Of a DNA stretch of 24,706 nucleotides, positions 1 to 24,706 are shown piece by piece. Both the position numbers and the translations under genes were made by a program. The notes under the pieces were generated by a model. The model was not told where the DNA came from and ran no database searches. It saw only the letters and a program-made list of their open reading frames with translations. The stretch spans positions 1-24,706 of IMG/VR virus record IMGVR_UViG_3300045988_008368. One strand, given 5' to 3'. Every line of letters starts with the position of its first letter. Positions within the stretch are counted from its first letter, which is position 1. The stretch comes from a virus.

Positions 1-1
1 T

Positions 2-1237
2 ATCAGGTTACCTGAAATAGTTGGAAGAGGATATAAGTCTTATTGGAACTTTAGAGGACGTTATGTTGCATGCAAAGGCTCACGTGCTTCTAAAAAATCG
101 AAAACAACCGCATTGCGCATCATATACAACATGATGAAATACGATCAGTCGAATACTCTTGTTGTTCGTAAAACTTATCGAACGCTTAAAGATTCGTGCT
201 TTACGGATTTAAAATGGGCCACAAAAAGGTTGGGAGTTGAGAACTTATGGGAATTCAAGTATTCACCTTTGGAAGCAACTTATCTTCCCACTGGACAGAA
301 GATTCTTTTTAGAGGACTTGATGATCCATTAAAAGTAACATCTATTACTGTTGAGTATGGATATTTGTGTTGGGCATGGCTTGAAGAAGCCTATGAGATA
401 ACAAGTGAAAAAGACTTTGATACCCTAGATGAGTCAATTCGTGGTGAGTTACCACCACATCTTTGGAAACAGTGGATGATTACATTCAACCCTTGGAACG
501 AACACCATTGGCTTAAAAAAAGATTCTTTGATGCAGAGAATGACCCTGACATATTAGCTATTACAACCAATTATAAGTGTAATGAATGGTTGGATGATGC
601 CGATTTAAGGTTGTTTGAAAATATGAAGAAGAACAATCCTAGACGATATCAGGTGGCCGGATTAGGAAATTGGGGTATTGTTGATGGATTGGTTTATGAG
701 AATTGGAAAGAGGAAGAATATACACTAGATCAAGTCGTTAACTGTGATTCTGTAGATGGTATTGACTTTGGGTATACGAATGACCCTGCTGCAGTTTTTA
801 TAGGTTTCATTGATACAGAACATAAAAAACTTTATGTTTGGGATGAGGTGTATAAAAAAGGCCTTTCCAACAAAAGGCTTTATGAGGAGATCGAAAGCTC
901 ACATTATCAAAAGAAGTCTTACACGGCAGACTGTGCAGAGCCTAAGTCGATTGATGAGCTAAGAGGGTATGGACTTCGTGTTGAGAAATCGCAAAAGGGA
1001 AAGGATTCCATTATGCATGGGATTCAATATATTCAAGATTTTGAAATTATCATTCATCCTAGATGTGTTAATTTCATAACCGAAATTGGTAACTATACAT
1101 GGGATGAAGATAGATTAGGAAACAAAATAAATCGTCCAATTGATGATTTTAACCACTTAATGGATGCAATGCGATATGCAGTTGAAAAATACACATTTGG
1201 ACGAGTTAAATTAAGGACATTTAAAGGAGGTATTTAA
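2..1237 (+). CDS. terL: Terminase large subunit (PBSX/XtmB-like), 5' end truncated by window edge
   Basis: The frame of ORF 113..1237 stays open back to nt 2. The upstream residues (...GRYVACKGSRASKKSKTTAL) look like the Walker A/P-loop of the terminase ATPase, so the TTG at 113 is not the true start. The C-terminal DDFNHLMDAMRYA is typical of the terminase nuclease domain. The gene sits immediately upstream of the portal gene, overlapping it by 1 nt. Confidence 0.9.
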   Translation: MRLPEIVGRGYKSYWNFRGRYVACKGSRASKKSKTTALRIIYNMMKYDQSNTLVVRKTYRTLKDSCFTDLKWATKRLGVENLWEFKYSPLEATYLPTGQKILFRGLDDPLKVTSITVEYGYLCWAWLEEAYEITSEKDFDTLDESIRGELPPHLWKQWMITFNPWNEHHWLKKRFFDAENDPDILAITTNYKCNEWLDDADLRLFENMKKNNPRRYQVAGLGNWGIVDGLVYENWKEEEYTLDQVVNCDSVDGIDFGYTNDPAAVFIGFIDTEHKKLYVWDEVYKKGLSNKRLYEEIESSHYQKKSYTADCAEPKSIDELRGYGLRVEKSQKGKDSIMHGIQYIQDFEIIIHPRCVNFITEIGNYTWDEDRLGNKINRPIDDFNHLMDAMRYAVEKYTFGRVKLRTFKGGI

Positions 1238-2595
1238 TGAACGCATACATTATTAAACCGGATACGATATTTAATCTATCTGACTATAAAGACATCATTA
1301 ATATTGAAGTGTTGAATGGATTGATAACAAGTCATAAGTCGTTAATCACAGACAGATATAAAAAGCTATATGATGCCTATATTGGAGATTATCCAATCTT
1401 GCATCAAGCCAACAAAGAAGCCTATAAACCCGATAACCGTGTGGTTGTCAACTTTGCAAAATACATTGTTGACACATTCAACGGTTTTTTTATTGGCGTT
1501 CCAATCAAAGTATCATCTAAGAAAAAAGAAATTGATGATTATATCAACTTGCTAGATAAATACAATGATCAGGACGACAACAATGCAGAACTATCTAAGA
1601 TTTGTAGTGTTTTTGGAAAAGGATATGAATTGTATTTCAATGATGATTATGGAAATCTAGGGATTACCTATTTAGATCCAAGAGAAGGATTCATGGTTTA
1701 TGATGAATCAACAGTTCAGAAGCCTAGATATTTCGTAACTTATCAGATTGTTGACGAGGTTATGCGTGGATATATCTACGACAAAACATATAAGTATGAG
1801 TTCAACGATAAAGGCGGTCTTCATGTGTTTGATGGTGTAGAGCATGGATTCAACGATATTCCGGCCACTGAATTTATTGAAAATGAAGAACGTATGTCTA
1901 TTTTTGAATCAACATACAGTTTGATCAATGCCTATAACAAAGCAATGTCAGAAAAAGCAAATGATGTTGATTATTTCGCAGATGCCTATTTAAAAATCTT
2001 AGGTCCAAAATTAGAAGAGTCAGATTTGGTACACATTCGTGATAATCGAACAATTAACTTTGAGTCAATGGATGGAAGTGGTGATGGAATTGTAGTTGAT
2101 TTCATGTCAAAGCCAAATGCAGATGCAACACAGGAAAATCTGATCAACAGATTAGAACGTTTAATCTTCCAAAACTCGATGGTGGCCAATATCAATGATG
2201 AGAACTTTGGAACGTCATCAGGTATTGCATTGAGATATAAGCTTCTTTCTATGTCAAACCTTGCAAAAGCGAAAGAGCGAAAGTTCACATCTGGAATGAA
2301 CCGTAGATATCGAGTCTTATTTAGTAATGCGATCACACATCGTTCTGAGAATGACTGGCTTGAGGTTGAATACAAGTTTACACAAAATTATCCTGCAAAC
2401 TTATTGGAAGAAGCACAGACTGCTGCACAATTATCAGGAATCGTGTCTCACGAAACTCAGTTGTCGCTTATCTCGGCAGTTGAAGATACGAATGCCGAAA
2501 TGGAACGTATCAAAAAGGAAGATGAGAATGATATGGTAGAAACTGAAAACCAAATCTTCCAGAATAACGAGGATTCGCAAAACGATGAGCAGTAA
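1237..2595 (+). CDS. Portal protein (SPP1 gp6-like)
   Basis: 452 aa, directly after terL and overlapping the MuF gene by 11 nt. It has an acidic C-terminal tail (EDENDMVETENQIFQNNEDSQNDEQ). The size and the terL-portal-MuF synteny are typical of SPP1-like head modules. Confidence 0.85.
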   Translation: MNAYIIKPDTIFNLSDYKDIINIEVLNGLITSHKSLITDRYKKLYDAYIGDYPILHQANKEAYKPDNRVVVNFAKYIVDTFNGFFIGVPIKVSSKKKEIDDYINLLDKYNDQDDNNAELSKICSVFGKGYELYFNDDYGNLGITYLDPREGFMVYDESTVQKPRYFVTYQIVDEVMRGYIYDKTYKYEFNDKGGLHVFDGVEHGFNDIPATEFIENEERMSIFESTYSLINAYNKAMSEKANDVDYFADAYLKILGPKLEESDLVHIRDNRTINFESMDGSGDGIVVDFMSKPNADATQENLINRLERLIFQNSMVANINDENFGTSSGIALRYKLLSMSNLAKAKERKFTSGMNRRYRVLFSNAITHRSENDWLEVEYKFTQNYPANLLEEAQTAAQLSGIVSHETQLSLISAVEDTNAEMERIKKEDENDMVETENQIFQNNEDSQNDEQ

Positions 2596-4009
2596 AACAT
2601 ATTGGCGAGATCGTGAACTGGAATGGAAAAAGAAACGTTTAAAAGATGAAAAGCAATATGCGGATGAAATACAAGAAATATATGCAAATATGATGGATTC
2701 GGTTGAAAAGGAAATCGAATCCTTTTTTACTCGCTATGCCAATAAAGAAAACATCACTATGGCAGAAGCCAAAAAGAGAGTTTCTAACATAGATATCCAA
2801 GCATATCAAAGAAAAGCTAAGAAGTATGTAAAGGAAAAGAACTTTTCAGATGAAGCCAATGAACAGATGAGACTTTATAACTTAGCAATGAAAGTCAACC
2901 GATTGGAGCTTTTAAAAGCGAACATTGGATTAGAACTTGTGGCAGGCCATGACGAATTGAAGTCGTATACTGGTGATAAACTGGAAGGAGCCTATTTAGA
3001 AGAACTCAAACGTAATGCTTCTATCTTAGGTGATACAGTGATTGACAATGCGAAGATGGCCAAAACAGTAGCAGATTCATCTTTTAAGAACGCAACCTTT
3101 TCAGAACGAATTTGGGTCAATCAAGAACAGTTAAAAAACAGTTTATCCAGTGTTCTATCTAATGCATTAATCCAAGGCAAGAATCCAAGAGAATTCATTC
3201 CTCAGATTAGAAAGAAATTTGATGTATCAAGATGCAATGCGGAAAGATTGTTGCGAACAGAAATTGCACGAGTTCAAACACAAGCACAGGCAGAATCTTA
3301 CGAAGCTAACGGAATAGATGAGTATGAATATATAGCCTGTAGCTTAAAAGATGTGTGCCCATTATGTAAAGAAATGGATGGCAAGGTCTTTAAACTTAAA
3401 GACATGGAAATAGGAGAAAATGCTCCACCTATGCATCCAAATTGTCATTGTGCGCTCGCACCTTATTCAGACCGCAAGGAGTATGAGAAGTGGCTAGATG
3501 GATTAGCAAACGGAGAGCATAGTTTAAGGTTTGACGAGTGGAAAGAATTAGAGGCTAAAACAAATAACTCTGGTGCATTAAATGGTGCTTGGAATAACGA
3601 AAATGACCCAAACTATAAAAAAAGAGACGAGATTGCAAAAGCACTGTACGCTCAAATTACAAATAGAAAAAAATCTTATGAAATAAAACAAGTAGCTAAA
3701 AATTCAGGTTTTACAGAGGAAGAGGTAAGTAATATATATGAACATGTGTTTATTCGCAAACATAAATTTAGAAGTGGAGAAATAAAAAAGTTTGACCCTG
3801 ACTATTATATGGCACATTCTTGGCTTAGACTTAGACAGGGAAAGGATATTCAAAAACACGATATAACAATGTTAAATCATGAATTAGCTGAAGAGAAAGA
3901 AATGCAAGATAGCCTCGATGTTATATATGAAGATAGTCATGAAAGAGTCCAAAAAATATATAATTATCAAAAAGAATTGCTTGAGTATCTTAAGGACCAT
4001 GATGTATAA
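2585..4009 (+). CDS. Head morphogenesis / minor capsid protein, MuF (SPP1 gp7) family, with about 180-aa C-terminal extension
   Basis: MuF signature region RTEIARVQTQAQAESY ... CPLCKEMDGKVF ... PPMHPNCHCALAPY (about aa 225-295). The residues beyond about nt 3470 are additional to a minimal gp7. Confidence 0.85.
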   Translation: MSSKTYWRDRELEWKKKRLKDEKQYADEIQEIYANMMDSVEKEIESFFTRYANKENITMAEAKKRVSNIDIQAYQRKAKKYVKEKNFSDEANEQMRLYNLAMKVNRLELLKANIGLELVAGHDELKSYTGDKLEGAYLEELKRNASILGDTVIDNAKMAKTVADSSFKNATFSERIWVNQEQLKNSLSSVLSNALIQGKNPREFIPQIRKKFDVSRCNAERLLRTEIARVQTQAQAESYEANGIDEYEYIACSLKDVCPLCKEMDGKVFKLKDMEIGENAPPMHPNCHCALAPYSDRKEYEKWLDGLANGEHSLRFDEWKELEAKTNNSGALNGAWNNENDPNYKKRDEIAKALYAQITNRKKSYEIKQVAKNSGFTEEEVSNIYEHVFIRKHKFRSGEIKKFDPDYYMAHSWLRLRQGKDIQKHDITMLNHELAEEKEMQDSLDVIYEDSHERVQKIYNYQKELLEYLKDHDV

Positions 4010-4033
4010 TTTCATATAGAAAGAGGTGGTAAA

Positions 4034-4252
4034 ATGATTACATTTGAGCTATTAGAATATAAAAATGGCAGATATGTGTATTTGTTTTCACCTGACATAG
4101 ACCCAAATGCAAAAGGAAAAGTTGCGATATACGATGATGGGAATCGCGAAGTGTTGGAACAGTCATCCGTTGATGTTAAGCAGTATTATGCAGGCCATGC
4201 TCTATGGGGTATTTCAGCAGGAGAAAAGGCAGGCACTGTTGCTTGGTGCTAA
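4034..4252 (+). CDS. Small hypothetical protein (72 aa), possible partner or immunity protein of the MuF C-terminal domain
   Basis: RBS GAAAGAGGTGG lies 5-6 nt upstream of the ATG. The ORF is tightly coupled to the MuF gene, 24 nt downstream, and is followed by an intrinsic terminator. I do not recognise a family. Confidence 0.6.
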   Translation: MITFELLEYKNGRYVYLFSPDIDPNAKGKVAIYDDGNREVLEQSSVDVKQYYAGHALWGISAGEKAGTVAWC

Positions 4253-4272
4253 GACATTTATTAAAAAAAATT

Positions 4273-4298
4273 AGGTCACTCAAAACGAGTGGCCTTTT
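4273..4298 (+). terminator. Rho-independent terminator-like hairpin
   Basis: Stem AGGTCACTC (4273..4281), loop AAAAC, stem GAGTGGCCT (4287..4295, one G.U pair), then TTT. It lies 20 nt after the stop of the 72-aa ORF. Confidence 0.6.
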
Positions 4299-4321
4299 AT
4301 TATGCAAGGGAGCGATATTAT

Positions 4322-4630
4322 GTGATAAGAATTAAGATTAAACAGACAAAACGTGATTGCTTGATTGAAGTACATGGCCATGCGTATTACGCTCCGATAG
4401 GAAAAGATATCGTCTGCAGCGCTATCTCAGTACTATTTGCGACATTGGCCAATTCAATTGACATGACATCCGATGCATTTTGCAGATACGATAGTCCTGA
4501 TGAGAATTACAAGACGTTGTATATCTCAGGACTAGACCTTGCTGGAGAATTAGCAATAAATTTCTTCAGAATTGGATGCAAAGGCACAGAAGAAGCATAT
4601 CCTGAATGTGTGGAACTGAGAGATGTGTAA
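4322..4630 (+). CDS. prp: Prp-like cysteine protease (ribosomal-processing cysteine protease / DUF464 family), phage-encoded
   Basis: EVHGHAYYAPIGKDIVCSAISVL matches the Prp/YsxB catalytic His ... (G)xDIVC(A/S)A(V/I)S motif. The track ORF starts at GTG 4289, inside the upstream terminator hairpin. GTG 4322 has a GGGAG RBS 9 nt upstream and gives the family-typical N-terminus MIRIKI..., so I use 4322. Confidence 0.8.
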   Translation: MIRIKIKQTKRDCLIEVHGHAYYAPIGKDIVCSAISVLFATLANSIDMTSDAFCRYDSPDENYKTLYISGLDLAGELAINFFRIGCKGTEEAYPECVELRDV

Positions 4631-4682
4631 TCACAAATATTTGGAGCGTGTCGAAAGACAATATTATGATCAATGGCTAGAG

Positions 4683-4719
4683 TGCATCGTTGAAGTACGA
4701 AATCAACGGTGCATTTTTT
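4683..4719 (+). terminator. Rho-independent terminator-like hairpin in the 246-nt gap between prp and scaffold
   Basis: Stem TGCATCGTTGA (4683..4693), 9-nt loop, stem TCAACGGTGCA (4703..4713, one G.U pair), followed by TTTTTT (4714..4719). Confidence 0.65.
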
Positions 4720-4876
4720 GTGGAAAAGCCAAGACTTATAAAGTCTACATATCCACATTACCAAACAAGACCAAGCATTCACGTCGTTAAACTGTATGGG
4801 TTATAGGCCAAGCATTTATGCCTTAAAAAGATATGGGAAATGACAAGCAAAGTCAGAAAAATAGGAGGAAATATAT

Positions 4877-5497
4877 ATGAAAAAATTCAATGACAGACTA
4901 CCTTTTTGCTTACAACTTTTTGCAGATGAAACTTCAGGTGAAAATGAGGGTACAGAAACAAAAAATACTCAATCAACTGAAGGACAAGACAACCAAGAAA
5001 AAAACAAAGCATCTGAAAAAAAGTATTCAGATGAAGATTTGAATGCGATTCTTGACAAAAGGTTTGCACGTTGGAAAGCGGATCAAGAAAAAGAAAAAGC
5101 AGAAGCTAAGCGCTTAGCAGAAATGAATGCTCAAGAACGAGCAGAAGCAGAACGTGATAAAGTAAAAAAAGAGTTGGATGAATTGAAAGCAAAAAATGCG
5201 ATTGCAGAAATGACAAATGAAGCACGCAAAATGTGCACAGAGCACAATATTAACGTTGGTGATGACCTTTTATCTGTTCTAGTTAATCAAGATGCAGATA
5301 AAACAAAGAAAGCGGTTGATGCATTCGTTAAGATGTTTGAATCTGAAGTAGAAAAAGCAGTTAAAGAAAAACTGAAAGGCAACGGTCCTAAACGTGGAGG
5401 TTCAAACAAAGGGGTAACTCGTGAATCAATCTTGAATATCACTGATCCGATGGAAAGACAACGCATGATTGCGGAAAACATGGATTTATTCCAGTAA
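4877..5497 (+). CDS. Capsid scaffolding protein
   Basis: Strong RBS AGGAGG. 206 aa, highly charged and coiled-coil-like (KADQEKEKAEAKRLAEMNAQERAEAERDKVKKELDELKAK). It lies immediately upstream of the major capsid gene. The N-terminal leader ends in LQLFA. Confidence 0.85.
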   Translation: MKKFNDRLPFCLQLFADETSGENEGTETKNTQSTEGQDNQEKNKASEKKYSDEDLNAILDKRFARWKADQEKEKAEAKRLAEMNAQERAEAERDKVKKELDELKAKNAIAEMTNEARKMCTEHNINVGDDLLSVLVNQDADKTKKAVDAFVKMFESEVEKAVKEKLKGNGPKRGGSNKGVTRESILNITDPMERQRMIAENMDLFQ

Positions 5498-5518
5498 TAG
5501 AAAAAGGAGAACTAACAT

Positions 5519-6724
5519 ATGAAAAAAATTTATAAAGGTATGAACTTGCAAATGTTTGCAGCACCTACAGGATTAACAGGAACAGGCAACATCCAAGTTA
5601 GAGCACACGAAATTGATTTTGTTACTAGTTTTGGAAAGAACATCCAAGCTTTATTGGACGTATTAGGAATTATTCGTCCAATTCGTAAAGCAAACGGTTC
5701 TGTTTTGAAAACAAAGAAAGTAACAGGAACATTACAGGACGGACATGTAGCAGAAGGCGAATCAATTCCATTAAGCGAATACAAAGTTGAAGAAGAAGTG
5801 TTCGATACAATTCAAATCGAGAAATTCCGTAAAGCCGTTCCTATTGAAGCAATTGCAGAGAAAGGATATGAAGCTGCAGTATCTGATACTGACGAACAGT
5901 TCCGTATTGATTTGCAAGATAACATCACTGATCGCTTATATGCTCAATTAAATTCAGGTAGCTTAGTAGGACATGAAGCGACTTGGCAAATGGCTATCGC
6001 AATGGCAATCGGTAATGTTAAACACAAATTCCAACAAATGAAACGAAATACTACTGGTATTGTTGTATTCGTAAATACTTTGGATGCTTACCGCTATTTA
6101 GGAGAAGCTAATGTATCTATGCAGACTGCATTCGGTTTAACATACATTAAGAACTTCTTAGGAGCAGATATTGTATTTTTAACAGACCGAGTTGCAGAAA
6201 AAACAGTAGTGGCTACTCCAATGAACAACATCATTGCATATTATGTAGATCCAAGCGATTCTGAATTTGTTAAAGCAGGACTTTCATATACTACTGACAG
6301 TACTACTGGCTTCTTAGGATTCCATGTAGAAGGGAACTATGATCGTGCTATTTCTGATATGTTCGCTATCATGGGATTACGTTTAATGTGTGAATACCAA
6401 GATGCAATTGCACACTTTGCAGTAGGTGGTTCTGATACTCAGACATTGCGTAATTTAACATTAACGGCTTCTAAAGGTGAAGAAACAGGAACTACAAAAG
6501 TAGCAGTTGACGAACAGTTGCAATCTATGAATAACAAATTCAAATTCAAGGTAGGAGCTTCTGAAGAAACAGTGGCATATGGTACAGATGTAAAATCTTG
6601 GAAGAATTTCGAAGAAGGAGCAGATATCAAAGCAGCAGAATCTAATCATTGTACAGTAGTTGAATGTGACAGAAACTACAAAGCAGTATCAAAAGGCGAT
6701 GTAGTTGTTGATTTAAAGGCGTAG
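5519..6724 (+). CDS. Major capsid protein with appended C-terminal Ig-like/decoration module
   Basis: RBS AAGGAG. 401 aa, following the scaffold gene. N-terminal leader MKKIYKGMNLQMFA. The C-terminal ~95 aa (KFKFKVGASEETVAYGTDVKSWKNFEEGADIKAAESNHCTVVECDRNYKAVSKGDVVV) resemble the beta-rich surface modules appended to capsid and tail proteins of Firmicute phages. Confidence 0.85.
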   Translation: MKKIYKGMNLQMFAAPTGLTGTGNIQVRAHEIDFVTSFGKNIQALLDVLGIIRPIRKANGSVLKTKKVTGTLQDGHVAEGESIPLSEYKVEEEVFDTIQIEKFRKAVPIEAIAEKGYEAAVSDTDEQFRIDLQDNITDRLYAQLNSGSLVGHEATWQMAIAMAIGNVKHKFQQMKRNTTGIVVFVNTLDAYRYLGEANVSMQTAFGLTYIKNFLGADIVFLTDRVAEKTVVATPMNNIIAYYVDPSDSEFVKAGLSYTTDSTTGFLGFHVEGNYDRAISDMFAIMGLRLMCEYQDAIAHFAVGGSDTQTLRNLTLTASKGEETGTTKVAVDEQLQSMNNKFKFKVGASEETVAYGTDVKSWKNFEEGADIKAAESNHCTVVECDRNYKAVSKGDVVVDLKA

Positions 6725-6734
6725 GTGATTGAAG

Positions 6735-7065
6735 ATGTCGACAACAACCGTATTAAATGATGTAAAACTGCTTCTTGGTTTGCAAACTGATGATGAAAAG
6801 CTAGATACCCATTGTAAGACTTACGGAAAGTCGACTAAAAGCGCTTCTGAGCGTAAAAATCATACCGGATGAACTAGAATATATCATTACCGAAGTGTCC
6901 ATCAAACGCTTTAATAGGATTGGTTCTGAGGGTGTTCAAACACATTCAGTTGAAGGGGAGTCAATGTCATTTAATGATGATGACTTCTCTTCTTTCTCTT
7001 CTGAGATTCAATCCTGGAGAGATGAGCAAGCCAATCAAAATAAAGGAAAGGTTCGGTTCTTATGA
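6735..7065 (+). pseudogene. Head-tail connector (gp6-like / Phage_connect_1-type) gene interrupted by a +1 frameshift
   Basis: ATG 6735 (RBS AGGTGA) gives MSTTTVLNDVKLLLGLQTDDEKLDT, then runs into nonsense and a TGA at 6870..6872. The +1 frame is open from 6805 to TGA 7063..7065. It reads (P)IVRLTESRLKALLSVKIIPDELEYIITEVSIKRFNRIGSEGVQTHSVEGESMSFNDDDF..., the conserved body of this family, and ends in an ATGA overlap with the next gene. The ORF track lists no ORF of at least 60 aa here, which fits a real break in the given sequence. Removing one C from the CCC run at 6808..6810 restores a single ~109-codon ORF. Confidence 0.75.
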
Positions 7066-7364
7066 GGTACGATAAGCCTATTTACTTTCAAAGGTATGTG
7101 CAAGGTTCTTATAACGAGAACACAGGCAACTATGAAGATGGTTCACCTGTAGAAGAAATGGTAATGGCTTCCATAATGGATACAAAAACACAAACTATGA
7201 TGCAGGTATACGGACAAATCAAACAAGGAAGCCTTACTTGTCATATTCAGAATATCTATCAAAAGTCTTTTGATTATATTCGAATCGGTGCAAAGAGATA
7301 CAAAGTTGATTACTCACGAAGACTCCGAACAAAGGAGTCTTTTATTCTGTCTGAGGTGCAATAA
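7062..7364 (+). CDS. Head closure / head-tail adaptor protein (SPP1 gp16-like)
   Basis: 100 aa, in the position after the connector gene. The pattern PIYFQ ... tandem Met-rich region ... YIRIGAKRYKV is typical of phage head closure proteins. Confidence 0.7.
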   Translation: MRYDKPIYFQRYVQGSYNENTGNYEDGSPVEEMVMASIMDTKTQTMMQVYGQIKQGSLTCHIQNIYQKSFDYIRIGAKRYKVDYSRRLRTKESFILSEVQ

Positions 7365-7712
7365 ATGGCAAAAGTTGAAATAAGAGGATTAGATAAACTG
7401 CAGAAGAAGCTCAAAAAGAATTGTTCTTTGGAAGATGTGAAAACAGTTGTTTTGAAGAATGGAATGGATATGCAAAATAAAACTGTTAAAAATGCAGTAT
7501 TTACAAAAGGGTATTCAACAGGCACTACGAAAAGAAGTATCAGAGGTGAAACACGTGATGGCGGATTCACATATGCAGAAGGACCATCTACACATTATGC
7601 ACCTTATGTTGAATTTGGAACACGTTTTATGGATGCACAACCTTTTGTTAGGCCTGCGTTTAAACAACAAGTACCAATATTCAAGTCAGACATGAAAAAA
7701 CTAGTTAAGTAG
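7365..7712 (+). CDS. HK97 gp10-family tail component
   Basis: HYAPYVEFGTRFMDAQPFVRPAF is the hallmark Y.xYVEFGT...PF..PA motif of the HK97 gp10 family. The start codon directly abuts the previous stop. Confidence 0.8.
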   Translation: MAKVEIRGLDKLQKKLKKNCSLEDVKTVVLKNGMDMQNKTVKNAVFTKGYSTGTTKRSIRGETRDGGFTYAEGPSTHYAPYVEFGTRFMDAQPFVRPAFKQQVPIFKSDMKKLVK

Positions 7713-7720
7713 GTGATGCA

Positions 7721-8131
7721 ATGGATTCACAACAAGAGTTATTCATTGCACTAAAAGTGCAATTAGAAAAAGCGTTAAAAAGTAAAGGCGTTAATGTATA
7801 TGACACGTTTCTTCCAAGTGAAGGGACACCATATCCATATGTATACATTGGTTCAAGTCAACTAGTGGACGATTACGGAAATAAAACAATGATTCTAGGC
7901 ACTATCACGCAGGTTGTGGATGTTTGGCACAACAATCCTAGGAAGCGTGGAGAATTGTCTGAAATTATGCAAACCATTAAGAAAGTGGCTAGACAAATCA
8001 ACCACACAAACAACTTTGCTTTTATGATCCAAAATATCAACCAACGGATATTATCGGATTCAAGTACAGGAGCACCATTGATGCATGGTGTTCTAGAGTT
8101 GGATTTTAGAATTACAGGAGGAATAAAATAA
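7721..8131 (+). CDS. Tail terminator / tail completion protein (SPP1 gp17-like)
   Basis: 136 aa, immediately upstream of the major tail protein gene and overlapping it by 1 nt. Assigned by synteny and size only. Confidence 0.6.
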   Translation: MDSQQELFIALKVQLEKALKSKGVNVYDTFLPSEGTPYPYVYIGSSQLVDDYGNKTMILGTITQVVDVWHNNPRKRGELSEIMQTIKKVARQINHTNNFAFMIQNINQRILSDSSTGAPLMHGVLELDFRITGGIK

Positions 8132-8676
8132 TGAAATTTGATTTACAAATGTTCGCAGAAGCAATGAAAGAATCAGTTGCAGGTAAACAGTTGATCTATC
8201 TTTTCAGAGTTGCAGAAGATTCAAAAAAAGAAGATGCTAGTGCAATTGCATTCCCAACAGAAAACGAACGAAACGTAACAAAAGATGCAGATACTACTGC
8301 TACAAAAGATGGAACTATTCGTACACCATCAGTGGCAGAAATTGAAATCACATCAACATCTGTTTTGGCAAAAGGTGATGCAATTATCGACAAATTAGAA
8401 AAAGCCATGTTGGCAGATAAGTTAGTCGAATGTTGGGAAGTAAACTTAGCAGAAGAAGGAACTGAAACAAATGTCGGCAAGTTTAAATCTAAATACTACC
8501 AAGGATATTTGACTGAATGCTCAATTTCATCAGAAGCAGAAGGAGTTGTTGAAGTTGATTTAACATTCGGGGCAAATGGAAATGGTGCAGATGGATATGC
8601 AACAGTAACTAAAGAGCAACAGGAAGTAGCATCTTACGTTTATAAGGATGTAACTAAAGAAACAGGAAACGTATAG
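8131..8676 (+). CDS. Major tail protein
   Basis: 181 aa, in the position between the tail terminator and the G/GT chaperone, followed by a terminator hairpin as is common for highly expressed tail tube genes. The N-terminus MKFDLQMFA carries the same LQMFA motif as the capsid protein. Confidence 0.8.
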   Translation: MKFDLQMFAEAMKESVAGKQLIYLFRVAEDSKKEDASAIAFPTENERNVTKDADTTATKDGTIRTPSVAEIEITSTSVLAKGDAIIDKLEKAMLADKLVECWEVNLAEEGTETNVGKFKSKYYQGYLTECSISSEAEGVVEVDLTFGANGNGADGYATVTKEQQEVASYVYKDVTKETGNV

Positions 8677-8682
8677 AACATA

Positions 8683-8703
8683 GGGGCAGAGATTGCCCCT
8701 TTT
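8683..8703 (+). terminator. Rho-independent terminator-like hairpin after the major tail gene
   Basis: GGGGCA (8683..8688), loop GAGAT, TGCCCC (8694..8699), then TTTT. Confidence 0.65.
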
Positions 8704-8733
8704 ATATTTGTATTTAGAAAGTGAGGACTTTGA

Positions 8734-9117
8734 ATGAGTAAATACATGGAAATTGAAGTAAATGGTGAAACATATCAACTAGTAGCAGGGTTTGGATTTT
8801 TACATGAAGTCAATAAAAGAGTGACTGTAGATGTACCAAACACTAAAAACAAAAAAGAAGTAGGTTTGAAGTTTATGGTCGCAAGCATCATGGATGGAGA
8901 TATTGATGCATTAGTCGATTGTATCTTCTGTATGAATATTGGGCAAACACCACGTTTAAATAAAGCATACATTGAAAGATATTTAGAAGATGTAGAAGAT
9001 ATCGACAAAGTTTTTGAGGACGTAATCAATTTTTTATCTCAAGCGAATGCGTGCAAGAAAGAAGTGAAATCACTGATGACGAGCATGCAGAAAGAAGAGA
9101 AAGAAGAGAAGAAATAG
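8734..9117 (+). CDS. Tail assembly chaperone (gpG analogue)
   Basis: 127 aa between the major tail protein and tape measure genes. It overlaps a downstream ORF in the -1 frame, the classic G/GT arrangement. Confidence 0.8.
   Translation: MSKYMEIEVNGETYQLVAGFGFLHEVNKRVTVDVPNTKNKKEVGLKFMVASIMDGDIDALVDCIFCMNIGQTPRLNKAYIERYLEDVEDIDKVFEDVINFLSQANACKKEVKSLMTSMQKEEKEEKK
9030..9036 (+). promoter_or_regulatory. Candidate -1 programmed ribosomal frameshift heptamer T_TTT_TTA
   Basis: In the G frame the codons are aaT TTT TTA, an X_XXY_YYZ heptamer. The -1 frame is open from 9018 (after TGA 9015..9017) to 9461, so this heptamer lies within the permissive overlap 9018..9117. Confidence 0.6.
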
Positions 9118-9461
9118 ACGAAACATTTGATGAAATGTATGAGCGTGTCGCTTTGACTTGTTTTAGATATCTAGACTTCAAAAGTTTGGATCAGGTAAAT
9201 AATCTTACCCCTCACGAATATCGCCTTTTAATGAAGGCCAAAGAGCTACAAATGGTGGATGATCAGTATTATCTGCATTTGCAAGCGTACCTAAATATGA
9301 CTGCACAAGCTAAAAAGCAAGTGGGCAAGAAACAGAAAATGGTATACACGAAATTTAGCAAGTTCTTTGACTATCAGAAAGAGTTGGATCGTGTCATGGG
9401 AATAAAGAAACAAAGCAAGTTTGATAAGTTGGCAGAGTTCATAAATAAAAAGGAGGGATAA
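9036..9461 (+). CDS. Frameshift extension of the tail assembly chaperone (gpT part of the G-T fusion, joined to 8734..9036)
   Basis: The track ORF 9051..9461 is in the -1 frame relative to 8734..9117, has no convincing RBS of its own, and ends 2 nt before the tape measure start. The predicted fusion is about 242 aa. Confidence 0.7.
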   Translation: MSSECVQERSEITDDEHAERRERREEIDETFDEMYERVALTCFRYLDFKSLDQVNNLTPHEYRLLMKAKELQMVDDQYYLHLQAYLNMTAQAKKQVGKKQKMVYTKFSKFFDYQKELDRVMGIKKQSKFDKLAEFINKKEG

Positions 9462-9463
9462 CA

Positions 9464-12286
9464 ATGGCAGAAAGTTTTAGTGTTGAAGCCATACTAACGG
9501 CAACCGATAAGAATATGACCTCAACCATGAACAAAGCTATAGGAGCGTGTCAGTCGTTTGGTGATAGAGTTAAATCTATCGTTGCAGGTGTCGGCATAAC
9601 AAAAGCTATTGGCGCAACAATGAACGTTCTTAGCTCATCCATGGATGGTGCTATCACAAGATTTGATACCATGCAATCCTATCCAAAAGTTATGAAGTCT
9701 TTGGGGTTTTCAATTGAACAATCTCAAAAGAGTGTTGCAAAGTTAAATCAGTCAGTACAAGGCTTACCTACAAACTTGGCAGATGTTGTAACAACATCTA
9801 AGTCGTTGGCTGCCGTTACAAGTAATATAGATAAGGCAACTGATACTACAATTGCATTAAATCATGCGTTTTTAGCGAGCGGTTCAAGCTCAGAAGATGC
9901 ATCACGTGGATTACAACAGTATTCACAGATGCTTGCTAAAGGTACAGTTGATATGCAATCATGGAGAACCTTACAAGAAACAATGGCACCAGCATTAACT
10001 AAAGTTGCAAAGAAACTAGGTATTACAAGTGGTAATGCAAATGAATTGTACGATGCATTACAGAATGGAACGATTACATTTGATCAGTTTAATGATGCAA
10101 TGATTGAATGTGATACAGAAACAGGTGGCTTTGCAGAAACTGCATTAGAAGCATCTAAAGGTATTAAAACTTCTATGACTAACATCAAGAGTGCAGTACA
10201 AAACTTAGAACAAGGGTTCTTGTCTGCAATGAATAACATGTTGAAGTCAAAAGCCATGGGTGGATTAGTTGATAATCTAGAAAAGATTAAATCTAAAATC
10301 TATGACTTTAGAAATTCAATCATGGAATCCAAGGATGATGGTTTGACATGGGACTTTAAGCCTGGAGTCTTGGAGAATGTATCAAAAGCTATGGATTGGC
10401 TTGCAGATAGAGCAAACAATGCTAAAGCTATGGTCCAACAATTCTATGATGGATTTATGAAGACAGATGCAGTACAAAACGCTATTACATTGTTCGACAA
10501 AGTCAAAGATGCTATTGGAAATGTAATGGATAAGTTGCAAGACAGTAAAGTCTTTGAGCAGTTAGGACAAGACATTGGAAATATCATTGCAAAAGTAGAA
10601 GATGTAACTGGCAAAATTGCAAATTTCATAGCAAATCTTAAAACGGAAGATGTTAAGAGATTTGCAAGTGCAGTCAAATTATTGGCAGGAGCATTTGTTG
10701 CGATCAAAGTCGGTAGCAAAGTATCTAGTATGATTAGTGGTGTCGTTGGCACGGCTAAAGGTGGATATTCAAAGTTAAAATCAATTATTGACAAAATCAG
10801 AGGATTAGGAGAAAAACCAACTCAAGAAATACCTGGACAATTACCACAAAATGGTACTCCAAGTGACGGTATTGGTGATGCAACAATGCGAACTGCTCAG
10901 AAAACATCTAAAGCTGCACAGATTATTAATTCTGCATTTGAAGGAATTTCAAATGTTATTACTTCGGTATGTGAAGGTGTAAAAGGAATTATAACAGGTC
11001 TAGGAGAAGCTATTAGTACTGCTTTTCAAGGTATCGGACAAGGCGTTAAATCGGCTTTGGAAGGAGTCGGAACAGTCATTGAATCGCTTGGTACTGCAAT
11101 CAGTACGGTAGCACAAGGTATTGGACAAGGGTTAGCAACTGCATTTACAGGATTAGGAACTGCAATCGCAATGGTGCCACCAACTACATGGCTTGCGTTG
11201 GCAGCGGCTATTCTAGCAACTGGTGCTGCAATGGCATTGGTTGGATCACAAGGTGAAGGTTTACAAATGGTTCTTCAGGGTGTTGCAGATGTTGTTTCTG
11301 CGTTTGGACCTGTTATCAAAGAAGTATTTGAAGGTATCAGTGGTGTAATTACATCATTCGGTGAAACAGTAAGTGGAATCTTAAACTCAGTATCAGGAGT
11401 GATTGAATCTATTGGCCAATCGGCATTAAATGCTGGTAAAGGATTTAAAGAATTAGCTAAAGGTATTCAGATTATTACTGGTTTAAATTTGTTTGATATG
11501 GGAGCTAGCTTAGCTGCAGTAGCAACCGGAATAGGAGCTATATCTGCAGCTTCTGTAGGCATAGGGAGCGCTGGTACTCAGATGATGGCCCTTGTAACTG
11601 CTATTGGTATGGTAGGTACTACATTTGCCAGTACGTCAGCTACAGTGACAAACTCATGCAATAACATTATCAGTGCAATGTCTGCAGCAGAAGCTAGGGC
11701 TTCAACTTCAGGAACTGCAATGGGCACTAAGTTTACATCAGGACTTAAAGGAAGCTTATCAAAGAGTGTTTCAGTAGCACGATCTTCATGTACTAACATC
11801 ATTAGCGCATTCAATGCGTGCCAGTCTAAATCTTATTACTGTGGTCAGATGATTGGTCAAGGATTGGCGAATGGTTTAAGAGCTAGTGAAGGTACTGTTA
11901 GAGCTGCGGCCGCTAGTTTAGCAGCAGCTGCAGATGCCGCAATTCGTGCAAAAGCTAAGATTGGCTCACCATCTAAAATTGCAGATAAAGATGGTATGTG
12001 GTGGGGTAAAGGATATCGCAATGGTATTTTAGGAATGGTTCCTCAGGTTAAAAAGGCTGCAGAGAAGTTATTATACCTTCCACTAATGAGCGCTCCTAAA
12101 ATGACTTTTGGAGGTGTTGTGAGTGATATGAATGCAGAATACGATTACACTAGCAACGTTCAATTAACGGTTGAAACACCACTTTACATTAATGATCGTG
12201 AATTTGCACGTGCAACATATAGAGCAAATCAGAATGAGATTAACAGAAATGCAAAGCTTAATGAGAGATTGCGAGGTAACAGATAA
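9464..12286 (+). CDS. Tail tape measure protein
   Basis: 940 aa, the longest ORF after the chaperone. It has a helical N-terminal half, Gly/Ala-rich hydrophobic repeats (GIGQGVKSALEGVGTVIESLGTAISTVAQGIGQGLATAFTGLGTAIA...) and a C-terminal AKIGSPSKIADKDGMWWGKGY motif typical of TMPs. Confidence 0.9.
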   Translation: MAESFSVEAILTATDKNMTSTMNKAIGACQSFGDRVKSIVAGVGITKAIGATMNVLSSSMDGAITRFDTMQSYPKVMKSLGFSIEQSQKSVAKLNQSVQGLPTNLADVVTTSKSLAAVTSNIDKATDTTIALNHAFLASGSSSEDASRGLQQYSQMLAKGTVDMQSWRTLQETMAPALTKVAKKLGITSGNANELYDALQNGTITFDQFNDAMIECDTETGGFAETALEASKGIKTSMTNIKSAVQNLEQGFLSAMNNMLKSKAMGGLVDNLEKIKSKIYDFRNSIMESKDDGLTWDFKPGVLENVSKAMDWLADRANNAKAMVQQFYDGFMKTDAVQNAITLFDKVKDAIGNVMDKLQDSKVFEQLGQDIGNIIAKVEDVTGKIANFIANLKTEDVKRFASAVKLLAGAFVAIKVGSKVSSMISGVVGTAKGGYSKLKSIIDKIRGLGEKPTQEIPGQLPQNGTPSDGIGDATMRTAQKTSKAAQIINSAFEGISNVITSVCEGVKGIITGLGEAISTAFQGIGQGVKSALEGVGTVIESLGTAISTVAQGIGQGLATAFTGLGTAIAMVPPTTWLALAAAILATGAAMALVGSQGEGLQMVLQGVADVVSAFGPVIKEVFEGISGVITSFGETVSGILNSVSGVIESIGQSALNAGKGFKELAKGIQIITGLNLFDMGASLAAVATGIGAISAASVGIGSAGTQMMALVTAIGMVGTTFASTSATVTNSCNNIISAMSAAEARASTSGTAMGTKFTSGLKGSLSKSVSVARSSCTNIISAFNACQSKSYYCGQMIGQGLANGLRASEGTVRAAAASLAAAADAAIRAKAKIGSPSKIADKDGMWWGKGYRNGILGMVPQVKKAAEKLLYLPLMSAPKMTFGGVVSDMNAEYDYTSNVQLTVETPLYINDREFARATYRANQNEINRNAKLNERLRGNR

Positions 12287-13812
12287 TGTATGCATTCGTA
12301 AATACAGTAAATAGTGGCATCGTCGGTACTAACCTACCGACAGAAGCCATGTCATATAATGGCGTATATTTAGAAAATGAAATAGATGGATATCGTACAC
12401 TTTCTGTAACAGGACGTGAGTTGATGGAATCAGAAGTAAAACATACTGAAATTGATGGAATGGATGGTTCTTATTACAGATATAAAACAACTCCTGCAAG
12501 AACGATTACTGTTAAATATCAGTTGAGAGCAAGAGGAAACAGAGAATTTCGAGAAGCTTACAACAAGATGAATAAATTGTTGAGTGGCGAGCAAGTAAAA
12601 GTCATTTTTAATGATGAAAGCGACAAGTATTTCATTGGAACTAAGACATCTAACACACAAGTTGATGGCGGAAGTAATAACGTAATCGGTGAAATCGAAA
12701 TCTATTGCTCAGACCCTAGGAAATATTCAACTGCAGAAAAAGAGTTCACTGCAACGGATGGAGTGTTAAACATTGTCAATGAAGGAACTGTACCTGTAAG
12801 TATTGATTATGAGGTTCAGACAACATCTGAAACCGGATATATTGGTATCGTATCAACTGAAGGAGTGATGCAGTATGGAAAGATTGAAGAATTAGATGGC
12901 GAAACATATCAGAACAGTGAATGTTTAGCTACAATCGATAGTTTTTATAATTGTGCAGATGATAAAAGTGGAACGGATATAATGCATCCACAGTACGGCG
13001 CTAATGGAACTTGTGCTAAAAAAAGTTGGTTTGGTCAAAACTTTCTAGGCTTTGGAACAGTCGGAACAAAAAAGGGGAATGCTAGTGGTGGATTAAGAAC
13101 GCTAGTAATACCTGCAGATTCAAATGGAGATTCAAGTGGTGCACAGAACTTCTATTGTTATTTTCATTTGTTGTTTTATGCAGGACTTATGGGTCAGACT
13201 GGTGAAATGTGCATCAACTTCTTGACTGCAGATAACAAATTGATTTGTGGATGTAACTTTTATAAAACAGATACAGTCGGAAATACAGGTCACTATGAAA
13301 TATGGGCGAATGGCAAGATGTTGAGAAATTGGAACTATACTACTTCTCATTTACAATCTCAAAATCCGTGGTATTGGAATTGGGGACATTGCGATATCTT
13401 GAAAGAAGGCGGAAATATCCGCTTCTTCTATTACGGAGGATATTACAATTATTACATTCCAGAGATTTCAAATATGAAGTGTGCCAAGATTCAAGTTGCT
13501 TTCAAACAATGGGGTAATCGAGGTGGAAATCAATTGATGTCTATGATGGGATTTGATGTAATCAATTATTTCAAAAATAATGTATCAAAATGGAGAAACA
13601 TCCCCAACAGATATCCTAATGGTACAAAAATCACGATTGATGGCAAGTCATCTCATGTTTATGTGAATGGTATGGCTAGACCTCAAGATGAGGTGCTAGG
13701 AACTAAGTATTTTAAAGCACCAGTAGGAACTACAGAGATAAAGACTACGTGCTCAAGCTGGTCAAAATCGAAGCCGACAGTGAAAGCTAGAATAAGGGAG
13801 GCATGGTTATAA
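12286..13812 (+). CDS. Distal tail protein (Dit), extended ('evolved') form
   Basis: It follows the TMP gene with a 1-nt overlap. The N-terminal ~170 aa (SYNGVYLENEIDGYRTLSVTGRELMESEV...) resemble the siphovirus Dit / phage tail family. At 508 aa it is about twice the size of a minimal Dit, which implies inserted domains. Confidence 0.7.
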   Translation: MYAFVNTVNSGIVGTNLPTEAMSYNGVYLENEIDGYRTLSVTGRELMESEVKHTEIDGMDGSYYRYKTTPARTITVKYQLRARGNREFREAYNKMNKLLSGEQVKVIFNDESDKYFIGTKTSNTQVDGGSNNVIGEIEIYCSDPRKYSTAEKEFTATDGVLNIVNEGTVPVSIDYEVQTTSETGYIGIVSTEGVMQYGKIEELDGETYQNSECLATIDSFYNCADDKSGTDIMHPQYGANGTCAKKSWFGQNFLGFGTVGTKKGNASGGLRTLVIPADSNGDSSGAQNFYCYFHLLFYAGLMGQTGEMCINFLTADNKLICGCNFYKTDTVGNTGHYEIWANGKMLRNWNYTTSHLQSQNPWYWNWGHCDILKEGGNIRFFYYGGYYNYYIPEISNMKCAKIQVAFKQWGNRGGNQLMSMMGFDVINYFKNNVSKWRNIPNRYPNGTKITIDGKSSHVYVNGMARPQDEVLGTKYFKAPVGTTEIKTTCSSWSKSKPTVKARIREAWL

Positions 13813-14987
13813 TGGAAAATATAAGAATCGCAGTATTAACTCCTTATGACAAAGTTCTAACGTTTCTAGACAACACAGTAACTAGTTGTATGCATTATTT
13901 TGATGAAACATTGCATACATACTTGAAAGGCTCAGCATATACATTTGAATTCACTACATTGACTGCACATGATGATGCAGCCTTTTTAGTTGAAGGAAAT
14001 AAACTGAGCTTTACAAGAAAAAACAAAGGCTACTACTTAACTATCATGAACGTTGAAAAGGGCGGTGATACAACAACTGTTACCGCCTATGGTCTTTGTC
14101 TTGAGTTAACAAACGAATATGTAGATGCATATAAAGCTCCTAGAGCTATGTCATTTGCGGAATATGTAAATGCGTATGGATTTGAGCAATCGTTTGTGAT
14201 TGGAAAAAATGAAGTATCAGATAAACGTATTACACACGAATGGACTGGCAGTGATACAGTGCTTGCAAGATTGTATTCAATCGCAAATGTATTTGATGCA
14301 GAGCTAGAGTTTGTTACTCAATTAAATGATGATTACTCGTTGAAGAATGTTGTGTTGAATATTTACAGAGCGCATTCAGATTCCGCTCAAGGAATGGGAA
14401 GTGATAAACGCAGTACGATCTTAAGATATCCTAATGATGTTTACGGAATCACTAAAACAAGTGATATTACAGAGTTGTATACAGGTATCAGACCTACGGG
14501 TAATAATGGGTTACAACTTAACTCGATTAGTGGCCGTGTTGTAAAAGATTCAAATGGAAATGTTTTGTATAAAGTTCAAGGTAACAATATACTTGCACCT
14601 CAATCTAGAGATAGATTTCCTTCAACATTGCTTACAAATCATTCAAACGATATGTATGCAGTGCTAGTGTGGTCTTATGAAACAGACAGTGTAGAAACCT
14701 TATATGGTCAAGCTTTGGCTCAATTGAAAAAGAATTGTGTTCCTAAAGTTACATACGATGTAGATGCATATATTGATGCAGATATCGGTGATACGTTTAC
14801 TATCGAAGATGCAGAGTATAGTCCTACATTGTATTTAGAAGCACGAATTACAGAACAAGAGATTTGTTTCACGGATTCCGAGAAGTGCAAGACTATTTTT
14901 GACAACTTTGAAGAAAAACAATCGCAGATTAGTTCGGCTCTTATTTCAGAAATGAACAAGATGATTGAGTTAAAAAAAAGTTTATGA
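13803..14987 (+). CDS. Tal / phage minor structural protein N-terminal (Prophage_tail-like) domain; upstream part of a split tail-fibre gene
   Basis: 394 aa after Dit. The start MENIRIAVLTPYDKVLTFLDN ... TAYGLCLELTNE resembles the anti-receptor N-terminal region of Lactococcus/Streptococcus phage Tal proteins. It ends 8 nt after an A8 tract, where the +1 frame continues the protein. Confidence 0.75.
   Translation: MVIMENIRIAVLTPYDKVLTFLDNTVTSCMHYFDETLHTYLKGSAYTFEFTTLTAHDDAAFLVEGNKLSFTRKNKGYYLTIMNVEKGGDTTTVTAYGLCLELTNEYVDAYKAPRAMSFAEYVNAYGFEQSFVIGKNEVSDKRITHEWTGSDTVLARLYSIANVFDAELEFVTQLNDDYSLKNVVLNIYRAHSDSAQGMGSDKRSTILRYPNDVYGITKTSDITELYTGIRPTGNNGLQLNSISGRVVKDSNGNVLYKVQGNNILAPQSRDRFPSTLLTNHSNDMYAVLVWSYETDSVETLYGQALAQLKKNCVPKVTYDVDAYIDADIGDTFTIEDAEYSPTLYLEARITEQEICFTDSEKCKTIFDNFEEKQSQISSALISEMNKMIELKKSL
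14972..14979 (+). repeat. A8 homopolymer at the frame break between the Tal N-domain and the fibre body
   Basis: The sequence reads gag tta aaa aaa agt tta TGA. The +1 frame is open from 14974 and reads KKVYEGSIVSSNGVLFKNDSDSTKLTALVKDDGVDIT..., running straight into the track ORF 15046..17412. Confidence 0.85.
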
Positions 14988-15045
14988 AGGTTCGATTGTA
15001 TCTTCAAATGGGGTTCTTTTTAAAAATGATTCAGATTCAACTAAA

Positions 15046-17412
15046 TTGACTGCATTGGTAAAGGATGATGGTGTTGATATTACATCTAAGTATTCAATTA
15101 TTTGGTACAAAGACGATGTGCAAATATCAACAAATCAAACTATCACAATTAGTGCATCAGACCTATCAGAAAAGGCTGTATATCGATTTAAAGCAATGAG
15201 TGGTGAAATACTTAAAGCAAGTGCAGAAGTCACTGTAATGCGATTGCAAGATGGTCAGAATGGAACAAGTGCATATGTACATATTGCCTATGCCAACAGT
15301 TCAGATGGTCGTGTTGATTTCAGTTTGACAGATTCAAATCGTAAATTTATTGGTCAGTATTCTGATAGTAAGCAATATGGTTCAGAAGACCCAACTAAAT
15401 ACCGATGGAGTGCAATTAAGGGCGAAGATGGTCAGTCATTTGTGAGTGCCGAAGAGCAGTTCTATTATTCGACTTCTCAAACCGAATTAATTGGTGGTGA
15501 GTGGTTTGTTGGTAATGTGGTTTATCAAAGTGATAAATTTCTTTGGAAAAGATGGAAATGTACGTATGCTAATCCTAGTGAAATCAAGTATACGAAAGCT
15601 ATTTTTGACAACACTTGGAATGAAATTGATGCGAAAATCAGTGAGATTCACACTCAAGTGTCTCAAGCAAATGTGCAATCAAAAGAAGCAGTTGAAAAAG
15701 CAACACAAGCTCAGACAGATGCAAGTAAAGCAAATGAATTGGCAAATACCGCTAACACTCAATCAAGCGAGGCTAAGCAACTAGCACAAGATGCGAATAC
15801 TAGCACTGGTAAAGCACAAGAACAGATTGATGCGATTAAAGGAGATATCACTGATTCAAAGCAACAGATTCAAGATGCAGTTGATAAGGCAAACACAAAC
15901 GCAAATGAAATCGGTACAATAAAAGAAACGTACGCTACAAAAGTTGATTTAACTACTGAATCAAAAACAATTCATGCAGATGTTACAACAGAAATTGAAA
16001 AGAAAGTCGGTGAATTATCGACTACTGTATCAGAAACTTATGCTTCTAAGAGTGATTTAACAAGCATTGAAGGTAGTTTAAATACCAAGATTAAACAAAA
16101 TGCCGATTCAATCACAACTCAAGCAAGTTCAATTGAAAAGTTGCAATCAGATACAACTAAAGCTCAGAAAGATATTATTGATGCAACAAAGAAAGCAACG
16201 GATGCTCAAGCTCAAGCGGATAAAGCGTTAGGTAATGCTCAAAGTGCTCAAACTCTAGCAGATGAAGCAAAGAAAAAAGCAGATAGTGCTCAAACTAACT
16301 TAGACAATGCTAATAAAGAATTGGCAGATGCAAAAGCTAATCTAGAATCAGTGACTGGTAGAGTTGATGCGACTGAGAGTGAAATTACAAAAGCTCAAAC
16401 ACGTTTAACAAACGCAGAATCTGCAGTACAGAAAGCTCAGTCTGATGCAACTAAGGCTCAAGGCAACGCAACTACGGCAATCAATAATGCAAAGGCAGCT
16501 CAAGGAGCGGCGGATGATGCAAAGCAGAAAGCAGAACAAGCTCAGAAAGATTTAGCAGATTTAACGAATAAAGTAACTTCAAATACAACGGCAATTGAGC
16601 AGAATGCAAAAGCTATTAAATTACAAGCTACTTCGGTAACTGAAATAAAAGGGGTTGCCAATACTGCAAACAGTAATGCATCAAGCGCATTGAATAAAGC
16701 TAATAGCTTAACTGATAGAGCCGATAAAGGTGAGTTTGATGGACGAGGTGTTGCAAGTACAACTGTTGAATATCAAGCATCTACATCTGGAACTATTGTG
16801 CCTACTGGAACGTGGTCTGCTACGATTCCTACTGTTGCTCAAGGTTCATATTTATGGACTAAGACTACAACTAACTATACAAGCGGAAATCCTACAATTG
16901 GATATTCTGTAGCTCGTATGGGTGTAAACGGTGCTAAGGGTGACAAAGGCGAAATCGGACAAACAGGACCTCAAGGGCCACAAGGAGTTAAGGGCGAGAC
17001 AGGTTCACAGGGTCCTCAAGGACTAAAAGGAGATACTGGTCCTAAAGGTGCTGATGGTAAATCACCAACTGTGTCTGTTAGCAAAAGTGGAAACACTACA
17101 ACTATTACTGTAAATAACCCTGATGGTACAAAAACAAGTCAAACTGTAAAAGATGGAACTAATGGAACTCCTGGTAAAGATGGAGCTACAGGAAAAACTA
17201 CATATTTTCATGTAAAGTATTCAAATGATGGTGGTAAAACATTTACTTCTAATTCAGGAGAGACTGTAGGGGATTATATTGGTACTTATACAGATTTTGT
17301 TGAGGCCGACTCTAATTCTGTTTCAAGTTATACATGGGCCAAAATAAAAGGAGCTCAAGGAGATAGAGGAGCCACTGGTGCCACAGGAGAACGTGGACCG
17401 CAAGGACCTTAG
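15046..17412 (+). CDS. Tail fibre body (continuation of Tal): coiled-coil rod, collagen-like repeats; terminated by an in-frame TAG
   Basis: 788 aa from a TTG with no RBS, and the frame is open back to 14974. It contains a long Ala/Gln/Lys/Thr-rich coiled coil (about 15650..16720), two of the three copies of a fibre module (YY.S.S.T...G.W......KYLW.R; the third copy is in 17416..18159), and Gly-X-Y repeats. The stop TAG 17410..17412 occupies a Y position in a Gly-X-Y repeat. Confidence 0.8.
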   Translation: MTALVKDDGVDITSKYSIIWYKDDVQISTNQTITISASDLSEKAVYRFKAMSGEILKASAEVTVMRLQDGQNGTSAYVHIAYANSSDGRVDFSLTDSNRKFIGQYSDSKQYGSEDPTKYRWSAIKGEDGQSFVSAEEQFYYSTSQTELIGGEWFVGNVVYQSDKFLWKRWKCTYANPSEIKYTKAIFDNTWNEIDAKISEIHTQVSQANVQSKEAVEKATQAQTDASKANELANTANTQSSEAKQLAQDANTSTGKAQEQIDAIKGDITDSKQQIQDAVDKANTNANEIGTIKETYATKVDLTTESKTIHADVTTEIEKKVGELSTTVSETYASKSDLTSIEGSLNTKIKQNADSITTQASSIEKLQSDTTKAQKDIIDATKKATDAQAQADKALGNAQSAQTLADEAKKKADSAQTNLDNANKELADAKANLESVTGRVDATESEITKAQTRLTNAESAVQKAQSDATKAQGNATTAINNAKAAQGAADDAKQKAEQAQKDLADLTNKVTSNTTAIEQNAKAIKLQATSVTEIKGVANTANSNASSALNKANSLTDRADKGEFDGRGVASTTVEYQASTSGTIVPTGTWSATIPTVAQGSYLWTKTTTNYTSGNPTIGYSVARMGVNGAKGDKGEIGQTGPQGPQGVKGETGSQGPQGLKGDTGPKGADGKSPTVSVSKSGNTTTITVNNPDGTKTSQTVKDGTNGTPGKDGATGKTTYFHVKYSNDGGKTFTSNSGETVGDYIGTYTDFVEADSNSVSSYTWAKIKGAQGDRGATGATGERGPQGP
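16921..17064 (+). repeat. Collagen-like Gly-X-Y repeat 1 (16 triplets)
   Basis: GVN GAK GDK GEI GQT GPQ GPQ GVK GET GSQ GPQ GLK GDT GPK GAD GKS, read directly from the sequence. Confidence 0.9.
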
Positions 17413-17475
17413 GGATTGAAAGGTGATAAAGGAGCAACAGGGGCTCAAGGCCCTACTGGTGCGACTGGTACTGGT
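17350..17475 (+). repeat. Collagen-like Gly-X-Y repeat 2 (14 triplets) containing an in-frame TAG
   Basis: GAQ GDR GAT GAT GER GPQ GP* GLK GDK GAT GAQ GPT GAT GTG. The Gly-X-Y register is preserved across TAG 17410..17412. Confidence 0.9.
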
Positions 17476-18159
17476 GTAGCTAGTATGACACAACAGTATT
17501 ACATGAGCGACTCGAAAACTACTCAAACCGGTGGCTCATGGGTTGAATCAATGCCTACGTGGTCAAATGGTAAATATTTATGGACTAGGTATAAAGTGGT
17601 TTATAAGAATCCTGCTTCAACAGTTTATACCACTCCTGTATGTAATAGTTCATGGGAAGCAGTCAATGAAGAACGTACAGAACGACAATCTGCCATTGAG
17701 ACAAAAGCGAATGAAATTACTGCGAAAGTTAGCGAAATTTACGTATCAAATTCGGCTTTGAATCATTATAAAGAAGAAGTATCTACTCAGTTTAGCCAAA
17801 CTAAGAGCGATTTTACGTGGTCAATTAATCGAAGCGTGACCGATGCTAAAAATGAAATGAATGGTCAAATCAGCAGTGTGAATGGTAGATTGGATGGTTT
17901 AAAACAAACCACAGACAACGTAAACAGTTATATGTCTTTTGATAACGATGCATTGACTTTAGGTAAATCAGACAGTGCATTTAAAACTAAAATCACAAAC
18001 CAAGAATGGTCGATTCAAAAGAATGGTGCAAAGGTAACATATATAAACGACCAAACAATGTACATTACAGATGGTCAATTTACGCAGTCTTTAAAAGTAG
18101 GTGCATTTGGTTTTGTACCAAGAGCTAATGGCTCATTGGACTTCAAGAAAGTAGGGTGA
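17416..18159 (+). CDS. C-terminal part of the split tail fibre (downstream of the in-frame TAG)
   Basis: The track start is a TTG one codon after the TAG, with no RBS. The sequence continues the collagen repeat and then a third copy of the fibre module (YYMSDSKTTQTGGSWVESMPTWSNGKYLWTRYKVVY). It ends GAFGFVPRANGSLDFKKVG, typical of fibre C-termini of this class. Confidence 0.75.
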   Translation: MKGDKGATGAQGPTGATGTGVASMTQQYYMSDSKTTQTGGSWVESMPTWSNGKYLWTRYKVVYKNPASTVYTTPVCNSSWEAVNEERTERQSAIETKANEITAKVSEIYVSNSALNHYKEEVSTQFSQTKSDFTWSINRSVTDAKNEMNGQISSVNGRLDGLKQTTDNVNSYMSFDNDALTLGKSDSAFKTKITNQEWSIQKNGAKVTYINDQTMYITDGQFTQSLKVGAFGFVPRANGSLDFKKVG

Positions 18160-18163
18160 TTAA

Positions 18164-20053
18164 ATGGCAGAATTTAGTGGTGGAATACAAATTGGTAGTG
18201 GTCAGTGGGATAAATACTCGTTAATATTACGAATCAATGAAATATCTTATTCTGTTGAAAACAACACATCATATGTAGAGTGGTGGGTTGGTATTCGATC
18301 TAATACGCAGTACCATACACACAATGGAATTCCAGAAACATTTAAAGTATCCGTGAATGGTACTCAAGTGTTAAACCAAAGCTTTACACCTAATGTGCCG
18401 GTAAATACGCTTGTTGGTGTAAAAAGTGGAACTGTAACTATTTCACATGATGCAGATGGTTCAAAAACAATTTCGGCAAGTGCATCTTTCAGCGGAAGTA
18501 ACTCTGGATATTATGCACCTATTACTGGTTCTTGCAGTGGTACTGTTAAATTGACAACTATTCCAAGAGCTTCAAGTATATCTATTGATAGCCCTAGCAT
18601 TGAATGTGGTAAAACTATAAATATTAATGGCTCGAGTGCTTCAAAAAACTTTACACATAAAATCTACGCAACATGGAATGGTAAAACAAGTGAATTAACA
18701 ACGATAAGTGGGACATTAACACCCACTTTTTCTTATACGATTCCTACCGCATGGGAAAAGGACTTACCTAATTCGATAAGCGGAATTGCTACATTTACAT
18801 TAGAAACATTCAGTGGTTCAACTTCGGTTGGCTCAAAATCAGTAAATGCAACAATTAAAGTAAGAAGTGGAGTCGTTCCTAGTGTTGGAACGGTCTCGAT
18901 ATCTGATACAAATTCAATCTGCGTAGGAATAGGTCAACATGTTCAAAGTCAATCAAGATTAAAGTTCTCAATTGCTACAAGTGGTAGTCAAGGCTCAACT
19001 GTTACATCTGTATCAACTAAATTTGAAGGACAAACATATAATGATAGTTCATTTACTACAGGTACTGTACAGGGAAGTGGCAAGTTGTCGTACACAATCA
19101 CAGTTACAGATTCACGTGGTCGAACTTCATCTAAGAGTGGTTCGGTCACTGTATCTGCATACAGTCCCCCAAGCTTAACGAATGTAACTGCAAAACGTGC
19201 TAACTCAAGTTATGCGATTGATGAGGCAAGTGGTACATATGCTTTATTACACTTCAAAGTTGGATTTACTAGTTTAAGCAATAAGAATGTAACATCATTC
19301 TATATTCAATATCGAGCAAGTGGTGCTAGTTCATGGACGAAAATAAATTCGTGGGATAACAACTACACGCTTGAACAAGATTACAAAGCAGGTAATTTAT
19401 TCACATCTGCAACAAGTTCCTATGAGGTTGCGTTCGGCGTTAAGGATAAGTTCATGAGTGATTATTCATGGCAAATATTTACTGTAGCTCCTGCTTACTC
19501 ATTGATAAACTTTGGTAAAGATGGAAGATCATTGACGCTCTTTGGTCAAGACGCTAATCAAAAAGATACATTAACTGTACTAGGTGATATTGTAGCTCCT
19601 ATTTTCTTAAATAAGATATTCCCAGTTGGCGCAGTCTATATCACATACGATAAAAAGAACCCTGGAACATTCCTAGGCGGGACATGGGAACAGTTTGGAC
19701 AAGGTAGAACATTAGTCGGTGAAGGCACTGGAAATGATGGTAGTACAAGTATGTCTTTTACTACTGATTCGAGCGGTGGTGAATATAAGCACAAACTGCT
19801 AGAAACTGAAATGCCGAAACATCATCATAGTGTGAGATTGATGGTTAAAGGATATGCTGGTTGGGAGGAACGAACTATTGACAGTTTTGGAGTAATGATT
19901 GATAGAAGCACAAAAAACTATGTCACTCCAAATGAAAAGGTTAATGCCACAGATGCTTCTGCGTTTGTTTATACTGGTTGGGCAGGAGATAATGTGCATC
20001 ATAATAACGTTCAACCCTACATAACCACGTTCTTTTGGCGAAGAACGCAATGA
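18164..20053 (+). CDS. Receptor-binding tail fibre / baseplate protein: DUF859-like N-terminal region plus C-terminal phage tail-collar domain (currently expressed tip = cassette 0)
   Basis: 629 aa. The N-terminus MAEFSGGIQIGSGQWDKYSLILRINEISYSVENNTSYVEWWV resembles the siphovirus DUF859-type structural proteins. The C-terminus IFPVGAVYITYDKKNPGTFLGGTWEQFGQGRTLVGEG ... GGEYKHKLLETEMPKHHH ... HHNNVQPYITTFFWRR matches the phage tail collar domain pattern (PF07484-like). Confidence 0.8.
   Translation: MAEFSGGIQIGSGQWDKYSLILRINEISYSVENNTSYVEWWVGIRSNTQYHTHNGIPETFKVSVNGTQVLNQSFTPNVPVNTLVGVKSGTVTISHDADGSKTISASASFSGSNSGYYAPITGSCSGTVKLTTIPRASSISIDSPSIECGKTININGSSASKNFTHKIYATWNGKTSELTTISGTLTPTFSYTIPTAWEKDLPNSISGIATFTLETFSGSTSVGSKSVNATIKVRSGVVPSVGTVSISDTNSICVGIGQHVQSQSRLKFSIATSGSQGSTVTSVSTKFEGQTYNDSSFTTGTVQGSGKLSYTITVTDSRGRTSSKSGSVTVSAYSPPSLTNVTAKRANSSYAIDEASGTYALLHFKVGFTSLSNKNVTSFYIQYRASGASSWTKINSWDNNYTLEQDYKAGNLFTSATSSYEVAFGVKDKFMSDYSWQIFTVAPAYSLINFGKDGRSLTLFGQDANQKDTLTVLGDIVAPIFLNKIFPVGAVYITYDKKNPGTFLGGTWEQFGQGRTLVGEGTGNDGSTSMSFTTDSSGGEYKHKLLETEMPKHHHSVRLMVKGYAGWEERTIDSFGVMIDRSTKNYVTPNEKVNATDASAFVYTGWAGDNVHHNNVQPYITTFFWRRTQ
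19749..19785 (+). repeat. Crossover site S0 (core GTATGTCTTTTAC 19749..19761) inside the expressed fibre gene
   Basis: GTATGTCTTTTACTACTGATTCGAGCGGTGGTGAATA. The reverse complement is found exactly at 20842..20878. The ATG of the core is codon 530 (Met) of the fibre. Confidence 0.85.
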
Positions 20054-20302
20054 TTATTTAATTCGTTTCCAAAAGTAAGTTACAATGGATGGCTGTAAAT
20101 TATTATGTGCTTGGTTTCCTCCTGTGTTTGTTGTATTACTCATATAGCCACCATTAAACCATGAGTTATTTGATGCGGATTGAATATTTCCTTTTCCGTC
20201 AATCCAAGCGCAGTCATTAAATTTATGCGCATGATTAGGCATTTCTTGTATTGTTAGTTGGTGCTTGTATTCTCCGTATGTTTTTCCGGATGTAAATGAC
20301 AT
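20054..20302 (-). CDS. Silent alternative fibre-tip cassette A (82 aa, collar-domain C-terminal half)
   Basis: MSFTSGKTYGEYKHQLTIQEMPNHAH ... GGNQAHNNLQPSIVTYFWKRIK is paralogous to the last 100 aa of the fibre. There is no Shine-Dalgarno sequence upstream. Its stop codon abuts the fibre stop codon. Confidence 0.75.
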   Translation of the reverse strand: MSFTSGKTYGEYKHQLTIQEMPNHAHKFNDCAWIDGKGNIQSASNNSWFNGGYMSNTTNTGGNQAHNNLQPSIVTYFWKRIK

Positions 20303-20304
20303 AC
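20292..20304 (-). repeat. Crossover site SA (core GTATGTCATTTAC on minus strand) at the start of cassette A
   Basis: The forward strand reads GTAAATGACATAC. The ATG of cassette A is 20302..20300. Confidence 0.75.
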
Positions 20305-20322
20305 TTTTAATCGGTTATATAG

Positions 20323-20335
20323 GTATGTCATTTAC
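20323..20335 (+). repeat. Crossover site SB (core GTATGTCATTTAC) at the start of cassette B
   Basis: It is head-to-head with SA, separated by 18 nt (20305..20322). The ATG of cassette B is at 20325. Confidence 0.75.
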
Positions 20336-20597
20336 AACCAATTCTGAAGGTGGTGAATACTATCATACGTTATCATATTCTGAAATGCCTGCTCACGCAC
20401 ACGAAGTTGGTATATGGGGTACGTCTGGCGTTTTAACAACTACTCCGTGGGAATTTATGGCCATTAATGGTTCGCATCATTCTGATGGTCAAAGTCACAA
20501 TGTAAATAGTATTCATACAAATGGATCTGGTGGCAATATTCCACACAATAACGTGCAACCATATTTAGTTGTTTTCTTTTGGCGAATGGTAAAATAG
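20325..20597 (+). CDS. Silent alternative fibre-tip cassette B (90 aa)
   Basis: MSFTTNSEGGEYYHTLSYSEMPAHAH ... GGNIPHNNVQPYLVVFFWRMVK. The track ORF (20265..) adds 20 spurious residues by reading antisense through the start of cassette A. There is no RBS. Confidence 0.75.
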   Translation: MSFTTNSEGGEYYHTLSYSEMPAHAHEVGIWGTSGVLTTTPWEFMAINGSHHSDGQSHNVNSIHTNGSGGNIPHNNVQPYLVVFFWRMVK

Positions 20598-20876
20598 CTA
20601 CTTGATACGTCTCCAAAAGTAAGTTACCACGTAAGGTTGTACATTATCGTGTGGTTTGTTTCCGCCTGTTGGCCATGTTTGACCGTACCAATAATAATTA
20701 GTTCTATTAGCACGTTCAGTGGCTCTCGTAAAAGGTACATCACTATATGGATTACCATATAATGCAGTGGTTACATCAGTTTGTTGGTCTAAGATCCAAT
20801 GCGTATGGCTCGGTAGCTCTTCACGTGTAAGTTTATGATAGTATTCACCACCGCTCGAATCAGTAGTAAAAGACAT
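20598..20876 (-). CDS. Silent alternative fibre-tip cassette C (92 aa)
   Basis: MSFTTDSSGGEYYHKLTREELPSHTH ... GGNKPHDNVQPYVVTYFWRRIK. The first 11.7 codons are nucleotide-identical to the expressed tip. Its stop codon abuts the cassette B stop. There is no RBS. Confidence 0.75.
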   Translation of the reverse strand: MSFTTDSSGGEYYHKLTREELPSHTHWILDQQTDVTTALYGNPYSDVPFTRATERANRTNYYWYGQTWPTGGNKPHDNVQPYVVTYFWRRIK

Positions 20877-20878
20877 AC
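20842..20878 (-). repeat. Crossover site SC (core GTATGTCTTTTAC on minus strand, 20866..20878) at the start of cassette C
   Basis: Perfect 37-nt reverse complement of S0. It lies 2 nt from the stop codon of the recombinase gene. Confidence 0.85.
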
Positions 20879-20880
20879 AT

Positions 20881-21774
20881 TTACTTGTAGTAATCGCAAA
20901 GTAATTCTACACATTTTCTTTTTAATTCCATTTGAGGATGAACGTAGATATTCATAGTGATCGAAACATTGGAATGGCCAAGTAATTCACTAAGTGATTT
21001 ATAATCACAACCACATTCAATGCATCTTGTTGCAAATGTGTGTCTTAATGCATGGAATTTGAGGTGTGGAAGTTCAAGGTCTTTAAGTAGTCGATTGTAG
21101 TAAAGCCTGTATTTATTAGGCTCTATCGGTTTATCTCGATTCGTTAATACATAGTTATCTGCATCACCTTGAAGCAATATAGCATAATGCATTATCCAAG
21201 CGTTAAGAGGAATCATACGAGTGCTAGAACGTGATTTAGGCGGTGTTATTGAAAGATGACTACCGTCTTCTTTTGTGTATGTACGTATCATGGTTTTATC
21301 TATTTTTAACAATTTGGTTTGAATGTTTATATCAGACCATTTCAAAGCGCATAGTTCACCTATGCGTATTCCAGTGTGGATGCATAACAGGATTCCAAAG
21401 TTTTTGTAATTAATCTCAGATTGGAGGTGATTAATCAATGAGATTTGATTTTCTTTTTCAAAAATTTCTACCGCCGTAGGAGGATGGTATGGAAGTTGAA
21501 TATCGATTTTAAATGGAAGTGTGAACTTCAGAATTTGAATAATGTCTTTGGCATATTTAAAAGAAATGCCACCTTTTCCATCTTTACGACCATTTTCAAG
21601 TTTTTGAAGAATAAACTCTTGCAGAATATCGTTATTCAATTCTTCAATTTTATATGTGCCAAGTGTTGGCAATACGTGATTATGAATCACATTACAATAA
21701 TTTGTGTAAGTGCTGTATTTTAGATAGATTTTCTTTTCTTTTAACCAAGAATGTAATTTGTCAGAATATAGCAT
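20881..21774 (-). CDS. Tyrosine site-specific recombinase (small XerC/D- or Rci-like); candidate invertase of the fibre-tip segment
   Basis: 297 aa with a GAGGT RBS. The catalytic pattern is present: HTGIRIGELCAL (Arg I), HALRHTFATR (H-x-x-R), LLGHSNVSITMNIYVH (His/Tyr). It is the only long minus-strand gene in an otherwise + strand late region, and it sits 4 nt from cassette C rather than in a lysogeny module. Confidence 0.85.
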   Translation of the reverse strand: MLYSDKLHSWLKEKKIYLKYSTYTNYCNVIHNHVLPTLGTYKIEELNNDILQEFILQKLENGRKDGKGGISFKYAKDIIQILKFTLPFKIDIQLPYHPPTAVEIFEKENQISLINHLQSEINYKNFGILLCIHTGIRIGELCALKWSDINIQTKLLKIDKTMIRTYTKEDGSHLSITPPKSRSSTRMIPLNAWIMHYAILLQGDADNYVLTNRDKPIEPNKYRLYYNRLLKDLELPHLKFHALRHTFATRCIECGCDYKSLSELLGHSNVSITMNIYVHPQMELKRKCVELLCDYYK

Positions 21775-21817
21775 TTTTGTTTACCTCGCTTTTTTTATAT
21801 TAATAGGAGGATTTTAA

Positions 21818-22066
21818 ATGGTTAAAACACATGAAATCAATTTAAATACTAAATTATGGAATTTTTTCCAAGAACACGATTTTATTATTCTTGATTTGAC
21901 TGATGAGCAAATCAATGAACAAGATTATGTGTTATTTAAACAAGTATCGTTAGACGAAGGAAAAGAAATGGATACTGGTTTATTTAGAATGACACAGATT
22001 CGCAGCATCACTACTAACGATGGATTCAAAGAAGGCTATGTGATGTTAAATGTAACTAAATTATAG
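21818..22066 (+). CDS. Small protein, DUF3850 / ASCH(PUA)-like
   Basis: RBS AGGAGG. KTHEINLNTKLWNFF ... DYVLFKQ ... TGLFRMTQIRSI ... GFKEGYVMLNV resembles the HELK ... GD.L.L.E ... TGR ... I ... GL.EGYV.L pattern of DUF3850. Confidence 0.45.
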   Translation: MVKTHEINLNTKLWNFFQEHDFIILDLTDEQINEQDYVLFKQVSLDEGKEMDTGLFRMTQIRSITTNDGFKEGYVMLNVTKL

Positions 22067-22076
22067 GAGGAAAGTT

Positions 22077-22325
22077 ATGGAGTTAAATGAAACAGTAGAG
22101 TTGATGAACTCTGCAGATTACAAAGACAGATTCAAAGGCGAGTATTTTCAAGTAAAGATTCGTCACGACAAATTGAAAGCTATGTGCGAAAAATGGGATG
22201 AAGGAAAGTTGAATTTCAAACCGACTTGTCCAAGAGAAATCTATGATCTTCAATTAGATGCCATGAAAAGATATATGGACATCCTTGTTATTCGTACAAA
22301 GATTGAAAATGTTGAGTTGATCTAG
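22077..22325 (+). CDS. Small conserved helical phage protein (function unknown)
   Basis: RBS AGGAGG. 82 aa. DRFKGEYFQVKIRHDKLKAMCEKWDEGKLNFKPTCPREIYDLQLDAMKRYMDIL resembles a widespread small phage protein family that I cannot name with certainty. Confidence 0.6.
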   Translation: MELNETVELMNSADYKDRFKGEYFQVKIRHDKLKAMCEKWDEGKLNFKPTCPREIYDLQLDAMKRYMDILVIRTKIENVELI

Positions 22326-22338
22326 GAGGTAACTGTAT

Positions 22339-22563
22339 ATGAATTTTGCATCTGCATTTATATCTATGACACGTGGCCACAAGGTGGCACGTAGTCATTG
22401 GACTGGATATTGGCATATCGTAGATGGAATCATCATGATCCACACAAAAGATGGTGTTGATTTCAAATTAACAGATTCAGACGATATCGTGTATACAATC
22501 AGCAATTGTGCATGTGATGACTGGCACATTGTGGATAATTATGGAGTTAGTAAGGAGAGATAG
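22339..22563 (+). CDS. DUF2829-family protein (Tad2-like, candidate anti-Thoeris signal sponge)
   Basis: RBS AGGAGG. The N-terminus MNFASAFISMTRGHKVARSHWTG and the C-terminus DDWHIVD match the two hallmark blocks of DUF2829 (M.F.eA...l..G.kv.R..W.g ... DW.iv). 74 aa is a typical size. Confidence 0.55.
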   Translation: MNFASAFISMTRGHKVARSHWTGYWHIVDGIIMIHTKDGVDFKLTDSDDIVYTISNCACDDWHIVDNYGVSKER

Positions 22564-22567
22564 AGAT

Positions 22568-22783
22568 ATGGAACAATTAAAAAATGTTAAGTGGTGGAAT
22601 GCAGCTTGCACACGCTGCTTAAAAACAATGTGTCAAACTGCAATCGCGATGATTGGAACATCACAATTGATGGAACAGGTGGATATTAAAGTTGTGGTAT
22701 CAAGCACTGCTTTGGCAGGAATCTTATCGCTTTTGACATCTTTGGCCGGCTTACCAGAAGTTGAAACAACGAAAGAAAATTAA
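22568..22783 (+). CDS. Holin (r1t-like)
   Basis: ATG 22568 has an AAGGAG RBS. The track ORF from 22508 would overlap the preceding gene. TRCLKTMCQTAIAMIG ... STALAGILSLLTSLAGLPE resembles the r1t-type holin pattern (ERAIKTFAQ..IG ... SILTSLA). It has two hydrophobic segments and lies upstream of the endolysin. Confidence 0.65.
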   Translation: MEQLKNVKWWNAACTRCLKTMCQTAIAMIGTSQLMEQVDIKVVVSSTALAGILSLLTSLAGLPEVETTKEN

Positions 22784-22797
22784 TTCGGTGGTCTGCA

Positions 22798-23196
22798 ATG
22801 GATGAAATTATAATTGCAGTCCGCCAATTCTTATTGGTATGCGGAGCAGTCATCACTATCGGTGGCGCTTGGAAGGTTTACAAAGATTTTAAAAAGCCGA
22901 ATGACGACTTAAAAGAAACAGTTAGAAGGCATGAAGAATGGTTGAAACGCGATAATGAACGAATCAAGTCAATCGAAACATTATTGATTGCTCAGGAAGG
23001 TATCAAAGCAGAACTAAATAAGCATTCTCAACTTTTGTCTGAACACGAGCAAAGGCTTGAGGCTGATAAAGAGCGGGGCGATCTGATGTTAAAAGCGAAC
23101 ATGGCCATTCTTGACGGAATGTTATCTGAAGATGATAAAGAAAGCCTGAAGGCTACGCGAAAGGAAATTCAAGACTTTTTAGTCGAAAAAAATTAG
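22798..23196 (+). CDS. Membrane-anchored coiled-coil protein in the lysis cassette (function unknown)
   Basis: N-terminal hydrophobic helix (IIIAVRQFLLVCGAVITIGGAW) followed by a charged heptad-like region. It sits between the holin and the endolysin. Confidence 0.6.
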   Translation: MDEIIIAVRQFLLVCGAVITIGGAWKVYKDFKKPNDDLKETVRRHEEWLKRDNERIKSIETLLIAQEGIKAELNKHSQLLSEHEQRLEADKERGDLMLKANMAILDGMLSEDDKESLKATRKEIQDFLVEKN

Positions 23197-23208
23197 GAGG
23201 CAAAATTT

Positions 23209-23313
23209 ATGGAAGAAAAAGAAGTAAAATTTGAAGAATTATCAGAAGAAGCTCAATTAGAGCTATCAAATGGCAAAGAAGAAGGTGAAGAAGAATGTCA
23301 TATTCAAGCTTAA
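23209..23313 (+). CDS. Possible 34-aa acidic micro-ORF
   Basis: ATG lies 8 nt after a perfect AGGAGG. Product MEEKEVKFEELSEEAQLELSNGKEEGEEECHIQA. It overlaps the endolysin start by 19 nt in another frame and is too short for the ORF track. Confidence 0.35.
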   Translation: MEEKEVKFEELSEEAQLELSNGKEEGEEECHIQA

Positions 23314-24389
23314 CTAATAAATATATTCCTGCTAGTGCAGATAACTATATGTGTGGTCGTGGTGGTTACAAGGTATGTAAAATCACACCTCATCATATGG
23401 CTTGCGAATGGACTGCAGAACGATGCGCTCAGTCGTTCCAAGTAAGCGGACGTAATGCGAGTGCAAACTATTGCATCGGTTCAGATGGTACGATTGTTTC
23501 AAATGTTGACGAAGAAAACAGAGCGTGGACATCATCAAACTACTACAACGATTGCCAATCAATTACAATTGAAATTGCTAATGATAATACAGATACGTGG
23601 ACAATCTCACCAAAAGCTTGGAACGCATTAGTAAATCTATGTGTGGATGTATGTAAACGATATGGATTCAGATTAAATTATACTGGTGACTCAACTGGTA
23701 GTTTAACAGAGCATAGAATGTTCGCAGCAACATCTTGCCCAGGTCCTTATTTACATTCGAAAATGCCTCAATTAGCACAAGAAGTAAATGCTAGATTAGA
23801 TGGTCAAACTGTAGCACCAAGTGCTCCAAGTACTCCAAACACTCCAAGTGGAGAGAAGTATTCAGTCGGTATACCTATCTGCACAAATACATTAAGCGTT
23901 AACTGCTACGGAACTTCTAAAATCTTAAAAGGGGATTGGAACGGTTCAATTGGTAGAGTAATCAAAGGTGCTAAATATCCATATCGTGTTGATCGTAATG
24001 GAGTAGCTATTGGATGGACAAATGACACTGGTATTGATACTGACCCTCATACACCAGTAGGAGCAACAAAATCAAGTAGTGAAGCTATCGACCAAATCTT
24101 GCACGAAGGCAGCTATGTTACTTCTGTACATATGAAAATTGGCAATCAAGGATTGAAGAAAATTGGCGATGACTTATGTTGCTATTTATCAAAACTAGGT
24201 GGTTGGTTTCCAATTCGTTTGGTAGATAAAGTACCAAACTCAGATGGATACAATGACAATGTATTGCATACTACAAATGCAGTAGTCTATGTATCTAGAA
24301 TCAGAGTCGATGCAGTGAATGTTCAAAAGAATATTGTTAAAATTGGCGGTATTTGGGTTGACCCAACACCATTAACAGAAATTGCATAA
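23295..24389 (+). CDS. Endolysin: N-acetylmuramoyl-L-alanine amidase (Amidase_2/PGRP-like) plus Pro/Ser linker plus two C-terminal cell-wall-binding-like modules
   Basis: PHHMAC ... SANYCIGSDG ... ENRAWTSSN ... SITIEIAND ... HRMFAATSCPG is the Amidase_2 zinc-amidase pattern. The linker is APSAPSTPNTPSGE. It is the last gene of the lysis cassette and is followed by a strong terminator. Confidence 0.85.
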   Translation: MSYSSLTNKYIPASADNYMCGRGGYKVCKITPHHMACEWTAERCAQSFQVSGRNASANYCIGSDGTIVSNVDEENRAWTSSNYYNDCQSITIEIANDNTDTWTISPKAWNALVNLCVDVCKRYGFRLNYTGDSTGSLTEHRMFAATSCPGPYLHSKMPQLAQEVNARLDGQTVAPSAPSTPNTPSGEKYSVGIPICTNTLSVNCYGTSKILKGDWNGSIGRVIKGAKYPYRVDRNGVAIGWTNDTGIDTDPHTPVGATKSSSEAIDQILHEGSYVTSVHMKIGNQGLKKIGDDLCCYLSKLGGWFPIRLVDKVPNSDGYNDNVLHTTNAVVYVSRIRVDAVNVQKNIVKIGGIWVDPTPLTEIA

Positions 24390-24398
24390 ATATAATGA

Positions 24399-24428
24399 AG
24401 CCTACGTGTAATGCGTAGGTTCTTTTTT
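24399..24428 (+). terminator. Rho-independent terminator after the endolysin
   Basis: AGCCTACG (24399..24406), 7-nt loop, CGTAGGTT (24414..24421), then C TTTTTT (to 24428). Confidence 0.8.
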
Positions 24429-24563
24429 ATGACTTGAATTTGACTTATTATTTTTTAAAAGTATTAAAAAGTAATATTTTATATGAAACACATACCTTTA
24501 TATAAAGTATAAATCATATGCATAAACAAGGCATACATCTACGAAAAATTTACTAACTAAGCA

Positions 24564-24590
24564 AAATCCCCTTTTATATAAAGGGGATTT
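24564..24590 (-). terminator. Perfect 11-bp hairpin, likely terminator of a convergent minus-strand gene
   Basis: AAATCCCCTTT (24564..24574), loop TATAT, AAAGGGGATTT (24580..24590). On the minus strand it is followed by TTTTGC. It lies 33 nt downstream of the stop of the partial minus-strand ORF. Confidence 0.5.
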
Positions 24591-24623
24591 AATAATTTTA
24601 TGTTGTATTATATTAATTAGGTC

Positions 24624-24704
24624 CTAAAAATTTGAAATTGCGTTCAAAATCGTAAGCGCCAAGTAATATGCTGGATTGAAAATCATTTCAAAAAAATCGA
24701 CAAT
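24624..24704 (-). CDS. Possible 3' end of a minus-strand gene entering from beyond the window (host or cargo)
   Basis: An open frame of 26 codons, ...IVDFFEMIFNPAYYLALTILNAISNF, ends at TAG (24626..24624) in otherwise stop-rich AT-rich DNA, with the hairpin terminator downstream. The evidence is weak because only 26 codons are visible. Confidence 0.3.
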   Translation of the reverse strand: MVDFFEMIFNPAYYLALTILNAISNF

Positions 24705-24706
24705 TA

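Follow-up and report, generated by a model that had tools for sequence, protein, structure and literature searches.

The window analysed here, the whole stretch of 24,706 nucleotides from a phage of gut Firmicutes, encodes a Prp-family cysteine protease between a MuF-like minor head gene and a scaffold gene, and three of its virion proteins begin with short leaders that end in the same motif. The features concerned are:

1237-2595, plus strand: SPP1-type portal (PF05133, 2e-116)
2585-4009, plus strand: MuF-like minor head protein (PF04233, 4.1e-22; 33% identity to 80alpha gp44, 2.6e-54, BLASTP)
4322..4630, plus strand: Prp-family cysteine protease, 102 aa (PF04327, 6.4e-16; phrog_4478, 9.2e-18)
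4623..4790, plus strand: small Cys-rich open reading frame (ORF), 55 aa, CxxH...CxxC (phrog_30609, unknown function, 8.7e-4)
4877..4924, plus strand: scaffold leader MKKFNDRLPFCLQLFA|DETSG, predicted cut after Phe15 (F|A)
4877..5497, plus strand: head scaffolding protein, DUF4355 'scaffolding protein Gp46' (PF14265, 7.8e-31)
5519..5560, plus strand: leader of the major capsid protein (MCP), MKKIYKGMNLQMFA|APTGL, predicted cut after Phe13
5519..6724, plus strand: MCP, carrying an Ig-like (SbsC_C) domain at its C-terminus (phrog_544 major head protein, 8.2e-36)
8131..8157, plus strand: leader of the major tail protein (MTP), MKFDLQMFA|EAMKES, predicted cut after Phe8
8131..8676, plus strand: major tail (tube) protein, TP901-1 family, 181 aa (Phage_tail_2, PF06199, 1.7e-14)

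The Ig-like domain of the capsid protein occupies residues 319-395 (PF18316, 1.3e-10), and the major tail protein scores 82.8 bits against TIGR02126 (TP901-1 major tail protein), for which the cut-off is 37. The identities that a preliminary description had given to the scaffold, capsid and major tail proteins are upheld by the matches to PF14265, phrog_544 and PF06199/TIGR02126. The small Cys-rich ORF overlaps the Prp stop codon and has a homologue in 143 of 157 related IMG/VR loci, where it accompanies the Prp-scaffold pair. Pfam and PHROG profile searches found no HK97-, ClpP- or U9/U35-type prohead protease in the head module, and the phage Prp gene sits in the usual prohead-protease slot, with portal and MuF upstream and scaffold and MCP downstream. 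Distant relatives have an identical gene order around Prp.

The Prp ORF opens with a GTG codon at 4322, about 9 nt downstream of the Shine-Dalgarno sequence AGGGAG, and its product begins MIRIKIKQTKRDCLIEVHGHAYYAPIGKDIVCSAIS. It had been taken for a Prp from its catalytic signature, with a profile search against the family proposed as the check, and that search agrees: the protein reaches 58.8 bits against PF04327 (Peptidase_Prp; MEROPS C108; gathering score 27), covers profile positions 1-89 of 90 and has the His/Cys dyad in the alignment. The two residues, found in the motif G-H-A...G-K-D-I-V-C-S, are His20 and Cys32 when counted from the 4322 start, a small correction to the earlier reading. 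They are in register with His22 and Cys34 of Staphylococcus aureus Prp (4peo/7kld) in an alignment that also included S. mutans 2g0i. All 65 distinct Prp homologues from related loci keep the pattern G-H-x...D-[ILV]-[ILV]-C, and in a 12-sequence Prp alignment the Cys is invariant and the His present in at least 90%.

An AF2 model of the protein, of moderate confidence (pLDDT 67.6), has the Prp fold, beta-beta-alpha-beta-beta-alpha, with strands at 2-8 and 12-19, a helix at 27-49, strands at 53-60 and 63-69 and a helix at 73-92. When this model was compared with the PDB using Foldseek, the top 14 matches were all Prp structures (7kld, 7jvs, 2g0i, 2g0j, 1s12, 2idl and 4peo; TM 0.62-0.73). With its score above threshold, intact dyad, predicted fold and conserved motif, the phage Prp looks functional. 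It is far from qualifying as the cellular Prp that processes ribosomal protein L27 (the ysxB orthologue): its best score against the NCBIfam cellular-Prp equivalogs reaches 35.7 bits, where the cut-offs lie at 122-225 (185 for one compared), and its gene does not lie between rplU and rpmA. This low score, together with the position between the MuF-like and scaffold genes, marks it as a phage paralogue or clade and not a ribosomal orthologue, a separation that rests on the NCBIfam cut-offs. A word-indexed protein search with the phage Prp returned 13 matches, close relatives only.

The motif LQ[MLFHIVY]FA occurs three times in the six-frame translation of the whole 24.7 kb window, at the N-termini of the scaffold, capsid and tail proteins as the preliminary description had placed it, whereas 300 shuffles gave a mean of 0.09 occurrences and a maximum of 2. 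Each of the three ATG codons stands behind AGGAGG or AAGGAG. The leaders, of 15, 13 and 8 residues, end in CLQLF|A, NLQMF|A and DLQMF|A, respectively, and read as L27-type extensions, in which (D/N)-L-Q-x-F precedes a small residue. The general L27 motif of hosts is MLxx(D/N)LQ(F/L)F'A (PMC9405229), and the phage leaders fit it apart from Met at P2 in two cases; the host side of this comparison is published L27 leaders. Across hundreds of homologues the leaders are conserved, with the consensus (K/R)-x-hydrophobic-(N/D/G)-L-Q-(L/M/V)-F|A, and in relatives the motif is held while flanking and post-site residues drift. P1 Phe and P1' Ala/Gly/Ser are conserved as strongly as P4 Leu and P3 Gln, an equality partly forced by the motif filter.

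In 87 related loci (~11,000 ORFs), N-terminal LQxF[AGS] was confined to the scaffold (62), the MCP (49, plus ~9 of an alternative type) and the MTP (71). Occurrences of LQxF[AS] near the N-termini of tape-measure proteins were rejected as leaders, being an internal conserved ...(D/E)LQDF(A/S)... motif. The P2 residue of the leaders varies across the lineage (L, M, V, I, K, R or Q). We considered an orthogonal specificity of the phage Prp and found it unsupported: P2 of MCP and MTP agrees in 30 of 44 loci against 23.4 expected (permutation p = 0.0008), most pairs being simply L/L and kinship among loci being ignored, and as the general host motif accommodates the phage leaders no orthogonal specificity is evident.

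Some homologues lack the leader. Leaderless MTPs start M-AEAxQGKK (e.g. M-AEAIQGKK), exactly at the predicted P1' Ala, and when TP712 orf47 is compared with BL3 gp14 the leaderless orf47 likewise begins at the predicted P1' residue; 80alpha gp53, also an MTP homologue, has no leader either. By these alignments the leader is a separable module missing from some homologues, and since leaderless proteins begin at P1', the mature end is implied to be the functional one. In an AF2 model of the tail protein residues 1-17 are coil (pLDDT 53-67) and the tube fold begins at about residue 21.

The closest experimental parallel is staphylococcal phage 80alpha, in which Prp removes the leaders of gp46 and gp47 at F|A (Kizziah et al. 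2017, PMC5744158), as the preliminary description had stated of scaffold and capsid. The protease family, dyad and fold are the same here, as is the logic of an N-terminal ...NLQxF|A leader. The head module is also of the 80alpha type, with an SPP1 portal, MuF and DUF4355 scaffold (PF05133, PF04233 and PF14265). BLASTP aligns the window scaffold with gp46 across the leader (31% identity, 1.5e-17) and the window MTP with gp53 (33% identity, 4e-24), and detects no similarity between the window MCP and gp47. In contrast to 80alpha, the phage itself carries the protease gene, whose location between MuF and scaffold corresponds to that of gp45, and the tail-tube protein bears a leader whereas gp53 does not. 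The phage Prp also forms a clade divergent from S. aureus Prp, and P2 is L/M in the window leaders rather than F/H as in S. aureus and 80alpha. Wall et al. 2015 reportedly described processing of L27 and of the 80alpha scaffold gp46 and capsid gp47 by S. aureus Prp.

A leader on a tail protein had been thought undescribed, but a Prp motif on the phi13 major tail protein has already been pointed out, in discussion only (Kizziah et al. 2017, PMC5744158). We confirmed the phi13 leader as ...LKLNLQHFA|DTG, i.e. MIEKLKQAPRFLKLNLQHFA|DTG. Like the window, phi13 has a siphophage tail-tube protein with an L27-type leader, although at 317 aa that protein far exceeds the 181 aa of the window's. The phi13 annotation includes a head maturation protease, and the stretch examined contains no Prp gene, so host Prp is presumed to act. 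Brochothrix phage BL3 is closer to the window, with a Prp (gp6) and leaders on gp8, gp9 and gp14, corresponding to scaffold, MCP and MTP; Dorea phage DO134P1 has an unannotated Prp ORF and the same three leaders. Their Prps are only 30-36% identical to the window Prp, and the BL3 MTP is shorter than and different from that of the window. The records of these two phages leave the Prp gene without annotation or name it 'peptidase', and do not link it to leaders. Lactococcus phage TP712 combines Prp and leaders on scaffold and MCP with a leaderless MTP.

The HK97 gp4/S78, ClpP-like S14/S49 and U9/U35 prohead proteases share with the phage Prp a gene beside portal, scaffold and MCP and a presumed role in trimming head precursors, but their fold and catalytic type are unrelated to those of Prp. 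Such canonical prohead proteases act inside the procapsid, and none is known to process tail-tube proteins.

The arrangement of Prp and leaders is a lineage trait, common and almost unstudied. It is shared by ~150 relatives in IMG/VR, by dozens of prophages of Clostridia and Erysipelotrichales and, among isolated phages, by BL3 and DO134P1. Relatives were recovered by a genome-contig scan with the MTP alignment; the same kind of scan with the capsid protein alone gave no relative, and megablast of positions 4000-9000 against 50,697 phage records gave no match. The novelty claimed in the preliminary description is therefore overstated. Its proposal that this phage brings its own Prp and extends the leader logic to the tail tube holds insofar as the Prp is real, the leaders are conserved and the MTP leader is tied to Prp, but nothing in it is peculiar to this phage. 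Homologues of the phage Prp already form phrog_4478 ('peptidase') and occur in the isolated phages BL3, TP712, PLgT-1, Krappator and DO134P1. Our literature search found no paper describing a phage-encoded Prp; an earlier mention in Wall et al. 2015/2017 or the BL3 genome paper is possible.

Among 63 dereplicated loci, counted over +/-10 kb around the MTP gene, 51 have both an MTP leader and a Prp gene, 8 have neither, 3 pair Prp with a leaderless MTP and 1 has the leader without Prp (Fisher p = 3.6e-7, uncorrected for phylogeny and confounded by shared ancestry, as the Prp-less loci are mostly from phages of Bacilli). These counts support an evolutionary tie between the tail-tube leader and a phage-borne Prp gene. 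The three loci with Prp and a leaderless MTP count against the reading favoured below. Relatives from Enterococcus and Gemella that lack a phage Prp still bear scaffold and MCP leaders.

Seven head-less, tail-only elements of Lachnospiraceae, under an XRE/ImmA-type switch, have the order Prp, leader-MTP, TAC, TMP, Dit, Tal, so that Prp is the first gene, directly upstream of the leader-bearing tube gene. With the window proteins as queries, phmmer (E <= 0.01) found no terminase, portal, MuF, scaffold, MCP or connector genes in them, in a single pass that is less sensitive than iterative profiles. With these head genes gone, the tube gene is the sole leader-bearing gene left for Prp. The tail-only elements have the TP901-1-like tube, TAC, TMP, Dit and Tal in common with F-type tailocins known from Firmicutes, namely Listeria monocin (PMC11830787) and a C. 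histolyticum tailocin (bioRxiv 10.64898/2026.06.17.733002). They differ in opening with Prp and a tube protein that bears a leader; the accessible text on the two tailocins mentions neither a Prp gene nor N-terminal processing of the tube protein.

From the sequence comparisons, the models and the analogy with 80alpha, we suggest that the phage-encoded Prp is probably a morphogenetic protease for head and tail precursors, cutting L27-like leaders from scaffold, MCP and tail tube; that it serves both kinds of precursor is the most likely reading, and cleavage itself we infer. The three proteins would be made as precursors with short N-terminal leaders, in which Prp would recognize Leu at P4, Gln at P3 and Phe at P1 and cut in front of the small Ala at P1', as the S. 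aureus enzyme does with L27 and 80alpha gp46/gp47, the phage enzyme doing so rather than the host one only. Until its removal the leader may keep the proteins assembly-incompetent or chaperone-bound. On the tube protein it would mask the N-terminal arm for inter-ring contacts in TP901-1-like tubes; in monocin the N-arm of the tube protein makes such contacts (PMC11830787). We offer more tentatively, as a possibility we would not yet favour, that Prp and the L27-type leader form a portable propeptide/protease module that gates siphophage tail-tube polymerization as well as head assembly, the leader masking the tube N-arm until the element-encoded Prp removes it, and that this module is indispensable enough to persist as the first gene of tailocin-like elements.

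That the three motifs arose by chance or from wrongly chosen start codons is effectively refuted: five residues make a short motif, but three occurrences against 0.09 in shuffled sequence, all N-terminal and behind strong ribosome-binding sites, and conservation in hundreds of homologues speak against it. A more serious alternative, which we nevertheless think unlikely, is that host Prp cuts all three leaders, as in 80alpha, while the phage copy boosts a limiting host activity during the burst, manipulates host L27/ribosome maturation or counters a host response. The host almost certainly carries its own Prp, as do all Firmicutes with a long L27, and because the phage leaders fit the host-type motif this enzyme could process them, as it does in 80alpha, presumably in phi13, whose MTP has a leader, and in the Prp-less Enterococcus and Gemella relatives, which keep theirs on scaffold and MCP. 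Against this, throughout a wide lineage Prp stays syntenic with head genes and occupies the protease slot, loci that have no Prp are almost devoid of the MTP leader, and the tail-only elements retain Prp beside their only leader-bearing gene.

It is also quite improbable, in our view, that the leaders serve Prp binding, as chaperone or assembly tags, without having to be cut, and that some of them, especially the one on the tail tube, persist on the mature protein or are lost incidentally. This would accord with 80alpha, where cleavage of capsid (CP) and scaffold protein (SP) is dispensable, the one requirement being that SP has its leader (PMC5744158), and with the proposal that Prp is an L27 chaperone (PMC9405229). 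However, the scissile-bond residues P1/P1' are as conserved as the binding residues P4/P3 (in part an effect of the motif filter), catalytic His and Cys are kept in all phage Prps, and leaderless homologues start precisely at P1'. We therefore retain as the preferred reading a phage Prp that processes head and tail precursors.

Prp is pursued as a narrow-spectrum antibiotic target and is a textbook case of a phage borrowing a host protease. Here, a large lineage of gut-Firmicutes phages and tail-only elements carries its own divergent Prp, and tail-tube proteins, not only head proteins, are tagged. If a proteolytic checkpoint in non-contractile tail assembly is real, it would be, as far as we know, undescribed. 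If cleavage is confirmed, a previously unrecognized maturation protease of a common gut-phage lineage would have been identified, the lineage would provide a natural panel of Prp/substrate pairs for specificity studies, and whether proteolysis controls the assembly of siphophage tail tubes and tailocins could be tested directly, with Brochothrix BL3 and Dorea DO134P1 as cultivable phages that have the full arrangement.

The window covers the late region of a siphophage (36.6% G+C), with its genes arranged as follows:

113-1237, large terminase
1237-2595, SPP1-type portal
2585-4009, MuF-like minor head protein
between the MuF-like gene and the Prp ORF, two small ORFs
4322-4630, Prp ORF
4623-4790, 55-aa Cys-rich ORF, between the Prp and scaffold genes
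4877-5497, DUF4355 scaffold
5519-6724, major capsid protein
between the capsid and major tail protein genes, connector and completion proteins
8131-8676, TP901-1-family major tail protein (MTP)
after the MTP gene, tail assembly chaperones, tape measure, Dit and Tal
after Tal, collagen-like and DUF859/Gp10_C fibres
after the fibres, a recombinase with spare fibre tips
at the end, holin-like ORFs and an amidase

None of the window's genes encodes a prohead protease of the HK97, ClpP or U9/U35 type. The preliminary description had reported a Prp signature in ORF 4322-4630 and L27-like N-terminal leaders on the scaffold, capsid and major tail proteins, and all of these sequences read exactly as it gave them; the predicted cut in each leader is at F|A. 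The three leader-bearing genes each have an ATG 8-9 nt past AGGAGG or AAGGAG, and a six-frame translation of the 24.7 kb contains the motif LQ[MLFHIVY]FA at these three N-termini and nowhere else. As 300 shuffles gave a mean of 0.09 occurrences (maximum 2), and given this exclusively N-terminal placement, a chance origin can be ruled out. The Cys-rich ORF, which carries a CxxH…CxxC motif and overlaps the Prp stop codon (ATGTGTAA), has a homologue in 143 of 157 close relatives; its sole match is phrog_30609, a family of unknown function.

The Prp ORF starts with GTG at 4322, downstream of AGGGAG, a start that fits the N-termini of its relatives (several begin MIKIKIKQ, one begins with V). It matches Pfam PF04327 end to end at 58.8 bits (cut-off 27) and the phrog_4478 'peptidase' family at 9.2e-18, and a sequence search of the PDB returned only S. 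mutans SMU.848 and S. aureus Prp (SaPrp). The catalytic residues of SaPrp are His22 and Cys34 (PMC9405229); the G-H20-A and D-I-V-C32 segments of the phage ORF align in register with G-H22-A and D-I-V-C34 of that enzyme. An AlphaFold2 (AF2) model of moderate confidence (pLDDT 67.6) has the order beta-beta-alpha-beta-beta-alpha, and every one of its top 14 matches in the PDB is a Prp crystal structure (TM 0.62-0.73). We rejected assignment as a ribosomal Prp orthologue, because the ORF scores 19-36 bits against all eleven NCBIfam Prp equivalog models, whose cut-offs are 122-225, and does not lie between rplU and rpmA. Taken with the family, PDB and fold matches, these failed cut-offs and this gene position place the ORF within the Prp family as a divergent member carried by a phage.

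The fibre region has two features of its own. After the tail-fibre gene at 18164-20053 (DUF859 and Gp10_C) come three Gp10_C tip cassettes that lack promoters and alternate in orientation, 20054-20302(-), 20265-20597(+) and 20598-20876(-), and then a tyrosine recombinase, 20881-21774(-). A 56-nt inverted repeat (89%) has one arm in the fibre gene (19742-19797) and the other at the last cassette (20830-20885). Further inverted repeats of 18-50 nt lie at cassette starts; from its layout, 19742-21774 looks like a shufflon-type system swapping the receptor-binding tip. Upstream, an in-frame TAG at 17410-17412 splits a collagen-like fibre gene into ORFs 15046-17412 and 17416-18159, where it occupies Y in a Gly-X-Y triplet (…GERGPQGP*GLKGDKGATG…). 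At this codon 14 related loci read CAG or CAA (Gln) and 2 others ACT (Thr). The remainder of the window uses TAG as an ordinary stop, at the end of 9 of 24 ORFs counted. We therefore rejected recoding; the TAG is a C-to-T nonsense change or a sequence variant.

Among 157 IMG/VR loci fetched by tail protein or by Prp, 149 contain Prp, scaffold, capsid protein and MTP together, and their leaders are conserved (…CLQLFA|D, …NLQMFA|A and …DLQMFA|E/D), with residues just past the cut site varying by sub-lineage (EAMKESVA, DKVIEAVN, DAVLETVQ). Judged on these sequences, the combination of Prp and leaders is a lineage trait and not a one-off. Most of 120 tail-protein homologues (at least 54% identity) begin x(1-20)-(N/D/G)-L-Q-x-F-A-E-A-V-Q-G-K-K, and a leaderless minority start M-A-E-A-I-Q-G-K-K, exactly at the predicted P1' alanine; the MTP leader is thus a separate module that ends at the predicted scissile bond. 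When 1.84 billion cluster representatives were searched for the MTP family, the leader was found in 18 of the 43 full-length representatives that the filter could score, concentrated in the sub-family nearest the window. The tag is also specific: across about 11,000 stop-to-stop ORFs from 87 related loci, N-terminal LQxF[AGS] occurs in 62 scaffolds, 49 capsid proteins and 71 tail-tube proteins, with about 9 further matches in an alternative capsid family and essentially none in other proteins. Matches in tape-measure proteins were discarded, as they lie at an internal …LQDF(A/S)… motif. The leaders are invariant for Leu at P4, Gln at P3 and Phe at P1, and about 90% have Ala at P1', a uniformity partly forced by the scoring filter. 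Position P2 is usually Leu, with M, V, I, K, R and Q also seen; at P2', scaffolds and tail proteins have an acidic residue and capsid proteins A, Q or V.

More distant relatives retrieved by exact-protein look-up all share the order portal, MuF, small ORFs, Prp, DUF4355 scaffold, capsid and then tail protein. A tail-protein profile scan of one genome per species gave 80 prophage loci, mainly from Lachnospiraceae, other Clostridia and Erysipelotrichales with a few from Enterococcus and Gemella, the nearest being in Faecalibacillus faecis (70% identity). For dereplicated loci that extend 4.5 kb or more upstream of the tail gene, we compared the MTP leader with the presence of a Prp gene anywhere within 10 kb either side of that gene: 51 loci have both, 8 have neither, 3 have Prp alone, and 1, a truncated prophage, has the leader alone (Fisher's exact p = 3.6e-7, without correction for shared ancestry). 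The 8 loci with neither (4 Enterococcus, 2 Gemella, 1 Veillonella-labelled bin, 1 Acutalibacteraceae) include 7 with a recognisable L27-type scaffold leader and several with a capsid leader (for example …MNLQYFA|E, …LHLQFFA|D and …MDLQTFA|V), and none has a tail-protein leader; the isolated Enterococcus phage vB_ElaS_B1578 behaves in the same way. Some related phages carry a retropepsin-like aspartic protease gene (PF13650/PF13975) directly upstream of Prp in the same head module (L159, 5737-6222; L160, 5355-5840). Prophage contigs from this Firmicutes-type lineage also occur inside MAGs labelled Bacteroidaceae, Fibrobacter, Tidjanibacter, Bacteroidales and Veillonella (L165, L168, L178, L219, L231); these labels are probably binning errors, so MAG host labels in this survey need caution.

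Seven loci in Lachnospiraceae and other Clostridia genomes contain Prp, a leader-bearing TP901-1-type tail-tube gene, chaperones, tape measure, Dit and Tal, and no terminase, portal, MuF, capsid or connector gene recognisable at E <= 0.01 by single-pass phmmer against the window's proteins.

Tail-only loci led by Prp (coordinates are those of each locus)
L166, Ca. Allocopromorpha, element 8056-20513
L190, Faecalicatena orotica DSM 1287, cultured strain, element 4448-16461
L210, F. contorta, cultured strain
L212, Ruminococcus MAG
L215, F. fissicatena KCTC 15010, cultured strain
L222, Dorea MAG
L225, Lachnospiraceae MAG

They resemble F-type tailocin-like elements. An XRE/ImmA-type pair or a small HTH gene lies upstream, with cellular genes further out where sequence is available. 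In L190 Prp (5389-5676) is the operon's first gene and the leader-bearing tube gene comes next, at 5943; in L166 the two are 39 nt apart. All seven Prps keep the catalytic motif, and the tube protein is the only leader-bearing protein left for them, except that L210 and L212 retain, between the Prp and tube genes, a short scaffold-like fragment with a leader. These elements provide the strongest in silico argument that Prp acts on the tail-tube precursor.

We consider it fairly likely that the phage Prp serves this element as a morphogenetic protease of its own, which would cut at F|A and so free the scaffold, capsid and tube precursors of their leaders. The tube leader might then hold MTP non-polymerising or chaperone-bound until it is cut off by Prp. 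In an AF2 model of the window's MTP, the leader and the next few residues form an unstructured arm ahead of the fold, and according to the monocin structure (PMC11830787) the N-terminal arm of the tube protein contributes to ring-to-ring contacts in TP901-1-like tubes. Alternatively, host Prp may do the cutting, the phage copy only supplementing it or having some other role: in staphylococcal phage 80alpha, host Prp cuts scaffold gp46 and capsid gp47 at F|A (PMC5744158), and the Prp-less loci have kept head leaders. The leaders may also be binding tags that need no cleavage; in 80alpha cleavage is dispensable and the scaffold leader essential (PMC5744158). The window's MuF-like, scaffold and tail proteins are homologous to 80alpha gp44, gp46 and gp53 (33%, 31% and 33% identity), but in 80alpha no Prp gene separates gp44 from gp46, and gp53 is leaderless whereas the window's tail protein has a leader. 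The host-Prp alternative has to be set against the near-exclusive pairing of tube leader with locus-borne Prp, and against the tail-only elements.

While the structural part of the preliminary interpretation is sound, its claim of novelty for a leader on the tube protein and a phage-borne Prp was overstated. The Prp motif on 'the major tail protein of phi13' is noted in PMC5744158, so a tagged tail-tube protein is already in print; we confirmed its sequence as MIEKLKQAPRFLKLNLQHFA|DTG, although phi13 differs in that its annotation lists a head maturation protease and the stretch examined lacks a Prp gene. Phage Prp homologues are likewise already known in databases and isolated phages. Brochothrix phage BL3 has Prp as gp6 and leaders on gp8 (MLKNLKMNLQLFA|E), gp9 (MIKKLRMNLQKFA|A) and gp14 (MNKIKMDLQKFA|G); in Lactococcus phage TP712, Prp is present and two head-module proteins bear leaders, but the leaderless tail protein begins where the mature part of BL3 gp14 would. 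Dorea phage DO134P1 has a Prp ORF and three leaders, and Lactococcus PLgT-1 and Oenococcus Krappator phages have a Prp homologue. The DO134P1 Prp ORF (L246, OP172779.1) lacks a GenBank annotation, lying in the gap DO134P1_00011/_00010 (locus coordinates about 2290-2590). For the scaffold of this phage, the start given in the record (MANLQLFAEG…) probably cuts the leader short, as the in-frame sequence upstream reads MKHMNNVYAGWRIPMANLQLFA. The literature searched yielded no description of a phage-encoded Prp or of its link to tail proteins, though a mention in two Wall et al. papers is possible. What is new is the breadth of the Prp and leader trait among relatives, the tight association of a locus-borne Prp with the tail-tube leader, and the existence of Prp-led tail-only elements.

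Follow-up and report, generated by a model that had tools for sequence, protein, structure and literature searches.

Related systems and the phage record

The Q-beta A1 protein is a minor extended virion protein produced by programmed stop-codon read-through, and programmed read-through sites are conserved among relatives. Phages with a recoded stop codon usually encode a suppressor tRNA. Near-cognate decoding of UAG inserts glutamine, and a basal level of it would restore the wild-type protein in a few ribosomes. Reassignment of TAG to glutamine (genetic code 15) has been described in gut phages (bioRxiv 10.1101/2021.08.26.457843; PMC9523058; PMC10607447), in which many in-frame TAGs occur; 41 open reading frames (ORFs) contain TAG in phAss-1 (PMC10607447).

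The stretch of DNA analysed here (the window, 24,706 nucleotides) is the entire IMG/VR virus record IMGVR_UViG_3300045988_008368, which is estimated to be ~59% complete. Like code 15 phages, it comes from the human gut and has an in-frame TAG at a glutamine position of a late gene; unlike them, it has just one such TAG, ends nine genes at TAG and yielded no tRNA in the ~33 kb of phage sequence scanned. As in Q-beta-type read-through, the reading frame of a virion protein runs on at length beyond the stop, but the stop is missing from every relative examined. The likeness is closest to defective or cryptic prophages with amber and frameshift mutations, which have the same derived, lineage-private, single-base lesions in essential virion genes, with several lesions in one element and intact alleles circulating in other samples. 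Nothing essential differs from such prophages, except that here the lesions appear unusually recent, with almost no other private changes.

The interrupted gene is also of a known type. Streptococcus thermophilus phages have tail-associated (Tal) proteins or antireceptors with collagen-like repeats (TP-778L orf42, the P4761 antireceptor and the D1024 receptor binding protein), and the gp16 tail fibre of Ruminococcus gnavus phages is similar. The gene in the window occupies the same place after Dit and has the same N-terminal Prophage_tail domain and long fibre with Gly-X-Y runs. It differs in being split into three ORFs and in being distant in sequence; tblastn comparison with the S. thermophilus and R. 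gnavus phage fibres gave 30-43% identity over 47-69% of the protein.

The window contains a siphovirus late operon with genes for portal, MuF, Prp, scaffold, capsid, connector and tail proteins, and it also carries a recombinase gene. The genes that frame the locus, and the lysis gene, are:

9464-12286: tape measure gene
12286-13812: Dit gene
18164-20053: DUF859/Gp10_C tail protein gene
23295-24389: gene for an Amidase_2 protein, presumably the endolysin

Megablast against GenBank phages returned a match of only 44 nt, showing that the phage has no close cultured relative. The closest capsid protein was that of Dorea phage DO134P1 (60.7%). When species genomes in GTDB were scanned with the Tal protein, only distant matches were detected, in Absicoccus, Coprococcus and Eubacterium (33-60% in segments). 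The phage is a temperate siphovirus from human gut metagenome assemblies, and its closest cultured relatives infect gut Firmicutes.

The Tal gene and its in-frame TAG

The features of the interrupted gene are:

13803-14987, plus strand: Tal N-terminal domain (Prophage_tail, PF06605; N-terminal parts of phrog_588 and phrog_6468), ending early after the A8 frameshift
14972-14979, plus strand: A8 homopolymer with one A more than any relative has (77 of 77 aligned loci lack 1 nt here), which shifts the frame between the Tal N-terminal domain and the fibre body
14974-17409, plus strand: middle part of Tal in the +1 frame, with a coiled-coil, two fibre modules and the collagen runs
16921-17064, plus strand: first collagen-like run, 16 triplets (Pfam Collagen, residues 626-671 of the 788-aa ORF), holding the paralogous GPQGLKGD (17011-17034)
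17350-17475, plus strand: second collagen-like run, 14 Gly-X-Y triplets with the TAG in triplet 7 (Pfam Collagen and CFSR matches on the ORF)
17410-17412, plus strand: derived amber codon (CAG to TAG) at the Y position of a collagen-like triplet in the Tal/host-specificity gene, as judged from the sequence, the closest DNA relative and homologous proteins
17413-18159, plus strand: C-terminal 248 Tal codons cut off by the TAG (100% identity to the 1448-aa proteins; identical to the closest DNA relative)

The first-pass annotation, made from the sequence alone, placed an in-frame TAG at the Y position of a collagen-like triplet, and this is what the DNA contains: positions 17410-17412 are the TAG in gga gaa cgt gga ccg caa gga cct TAG gga ttg aaa ggt gat aaa gga. 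Translation in the frame of the ORF at 15046-17412 gives ...KGAQGDRGATGATGERGPQGP before the stop and GLKGDKGATGAQGPTGATGTG... after it, with GERGPQGP directly preceding the stop. The TAG is the Y residue of triplet 7 in a run of 14 uninterrupted Gly-X-Y triplets (17350-17475). As the annotation also described, the register continues for seven triplets 3' of the TAG and then enters a third copy of the fibre module 'YxxSxSxTxxxGxW...G.YLWT', two further copies of which lie upstream of the TAG. The claimed 248 codons beyond the stop were borne out by a frame that stays open to the TGA at 18157-18159, and the paralogous GPQ GLK GD at 17011-17034 reads ggt cct caa gga cta aaa gga gat, as had been reported.

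The gene model proposed for the locus, a 788-aa protein followed by 248 lost codons, did not hold. Relatives encode one continuous Tal/host-specificity protein of 1448 aa that covers the window ORFs at 13803-14987, 14974-17412 and 17413-18159, and the A8 tract breaks it a second time, upstream of the TAG. When the read-through translation was used as a database query, dozens of 1448-aa proteins were detected, all of them single polypeptides, with 95-100% identity across the part queried (read-through ORF residues 560-1037). At the first ORF junction the relatives are unbroken and read ...NKMIELKKVYEGSIVSS..., and also ...MIELKKVYEGSIV... and ...ELKKVYEGS...; at the TAG site they are unbroken as well and read ...GERGPQGPQGLKGDKG..., with GPQGPQGLKG in the collagen run. 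Because these single polypeptides read across both breaks, the native product is the 1448-aa Tal/host-specificity protein. The Tal N-terminal domain in 13803-14987 corresponds to residues 1-392 of the relatives' protein. No natural start codon exists for the '788-aa' ORF: the listed TTG at 15046 is not one, and the frame is already open from 14974. PHROG profiles annotated as 'tail fiber protein and host specificity' gave the same picture, with the ORFs at 13803-14987, 15046-17412 and 17416-18159 matching successive parts of one profile. The order of tape measure (9464-12286), Dit (12286-13812) and a gp27-like Prophage_tail domain (PF06605) in 13803-14987, with a fibre extension towards the C terminus, fits a siphovirus Tal, and 63 of the 70 relatives that are complete at both ends have one unbroken Tal ORF.

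The statement that the downstream ORF has no ribosome-binding site is not strictly true, as a Shine-Dalgarno-like AAGGA is present at 17402-17406, 9 nt 5' of the TTG at 17416. Re-initiation at this TTG as an evolved feature was rejected because the AAGGA is merely part of the Gln-Gly-Pro codons and the same bases are present in the closest DNA relative, in which the gene is intact.

The interrupted codon among relatives and the accompanying lesions

The comparison at the DNA level drew on 78 IMG/VR relatives and the Logan contig L002, to which nine more near-identical loci from other samples were then added. L002, which comes from another run, is the closest DNA relative, being 97.2% identical over 15.5 kb. 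Within the gene after position 13900, it differs from the window by an A7 instead of the A8, by C instead of T at 17410 and by three substitutions; between 17189 and 18200, position 17410 is the sole difference. Among homologous proteins, 118 of 120 have glutamine at the TAG position, the remaining two having one lysine and one isoleucine, and the codon in 31 DNA-aligned loci is CAG in 25, CAA in four, AAA in one and TAG in one. The comparison of orthologous codons, which had been proposed as a check, thus upheld the expectation that glutamine belongs at this position and that a single transition turned CAG into TAG. No interruption at the site was detected in the 120 proteins, and no stop codon in the 30 other aligned loci; the sole locus with TAG, L003, is a twin assembly of the same phage. 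Of the alternatives that had been listed for the TAG, these data favour the nonsense mutation. Neither read-through, with or without a suppressor, nor local recoding finds support: the stop is conserved in no relative, TAG ends nine other genes, and no tRNA was found in the window and the 8.8 kb upstream of it.

Intact alleles were present on contigs of at least 10 different sample or run accessions, and many other gut samples contain intact phages that are nearly identical. The TAG allele was detected only in three ENA assemblies, each 100% identical to the window. IMG/VR and JGI metagenome contigs gave no match to an exact 44-mer of the TAG allele, nor to the CAG control allele, so these collections are uninformative on allele frequency. 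One relative (L078) has its own independent TGA nonsense codon in the Tal gene, indicating that such lesions recur among the relatives of this phage.

The TAG and the A8 are accompanied by a third lesion, in the gene for the head-tail connector:

6735-7064, plus strand: head-tail connector gene (Phage_connect_1; the intact protein of relatives has 109 aa), which an extra C breaks so that it stops after 45 codons

The extra C lies at 6806-6808, where 64 of 64 aligned loci are 1 nt shorter, and gene calls on the twin scaffold likewise give a connector product of just 45 aa. At positions covered by at least four relatives of at least 98.5% local identity (13,289 nt), seven changes are private to the window: a nonsense codon, two +1 frameshifts, and two missense and two synonymous substitutions. 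All five private substitutions are transitions. Three of the seven changes, namely the TAG, the A8 and the extra C, destroy virion genes. Compared with intact alleles from other samples, the Tal gene has one other private substitution besides its lesions. With just seven private changes over 13,289 positions, the lesions, which are private to one lineage, must be very young.

Exact products of the broken ORFs were detected in ERZ28578059 scaffold_338, ERZ27229522 k119_21157 and ERZ917547 (run ERR1578647) k127_60879, and all three ENA assemblies match the window at 100% identity across the lesions. Judged by name and form, the four assemblies comprise the IMG/VR contig, two MEGAHIT contigs (k119 and k127) and a scaffold built from paired reads that contains an N gap. 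All four agree on the A8 and the TAG, and the connector lesion is covered by two, as the 39.6-kb scaffold_338 also has the broken connector gene. The concordance of different assemblers excludes an assembler artefact. The four assemblies may nevertheless derive from one sample or read set, and hence do not confirm the reads independently: a common read set is suggested by a shared contig break, in that the N gap of the scaffold ends exactly at window position 1 and another contig of the ERR1578647 assembly (L005) begins at the same base. Two of the ENA assembly records name run ERR1578647. A literature search for PRJEB15111 returned nothing.

Explanations for the interrupted gene

We consider it very probable that the TAG is a plain CAG-to-TAG nonsense mutation in a defective prophage with multiple lesions. 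A spontaneous C-to-T transition in the lysogen lineage would have turned a conserved glutamine codon into an amber stop. Translation would then stop at this codon, and no useful amount would be made of the distal 248 residues (the remainder of the collagen stalk, the third fibre module and the C-terminal domain). The A8 insertion is predicted to detach the fibre, independently of the TAG, from the Tal N-terminal domain that anchors it to the tail tip, and the connector frameshift would block the joining of heads and tails. The element is probably a decaying defective prophage or phage variant that forms no infectious virions on its own, to judge by the reading frames of its virion genes.

The lesions could instead be sequencing or consensus errors in a phage whose true sequence is CAG, A7 and CC. 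Two of the three lesions are +1 homopolymer insertions, a classic type of error, and three disruptive changes among seven is above the usual neutral spectrum, which leaves room for sequencing error or a mutator background; read errors are also possible if the assemblies that carry the lesions share one read set, as their common contig break suggests they may. However, different assemblers gave the same A8 and the same TAG in four assemblies, and the contig names and paired-read scaffolding suggest short reads, which seldom produce homopolymer errors in a consensus. A frame-breaking indel relative to the relatives was detected in only one of 15 homopolymer runs of at least seven bases, which argues against an error-prone assembly of homopolymers or a long-read consensus error. 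The change from CC to CCC involves no long homopolymer, and the C-to-T change is a substitution and so no homopolymer artefact. We therefore regard sequencing error as improbable.

The other alternatives accept the TAG as real and have it decoded. Under genetic code 15, as in some crAss-like and other gut phages, TAG would simply encode glutamine, which is consistent with the glutamine position of the TAG and with a human-gut origin, as TAG-recoded phages are common there (bioRxiv 10.1101/2021.08.26.457843; PMC9523058). However, 24.7 kb of sequence contain one in-frame TAG, whereas TAG ends nine other genes of the window, including those for the major capsid protein (5519-6724), the major tail protein (8131-8676) and the tail chaperone (8734-9117). 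The capsid protein keeps the 401-aa length that it has in two relatives (L002 and L092), and relatives have CAG or CAA at the site. These nine terminators are incompatible with genome-wide reassignment of TAG to glutamine and argue against an efficient suppressor; recoding was rejected on this stop-codon usage, and we give it next to no credence. Functional read-through by a near-cognate tRNA-Gln or by an amber suppressor of the host or phage, which would yield the short fibre and some full-length fibre, draws on the expectation that near-cognate decoding of UAG gives glutamine, the wild-type residue, and on the 248 downstream codons, which are still identical to those of intact alleles; that identity is equally explained by a very recent mutation. 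A suppressor tRNA, which the first-pass annotation had suggested searching for, did not turn up on the phage side: ARAGORN found no tRNA in the window, its twin L003 and 8.8 kb more of the same phage upstream of the window (L004), a search that covered ~33 kb of phage sequence alone. Rfam, at its gathering thresholds, found no family in the window and the upstream 8.8 kb. An efficient suppressor would extend the capsid protein, the major tail protein and seven other proteins whose genes end at TAG. None of 120 homologues and none of the 30 other aligned loci has the stop, which speaks against an evolved feature, and since it is absent from every relative, the conserved stop and context that define programmed read-through are not found here. 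Read-through alone would also leave the virion unrescued, given the upstream frameshift in the same protein and the broken connector. Functional read-through is for these reasons highly unlikely.

A related proposal, that the broken phage persists by rescue, either through low-level decoding of UAG as glutamine combined with transcriptional slippage at the A8 or in trans through a close, intact relative in the same sample, at which assembly breaks at a mosaic boundary hint, is in our judgement very doubtful. If it were true, the TAG would mark an allele that is tolerated and partly suppressed, with the fibre made in short and long forms. With the nonsense mutation as the preferred reading, the TAG is a textbook amber mutation, which passes neither as code 15 recoding nor as programmed read-through.

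The importance of the finding beyond annotation is small. The ORFs at 13803-14987, 15046-17412 and 17416-18159 are best annotated together, as a single disrupted Tal/host-specificity pseudogene instead of three separate proteins. The record also deserves a flag as probably defective, and its 'short fibre' should be taken neither as a natural variant nor as evidence for stop-codon recoding. A lone in-frame TAG at a glutamine position in a gut phage is no evidence for genetic code 15.

Early ends of the Tal gene in relatives

The ORF encoding Tal, the tail-associated host-specificity protein, terminated early in six relatives. Tal ended at residue 1133 in five of them (L048, L053, L059, L077, and L079), and the first stop in the sixth, L083, was at residue 584. 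In L048, the only one of the six that was examined, separate ORFs that begin at ATG codons of their own (MAIKA...) lay downstream of the shortened Tal, and the final one had the same C-terminal domain as the Tal of the window. This multi-gene form of the fibre is natural and differs from the split that mutation produced in the window. In L078, another IMG/VR relative, the Tal gene (9001-13029) has a single nonsense codon of independent origin, a TGA at codon 815 (AQT*ADEAKKK), where the relatives encode Leu; it falls in the coiled-coil part of the gene.

Changes peculiar to the window lineage

All five substitutions private to the window lineage (positions 4945, 4967, 11566, 15640, and 17410) were transitions, four of them C-to-T or G-to-A. 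Mismatch-repair deficiency of the host or deamination of cytosine might account for this spectrum and the two +1 indels, but the numbers are too small to tell.

The terminase region and the break at position 1

Position 1 of the window was the exact break point in three assemblies and lies inside the TerS/TerL overlap. At this point, which corresponds to 8728-8764 of L004 (a sequence that adds 8.8 kb of the same phage upstream of the window), the ENA scaffold is interrupted by 37 Ns. A mosaic boundary among the relatives coincides with this position, the identity of L090 being 99.7% to the left and 92.7% to the right. These data suggest that the sample contained another, related phage, which forks the assembly graph.

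A poly-G tract was observed outside the window (L004 7906-7914), in the gene upstream of TerS. The tract is G8 in the phage of the window, leaving a 113-aa ORF intact, and G9 in the relative L088; the called ORF is just 49 aa in both L088 and L090. The tract is possibly phase-variable or, alternatively, an error hot spot.

The tail-fibre tip shufflon

A tail-fibre tip shufflon occupies 19742-21774 of the window.

Features in and beside the shufflon
18164-20053, expressed DUF859/Gp10_C gene, upstream of the silent cassettes
20054-20302, minus strand, first of three silent Gp10_C cassettes
20265-20597, plus strand, second silent Gp10_C cassette
20598-20876, minus strand, third silent Gp10_C cassette
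20881-21774, minus strand, tyrosine recombinase, after the cassettes

The four crossover sites share a common core, GTATGTCWTTTAC, and alternate in orientation. The twin ENA scaffold represents a recombined form of the shufflon, since 20304 (window coordinates) is joined directly to 20866 there.

Follow-up and report, generated by a model that had tools for sequence, protein, structure and literature searches.

Background

In the systems Gin of Mu, Cin of P1, Min of p15B (which makes multiple inversions), and Pin of e14, host range is switched when the 3′ part of the tail-fibre gene is inverted. The enzymes are serine invertases, which rely on a Fis-dependent enhancer and cross over at 2 bp, and the invertible segment also contains a tail-fibre assembly gene. 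Multiple inversions by a tyrosine recombinase are known from the R64 or IncI shufflon, a plasmid-borne system of Enterobacteria, in which Rci swaps the C-terminal segments of PilV, the adhesin of a conjugative pilus. In its sfx sites, a 7-bp asymmetric centre lies between a left arm of poor conservation and a right arm that is conserved. Small armless tyrosine recombinases also act in the chromosomal Tsr-type invertases of Bacteroidales and in type I R-M hsdS shufflons, where they invert the DNA lying between short inverted sites and target cellular genes, namely those for outer-membrane proteins, PULs or specificity subunits.

Switches of the kind described here are already known from phages of Bifidobacterium, Eggerthella, and Phocaeicola, and the novelty of the present locus is limited. 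Rin, a tyrosine-recombinase shufflon acting on a receptor-binding protein, was found in prophages of Bifidobacterium breve and Bifidobacterium longum (Mavrich et al, 2018; PMC6109161), that is, in Gram-positive (actinobacterial) hosts and with siphovirus-type (TP901-1-like) tail genes. A receptor-binding-protein tyrosine-recombinase shufflon was later reported for Eggerthella lenta prophages (PMC8778435). BV01-like phages of Phocaeicola vulgatus carry a recombinase-flanked tail-fibre shufflon, for which reads showed all configurations (2026 preprint, PMC13596623). A previous reading of the present DNA from its sequence only had hinted that a tyrosine-recombinase fibre-tip shufflon in a Gram-positive siphophage might be new; this hint is wrong, given the Bifidobacterium case (PMC6109161).

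Here, we analyse a 24,706-nt stretch of viral DNA (the window), in which a prophage of a Holdemanella-type gut bacterium carries what we consider, with a probability of about 0.9, to be a shufflon, encoded by the phage itself, for exchanging the receptor-binding tip of its tail fibre. As in Rin, the constant N-terminal region of a receptor-binding protein precedes a series of promoterless C-terminal cassettes, and a short asymmetric repeat is found where each cassette begins as well as within the expressed gene. In both, breakpoints fall at the repeats, the hosts are Gram-positive gut bacteria, and the tyrosine recombinase next to the cassettes has no arm-binding domain, with a separate canonical integrase elsewhere. 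The two differ in host phylum (Bacillota, family Erysipelotrichaceae, versus Actinomycetota) and in the fibre, which combines DUF859 with a T4 gp10-type tip here and is lactococcal phage 1358/TP901-1-like or an H-type lectin in Rin. Further, the site is GTATGTCWTTTAC, coding for MSFT, whereas Rin uses an 11-bp TTCCCTAACCC upstream of each cassette, and only here does the joint fall inside a folded domain. Inversions between prophages are seen in both systems, and Rin inversions were seen in populations as well.

The BV01-like phages are likewise temperate gut phages with a multi-cassette, recombinase-flanked shufflon that overlaps the distal part of their tail-fibre gene, but they infect Bacteroidota, use a 10-bp TGGGAGAACT motif, and derive six isoforms from three cassettes via different stop positions. 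With R64, the locus has in common a tyrosine recombinase, multiple inversions, and the exchange of adhesin C-terminal segments, while its target is a phage fibre. In contrast to the Gin, Cin, Min, and Pin loci, it encodes a tyrosine recombinase and lacks a chaperone gene, and in contrast to the Tsr-type and hsdS systems it acts on a virion protein. The window locus appears to be the first example from Erysipelotrichaceae (Bacillota), with a T4 gp10-type tip.

Organization of the fibre gene and its cassettes

The fibre ORF (18164..20053, plus strand) encodes 629 residues and matches PF05895 at residues 17–454 and PF21939 (Gp10_C) at 482–628. By ORF and domain matches, its constant part (18164..19750, plus; residues 1–529) belongs to a tail-fibre or receptor-binding protein gene; it comprises the DUF859 region together with ~50 residues from the start of Gp10_C and is conserved among 2113 fibre homologues, while the tips vary. 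Tip S0 (19751..20053, plus; 100 aa) is fused to the constant region in the window's arrangement, and its 303 nt occur as a silent stand-alone cassette at 100% identity in other contigs (L011, L145–L154). It is followed by the silent tip cassettes A (20054..20302, minus; 82 aa; Gp10_C 55–139), B (20325..20597, plus; 90 aa), and C (20598..20876, minus; 92 aa), the latter two assigned by ORF and Pfam match. S0 and A meet tail-to-tail without an intervening nucleotide, as do B and C, and 4 nt separate the start of C from the recombinase stop. On recheck, these coordinates, strands, abutments, and the gap all agreed with the sequence-only reading. The mechanical ORF of B can be extended upstream to a TTG at 20265.

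The four tips are 41–44% identical to one another, and the earlier view of A, B, and C as paralogues of the last 100 residues of the expressed fibre holds. Identity clusters in two blocks, MSFT..GEY.H.L..E.P.H.H and H.N.QP...FW; the stretches between these blocks vary in both sequence and length, as had been recognized. Of the shared motifs first proposed, the common end blocks stand, but not their uniform wording: A has YGEY instead of GGEY, C has HDN instead of HNN, and B ends in FWRM. The tips had been taken for collar domains (Pfam Collar, PF07484); their profile match is instead Gp10_C (PF21939), at model positions about 54–139 of 139. Because a cassette covers only this part of the domain, it would form an incomplete fold by itself. 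An alignment with the C-terminal domain of T4 gp10 (2FKK) runs through the constant/tip joint; the AlphaFold model of the tip has low confidence.

As had also been noted, none of the cassettes A, B, and C has a Shine-Dalgarno sequence, while one is present for the recombinase (GAGG) and another for the fibre (AGGGTGA). A search of the cassettes for promoter-like excess and terminators found neither.

Upstream of the fibre, an in-frame TAG at 17410 interrupts a collagen-like tail gene, where close relatives carry CAG. Given this stop codon, the prophage of the window may be defective.

Recombination sites

The 24.7-kb window contains exactly four copies of the 13-nt core GTATGTCWTTTAC (≤ 1 mismatch allowed), which start at 19749 (+), 20292 (−), 20323 (+), and 20866 (−) and are all perfect; shuffled sequences gave an expectation of 0.07 copies, and 0 of 100 shuffles reached four. 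Each fragment carries a copy, inverted in A and C relative to the expressed gene, just as the earlier reading had it. Site s0 (19743..19761, plus; GTACAA-GTATGTC-TTTTAC; core 19749..19761) lies inside the expressed gene and encodes ..S-M-S-F-T in frame, and sC (20866..20884, minus; GTAAAT-GTATGTC-TTTTAC on the minus strand; core 20866..20878) lies beside the recombinase stop. Sites sA (20292..20310, minus; core 20292..20304, degenerate left arm 20305..20310) and sB (20317..20335, plus; left arm 20317..20322, core 20323..20335) are arranged head-to-head around an 18-nt spacer (20305..20322) that contains both left arms; in related loci, head-to-head cores are spaced by 17–18 nt in 12 of 12 cases. 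The inverted repeats measure 56 nt at 89% (s0/sC), 50 nt (sB/sC), 22 nt (sA/sB), and 18 nt with 2 mismatches (s0/sA).

In each 19-bp site, the asymmetric 7-bp centre GTATGTC is flanked on the left by a degenerate arm (G-Y-W-W-A-N) and on the right by an invariant one (N-TTTAC), an architecture like that of the sfx sites of R64. In the left arm, A occupies −2 in all 68 internal sites and G occupies −6 in 48 of them. One central 7-mer is common to all sites of a locus in 59 of 60 multi-site loci (GTATGTC in 54, GTATGAC in 5).

The recombinase

The putative shufflon invertase (20881..21774, minus) is a 297-aa tyrosine recombinase. A check against PF00589, suggested with the first reading, gave a match, and PF14659 matches in addition; the protein comprises a core-binding SAM-like and a catalytic domain. 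Neither an arm-binding domain (Pfam) nor an Rci-type family match was found for it. The ORF is intact, with all six catalytic residues assigned from motifs (R137, K180, H241, R244, H267, and Y277; Tyr codon 20944..20946), and lies between fibre and holin, with six genes separating it from the prophage end. In > 70 related loci the recombinase always adjoins the cassettes; this holds across several host genera and even for relatives that are only 61% identical. Its closest relatives outside Erysipelotrichaceae are from Bacteroidales (33–40% identity), and the TGGGAGAACT motif was absent from the Bacteroidales loci examined. One Bacteroidales relative sits between 750-nt inverted OmpA-like genes.

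Shufflon-bearing relatives have a separate integrase of 359–365 aa with an arm-binding domain. On the single contig L040, a 359-aa integrase is followed by lysin, shufflon recombinase, cassettes, and fibre. This integrase is homologous to one with Arm-DNA-bind_4, SAM_3, and Phage_integrase domains and is 27% identical to the shufflon recombinase.

Natural variants and breakpoints

Contigs with a recombinase of 99–100% protein identity (exact for L001–L010) show other arrangements, namely const-C/B/A/S0 (L145), const-A/S0 (L011, L150), const-C/B, and const-B/C. Native L002, which has the window's arrangement, aligns with L145 in three segments, the middle 1144 nt being reversed; after in silico inversion of the segment between its outer cores, the two are colinear over 4792 nt at 99.85% without gaps. 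L145 (const-C, B, A, S0, recombinase) is the product predicted earlier for an s0 × sC inversion, and the predicted s0 × sA product, const-A with a silent S0, is present in L011, L148, and L150; cassette A is also fused to the constant region in P0027 and P0087. Cassette B, foreseen to become accessible after a first inversion, is fused in L006, L007, L012, L013, L027, and L030, and cassette C in L001, L003–L005, L145, L146, and L151. All four window tips are seen on the constant region in relatives (97–100% identity), and L002 and L026 have the arrangement of the window. A single inversion separates L012 (const-B, C) from L003 (const-C, B), and the last 451 nt of their constant region are identical to the window's.

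A comparison of related prophages, as the sequence-only reading had advised, covered about 60 loci with 2–8 cassettes each, from > 60 full-length tip types. Identical cassette sets occur in permuted order and orientation, e.g., in L029/L031, L036/L037/L049/L043/L048, and L061/L071. These inverted and permuted states bear out the idea of a multi-inversion system with four tips for one constant shaft.

Where A, B, or C naturally follows the constant region (const|A, const|B, const|C), the breakpoint lies at s0, and breakpoints always fall within the core, where they map inside the central 7-mer. In backgrounds 99.8–100% identical in the adjoining constant-region and recombinase sequences, the −1 base follows the left flank and the +8 base the cassette. 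Identity blocks stop exactly at GTATGTC, next to non-homologous spacers.

L015 and L018 terminate exactly at GTATGTC, L015 doing so at the site next to the recombinase. L016 stops within the core of the recombinase-proximal site, and a contig with the window's exact fibre near 20350, at the sA/sB sites. L046 joins cassettes T2 and T5 to one recombinase-side half-site within a single assembly and contains a 103-nt inverted duplication of the recombinase-proximal half-site, ending exactly after GTATGTC. Contig breaks and chimeric contig ends suggest within-sample heterogeneity, a signal that co-existing strains can also produce. Two-cassette derivatives are common among related contigs, whereas Rci reportedly avoids deletions; contigs with two cassettes or with duplicated cassette pairs (L147, L151) could have arisen when the assembler traversed a mixed population and need not represent real genomes.

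Alternative explanations

That the shufflon was once active but is now frozen in a decaying prophage, with S0, A, B, and C fixed in the lineage, is unlikely. It would fit the TAG at 17410, the recurrence of the window arrangement in L002 and L026, and the damage to the recombinase in some relatives (a 1-nt indel in L012 and L013, truncated matches in L069, L072, L075, and L076). In the window, however, the recombinase ORF is intact with its catalytic residues and GAGG ribosome-binding site, and the cores are perfect; moreover, L145 is a whole-segment inversion of L002, and a contig with the exact window fibre breaks at sA/sB. It is very unlikely that the rearrangements stem from general homologous recombination or from gene conversion at the conserved ends of the cassettes, with another role for the recombinase. 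Cassette 5′ ends do have up to 37–56 nt in common (S0 versus C), and the 3′ ends are conserved as well, so that RecA-type exchange would be possible at both. Yet breakpoints fall in the core even for cassettes otherwise little alike (s0/sA), identity blocks end at GTATGTC beside non-homologous spacers, the sites of a locus have a uniform 7-mer that differs in concert from one locus to another, and the recombinase is always adjacent.

We give hardly any credence to the cassettes being independently translated small proteins, such as adaptor or chaperone-like tips, instead of silent stores. Each begins with ATG and is annotated as a gene by gene callers, but this ATG merely belongs to the in-frame core. 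The cassettes lack ribosome-binding sites, promoter-like excess, and terminators, encode an incomplete fold, and all have natural in-frame fusions to the constant region. Least probable of all is a role for the recombinase as the integrase of the prophage, with its attP elsewhere and the fragments as decayed duplicates in fixed order. PHROGs and Pfam label it “integrase”, and the 24.7-kb window has no second recombinase; against this stand its missing arm-binding domain, its position between fibre and holin, and the varying cassette order. Since relatives encode a separate arm-bearing integrase, in some cases on the same contig, the 297-aa recombinase is evidently not the integrase, and an integrase role with fixed fragments, by which the sequence-only reading would have been refuted, does not hold. 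The enzyme is probably the catalyst of the inversions.

Proposed mechanism

In the shufflon we propose, only the tip in frame with the constant region would be made, and A, B, and C would serve as silent stores. The armless recombinase would pair two oppositely oriented 19-bp sites and exchange strands within the 7-bp centre, thereby inverting the DNA between them; the exact cleavage positions we infer from sequence. As the core encodes Met-Ser-Phe-Thr in frame, every inversion would yield a seamless fibre, in which the constant part would provide the first strands of the T4 gp10-type C-terminal domain, and the cassette the variable middle and conserved last strand (NxQPY..FWRR). From the window's state, s0 × sC would fuse C and s0 × sA would fuse A. 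Because sB is a direct repeat of s0, B would be fusable only after a prior inversion, in two steps. If directly repeated sites recombined, cassettes would be lost; gains may occur as well.

The fibre tip probably sets host range. If the proposed shufflon is true, any of four alternative receptor-binding tips can be placed on one fibre.

Fibre gene and silent tip cassettes

Profile matches of the encoded proteins place the window in the late region of a siphovirus-type prophage, with genes for the terminase, an SPP1-type portal, the tape measure, Dit and Tal-like proteins, a collagen-like tail protein, a fibre, a holin, and an amidase. The fibre gene (18164..20053, plus strand) is the last tail gene and encodes 629 aa with a DUF859 match and a Gp10_C domain at residues 482-628. 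Downstream lie three short ORFs in alternating orientation: cassette A (20054..20302, minus strand) follows the fibre gene, cassette B (20325..20597, plus strand) is located between A and C, and cassette C (20598..20876, minus strand) is separated by 4 nt from the gene of a 297-aa tyrosine recombinase (20881..21774, minus strand). A single constant N-terminal coding region (18164..19750), currently fused to the tip S0, is accompanied by several promoterless variable C-terminal cassettes. No ribosome-binding site was found upstream of A, B, or C, and a scan of 19400-22400 returned 9 promoter-like sites (13.9 expected) and no terminators.

Fibre and cassettes A, B, and C match Gp10_C (PF21939) with 80.6, 40.0, 34.5, and 35.2 bits, all above the gathering cut-off of 27, each cassette covering only model positions ~54-139. 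The last 100 aa of the fibre share 41-44% identity with each cassette; conservation is confined to the two ends, with unrelated middles between them. The T4 gp10 C-terminal domain (PDB 2FKK) aligns across the fibre joint and again at the terminal NIQPYITVYRWIR strand (3.4e-6). An AlphaFold2 model of the full fibre from a 50-sequence alignment reached a mean pLDDT of 62.6, with values below 50 across residues 443-543 and 616-629, i.e. the joint and part of the tip. The sequence-only reading had described the cassettes, the recombinase, and four core sites accurately, as ORFs, orientations, and core count were all reproduced. Its tip motifs are broadly right, with small deviations in individual cassettes, and its Collar label for the tips gives way to Gp10_C.

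Two further features adjoin this region. An in-frame TAG at 17410-17412 divides the collagen-like tail protein gene into the same-frame ORFs 15046..17412 and 17416..18159. Three related loci (L003, L004, and L005; 99.5% identical locally) carry CAG (Gln) at this position within a single gene of more than 1300 aa. Possible origins of the TAG are a nonsense mutation, as the prophage decays, and a sequencing error; TAG-to-Gln recoding is less likely. Between recombinase and holin (21818-22325), two 82-aa genes are kept beside the shufflon in close relatives; one has matches to phrog_774 and, in precomputed annotation, to Pfam PF21825 (‘Sequestin’), and the other matches no family.

The recombinase and its relatives

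The recombinase comprises only a SAM-like core-binding domain (PF14659, residues 7-55) and a catalytic domain (PF00589, residues 112-282), and no arm-binding domain was detected in the Pfam profile search. It aligns to positions 170-446 of the 611 positions of phrog_1, its RKHRHY motif residues are intact (R137, K180, H241, R244, H267, and Y277), and its gene has the ribosome-binding site GAGG. Among PDB entries, it matches the Tn1549 integrase core best; in the NCBIfam search no model reached its cut-off, the best being XerA-like with 73 bits.

We considered whether this enzyme is the lambda-type integrase of the prophage. The 10 kb upstream of the window (L078) hold replication genes only and no integrase, and most related loci end at a CI-like repressor. 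A canonical integrase was reached only via locus L123 and then contigs that also carry the shufflon. One contig (L040) encodes, in this order, a 359-aa integrase, lysin and holin, the shufflon recombinase of 297 aa with two cassettes, and the fibre. A 93%-identical integrase has the domains Arm-DNA-bind_4, SAM_3, and Phage_integrase; the L040 integrase and the shufflon recombinase share 27% identity over the catalytic domain. A second shufflon contig (092409) likewise has its own integrase. Moreover, the recombinase lies between fibre and holin, and host flanks past the lysin vary among contigs. The integrase role was rejected on the lack of an arm-binding domain, the six genes that separate the recombinase from the prophage end, and the presence of a separate Arm-DNA-bind_4 integrase in related shufflon phages.

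With the recombinase as query, we retrieved 52 IMG/VR loci and five closely related genome loci (61-93% identical), whose hosts include Holdemanella sp., Floccifex sp., Erysipelotrichaceae MAGs, and the mouse isolate ‘Firmicutes bacterium M10-2’. In every related locus examined, the recombinase directly adjoins the cassettes. In two Logan assemblies (L012:5144-6036 and L013:4566-5458), a 1-nt indel disturbs the recombinase gene, whose called product has 252 aa; the variant may be locked, or the indel may stem from misassembly.

The nearest relatives beyond the Erysipelotrichaceae are found in Bacteroidales (33-40% identity). One of these, 38% identical and encoded in Bacteroidales MAG RUG720 (L022:5555-8105), is flanked by inverted repeats of 750 nt (78% complementary) formed by two OmpA-like porin genes, each adjoining a gene of ~1000 aa; the arrangement resembles an invertible locus for surface proteins on the chromosome. 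Another has SusD and glycoside hydrolase genes as neighbours. Tyrosine invertases of Bacteroides are usually found in such settings. On a human faecal phage contig (L155, MT835594.1), a 36%-identical recombinase gene is bracketed by near-perfect palindrome copies (TCGCAGAGTA..TACTCTGCGA) at 1576-1604 and 2968-2996, and no cassette array is evident there, only the palindromes flanking the gene.

Architecture of the recombination site

The 13-nt core GTATGTCWTTTAC occurs four times in the window, exactly at the cassette starts and the fibre joint, against 0.07 expected copies. Longer inverted repeats join the site pairs s0-sC, s0-sA, and sB-sC, named after the tips at which they lie. Across 146 sites (122 unique), GTATGTC-N-TTTAC is essentially invariant. 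At internal sites (n=68), A at -2 is invariant (68/68), G is found at -6 in 48/68, and -5 is always a pyrimidine. From this pattern, the left flank is a degenerate mirror of the right arm, and the site adopts the layout GYWWAN / GTATGTC / NTTTAC with an asymmetric 7-bp centre, the standard core-type arrangement for a tyrosine recombinase. In near-identical backgrounds, the base at -1 remains with the left flank and the base at +8 moves with the cassette; thus, exchange is bounded to the 7-mer. Since the core encodes M-S-F-T in frame, every exchange is seamless.

In 59 of 60 loci with at least two sites, a single 7-mer is common to all sites, GTATGTC in 54 and GTATGAC in five; the one exception is a spurious match at a fibre start codon. 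The five GTATGAC loci (L051, L054, L064, L066, and L068) carry this 7-mer at every site, changed in concert within the locus, and their cassettes therefore begin with MTFT. Such concerted change is as a requirement for overlap identity would predict, and homogenisation of the 7-mer by recombination itself would be expected to leave the same pattern.

Inverted arrangements in related prophages

The exact recombinase protein is present on at least 22 metagenomic contigs, and these and related loci display alternative arrangements with breakpoints at the repeats. Locus L002 has the window arrangement. In L003 and L004, the constant region is fused to C, followed by B abutting the recombinase, and the final 451 nt of the constant region as well as the recombinase gene are 100% identical to those of the window. 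L012 and L013 fuse B to the constant region, followed by C, again with a constant-region end 100% identical to the window's.

The inversions anticipated from the window sequence are found in nature. A search for the S0 tip as a stand-alone gene yielded L145, in the order recombinase, S0, A, B, then C fused to the constant region, which is the predicted product of s0 x sC inversion. Native L002 aligns with L145 in three segments, the middle one reversed, whereas L002 inverted in silico between the outer cores is colinear with it over 4792 nt (99.85% identity, 0 gaps). Likewise, the product expected from s0 x sA inversion, A on the constant region with a silent S0, is present in L011, L148, and L150. 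Among 120 fibre homologues, all four window tips are seen fused to the constant region at 97-100% identity. The comparative data thus make it well supported that the locus is a shufflon which would switch the fibre tip.

Contig ends show a related pattern. L015 and L018 terminate exactly at GTATGTC, and L016 and L038 inside the core. At the start of L046, 103 nt of the recombinase 3' end are repeated in inverted orientation, and this copy ends directly behind GTATGTC; thus, one assembly joins the same recombinase-side half-site to two different cassettes. The silent S0 gene is mostly found on contigs below 2 kb. Breaks at the core, the chimeric end of L046, and the short silent-S0 contigs provide indirect evidence that arrangements may be mixed within samples, and the shufflon accounts for the breaks of these phage genomes at this spot in metagenome assemblies.

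Tip repertoire and possible exchange of cassettes

In a catalogue of all sites and cassettes, each locus has 2-8 cassettes, and the full-length tips fall into more than 60 types. Many sets recur in permuted order or orientation across related loci, as the sequence-only reading had proposed to check: T12/T3 in L029 and L031, T1/T3/T4/T2/T5 in L036, L037, L043, L048, and L049, and T7/T8/T20 in L061, L062, and L071. The common tip types T1, T2, T3, T5, and T28 (L014, L036-L059) contain neither the HxH nor the HNN motif and can be as short as 66-73 aa, and they keep the QPY..FWRR end; the swapped part can therefore take more than one sub-architecture.

Cassettes may also move between phages. The S0-A pair (window 19751-20302; L011:4586-5141; L146-L149) is 99.5-100% identical, whereas the constant regions of these loci are ~87% identical to the window's and the other cassettes differ. 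Towards the spacer, which is non-homologous, the block of identity breaks off precisely at the GACATAC core. This block pattern suggests that cassette modules are traded among phage lineages at the recombination sites. What distinguishes two- from four-cassette forms is precisely the segment bounded by the direct sites s0 and sB, with 451 nt of adjoining constant region 100% and the recombinase 99.8-100% identical. Taken together with the S0-A identity, this difference suggests site-specific deletion, insertion, and inter-phage exchange of modules; the two forms may, however, be assembler artefacts. A similar choice applies to duplicated cassette pairs in L147:1810-4126 and L151:2427-4126 (S0-A twice in one, C-B twice in the other), which represent either genuine arrays of six to eight cassettes, repeats included, or routes taken by the assembler through a population of mixed arrangements. 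As real arrays, they would be compatible with the movement of cassette modules.

We tentatively propose, at roughly one chance in three, that the same sites and recombinase work as an integron-like platform, on which core-bounded modules would be excised, deleted, re-inserted, and traded between ~87%-identical lineages. If so, a common stock of more than 60 swap-compatible tips would arise by exchange, and the spread from 2 to 8 cassettes among loci would be accounted for.

Relation to known inversion systems

Inversion of fibre genes as a switch of host range is long established (Gin, Cin, Min), with serine invertases as the enzymes. Gin, Cin, Min, and Pin are serine recombinases, whereas the window encodes a PF00589 tyrosine recombinase with RKHRHY residues. 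The R64 system (Rci/sfx/PilV) is alike in site design only: an asymmetric spacer of 7 bp lies between a variable left and a conserved right arm. Its target is PilV on a conjugative plasmid, in contrast to a DUF859/Gp10_C phage tail protein in a structural operon, and the NCBIfam search gave no Rci-family match for the window's recombinase. A diversity-generating retroelement was rejected, as no reverse transcriptase is present and variation is cassette-wise rather than adenine-directed.

A tyrosine-recombinase shufflon on a phage receptor-binding protein was described in 2018 for Rin of Bifidobacterium prophages, termed the first phage-encoded tyrosine-family invertase, with 11-bp rix sites and all five fusions seen in reads (PMC6109161). 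A system of this kind has since been reported from prophages of Eggerthella lenta (PMC8778435), and BV01-like Phocaeicola phages carry a recombinase-flanked multi-cassette tail-fibre shufflon with a 10-bp motif (PMC13596623). A systematic survey also lists tail-fibre genes among the targets of programmed inversion. The novelty hinted at in the sequence-only reading thus does not extend to the concept, and the locus opens no new category. Rin shares architecture and logic with this locus, namely an armless flanking tyrosine recombinase, a constant region with cassettes, and short asymmetric repeats. It differs in host phylum, fibre fold, and site sequence, and the window joint lies inside a folded domain. 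As rix (TTCCCTAACCC) and the window core (GTATGTCWTTTAC) are unrelated in sequence, the likeness is best regarded as analogous architecture.

In the Bacteroidales loci L020-L023, the BV01 motif TGGGAGAACT does not occur. Against GenBank phages, megablast of the locus gave no match, and tblastn returned only ~30%-identical DUF859 tail proteins of Streptococcus prophages without shufflon context. In the literature on Holdemanella and Erysipelotrichaceae phages we found no account of such a shufflon, although coverage was incomplete and absence is not proof.

The 297-aa recombinase, its ~19-bp site, and the tip library could serve host-range engineering or as an inversion tool in low-GC Gram-positive bacteria. 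The more than 60 tips form a natural library, all splicing at one in-frame joint (MSFT) inside a gp10-type domain. To our knowledge, Erysipelotrichaceae gut bacteria have almost no characterised phages. The locus widens the range of receptor-binding-protein tyrosine-invertase shufflons from phages of Actinomycetota and Bacteroidota to Erysipelotrichaceae prophages, whose host range would be under-reported when only a single reference arrangement is used.

Follow-up and report, generated by a model that had tools for sequence, protein, structure and literature searches.

Short asymmetric repeats as probable recombination sites of a tail-fibre tip shufflon in a gut phage

Organisation of the locus

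The window analysed here is the whole stretch of 24,706 nucleotides (positions 1 to 24,706) of the IMG/VR virus record IMGVR_UViG_3300045988_008368. The features considered below, with the recombination sites drawn according to the 21-bp model proposed in a later section, are as follows.

18164..19750, plus strand: constant part of the tail fibre, 529 codons, fused in frame to a cassette after site S0
19742..19762, plus strand: predicted site S0, the expression site; left arm AGTACAA (19742..19748), centre GTATGTC (19749..19755), right arm TTTTACT (19756..19762)
19751..20053, plus strand: cassette 0, the tip expressed in the window, 100 codons, Gp10_C
20054..20302, minus strand: cassette A, silent, 82 codons, Gp10_C (9.1e-10)
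20291..20311, minus strand: predicted site SA; left arm ATTAAAA (20311..20305), centre GTATGTC (20304..20298), right arm ATTTACA (20297..20291)
20305..20322, no strand assigned: spacer between the SA and SB cores, 18 nt, equal to two 7-nt left arms and 4 nt between them
20316..20336, plus strand: predicted site SB; left arm TATATAG (20316..20322), centre GTATGTC (20323..20329), right arm ATTTACA (20330..20336)
20325..20597, plus strand: cassette B, silent, 90 codons, Gp10_C (4.7e-08)
20598..20876, minus strand: cassette C, silent, 92 codons, Gp10_C (2.9e-08)
20865..20885, minus strand: predicted site SC, proximal to the recombinase; left arm AGTAAAT, centre GTATGTC, right arm TTTTACT
20881..21774, minus strand: tyrosine recombinase, the presumed invertase, 297 aa

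The ORF at 18164..20053 (629 aa) matches Pfam DUF859 (8.5e-44) and Gp10_C (2.8e-22) as well as PHROG tail-protein families, and residues 480-543 align with the C-terminal domain of T4 gp10 (PDB 2fkk). Relatives carry the constant part with other tips, and cassette 0 is found in other assemblies as a silent 100-aa ORF adjoining the recombinase or spacers. Cassettes 0 and A meet stop to stop, as do B and C (TAG abutting CTA), and cassette C has the same orientation as the recombinase. Beyond their common start the cassettes share more N-terminal residues (GGEY.H.L..EMP.H.H). Among related loci 361 of 366 silent cassettes are intact ORFs, which encode 244 distinct proteins; the silent cassettes appear to be maintained.

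The 297-aa protein contains the tyrosine recombinase hallmark residues (Arg, His-x-x-Arg, His/Trp and Tyr), and the only Pfam domains found are Phage_int_SAM_3 (residues 7-55, 3.8e-11) and Phage_integrase (PF00589, residues 112-282, 1.6e-28). Its best solved relative is the Int protein of Tn1549 (6emy, 1.6e-16), to which the visible motifs TGIRIGE, HALRHTF, GHSN and NIYVH align. PHROGs labels the protein 'integrase' and it reaches no model in NCBIfam. None of its 30 best phage-database matches exceeds 38 % identity or belongs to a Bifidobacterium phage, and the best ones derive from uncultured gut phages; the 15 best plasmid matches listed are all generic integrases or unannotated, and none carries a shufflon label. 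No serine recombinase of the resolvase/invertase family was found at the locus, where the PF00589 protein is the sole recombinase. In every fetched locus whose DNA passes the recombinase stop codon, cassettes or core sites follow directly, and the stop codon falls at the last site or no more than a few bases from it, in a set of recombinases that range from 61 % to 100 % identity. The stop codon in the window (20881..20883) is within the left arm of SC, and relatives retain an arm of the GTAAAT/GTCAAT type at this position, even those in which the recombinase C-terminus and stop codon have shifted.

The core repeat

The sequence GTATGTCWTTTAC occurs in the window as four exact copies and no more, located as a first-pass annotation of this DNA had reported at 19749..19761 (plus strand, W = T), 20292..20304 (minus, A), 20323..20335 (plus, A) and 20866..20878 (minus, T). 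That annotation had also taken the ATG within the core as the first codon of each cassette, and the intact ORFs of 100, 82, 90 and 92 codons that begin there agree with it. From 100 dinucleotide-preserving shuffles 0.00 exact matches are expected, against the four observed, and a scan permitting two mismatches adds only two matches (6853 and 14146), which is the chance level. A search for further copies, proposed as a check on whether the motif is specific to the locus, shows that it is: in 663,475 bases from 78 related loci the pattern GTATG[TA]C[ACT]TTTAC has 238 exact matches, every one at a cassette start and none elsewhere. The W polymorphism described previously holds for the window, where position 8 of the core is T or A, but has to be widened for the family, in which position 8 is A, C or T and never G.

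The outermost copies, S0 and SC, extend to an inverted repeat of exactly 37 bp, as had been claimed, consisting of the 13-nt core and 24 nt (TACTGATTCGAGCGGTGGTGAATA). Past this point S0 and SC differ (T versus C), the bases at position -1 differ too, and with mismatches allowed the repeat reaches 56 nt at 89 % identity. The repeat owes its existence solely to the first 24 nt that cassettes 0 and C have in common and is not a feature of the system, relatives having other cassettes at the outer positions. The head-to-head placement of SA and SB, 18 nt apart (20305..20322), was likewise recorded correctly, and this core spacing recurs in the family, with 18 nt in 39 of 45 pairs, 17 nt in five and 19 nt in one.

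Natural isomers in public assemblies

Assemblies were assigned to the same phage where their flanks were at least 99.9 % identical to those of the window. One of these, L059, is identical to an in silico SB×SC inversion of the window (the cB/cC module) except for 8 nt; at its recombinase-proximal site, positions 8-26 of cassette B bear sequence of the c0/cC type. L059 is not a clean reciprocal product, and the tract is suggestive of gene conversion, or of homologous exchange within the shared GGTGGTGAATACTATCATA. Three further assemblies of the same phage (L055, L056 and L057) possess only cassettes C, which is expressed, and B. A sister group, defined by a single constant-region allele with an identical set of 87 mismatches to the window, includes two members with the arrangement of the window (L001 and L054), one that corresponds to the whole S0×SC inversion (L063) and one, L060, that is the S0×SB deletion product when compared with L054. 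A deletion between these direct repeats had been forecast from the window sequence, and its product exists. Two-cassette forms equal to deletion products are found beside four-cassette forms in the same strains (L060 and L054; L055-L057 and the window), although the direction of change is unproven and the two-cassette forms could be ancestral.

All four tip fusions are represented among called genes, with lengths of 629, 611, 619 and 621 aa that equal 529 plus 100, 82, 90 and 92. Cassette A and the constant part together form a 611-aa gene in L066, and an 86 % identical variant is fused likewise in L068; cassette B is found in a 619-aa fusion in L060 and in one of 620 aa, with a diverged constant part, in L058, and cassette C forms the 621-aa gene in L053, L055-L057 and L063. 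These inversion and deletion isomers, whose junctions fall at the cores, S0 among them, uphold the earlier suggestion that the repeats are crossover sites of a cassette-inversion system. Convergent pairs are at times re-partnered, c0 being combined with a cC-like cassette in L067, and two scaffolds with duplicated modules (L065 and L069) may be assembly artefacts.

The crossover interval and a model of the site

The base at position 8 is associated with the cassette that follows it. It is T at 28 of 29 cassette starts of the c0/cC type (9 distinct left flanks), A at all 13 cA starts (5 left flanks) and all 10 cB starts (3 left flanks), and C at all 8 cB' starts (5 left flanks). Pairs of sites with the same right but different left flanks match at position 8 in 79 % of cases, those with the same left but different right flanks in 30 %, and the baseline is 33 %; in an independent set of 46 metagenome contigs the match is 63.5 % against the 33 % baseline, and 45 % for pairs with the same left flank, all of these being figures that overstate independence since the compared sequences are mutually related. 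As W moves with the cassette and not with the left flank, exchange would take place within GTATGTC (positions 1-7), and because left flanks differ up to position -1 the junction would likewise lie within this interval. The linkage is 64-79 % rather than 100 % family-wide, so strand exchange may occasionally occur to the right of position 8; C at this position is enriched at the expression site.

Positions 1-7 are identical across the sites of each locus in both sets of loci (68 + 35), as would be expected if they formed the overlap region for a tyrosine recombinase, whereas position 8 varies within 56 + 28 of them. Position 6 is either T or A and changes in concert, being uniform over all sites of any locus; the A form is present in at least three separate lineages, and the recombinases of L026 (A) and L023 (T) are 97.7 % identical. 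The first-pass annotation had envisaged that tips A and B would be locked out if exchange required identity at W, and that all four tips would be reachable if exchange occurred beside it. Only the second scenario is in keeping with a W that stays with its cassette and with the four fusions among called genes.

On the basis of these alignments we infer that the site is better described by 21 bp, comprising a degenerate left arm aGTAaAw, a 7-bp centre GTATGTC and a conserved right arm hTTTACt. The left flanks have the consensus A G T A a A w, a mirror image of w T T T A C t in the right arm: the 47 distinct left flanks score 4.55 out of 7 compared with a background of 2.41, a value reached in none of 20,000 resamplings, and C is absent from position -1 just as G is absent from its mirror position 8. 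The left arm is degenerate, and positions 1-7 and 9-13 are nearly invariant. Within the window, SC is the only complete two-armed site; the left arms of S0 and SA match the consensus (AGTAAAW) at six of seven positions and that of SB, the weakest, at three. The flanks preceding the GT (caa, aaa, tag and aat) do differ, as was noted originally, but the outer arm repeats the cassette-side arm weakly and in inverted form, and hence is not simply unconserved. The GT at positions 1-2 is retained even where it is non-coding, and the TTT of the core is never replaced by the synonymous TTC, while position 8, also synonymous, varies freely. Together with the mirrored left arm, this constraint at the DNA level points to recognition by a protein.

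The dyad proposed initially, GTA-N7-TAC, has TGTCWTT as the exchanged centre, and would place W in the overlap, either matched or as a heteroduplex, whereas the data place it outside. GTA and TAC are indeed invariant and mutually inverted, position 8 is not perfectly linked to the cassette family-wide, and cassette 0 of L068, 100 % identical over 292 nt, nevertheless has a foreign base at position 8 (C) equal to that of the partner site. We nonetheless consider this centre very unlikely. Near-identical cassettes keep their W over at least five types of junction formed between sites with different W, which counts against it because segregation of a heteroduplex would randomise this base; among 57 loci there are 23 whose expression site lacks any inverted partner sharing its position-8 base; and position 8 varies within 84 of 103 loci, positions 1-7 in none. 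The AGTAAAW/WTTTACT mirror, with no C at -1 and no G at 8, centres the dyad on position 4 and not on position 7. The dyad that fits, AGTAAAW and WTTTACT about GTATGTC, is complete at SC and degenerate at the other sites.

A probable shufflon of tail-fibre tips

Our preferred reading, which we regard as probable, is a phage tail-fibre shufflon that the neighbouring 297-aa tyrosine recombinase runs, with the four repeats as its recombination sites; the whole case for it rests on the comparison of assemblies. Strands would be exchanged in the 7-bp non-palindromic centre GTATGTC, with cleavage at its predicted borders. The centre and right arm are coding (xGT ATG TCN TTT ACN, read as M-S-F-T) and in the same phase in each cassette, so that any exchange would join the 529-codon part in frame to an 82-100-codon tip of the T4 gp10-C type. 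Recombination between inverted sites would flip the intervening DNA, and between direct sites would delete it or, acting between two genome copies, duplicate it. Starting from the arrangement of the window, S0×SA would lead to expression of tip A and S0×SC to expression of tip C; tip B would be expressed after SB×SC followed by exchange between S0 and the far site, and S0×SB would delete cassettes 0 and A. W, as the first base of the right arm, would not be exchanged and would need no match between partner sites, whereas position 6, within the centre, would have to match. The adjacent enzyme would catalyse both inversions and deletions, and a change of tip would be expected to alter host range in phages whose hosts are probably Erysipelotrichaceae (Holdemanella).

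The isomers might also arise by general homologous recombination, of host or phage origin, at the short inverted repeats and similar cassette ends, the recombinase being a prophage integrase or unrelated. The conversion-like tract in L059, which runs from the core to a 19-nt block common to cassettes B and C, is suggestive of such a process, the re-partnered convergent pair of L067 is impossible by exchange at the cores, and 'integrase' is the label given by PHROGs. L059 aside, however, junctions are confined to a 7-bp interval inside 13 bp of identity, a length at which homologous exchange is not efficient, and the recombinase, in which Pfam detects only a SAM-like core-binding and a catalytic domain, adjoins the cassettes in every locus with DNA past its stop codon. 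Given also the signs of protein recognition (the non-coding GT, the avoidance of TTC and the mirrored left arm), we judge this explanation very unlikely. A static array of paralogous fragments, in which the repeat is conserved only through a shared M-S-F-T start, has next to no chance of being correct: the core is coding and the cassettes do share further N-terminal residues, but the inversion and deletion isomers in phages otherwise at least 99.9 % identical already contradict it, the two bases ahead of the ATG are invariant even in a non-coding context, TTC is never used while the synonymous position 8 varies freely, and 361 of 366 silent fragments are still intact without a start context.

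Possible tip exchange between phages

It is conceivable, though on balance we doubt it, that besides switching tips the sites and recombinase of the shufflon work in an integron-like manner. Exchange between direct sites would then excise cassette modules as circles, and exchange between co-resident phage genomes would move or duplicate modules. Cassette 0 is 100 % identical (292/292 nt) in phages whose constant regions are only 80-93 % identical, close relatives include forms with 2, 4, 6 and 8 sites, 244 distinct cassette proteins are found behind a single invariant core, and some scaffolds contain duplicated modules; these observations would fit integron-like activity, none of them showing the mechanism. 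If it were true, the phage population of gut Erysipelotrichaceae would share one pool of tail tips via a universal 21-bp site.

Comparison with known systems

As a tail-fibre tip switch in a gut phage the system would be another member of a class of host-range switches that is already known. Among described systems the one nearest to it is the Rin shufflon of Bifidobacterium breve and B. longum prophages (Mavrich et al. 2018, PMC6109161), and a Rin-type shufflon has also been reported in Eggerthella lenta prophages (PMC8778435). Both Rin and the present locus have at one end a tyrosine recombinase that is encoded by the phage and lacks an arm-binding domain (judged here from Pfam domains only), and at the other a constant N-terminal tail or receptor-binding part, with several C-terminal cassettes of about 95-100 aa (82-100 codons in the window) between them. 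A short asymmetric repeat precedes each cassette and is also present within the expressed gene, genomes include inversion isomers whose junctions lie at these repeats (here L059, L063 and L055-L057 relative to the window or L054), and in many relatives of the window the cassettes are arranged in tandem, as in Rin, with the next site right after the stop codon. In contrast, the probable host belongs to the Bacillota (Erysipelotrichaceae) and not to the Actinomycetota, the site GTATGTCHTTTAC is unrelated to the 11-bp TTCCCTAACCC of Rin, the tip has the T4 gp10-C rather than the TP901-1 RBP type of fold, and the window contains convergent cassette pairs and head-to-head sites.

In the shufflon of R64 and other IncI plasmids (Rci, sfx and pilV), multiple inversion by a tyrosine recombinase likewise swaps the C-terminal ends of an adhesin, in that case at the pilus tip rather than in a phage tail fibre. 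The sfx sites are organised as 12 + 7 + 12, one arm being conserved and the other variable (PMC11852207); the sites predicted here (7 + 7 + 7) have shorter arms but likewise a 7-bp centre flanked by one conserved and one variable arm. The likeness to sfx drawn in the first-pass annotation stands, the sites having an asymmetric build in which the centre and the arm towards the cassette are conserved and the outer arm varies. Rci carries an additional C-terminal domain, and the wild-type enzyme is reported to make only inversions (PMC11852207). The 297-aa recombinase lacks such a domain, for which there is no room in the approximately 15 residues left after the catalytic Pfam match ends at residue 282, and deletion-type variants are found at the present locus, with the direction of change unproven.

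Gin of Mu, Cin of P1 and Min of p15B also switch the C-terminal part of a tail fibre by site-specific inversion. These serine invertases in addition need an enhancer and Fis, whereas the enzyme described here is a tyrosine recombinase (PF00589) and its sites are inside coding sequence. Min is a multiple-inversion system (summarised in PMC6109161). Inversion by tyrosine recombinases is known too for type I restriction hsdS genes and Bacteroides Tsr-type invertases (PMC9881135). Compared by description, these resemble the present locus in having an Xer-like tyrosine recombinase beside inverted partial genes that supply alternative specificity domains; they differ in the target protein and the repeats, and are cellular, not viral.

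Core sites and cassettes

The tail fibre of the window has a constant part (18164..19750, 529 codons) that can be joined to any of four alternative tips, cassettes 0, A, B and C (c0, cA, cB and cC), each opened by a copy of the core GTATGTCWTTTAC. Positions are counted from 1 to 13 along the core; the right arm, on the cassette side, begins at position 8, and the left arm, on the outer side, carries negative numbers.

Features of the tail-fibre locus (left arms scored against AGTAAAW)
18164..20053, tail protein ORF, 629 aa, DUF859 and C-terminal Gp10_C, PHROG tail families
19749, + strand, core site S0, exact match, T at position 8, left arm AGTACAA (6/7)
20292, - strand, core site SA, exact match, A at position 8, left arm ATTAAAA (6/7)
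20323, + strand, core site SB, exact match, A at position 8, left arm TATATAG (3/7)
20866, - strand, core site SC, exact match, T at position 8, left arm AGTAAAT (7/7)
Opened by S0: cassette 0, 100 codons, intact ORF from the core ATG, expressed in the window
Opened by SA: cassette A, 82 codons, intact ORF from the core ATG, silent
Opened by SB: cassette B, 90 codons, intact ORF from the core ATG, silent
Opened by SC: cassette C, 92 codons, intact ORF from the core ATG, silent
20881..21774, - strand, tyrosine recombinase, 297 aa, directly after SC, SAM-like core-binding domain and PF00589

The window contains exactly four cores, at the coordinates and on the strands reported in the first-pass annotation, compared with 0.00 exact matches in the shuffled window; two extra matches at two mismatches are at chance level. 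Also as described there, S0 and SC have exactly 37 bp in common as an inverted repeat (the core plus TACTGATTCGAGCGGTGGTGAATA), SA and SB lie head to head with 18 nt between their cores, and the triplets preceding the cores are caa, aaa, tag and aat. The long S0/SC inverted repeat of 37 bp is incidental to the system. The core is specific to such loci, a point that had been raised as a check, with no exact copy outside cassette starts in 663 kb of related loci. The original finding is real and its reading largely right, with the corrections made below.

Direct similarity links the 629-aa ORF to the T4 gp10 C-terminal domain (PDB 2fkk) and takes in the terminal NxQPYITxYxW motif; all four cassettes belong to Gp10_C, starting near profile position 54, and no NCBIfam model matched the tail fibre. 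The cassettes have M-S-F-T, GEY.H.L..E.P.H.H and N.QP…FW in common, and differ in the stretches between.

Related loci

We collected at least 124 related loci with 381 sites, of which 52 came from a protein-guided scan of IMG/VR, 20 more from exact-protein look-ups, 5 usable loci from a genome scan and 46 from metagenome contigs, the last by an exact-pattern scan with the expression-site junction (the expression site being that joined to the constant part, S0 in the window). Site scans were limited to at most one mismatch with a cassette-context filter; three mismatches gave far too many off-target matches. A megablast search of 19400..21800 against 50,697 GenBank phage records returned no match, and hence there is no cultured relative in that set.

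Each locus has two to eight sites, the outermost two always mutually inverted, with inner sites in convergent-pair, head-to-head or tandem layouts. In 39 of 45 head-to-head pairs the cores are separated by 18 nt, which equals two 7-nt arms plus 4 nt. Convergent cassettes meet stop to stop in 134/134 pairs with gaps of -8, -4, 0 or +1 nt (20053/20054 and 20597/20598 in the window), and for 73 of 76 tandem cassettes the stop and the following core are 0, 5 or 7 nt apart. Shufflon DNA thus consists essentially of cassettes and sites alone.

Among cassettes at these loci that are readable to the stop, 361 of 366 are intact (66-108 aa; 244 distinct proteins), which argues that silent copies are maintained in working order, as one would expect were each of them expressed occasionally. 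Independent expression of silent cassettes was rejected, as no ribosome-binding site is visible and orientations alternate, and a diversity-generating retroelement was rejected given that no reverse transcriptase appears among the gene calls at related loci. In a scan of 19500..22100, promoter-like matches were fewer than in shuffles and no terminators were found. The recombinase stop codon (20881..20883) falls within the left arm of SC, and the ATG of the proximal silent cassette lies 4 nt past this stop on the same strand (20874-20885), so that translation of this cassette from the recombinase transcript is conceivable, with no evident ribosome-binding site.

Natural isomers

Assemblies were treated as essentially the same phage where their flanks reach at least 99.9 % identity with the window (0-4 mismatches over 3.0-3.4 kb per side); handles from L001 to L086 denote related loci from public assemblies. 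One of these, L059, is the window with the cB/cC module inverted, 8 nt apart from the clean product, and three others (L055, L056 and L057) carry only cassettes C, which is expressed, and B. Within a sister group defined by one constant-region allele (87 mismatches in common), L001 and L054 are arranged as in the window, L063 shows the whole S0×SC inversion, and L060 has B joined to the constant part with C silent, which matches exactly the S0×SB deletion product predicted at first pass. Cassette A is joined to the constant part in L066, as is a variant of it (86 % identical) in L068. Called genes of 629, 611, 619 and 621 aa correspond to 529 residues plus each cassette; together with the L066 and L068 fusions these lengths establish that all four tips are reachable, as had been foreseen for one of two crossover scenarios, and deletion-type products seem to occur.

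Position of strand exchange

Left flanks diverge up to position -1, so that junctions lie no further left than the core. On the other side, the base at position 8 follows the cassette irrespective of the left flank.

Base at position 8 by cassette start
c0/cC type: T in 28/29, 9 distinct left flanks
cA: A in 13/13, 5 distinct left flanks
cB: A in 10/10, 3 distinct left flanks
cB': C in 8/8, 5 distinct left flanks

Pairs of sites with the same right and different left flanks agree at position 8 in 79 % of the first set and 63.5 % of an independent metagenome set, those with the same left and different right flanks in 30 % and 45 %, respectively, and those with both flanks different, which provide the baseline, in 33 % of either set. 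As left flanks vary to -1 and position 8 stays with the cassette, the junction interval is positions 1-7 (GTATGTC).

These seven positions are identical among the sites of each of the 103 loci with at least two sites, and position 8 differs within 84 of them. Position 6 (T or A) is the sole variable centre position and is uniform in every locus; its A form is found in at least three lineages, and a T-type and an A-type locus have recombinases with 97.7 % mutual identity. A candidate locus with mixed position 6, L008, was rejected, the odd site being an off-target match outside the shufflon. In the overlap region of tyrosine recombinases such as Cre, FLP and Xer, a base can change only with all of its partners and is not read by the enzyme; by analogy, the behaviour of position 6 is what is expected of an overlap-region base.

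The polymorphism at position 8, annotated as W, is real, but across loci it is H (A, C or T) rather than W. Its suggested role as a restriction on partner choice does not stand: the base is the first of the cassette-side arm and is linked to the cassette, and in 23 of 57 loci no inverted partner of the expression site carries its position-8 base, which argues that identity here is not needed. We propose that strands would be exchanged within the 7-bp region GTATGTC, where position 6 would have to match between partners, polymorphism at the first arm base being tolerated.

Structure of the arms

The weak dyad GTA-N7-TAC proposed at first pass is unsupported and would place position 8 in the exchanged centre; the centre that the data support is GTATGTC. 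In the profile of unique sites, positions -7..-1 carry A G T A a A w and positions 8..14 carry w T T T A C t, which are mirror images around the 7-bp centre. The 47 distinct left flanks average 4.55 of 7 matches to the mirrored arm versus 2.41 for random 7-mers of the same DNA (0 of 20,000 resampled sets reach 4.55), and still score 4.24 when the constant-region and recombinase-proximal flanks are removed. C is absent at position -1 and G at position 8, one exclusion seen from both arms. Conservation had been described for one arm only; the cassette-side arm is indeed conserved, but the outer arm mirrors it in degenerate form. Variant right arms occur in 20 of 381 sites (for example at L009 5495, L086 381, L007 3707 and L018 5335, among others) as TATAC (Phe to Tyr), TTTGC (Thr to Ala) and one each of TTTAG and TCTAC; TATAC is always linked to one cassette type.

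Cassette movement

Several observations fall outside simple core exchange. The 8-nt deviation of L059 lies entirely at positions 8-26 of the recombinase-proximal site (L059 3893-3940), where cassette B carries the position-8 base and the first 13 nt of the c0/cC type as far as a 19-nt block common to B and C; this tract is non-reciprocal and looks like conversion or homologous exchange on top of inversion. Cassette 0 of L068 is identical over 292/292 nt yet has C at position 8, as in its partner site; linkage of this base to the cassette is incomplete family-wide, with C enriched at the expression site. Throughout L063-L072 (mostly at locus positions 3512-3803) cassette 0 is identical in 292/292 nt, while DNA-level identity to the window is only 80-97 % in the constant region and 92-99 % in the recombinase gene, and L067 pairs it convergently with a cC-like cassette in place of cA. 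Core exchange alone cannot account for this re-pairing or for the identity of cassette 0 across backgrounds with 80-93 % identity elsewhere, and cassettes evidently move between phage backgrounds. A convergent pair (c0/cA or cB/cC) appears twice in scaffolds L065 (2308-4628) and L069 (2925-4628), which may reflect unequal site-specific exchange between genome copies or misassembly of mixed isomers.

Comparison with known systems

The Rin shufflon of Bifidobacterium prophages combines a constant gene, cassettes and an armless tyrosine invertase, with an 11-bp asymmetric repeat ahead of each cassette and within the gene (PMC6109161), and was later found in Eggerthella lenta prophages (PMC8778435). 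The window locus shares this architecture, whereas its site sequence, tip fold and probable host phylum are all distinct. R64 sfx sites have a 7-bp core between a right arm that is conserved and a left arm that varies (PMC11852207); the resemblance noticed at first pass is borne out in this layout, but the window enzyme has no room for the extra C-terminal domain of Rci, and deletion-type variants occur in this family. Gin, Cin and Min serve the same purpose but use serine invertases.

Phage tail-fibre shufflons driven by tyrosine invertases are described in the searchable literature only for Actinomycetota prophages. We found there no account of this system from phages of Bacillota, although such absence is not proof, and nothing relevant on inversions in Holdemanella phages. 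The window locus widens the range to phages, probably of Erysipelotrichaceae (Holdemanella), that recur in human-gut metagenome assemblies. Its value lies in an unusually clear record of natural isomers, which from public data alone yields a testable site model, and in the extent of the cassette pool, at least 124 loci with 244 distinct tips indicating how big a host-recognition reservoir behind one switch can be. The apparent deletion-type products make the data relevant to the question, raised for Rin, of directionality in armless tyrosine invertases. The small 297-aa putative invertase and its site of about 21 bp are of possible use in synthetic shuffling of the Rci type.

Recombinase, host and neighbouring genes

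The closest solved structure to the recombinase is the Tn1549 integrase. No curated NCBIfam model reached its cut-off, and tblastn against phages and plasmids gave, among the matches listed, only generic integrases of at most 40 % identity. Relatives are found in contigs binned to Holdemanella (93 %) and Floccifex (75 %), in Erysipelotrichaceae MAGs and in a 597-kb scaffold of the isolate 'Firmicutes bacterium M10-2' (61 %). The window is probably a temperate phage of Erysipelotrichaceae, and the hosts of the family are probably Erysipelotrichaceae (Holdemanella). A recombinase 38 % identical to that of the window is encoded in L080 (4212-6598; uncultured Bacteroidales MAG RUG720) between inverted duplications of about 700 bp (4212-4936 versus 5875-6598), and so lies inside the invertible segment, unlike the window layout.

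Holin and amidase genes lie farther downstream in the window. Between the shufflon and these lysis genes, just beyond the recombinase, is a small ORF (22077-22325) to which gene calls of identical relatives assign a Sequestin domain (PF21825). Upstream of the tail fibre, the gene for a large collagen-like tail protein is split into ORFs 15046..17412 and 17416..18159 by an in-frame TAG at 17410-17412, within a Gly-X-Y repeat (GPQGP*GLKGDKG); either a nonsense mutation of a defective prophage or a sequencing error could explain it. The same position is CAG (Gln) in L055-L057, which are at least 99.9 % identical to the window, and the gene encodes 1,300-1,450 aa in relatives.

Follow-up and report, generated by a model that had tools for sequence, protein, structure and literature searches.

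A gut-phage shufflon with its crossover core inside a mid-domain loop of the Gp10_C tail tip domain

The DNA analysed here, a 24.7-kb IMG/VR viral contig (24,706 nucleotides, hereafter the window), derives from a siphovirus, a gut phage of Erysipelotrichaceae bacteria. Its tail protein gene encodes only the first part of a Gp10_C tip domain in constant form, and the second part is supplied by one of several alternative cassettes. We consider it probable that this two-piece domain is exchanged by the adjacent recombinase at a 13-bp core lying inside a loop of the domain. An earlier note on the same DNA had placed the swap point of a tail fibre within its tail-collar domain; the observation as a whole was confirmed and its interpretation partly supported.

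In the window, genes for the tape measure, Dit and Tal are followed by the gene for a 629-aa tail protein (18164..20053, plus strand), assigned to PHROG 372 ('tail protein'), the present isoform of which consists of the constant part and cassette 1. Searching the locus with blastn against 50,697 phage records returned no match. Pfam recognised DUF859 at residues 17-454 of the protein and Gp10_C (PF21939) at residues 482-628, the latter as a single stretch covering positions 2-139 of the 139-position profile (E 2.8e-22), with a score of 80.6 bits against a cut-off of 27 for the full protein and 85.8 bits for the isolated 160 aa. The ORF reads ...IFPVGAVYITYDKKNPGTFLGGTWEQFGQGRTLVGEGTGNDGSTS|MSFTT... 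across the junction, with the ATG of MSFT at 19751, and the ORF translations bore out every sequence that the earlier note had quoted for the constant end, the MSFTT start and the silent cassettes. The constant first part of the domain (residues 482-529; 19607..19750, plus strand; profile 2 to ~52) holds the PVGAVYITY strand, NPG..GGTW, GQGRTLVG and the loop GTGNDGSTS; it is near-invariant in relatives and aligns with T4 gp10 from ~449 to ~512. The expressed cassette 1 (19751..20053, plus strand; 100 aa) covers the profile from ~53 to 139 according to Pfam and comprises a GGEY/HxH neck, a variable head and the returning strand HHNNVQPYITTFFWRRTQ.

In a profile comparison with known structures, of the kind that the earlier note had proposed as a check, our family profile A2 aligned to T4 gp10 (2FKK) in a single stretch, residues 439-602 (E 2.7e-15), and likewise in a single stretch to SU10 gp16, and a cassette-only profile aligned to T4 gp10 residues 513-602. 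The 160-aa unit is contiguous elsewhere, being covered to at least 80% in one place in 500 phage records. Both KVP40 gp12-2 and Streptococcus phage Javan626 carry a contiguous, non-shufflon Gp10_C domain, and the Javan626 gene shares the DUF859 plus Gp10_C architecture and the genome position of the tail protein gene, without recombinase or cassettes. In the library searched, the Gp10_C family has 23,022 representatives. Of the 150 that were listed, nearly all match in a single stretch; among their 152 listed domain matches, 138 end at the protein C-terminus and the shufflon loop motif is absent from 137. Every cassette alone covers only profile positions 53/55-139. The claim that the swap point falls within one domain was borne out by this division between residues 482-628 and the cassettes. 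As to the name, the classic 'Phage tail collar' model (PF07484) had no match even at E 10 in the window domain, KVP40 gp12-2 or Javan626, so that the family is Gp10_C; KVP40 homologues are annotated 'tail collar fiber protein'.

The crossover loop, GTGNDGSTSMSFT, corresponds in the KVP40/Javan626 alignment to an indel-variable loop between the QGRxLVG strand and the TGGEY block. Because the crossover position is indel-variable in these homologues, the swap point, judging from the alignments, lies inside the domain at a permissive loop that forms a natural seam; and because it sits in a mid-domain loop, no spare cassette encodes more than the second half of the domain. The earlier idea of a site within a fold rather than at a boundary was right as to its being inside the domain, with the qualification that the point is not an arbitrary one.

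The 13-bp core, GTATGTCNTTTAC, occurs in exactly four copies, at 19749 (plus), 20292 (minus), 20323 (plus) and 20866 (minus), whereas with one mismatch allowed 0.19 matches per shuffle are expected by chance and four were reached in none of 100 shuffles. Core A (GTATGTCTTTTAC; 19749..19761, plus strand) encodes (S)MSFT in frame and forms an edge of both the inversion and the deletion described below; core B (20292..20304, minus strand) is an exact match; core C (20323..20335, plus strand) is the right-hand edge of that deletion; and core D (20866..20878, minus strand), 2 nt from the stop codon of the recombinase gene, is an edge of the inverted block. Between them lie, besides cassette 1, the silent cassettes 2 (20054..20302, minus strand; 82 aa, profile 55-139, E 9e-10), 3 (20325..20597, plus strand; 90 aa, profile 53-137) and 4 (20598..20876, minus strand; 92 aa, profile 54-139), with cassette stop codons abutting at 20053/20054 and 20597/20598. 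The layout is that of two invertible segments with two convergent cassettes each, and the recombinase gene runs towards the fibre gene. More than 100 related loci belong to the same family, with two to eight cassettes each, 66-108 aa long and all starting at the same position; the hosts are Erysipelotrichaceae (Holdemanella, Floccifex, Firmicutes bacterium M10-2, Faecalibaculum). Among cultured hosts, Holdemanella biformis, Faecalibaculum rodentium and Firmicutes bacterium M10-2 have related prophages, the locus of the last (L110) being a switch with two cassettes.

An ATG opens each cassette, gene callers list the cassettes as genes of 82-100 aa, public pipelines name them 'baseplate protein', and BFVD 'baseplate protein' entries of 87 and 124 aa match our structural model, all of which would fit small ORFs that are independent genes and not exchangeable gene ends. 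We give this explanation next to no credence. Among 152 distinct sites in related contigs, the conserved constant gene lies upstream of the expressed copy, and upstream of 110 distinct silent cassettes only the core is conserved; because the core alone is conserved there, the ATG belongs to the crossover core and is not a start codon, the invariant MSFT being dictated by the core. Furthermore, each ORF begins only at about position 53 of the domain profile, reading the sequences upstream of the silent cassettes directly revealed no Shine-Dalgarno-like sequence, and in natural isoforms the same cassettes continue the reading frame of the constant part. Free-standing cassette genes were rejected on the last two grounds, the absent ribosome-binding site and the fused isoforms, and the cassettes are best read as exchangeable ends of the tail protein gene.

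Rearranged forms, compared between contigs of different samples, show that the switch is active. In the near-identical phage contig L117 (ENA ERZ27295422), window positions 19742-20885 are inverted at 99.5% identity, giving the cassette order c4+ c3- c2+ c1- and fusing cassette 4 to the constant part. The flanks are colinear with the window up to 19797 (95.6% identity) and from 20830 on (98.9%). In L118 and L119, window positions 19786-20322, exactly cassettes 1 and 2, are deleted through recombination of cores A and C, which have the same orientation, so that the constant part is joined to cassette 3. The same fusion occurs in the public protein P0055, and in P0059-P0061 a constant part of 99% identity is followed by tip 4 at 100% identity. 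The proposal that inversion rebuilds the domain with a different second half has its natural counterparts in these isoforms (L117, P0055, P0059-P0061). Three more clean pairs of inversion isomers were found in distant relatives (L058/L060, L074/L066 and L073/L082), with 20-27-nt overlaps at the cores. In addition, of 53 related contigs 18 stop no more than ~30 codons past the core, which would be expected if assemblers met a branch at that point.

A locus frozen after past rearrangements, in which switching has ended, would account for the L118/L119 lineage, where the deletion is accompanied by a shortened, 252-aa recombinase, and would fit rearrangements known from contigs of different samples rather than from one population. 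This seems very improbable to us, since the inverted block of L117 differs from the window at only 6 of 1144 bases against 1-4% in the flanks, none of the four cores carries a mismatch, dozens of contigs have an intact recombinase conserved at more than 90%, and many assemblies break exactly at the site. On these observations we reject a dead relic in favour of a working switch.

Beside core D, and reading towards the cassettes, lies the gene for a 297-aa armless XerC/D-like tyrosine recombinase, the presumed invertase (20881..21774, minus strand). Pfam identified Phage_integrase (PF00589, E 1.6e-28) and an N-terminal SAM-like domain (Phage_int_SAM_3), and HxxR and a C-terminal ...NIYVH Tyr motif can be recognised; the NCBIfam models that matched were general ones for Xer-like proteins and tyrosine invertases, and every score fell far short of its cut-off. 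By tblastn, nothing above 39% identity was found among isolated phages, the nearest recombinases in the phage collection (below 39%) came from unannotated faecal contigs, and Bacteroidales genomes with 33-40% identical recombinases had no such cassettes and were left out of the comparison. More than 50 related contigs keep the gene next to the cassettes, and its adjacency, family membership and conservation suggest that it acts as the invertase.

On this evidence, the tail protein ends in a tip domain of the T4 gp10/gp12 type, to which the constant gene contributes the first ~50 residues, namely the PVGxVYITY strand, NPG..GGTW, the GQGRxLVG strand and the core-bearing loop. The recombinase would exchange strands within the core between inverted sites and so fuse another half-domain in frame. 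With two segments of two convergent cassettes each, every cassette can thus be joined in frame without the help of a chaperone gene. No ORF for a chaperone was found between or after the cassettes in the window, and this, with the tyrosine recombinase, upholds the distinction from Mu and P1 drawn in the earlier note.

Grouping the relatives' cassettes into 83 clusters at 85% identity revealed that both ends are kept and the middle is hypervariable. At the near end, the neck TGGEYxHxL..EMPxHxH carries an HxH that may bind metal, by analogy with the homologous SU10 fibre, in which HxH pairs have been proposed to bind Fe2+. This HxH co-occurs with a later HNN (both in 45 of the 83 tip clusters, neither in 25), and the two motifs also covary in homologues. 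The hypervariable head, putatively the site of receptor contact, measures 39-56 aa in the four window cassettes (56 aa in cassette 1, 19829..19996, plus strand, as delimited on the conservation profile of the 83 clusters), and the stretch from residue 27 to the QP motif spans 27-69 aa across these clusters; a hypervariable stretch thus exists as described, and the four inserts are a little longer than the stated length of about 30-50 aa. At the far end, the returning strand HNNxQPYIxVxFWRR would pack against the constant first strand.

An AlphaFold monomer built on a 110-sequence alignment reached a mean pLDDT of 73 and a pTM of 0.41 (a 33-sequence alignment gave a mean of 49, which was unusable). 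The cassette part was modelled at pLDDT 72-92 with beta strands in the insert (81-92 for the insert of cassette 1), and the constant half at 51-61 as coil. Foldseek found no match to this model in the PDB, and low-TM (~0.25), family-level matches to Gp10_C, baseplate and tail-collar proteins in BFVD. What is exchanged was earlier called a loop; the variable stretch is there, but it is not a simple loop, since the 27-69 aa are modelled as beta-rich (pLDDT ~90) and come with the HxH neck and the returning strand.

The confident model of the cassette part alone, next to a poor one of the constant half, could also mean that the crossover marks a true sub-domain boundary. Gp10_C would then be a small collar core with an autonomous distal head, the cassettes would encode essentially the whole head, the conserved last strand would be a mere short tail, and nothing would be 'split'. 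The homologous SU10 gp16 has indeed been described with separate central and receptor-binding domains and HxH pairs, a T4 review depicts a small core motif, common to gp10, gp11 and gp12, to which large inserted loops are added, and the crossover does lie in an indel-tolerant loop. We nevertheless judge this reading unlikely. The Pfam and PDB profile alignments cross the seam unbroken. Few parts of any cassette are as well conserved as the returning strand, whose type varies with the lineage of the constant half and which, in homologues lacking a shufflon, covaries with the first strand. The modelling result itself is what one would expect when a single chain of an obligate, intertwined trimer is modelled alone, and a discontinuous domain would need both pieces for folding anyway. 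We thus retain a single tip domain encoded in two pieces.

The association between the two pieces is apparent from the strands on either side. Where the constant first strand is VYITY, the last strand of the cassettes is QPYI[VT]V[YF]FW; VISNT goes with PP[YH]KxVYYW, VKLTW with [PQ]PY[AQ]V[VI]Y[CA]W and VEATV with QP[WY]IGVYLW. Even within the tip family EASGYGL, which is found in four lineages, the type of last strand goes with the lineage of the constant half. In 133 non-redundant homologues without a shufflon, and with phylogeny uncorrected, 14 of the 40 top covarying core pairs cross the seam between the first part and the last strand, where 7.6 are expected. The second-ranked pair, profile positions 40-156, consists mainly of S-M (61) and T-F (29) as against S-F (4) and T-M (7), again with phylogeny uncorrected. 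Because phylogeny was not corrected for, this covariation is supportive rather than decisive for a single domain. More tentatively, and with the balance somewhat against it, one may suppose that the core is fixed in an indel-tolerant loop of a fibre-tip domain that is trimeric and binds metal, that half-domains are the unit of exchange and that lineages form 'compatibility groups', since the returning strand of any cassette would have to fit onto the first strand of the constant part. If true, a tip from another lineage would have to re-adapt its last strand before working, and nature would offer a chaperone-free design rule for splicing receptor-binding tips.

We regard the significance of these findings as moderate, residing in a defined intra-domain seam and in evidence for co-adaptation of the two halves. 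The seam lies in a loop of a very common tip domain, as the family size given above indicates, and offers a concrete splice point for the engineering of receptor-binding tips of the Gp10_C/gp12 type, provided that the returning strand matches. Two practical artefacts are also accounted for, namely the frequent breaking of metagenomic phage contigs at the core and the annotation of silent cassettes as separate 'baseplate proteins'.

Among known proteins, T4 gp10, KVP40 gp12-2 and SU10 gp16 (2FKK, 7Z47) share with the tip domain described here the first strand, GGTW and QGRxLVG, as well as the HxH neck, the variable middle and the QPYIxVxxW last strand. In such T4 gp10-type tips, however, the domain is contiguous and without a recombination site, and the loop that bears the core here is length-variable. 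Among invertible tail fibre systems, Gin of Mu, Cin of P1 and Min of p15B are serine invertases that use an enhancer and Fis; what they exchange is a large C-terminal region along with a separate gene for an assembly chaperone (U/U'). As here, their inversions alter the C-terminal part of a tail fibre, and hence host range, but the present locus has a tyrosine recombinase and cassettes of 82-100 aa without a chaperone ORF in place of the serine invertase and chaperone.

The closest precedents are the R64 shufflon and the Rin shufflon of bifidophages. The R64/IncI plasmid shufflon comprises the Rci recombinase, sfx sites and PilV adhesin tips. As in the window, its tyrosine recombinase is transcribed towards the shufflon, the segments carry two convergent alternative C-termini and only one arm of the site is conserved. 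The features of an R64-type shufflon that we found here are an adjacent tyrosine recombinase, at least two segments with inverted repeats, in-frame alternative C-termini and rearranged forms. R64 differs in targeting a pilus adhesin with four segments and seven tips, whereas the phage tail protein is served by two segments and four tips; among the NCBIfam models, no Rci-specific family matched the recombinase. A fusion of PilV and tail-collar sequences has also been reported as a target of inversions.

The Rin shufflon was described in Bifidobacterium breve and B. longum prophages (Mavrich et al. 2018; PMC6109161), where it was published as the first phage-encoded tyrosine-family invertase acting on receptor-binding protein cassettes, and it has also been reported from Eggerthella prophages (PMC8778435). 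There, as here, a phage-encoded armless tyrosine recombinase adjoins several promoterless cassettes for the C-terminus of a receptor-binding tail protein, a short asymmetric crossover repeat precedes each cassette, and inversion isomers are found between genomes. The Rin hosts are Actinobacteria and those of the present family Erysipelotrichaceae. The Rin site (rix) is the 11-bp TTCCCTAACCC (PMC6109161), which the core reported here does not match, so that the latter is not a rix site. Moreover, Rin cassettes show a weak similarity to the C-terminal end of the TP901-1 receptor-binding protein, whereas those described here match Gp10_C positions 53-139 only. The fibre-tip shufflon with a tyrosine recombinase has itself been known since the description of Rin in 2018; what is new in the present locus is the placement of the seam in a mid-domain loop.

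Deletion as well as inversion has left its mark on the shufflon. The same phage is represented by two further contigs, L118 and L119 (Logan DRR509115 and DRR509118), from which the equivalent of window positions 19786-20322 is deleted, so that cassettes 1 and 2 are missing and what remains is the constant part of the 629-aa tail protein gene (18164-20053), followed by cassette 3 on the plus strand and cassette 4 on the minus strand. The two cassettes were lost when core A (19749, plus) recombined with core C (20323, plus), which has the same orientation; direct sites therefore do recombine to delete. The recombinase ORF of these two contigs, the counterpart of the 297-aa enzyme at 20881-21774 (minus strand), is only 252 aa long and aligns with one gap, and the lineage may be locked or decaying.

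The shufflon also leaves traces in sequence catalogues. Eighteen of 53 related viral contigs stop no more than about 30 codons past a crossover core (contigs given as ending near the core are L010-L018, L021, L025, L035, L037 and L041-L046), and viral catalogues appear to truncate such genomes systematically at this point. The silent cassettes of the window (20054-20876) are independent genes in the gene calls, as they are in L117, the near-identical phage with 19742-20885 inverted (ENA ERZ27295422), and similar short entries in BFVD, A0A8S5QZZ3 (87 aa) and A0A8S5PBR9 (124 aa), are labelled 'Baseplate protein'. Such labels, and the status of separate gene, probably reflect mis-annotation of promoterless gene ends.

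Within the cassettes, an HxH region (residues about 12-26; for example, window 19784-19828) precedes an HNN region (residues about 84-86; for example, 19997-20005). The HxH motif, the E and H of GGEYxH and the E of EMP co-occur and covary with the later HNN histidine. Among the 83 tip clusters, 45 have both HxH and HNN and 25 have neither, and there seem to be two classes of tips, one putatively metal-binding and one not.

Two other regions of the window also stand out. Window 16995-17419 contains the stop that separates the ORFs at 15046-17412 and 17416-18159; in L118 and L119 it is replaced by 14 nt and a single continuous 1311-aa gene is called, and L117 has a continuous 1305-aa gene that cannot be aligned to the window there. 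The split may be a lesion, or the region a variable collagen-like module. The 82-aa ORF at 22077-22325 has counterparts in L117, L118 and L119 with a precomputed Pfam match to Sequestin (PF21825), which fits the accessory or anti-defence slot between recombinase and holin.

Farther afield, recombinases in Bacteroidales MAGs (L111-L114) are 33-40% identical to that of the window, and no Gp10_C-type cassettes were found adjoining them. A related prophage is present in a cultured mouse-gut isolate, Firmicutes bacterium M10-2 (KE159692.1, 5896-8423), where a 754-aa fibre with one expressed and one silent cassette accompanies a recombinase 61% identical to that of the window. The locus thereby makes a simple two-state switch, and its host strain could serve for experiments.
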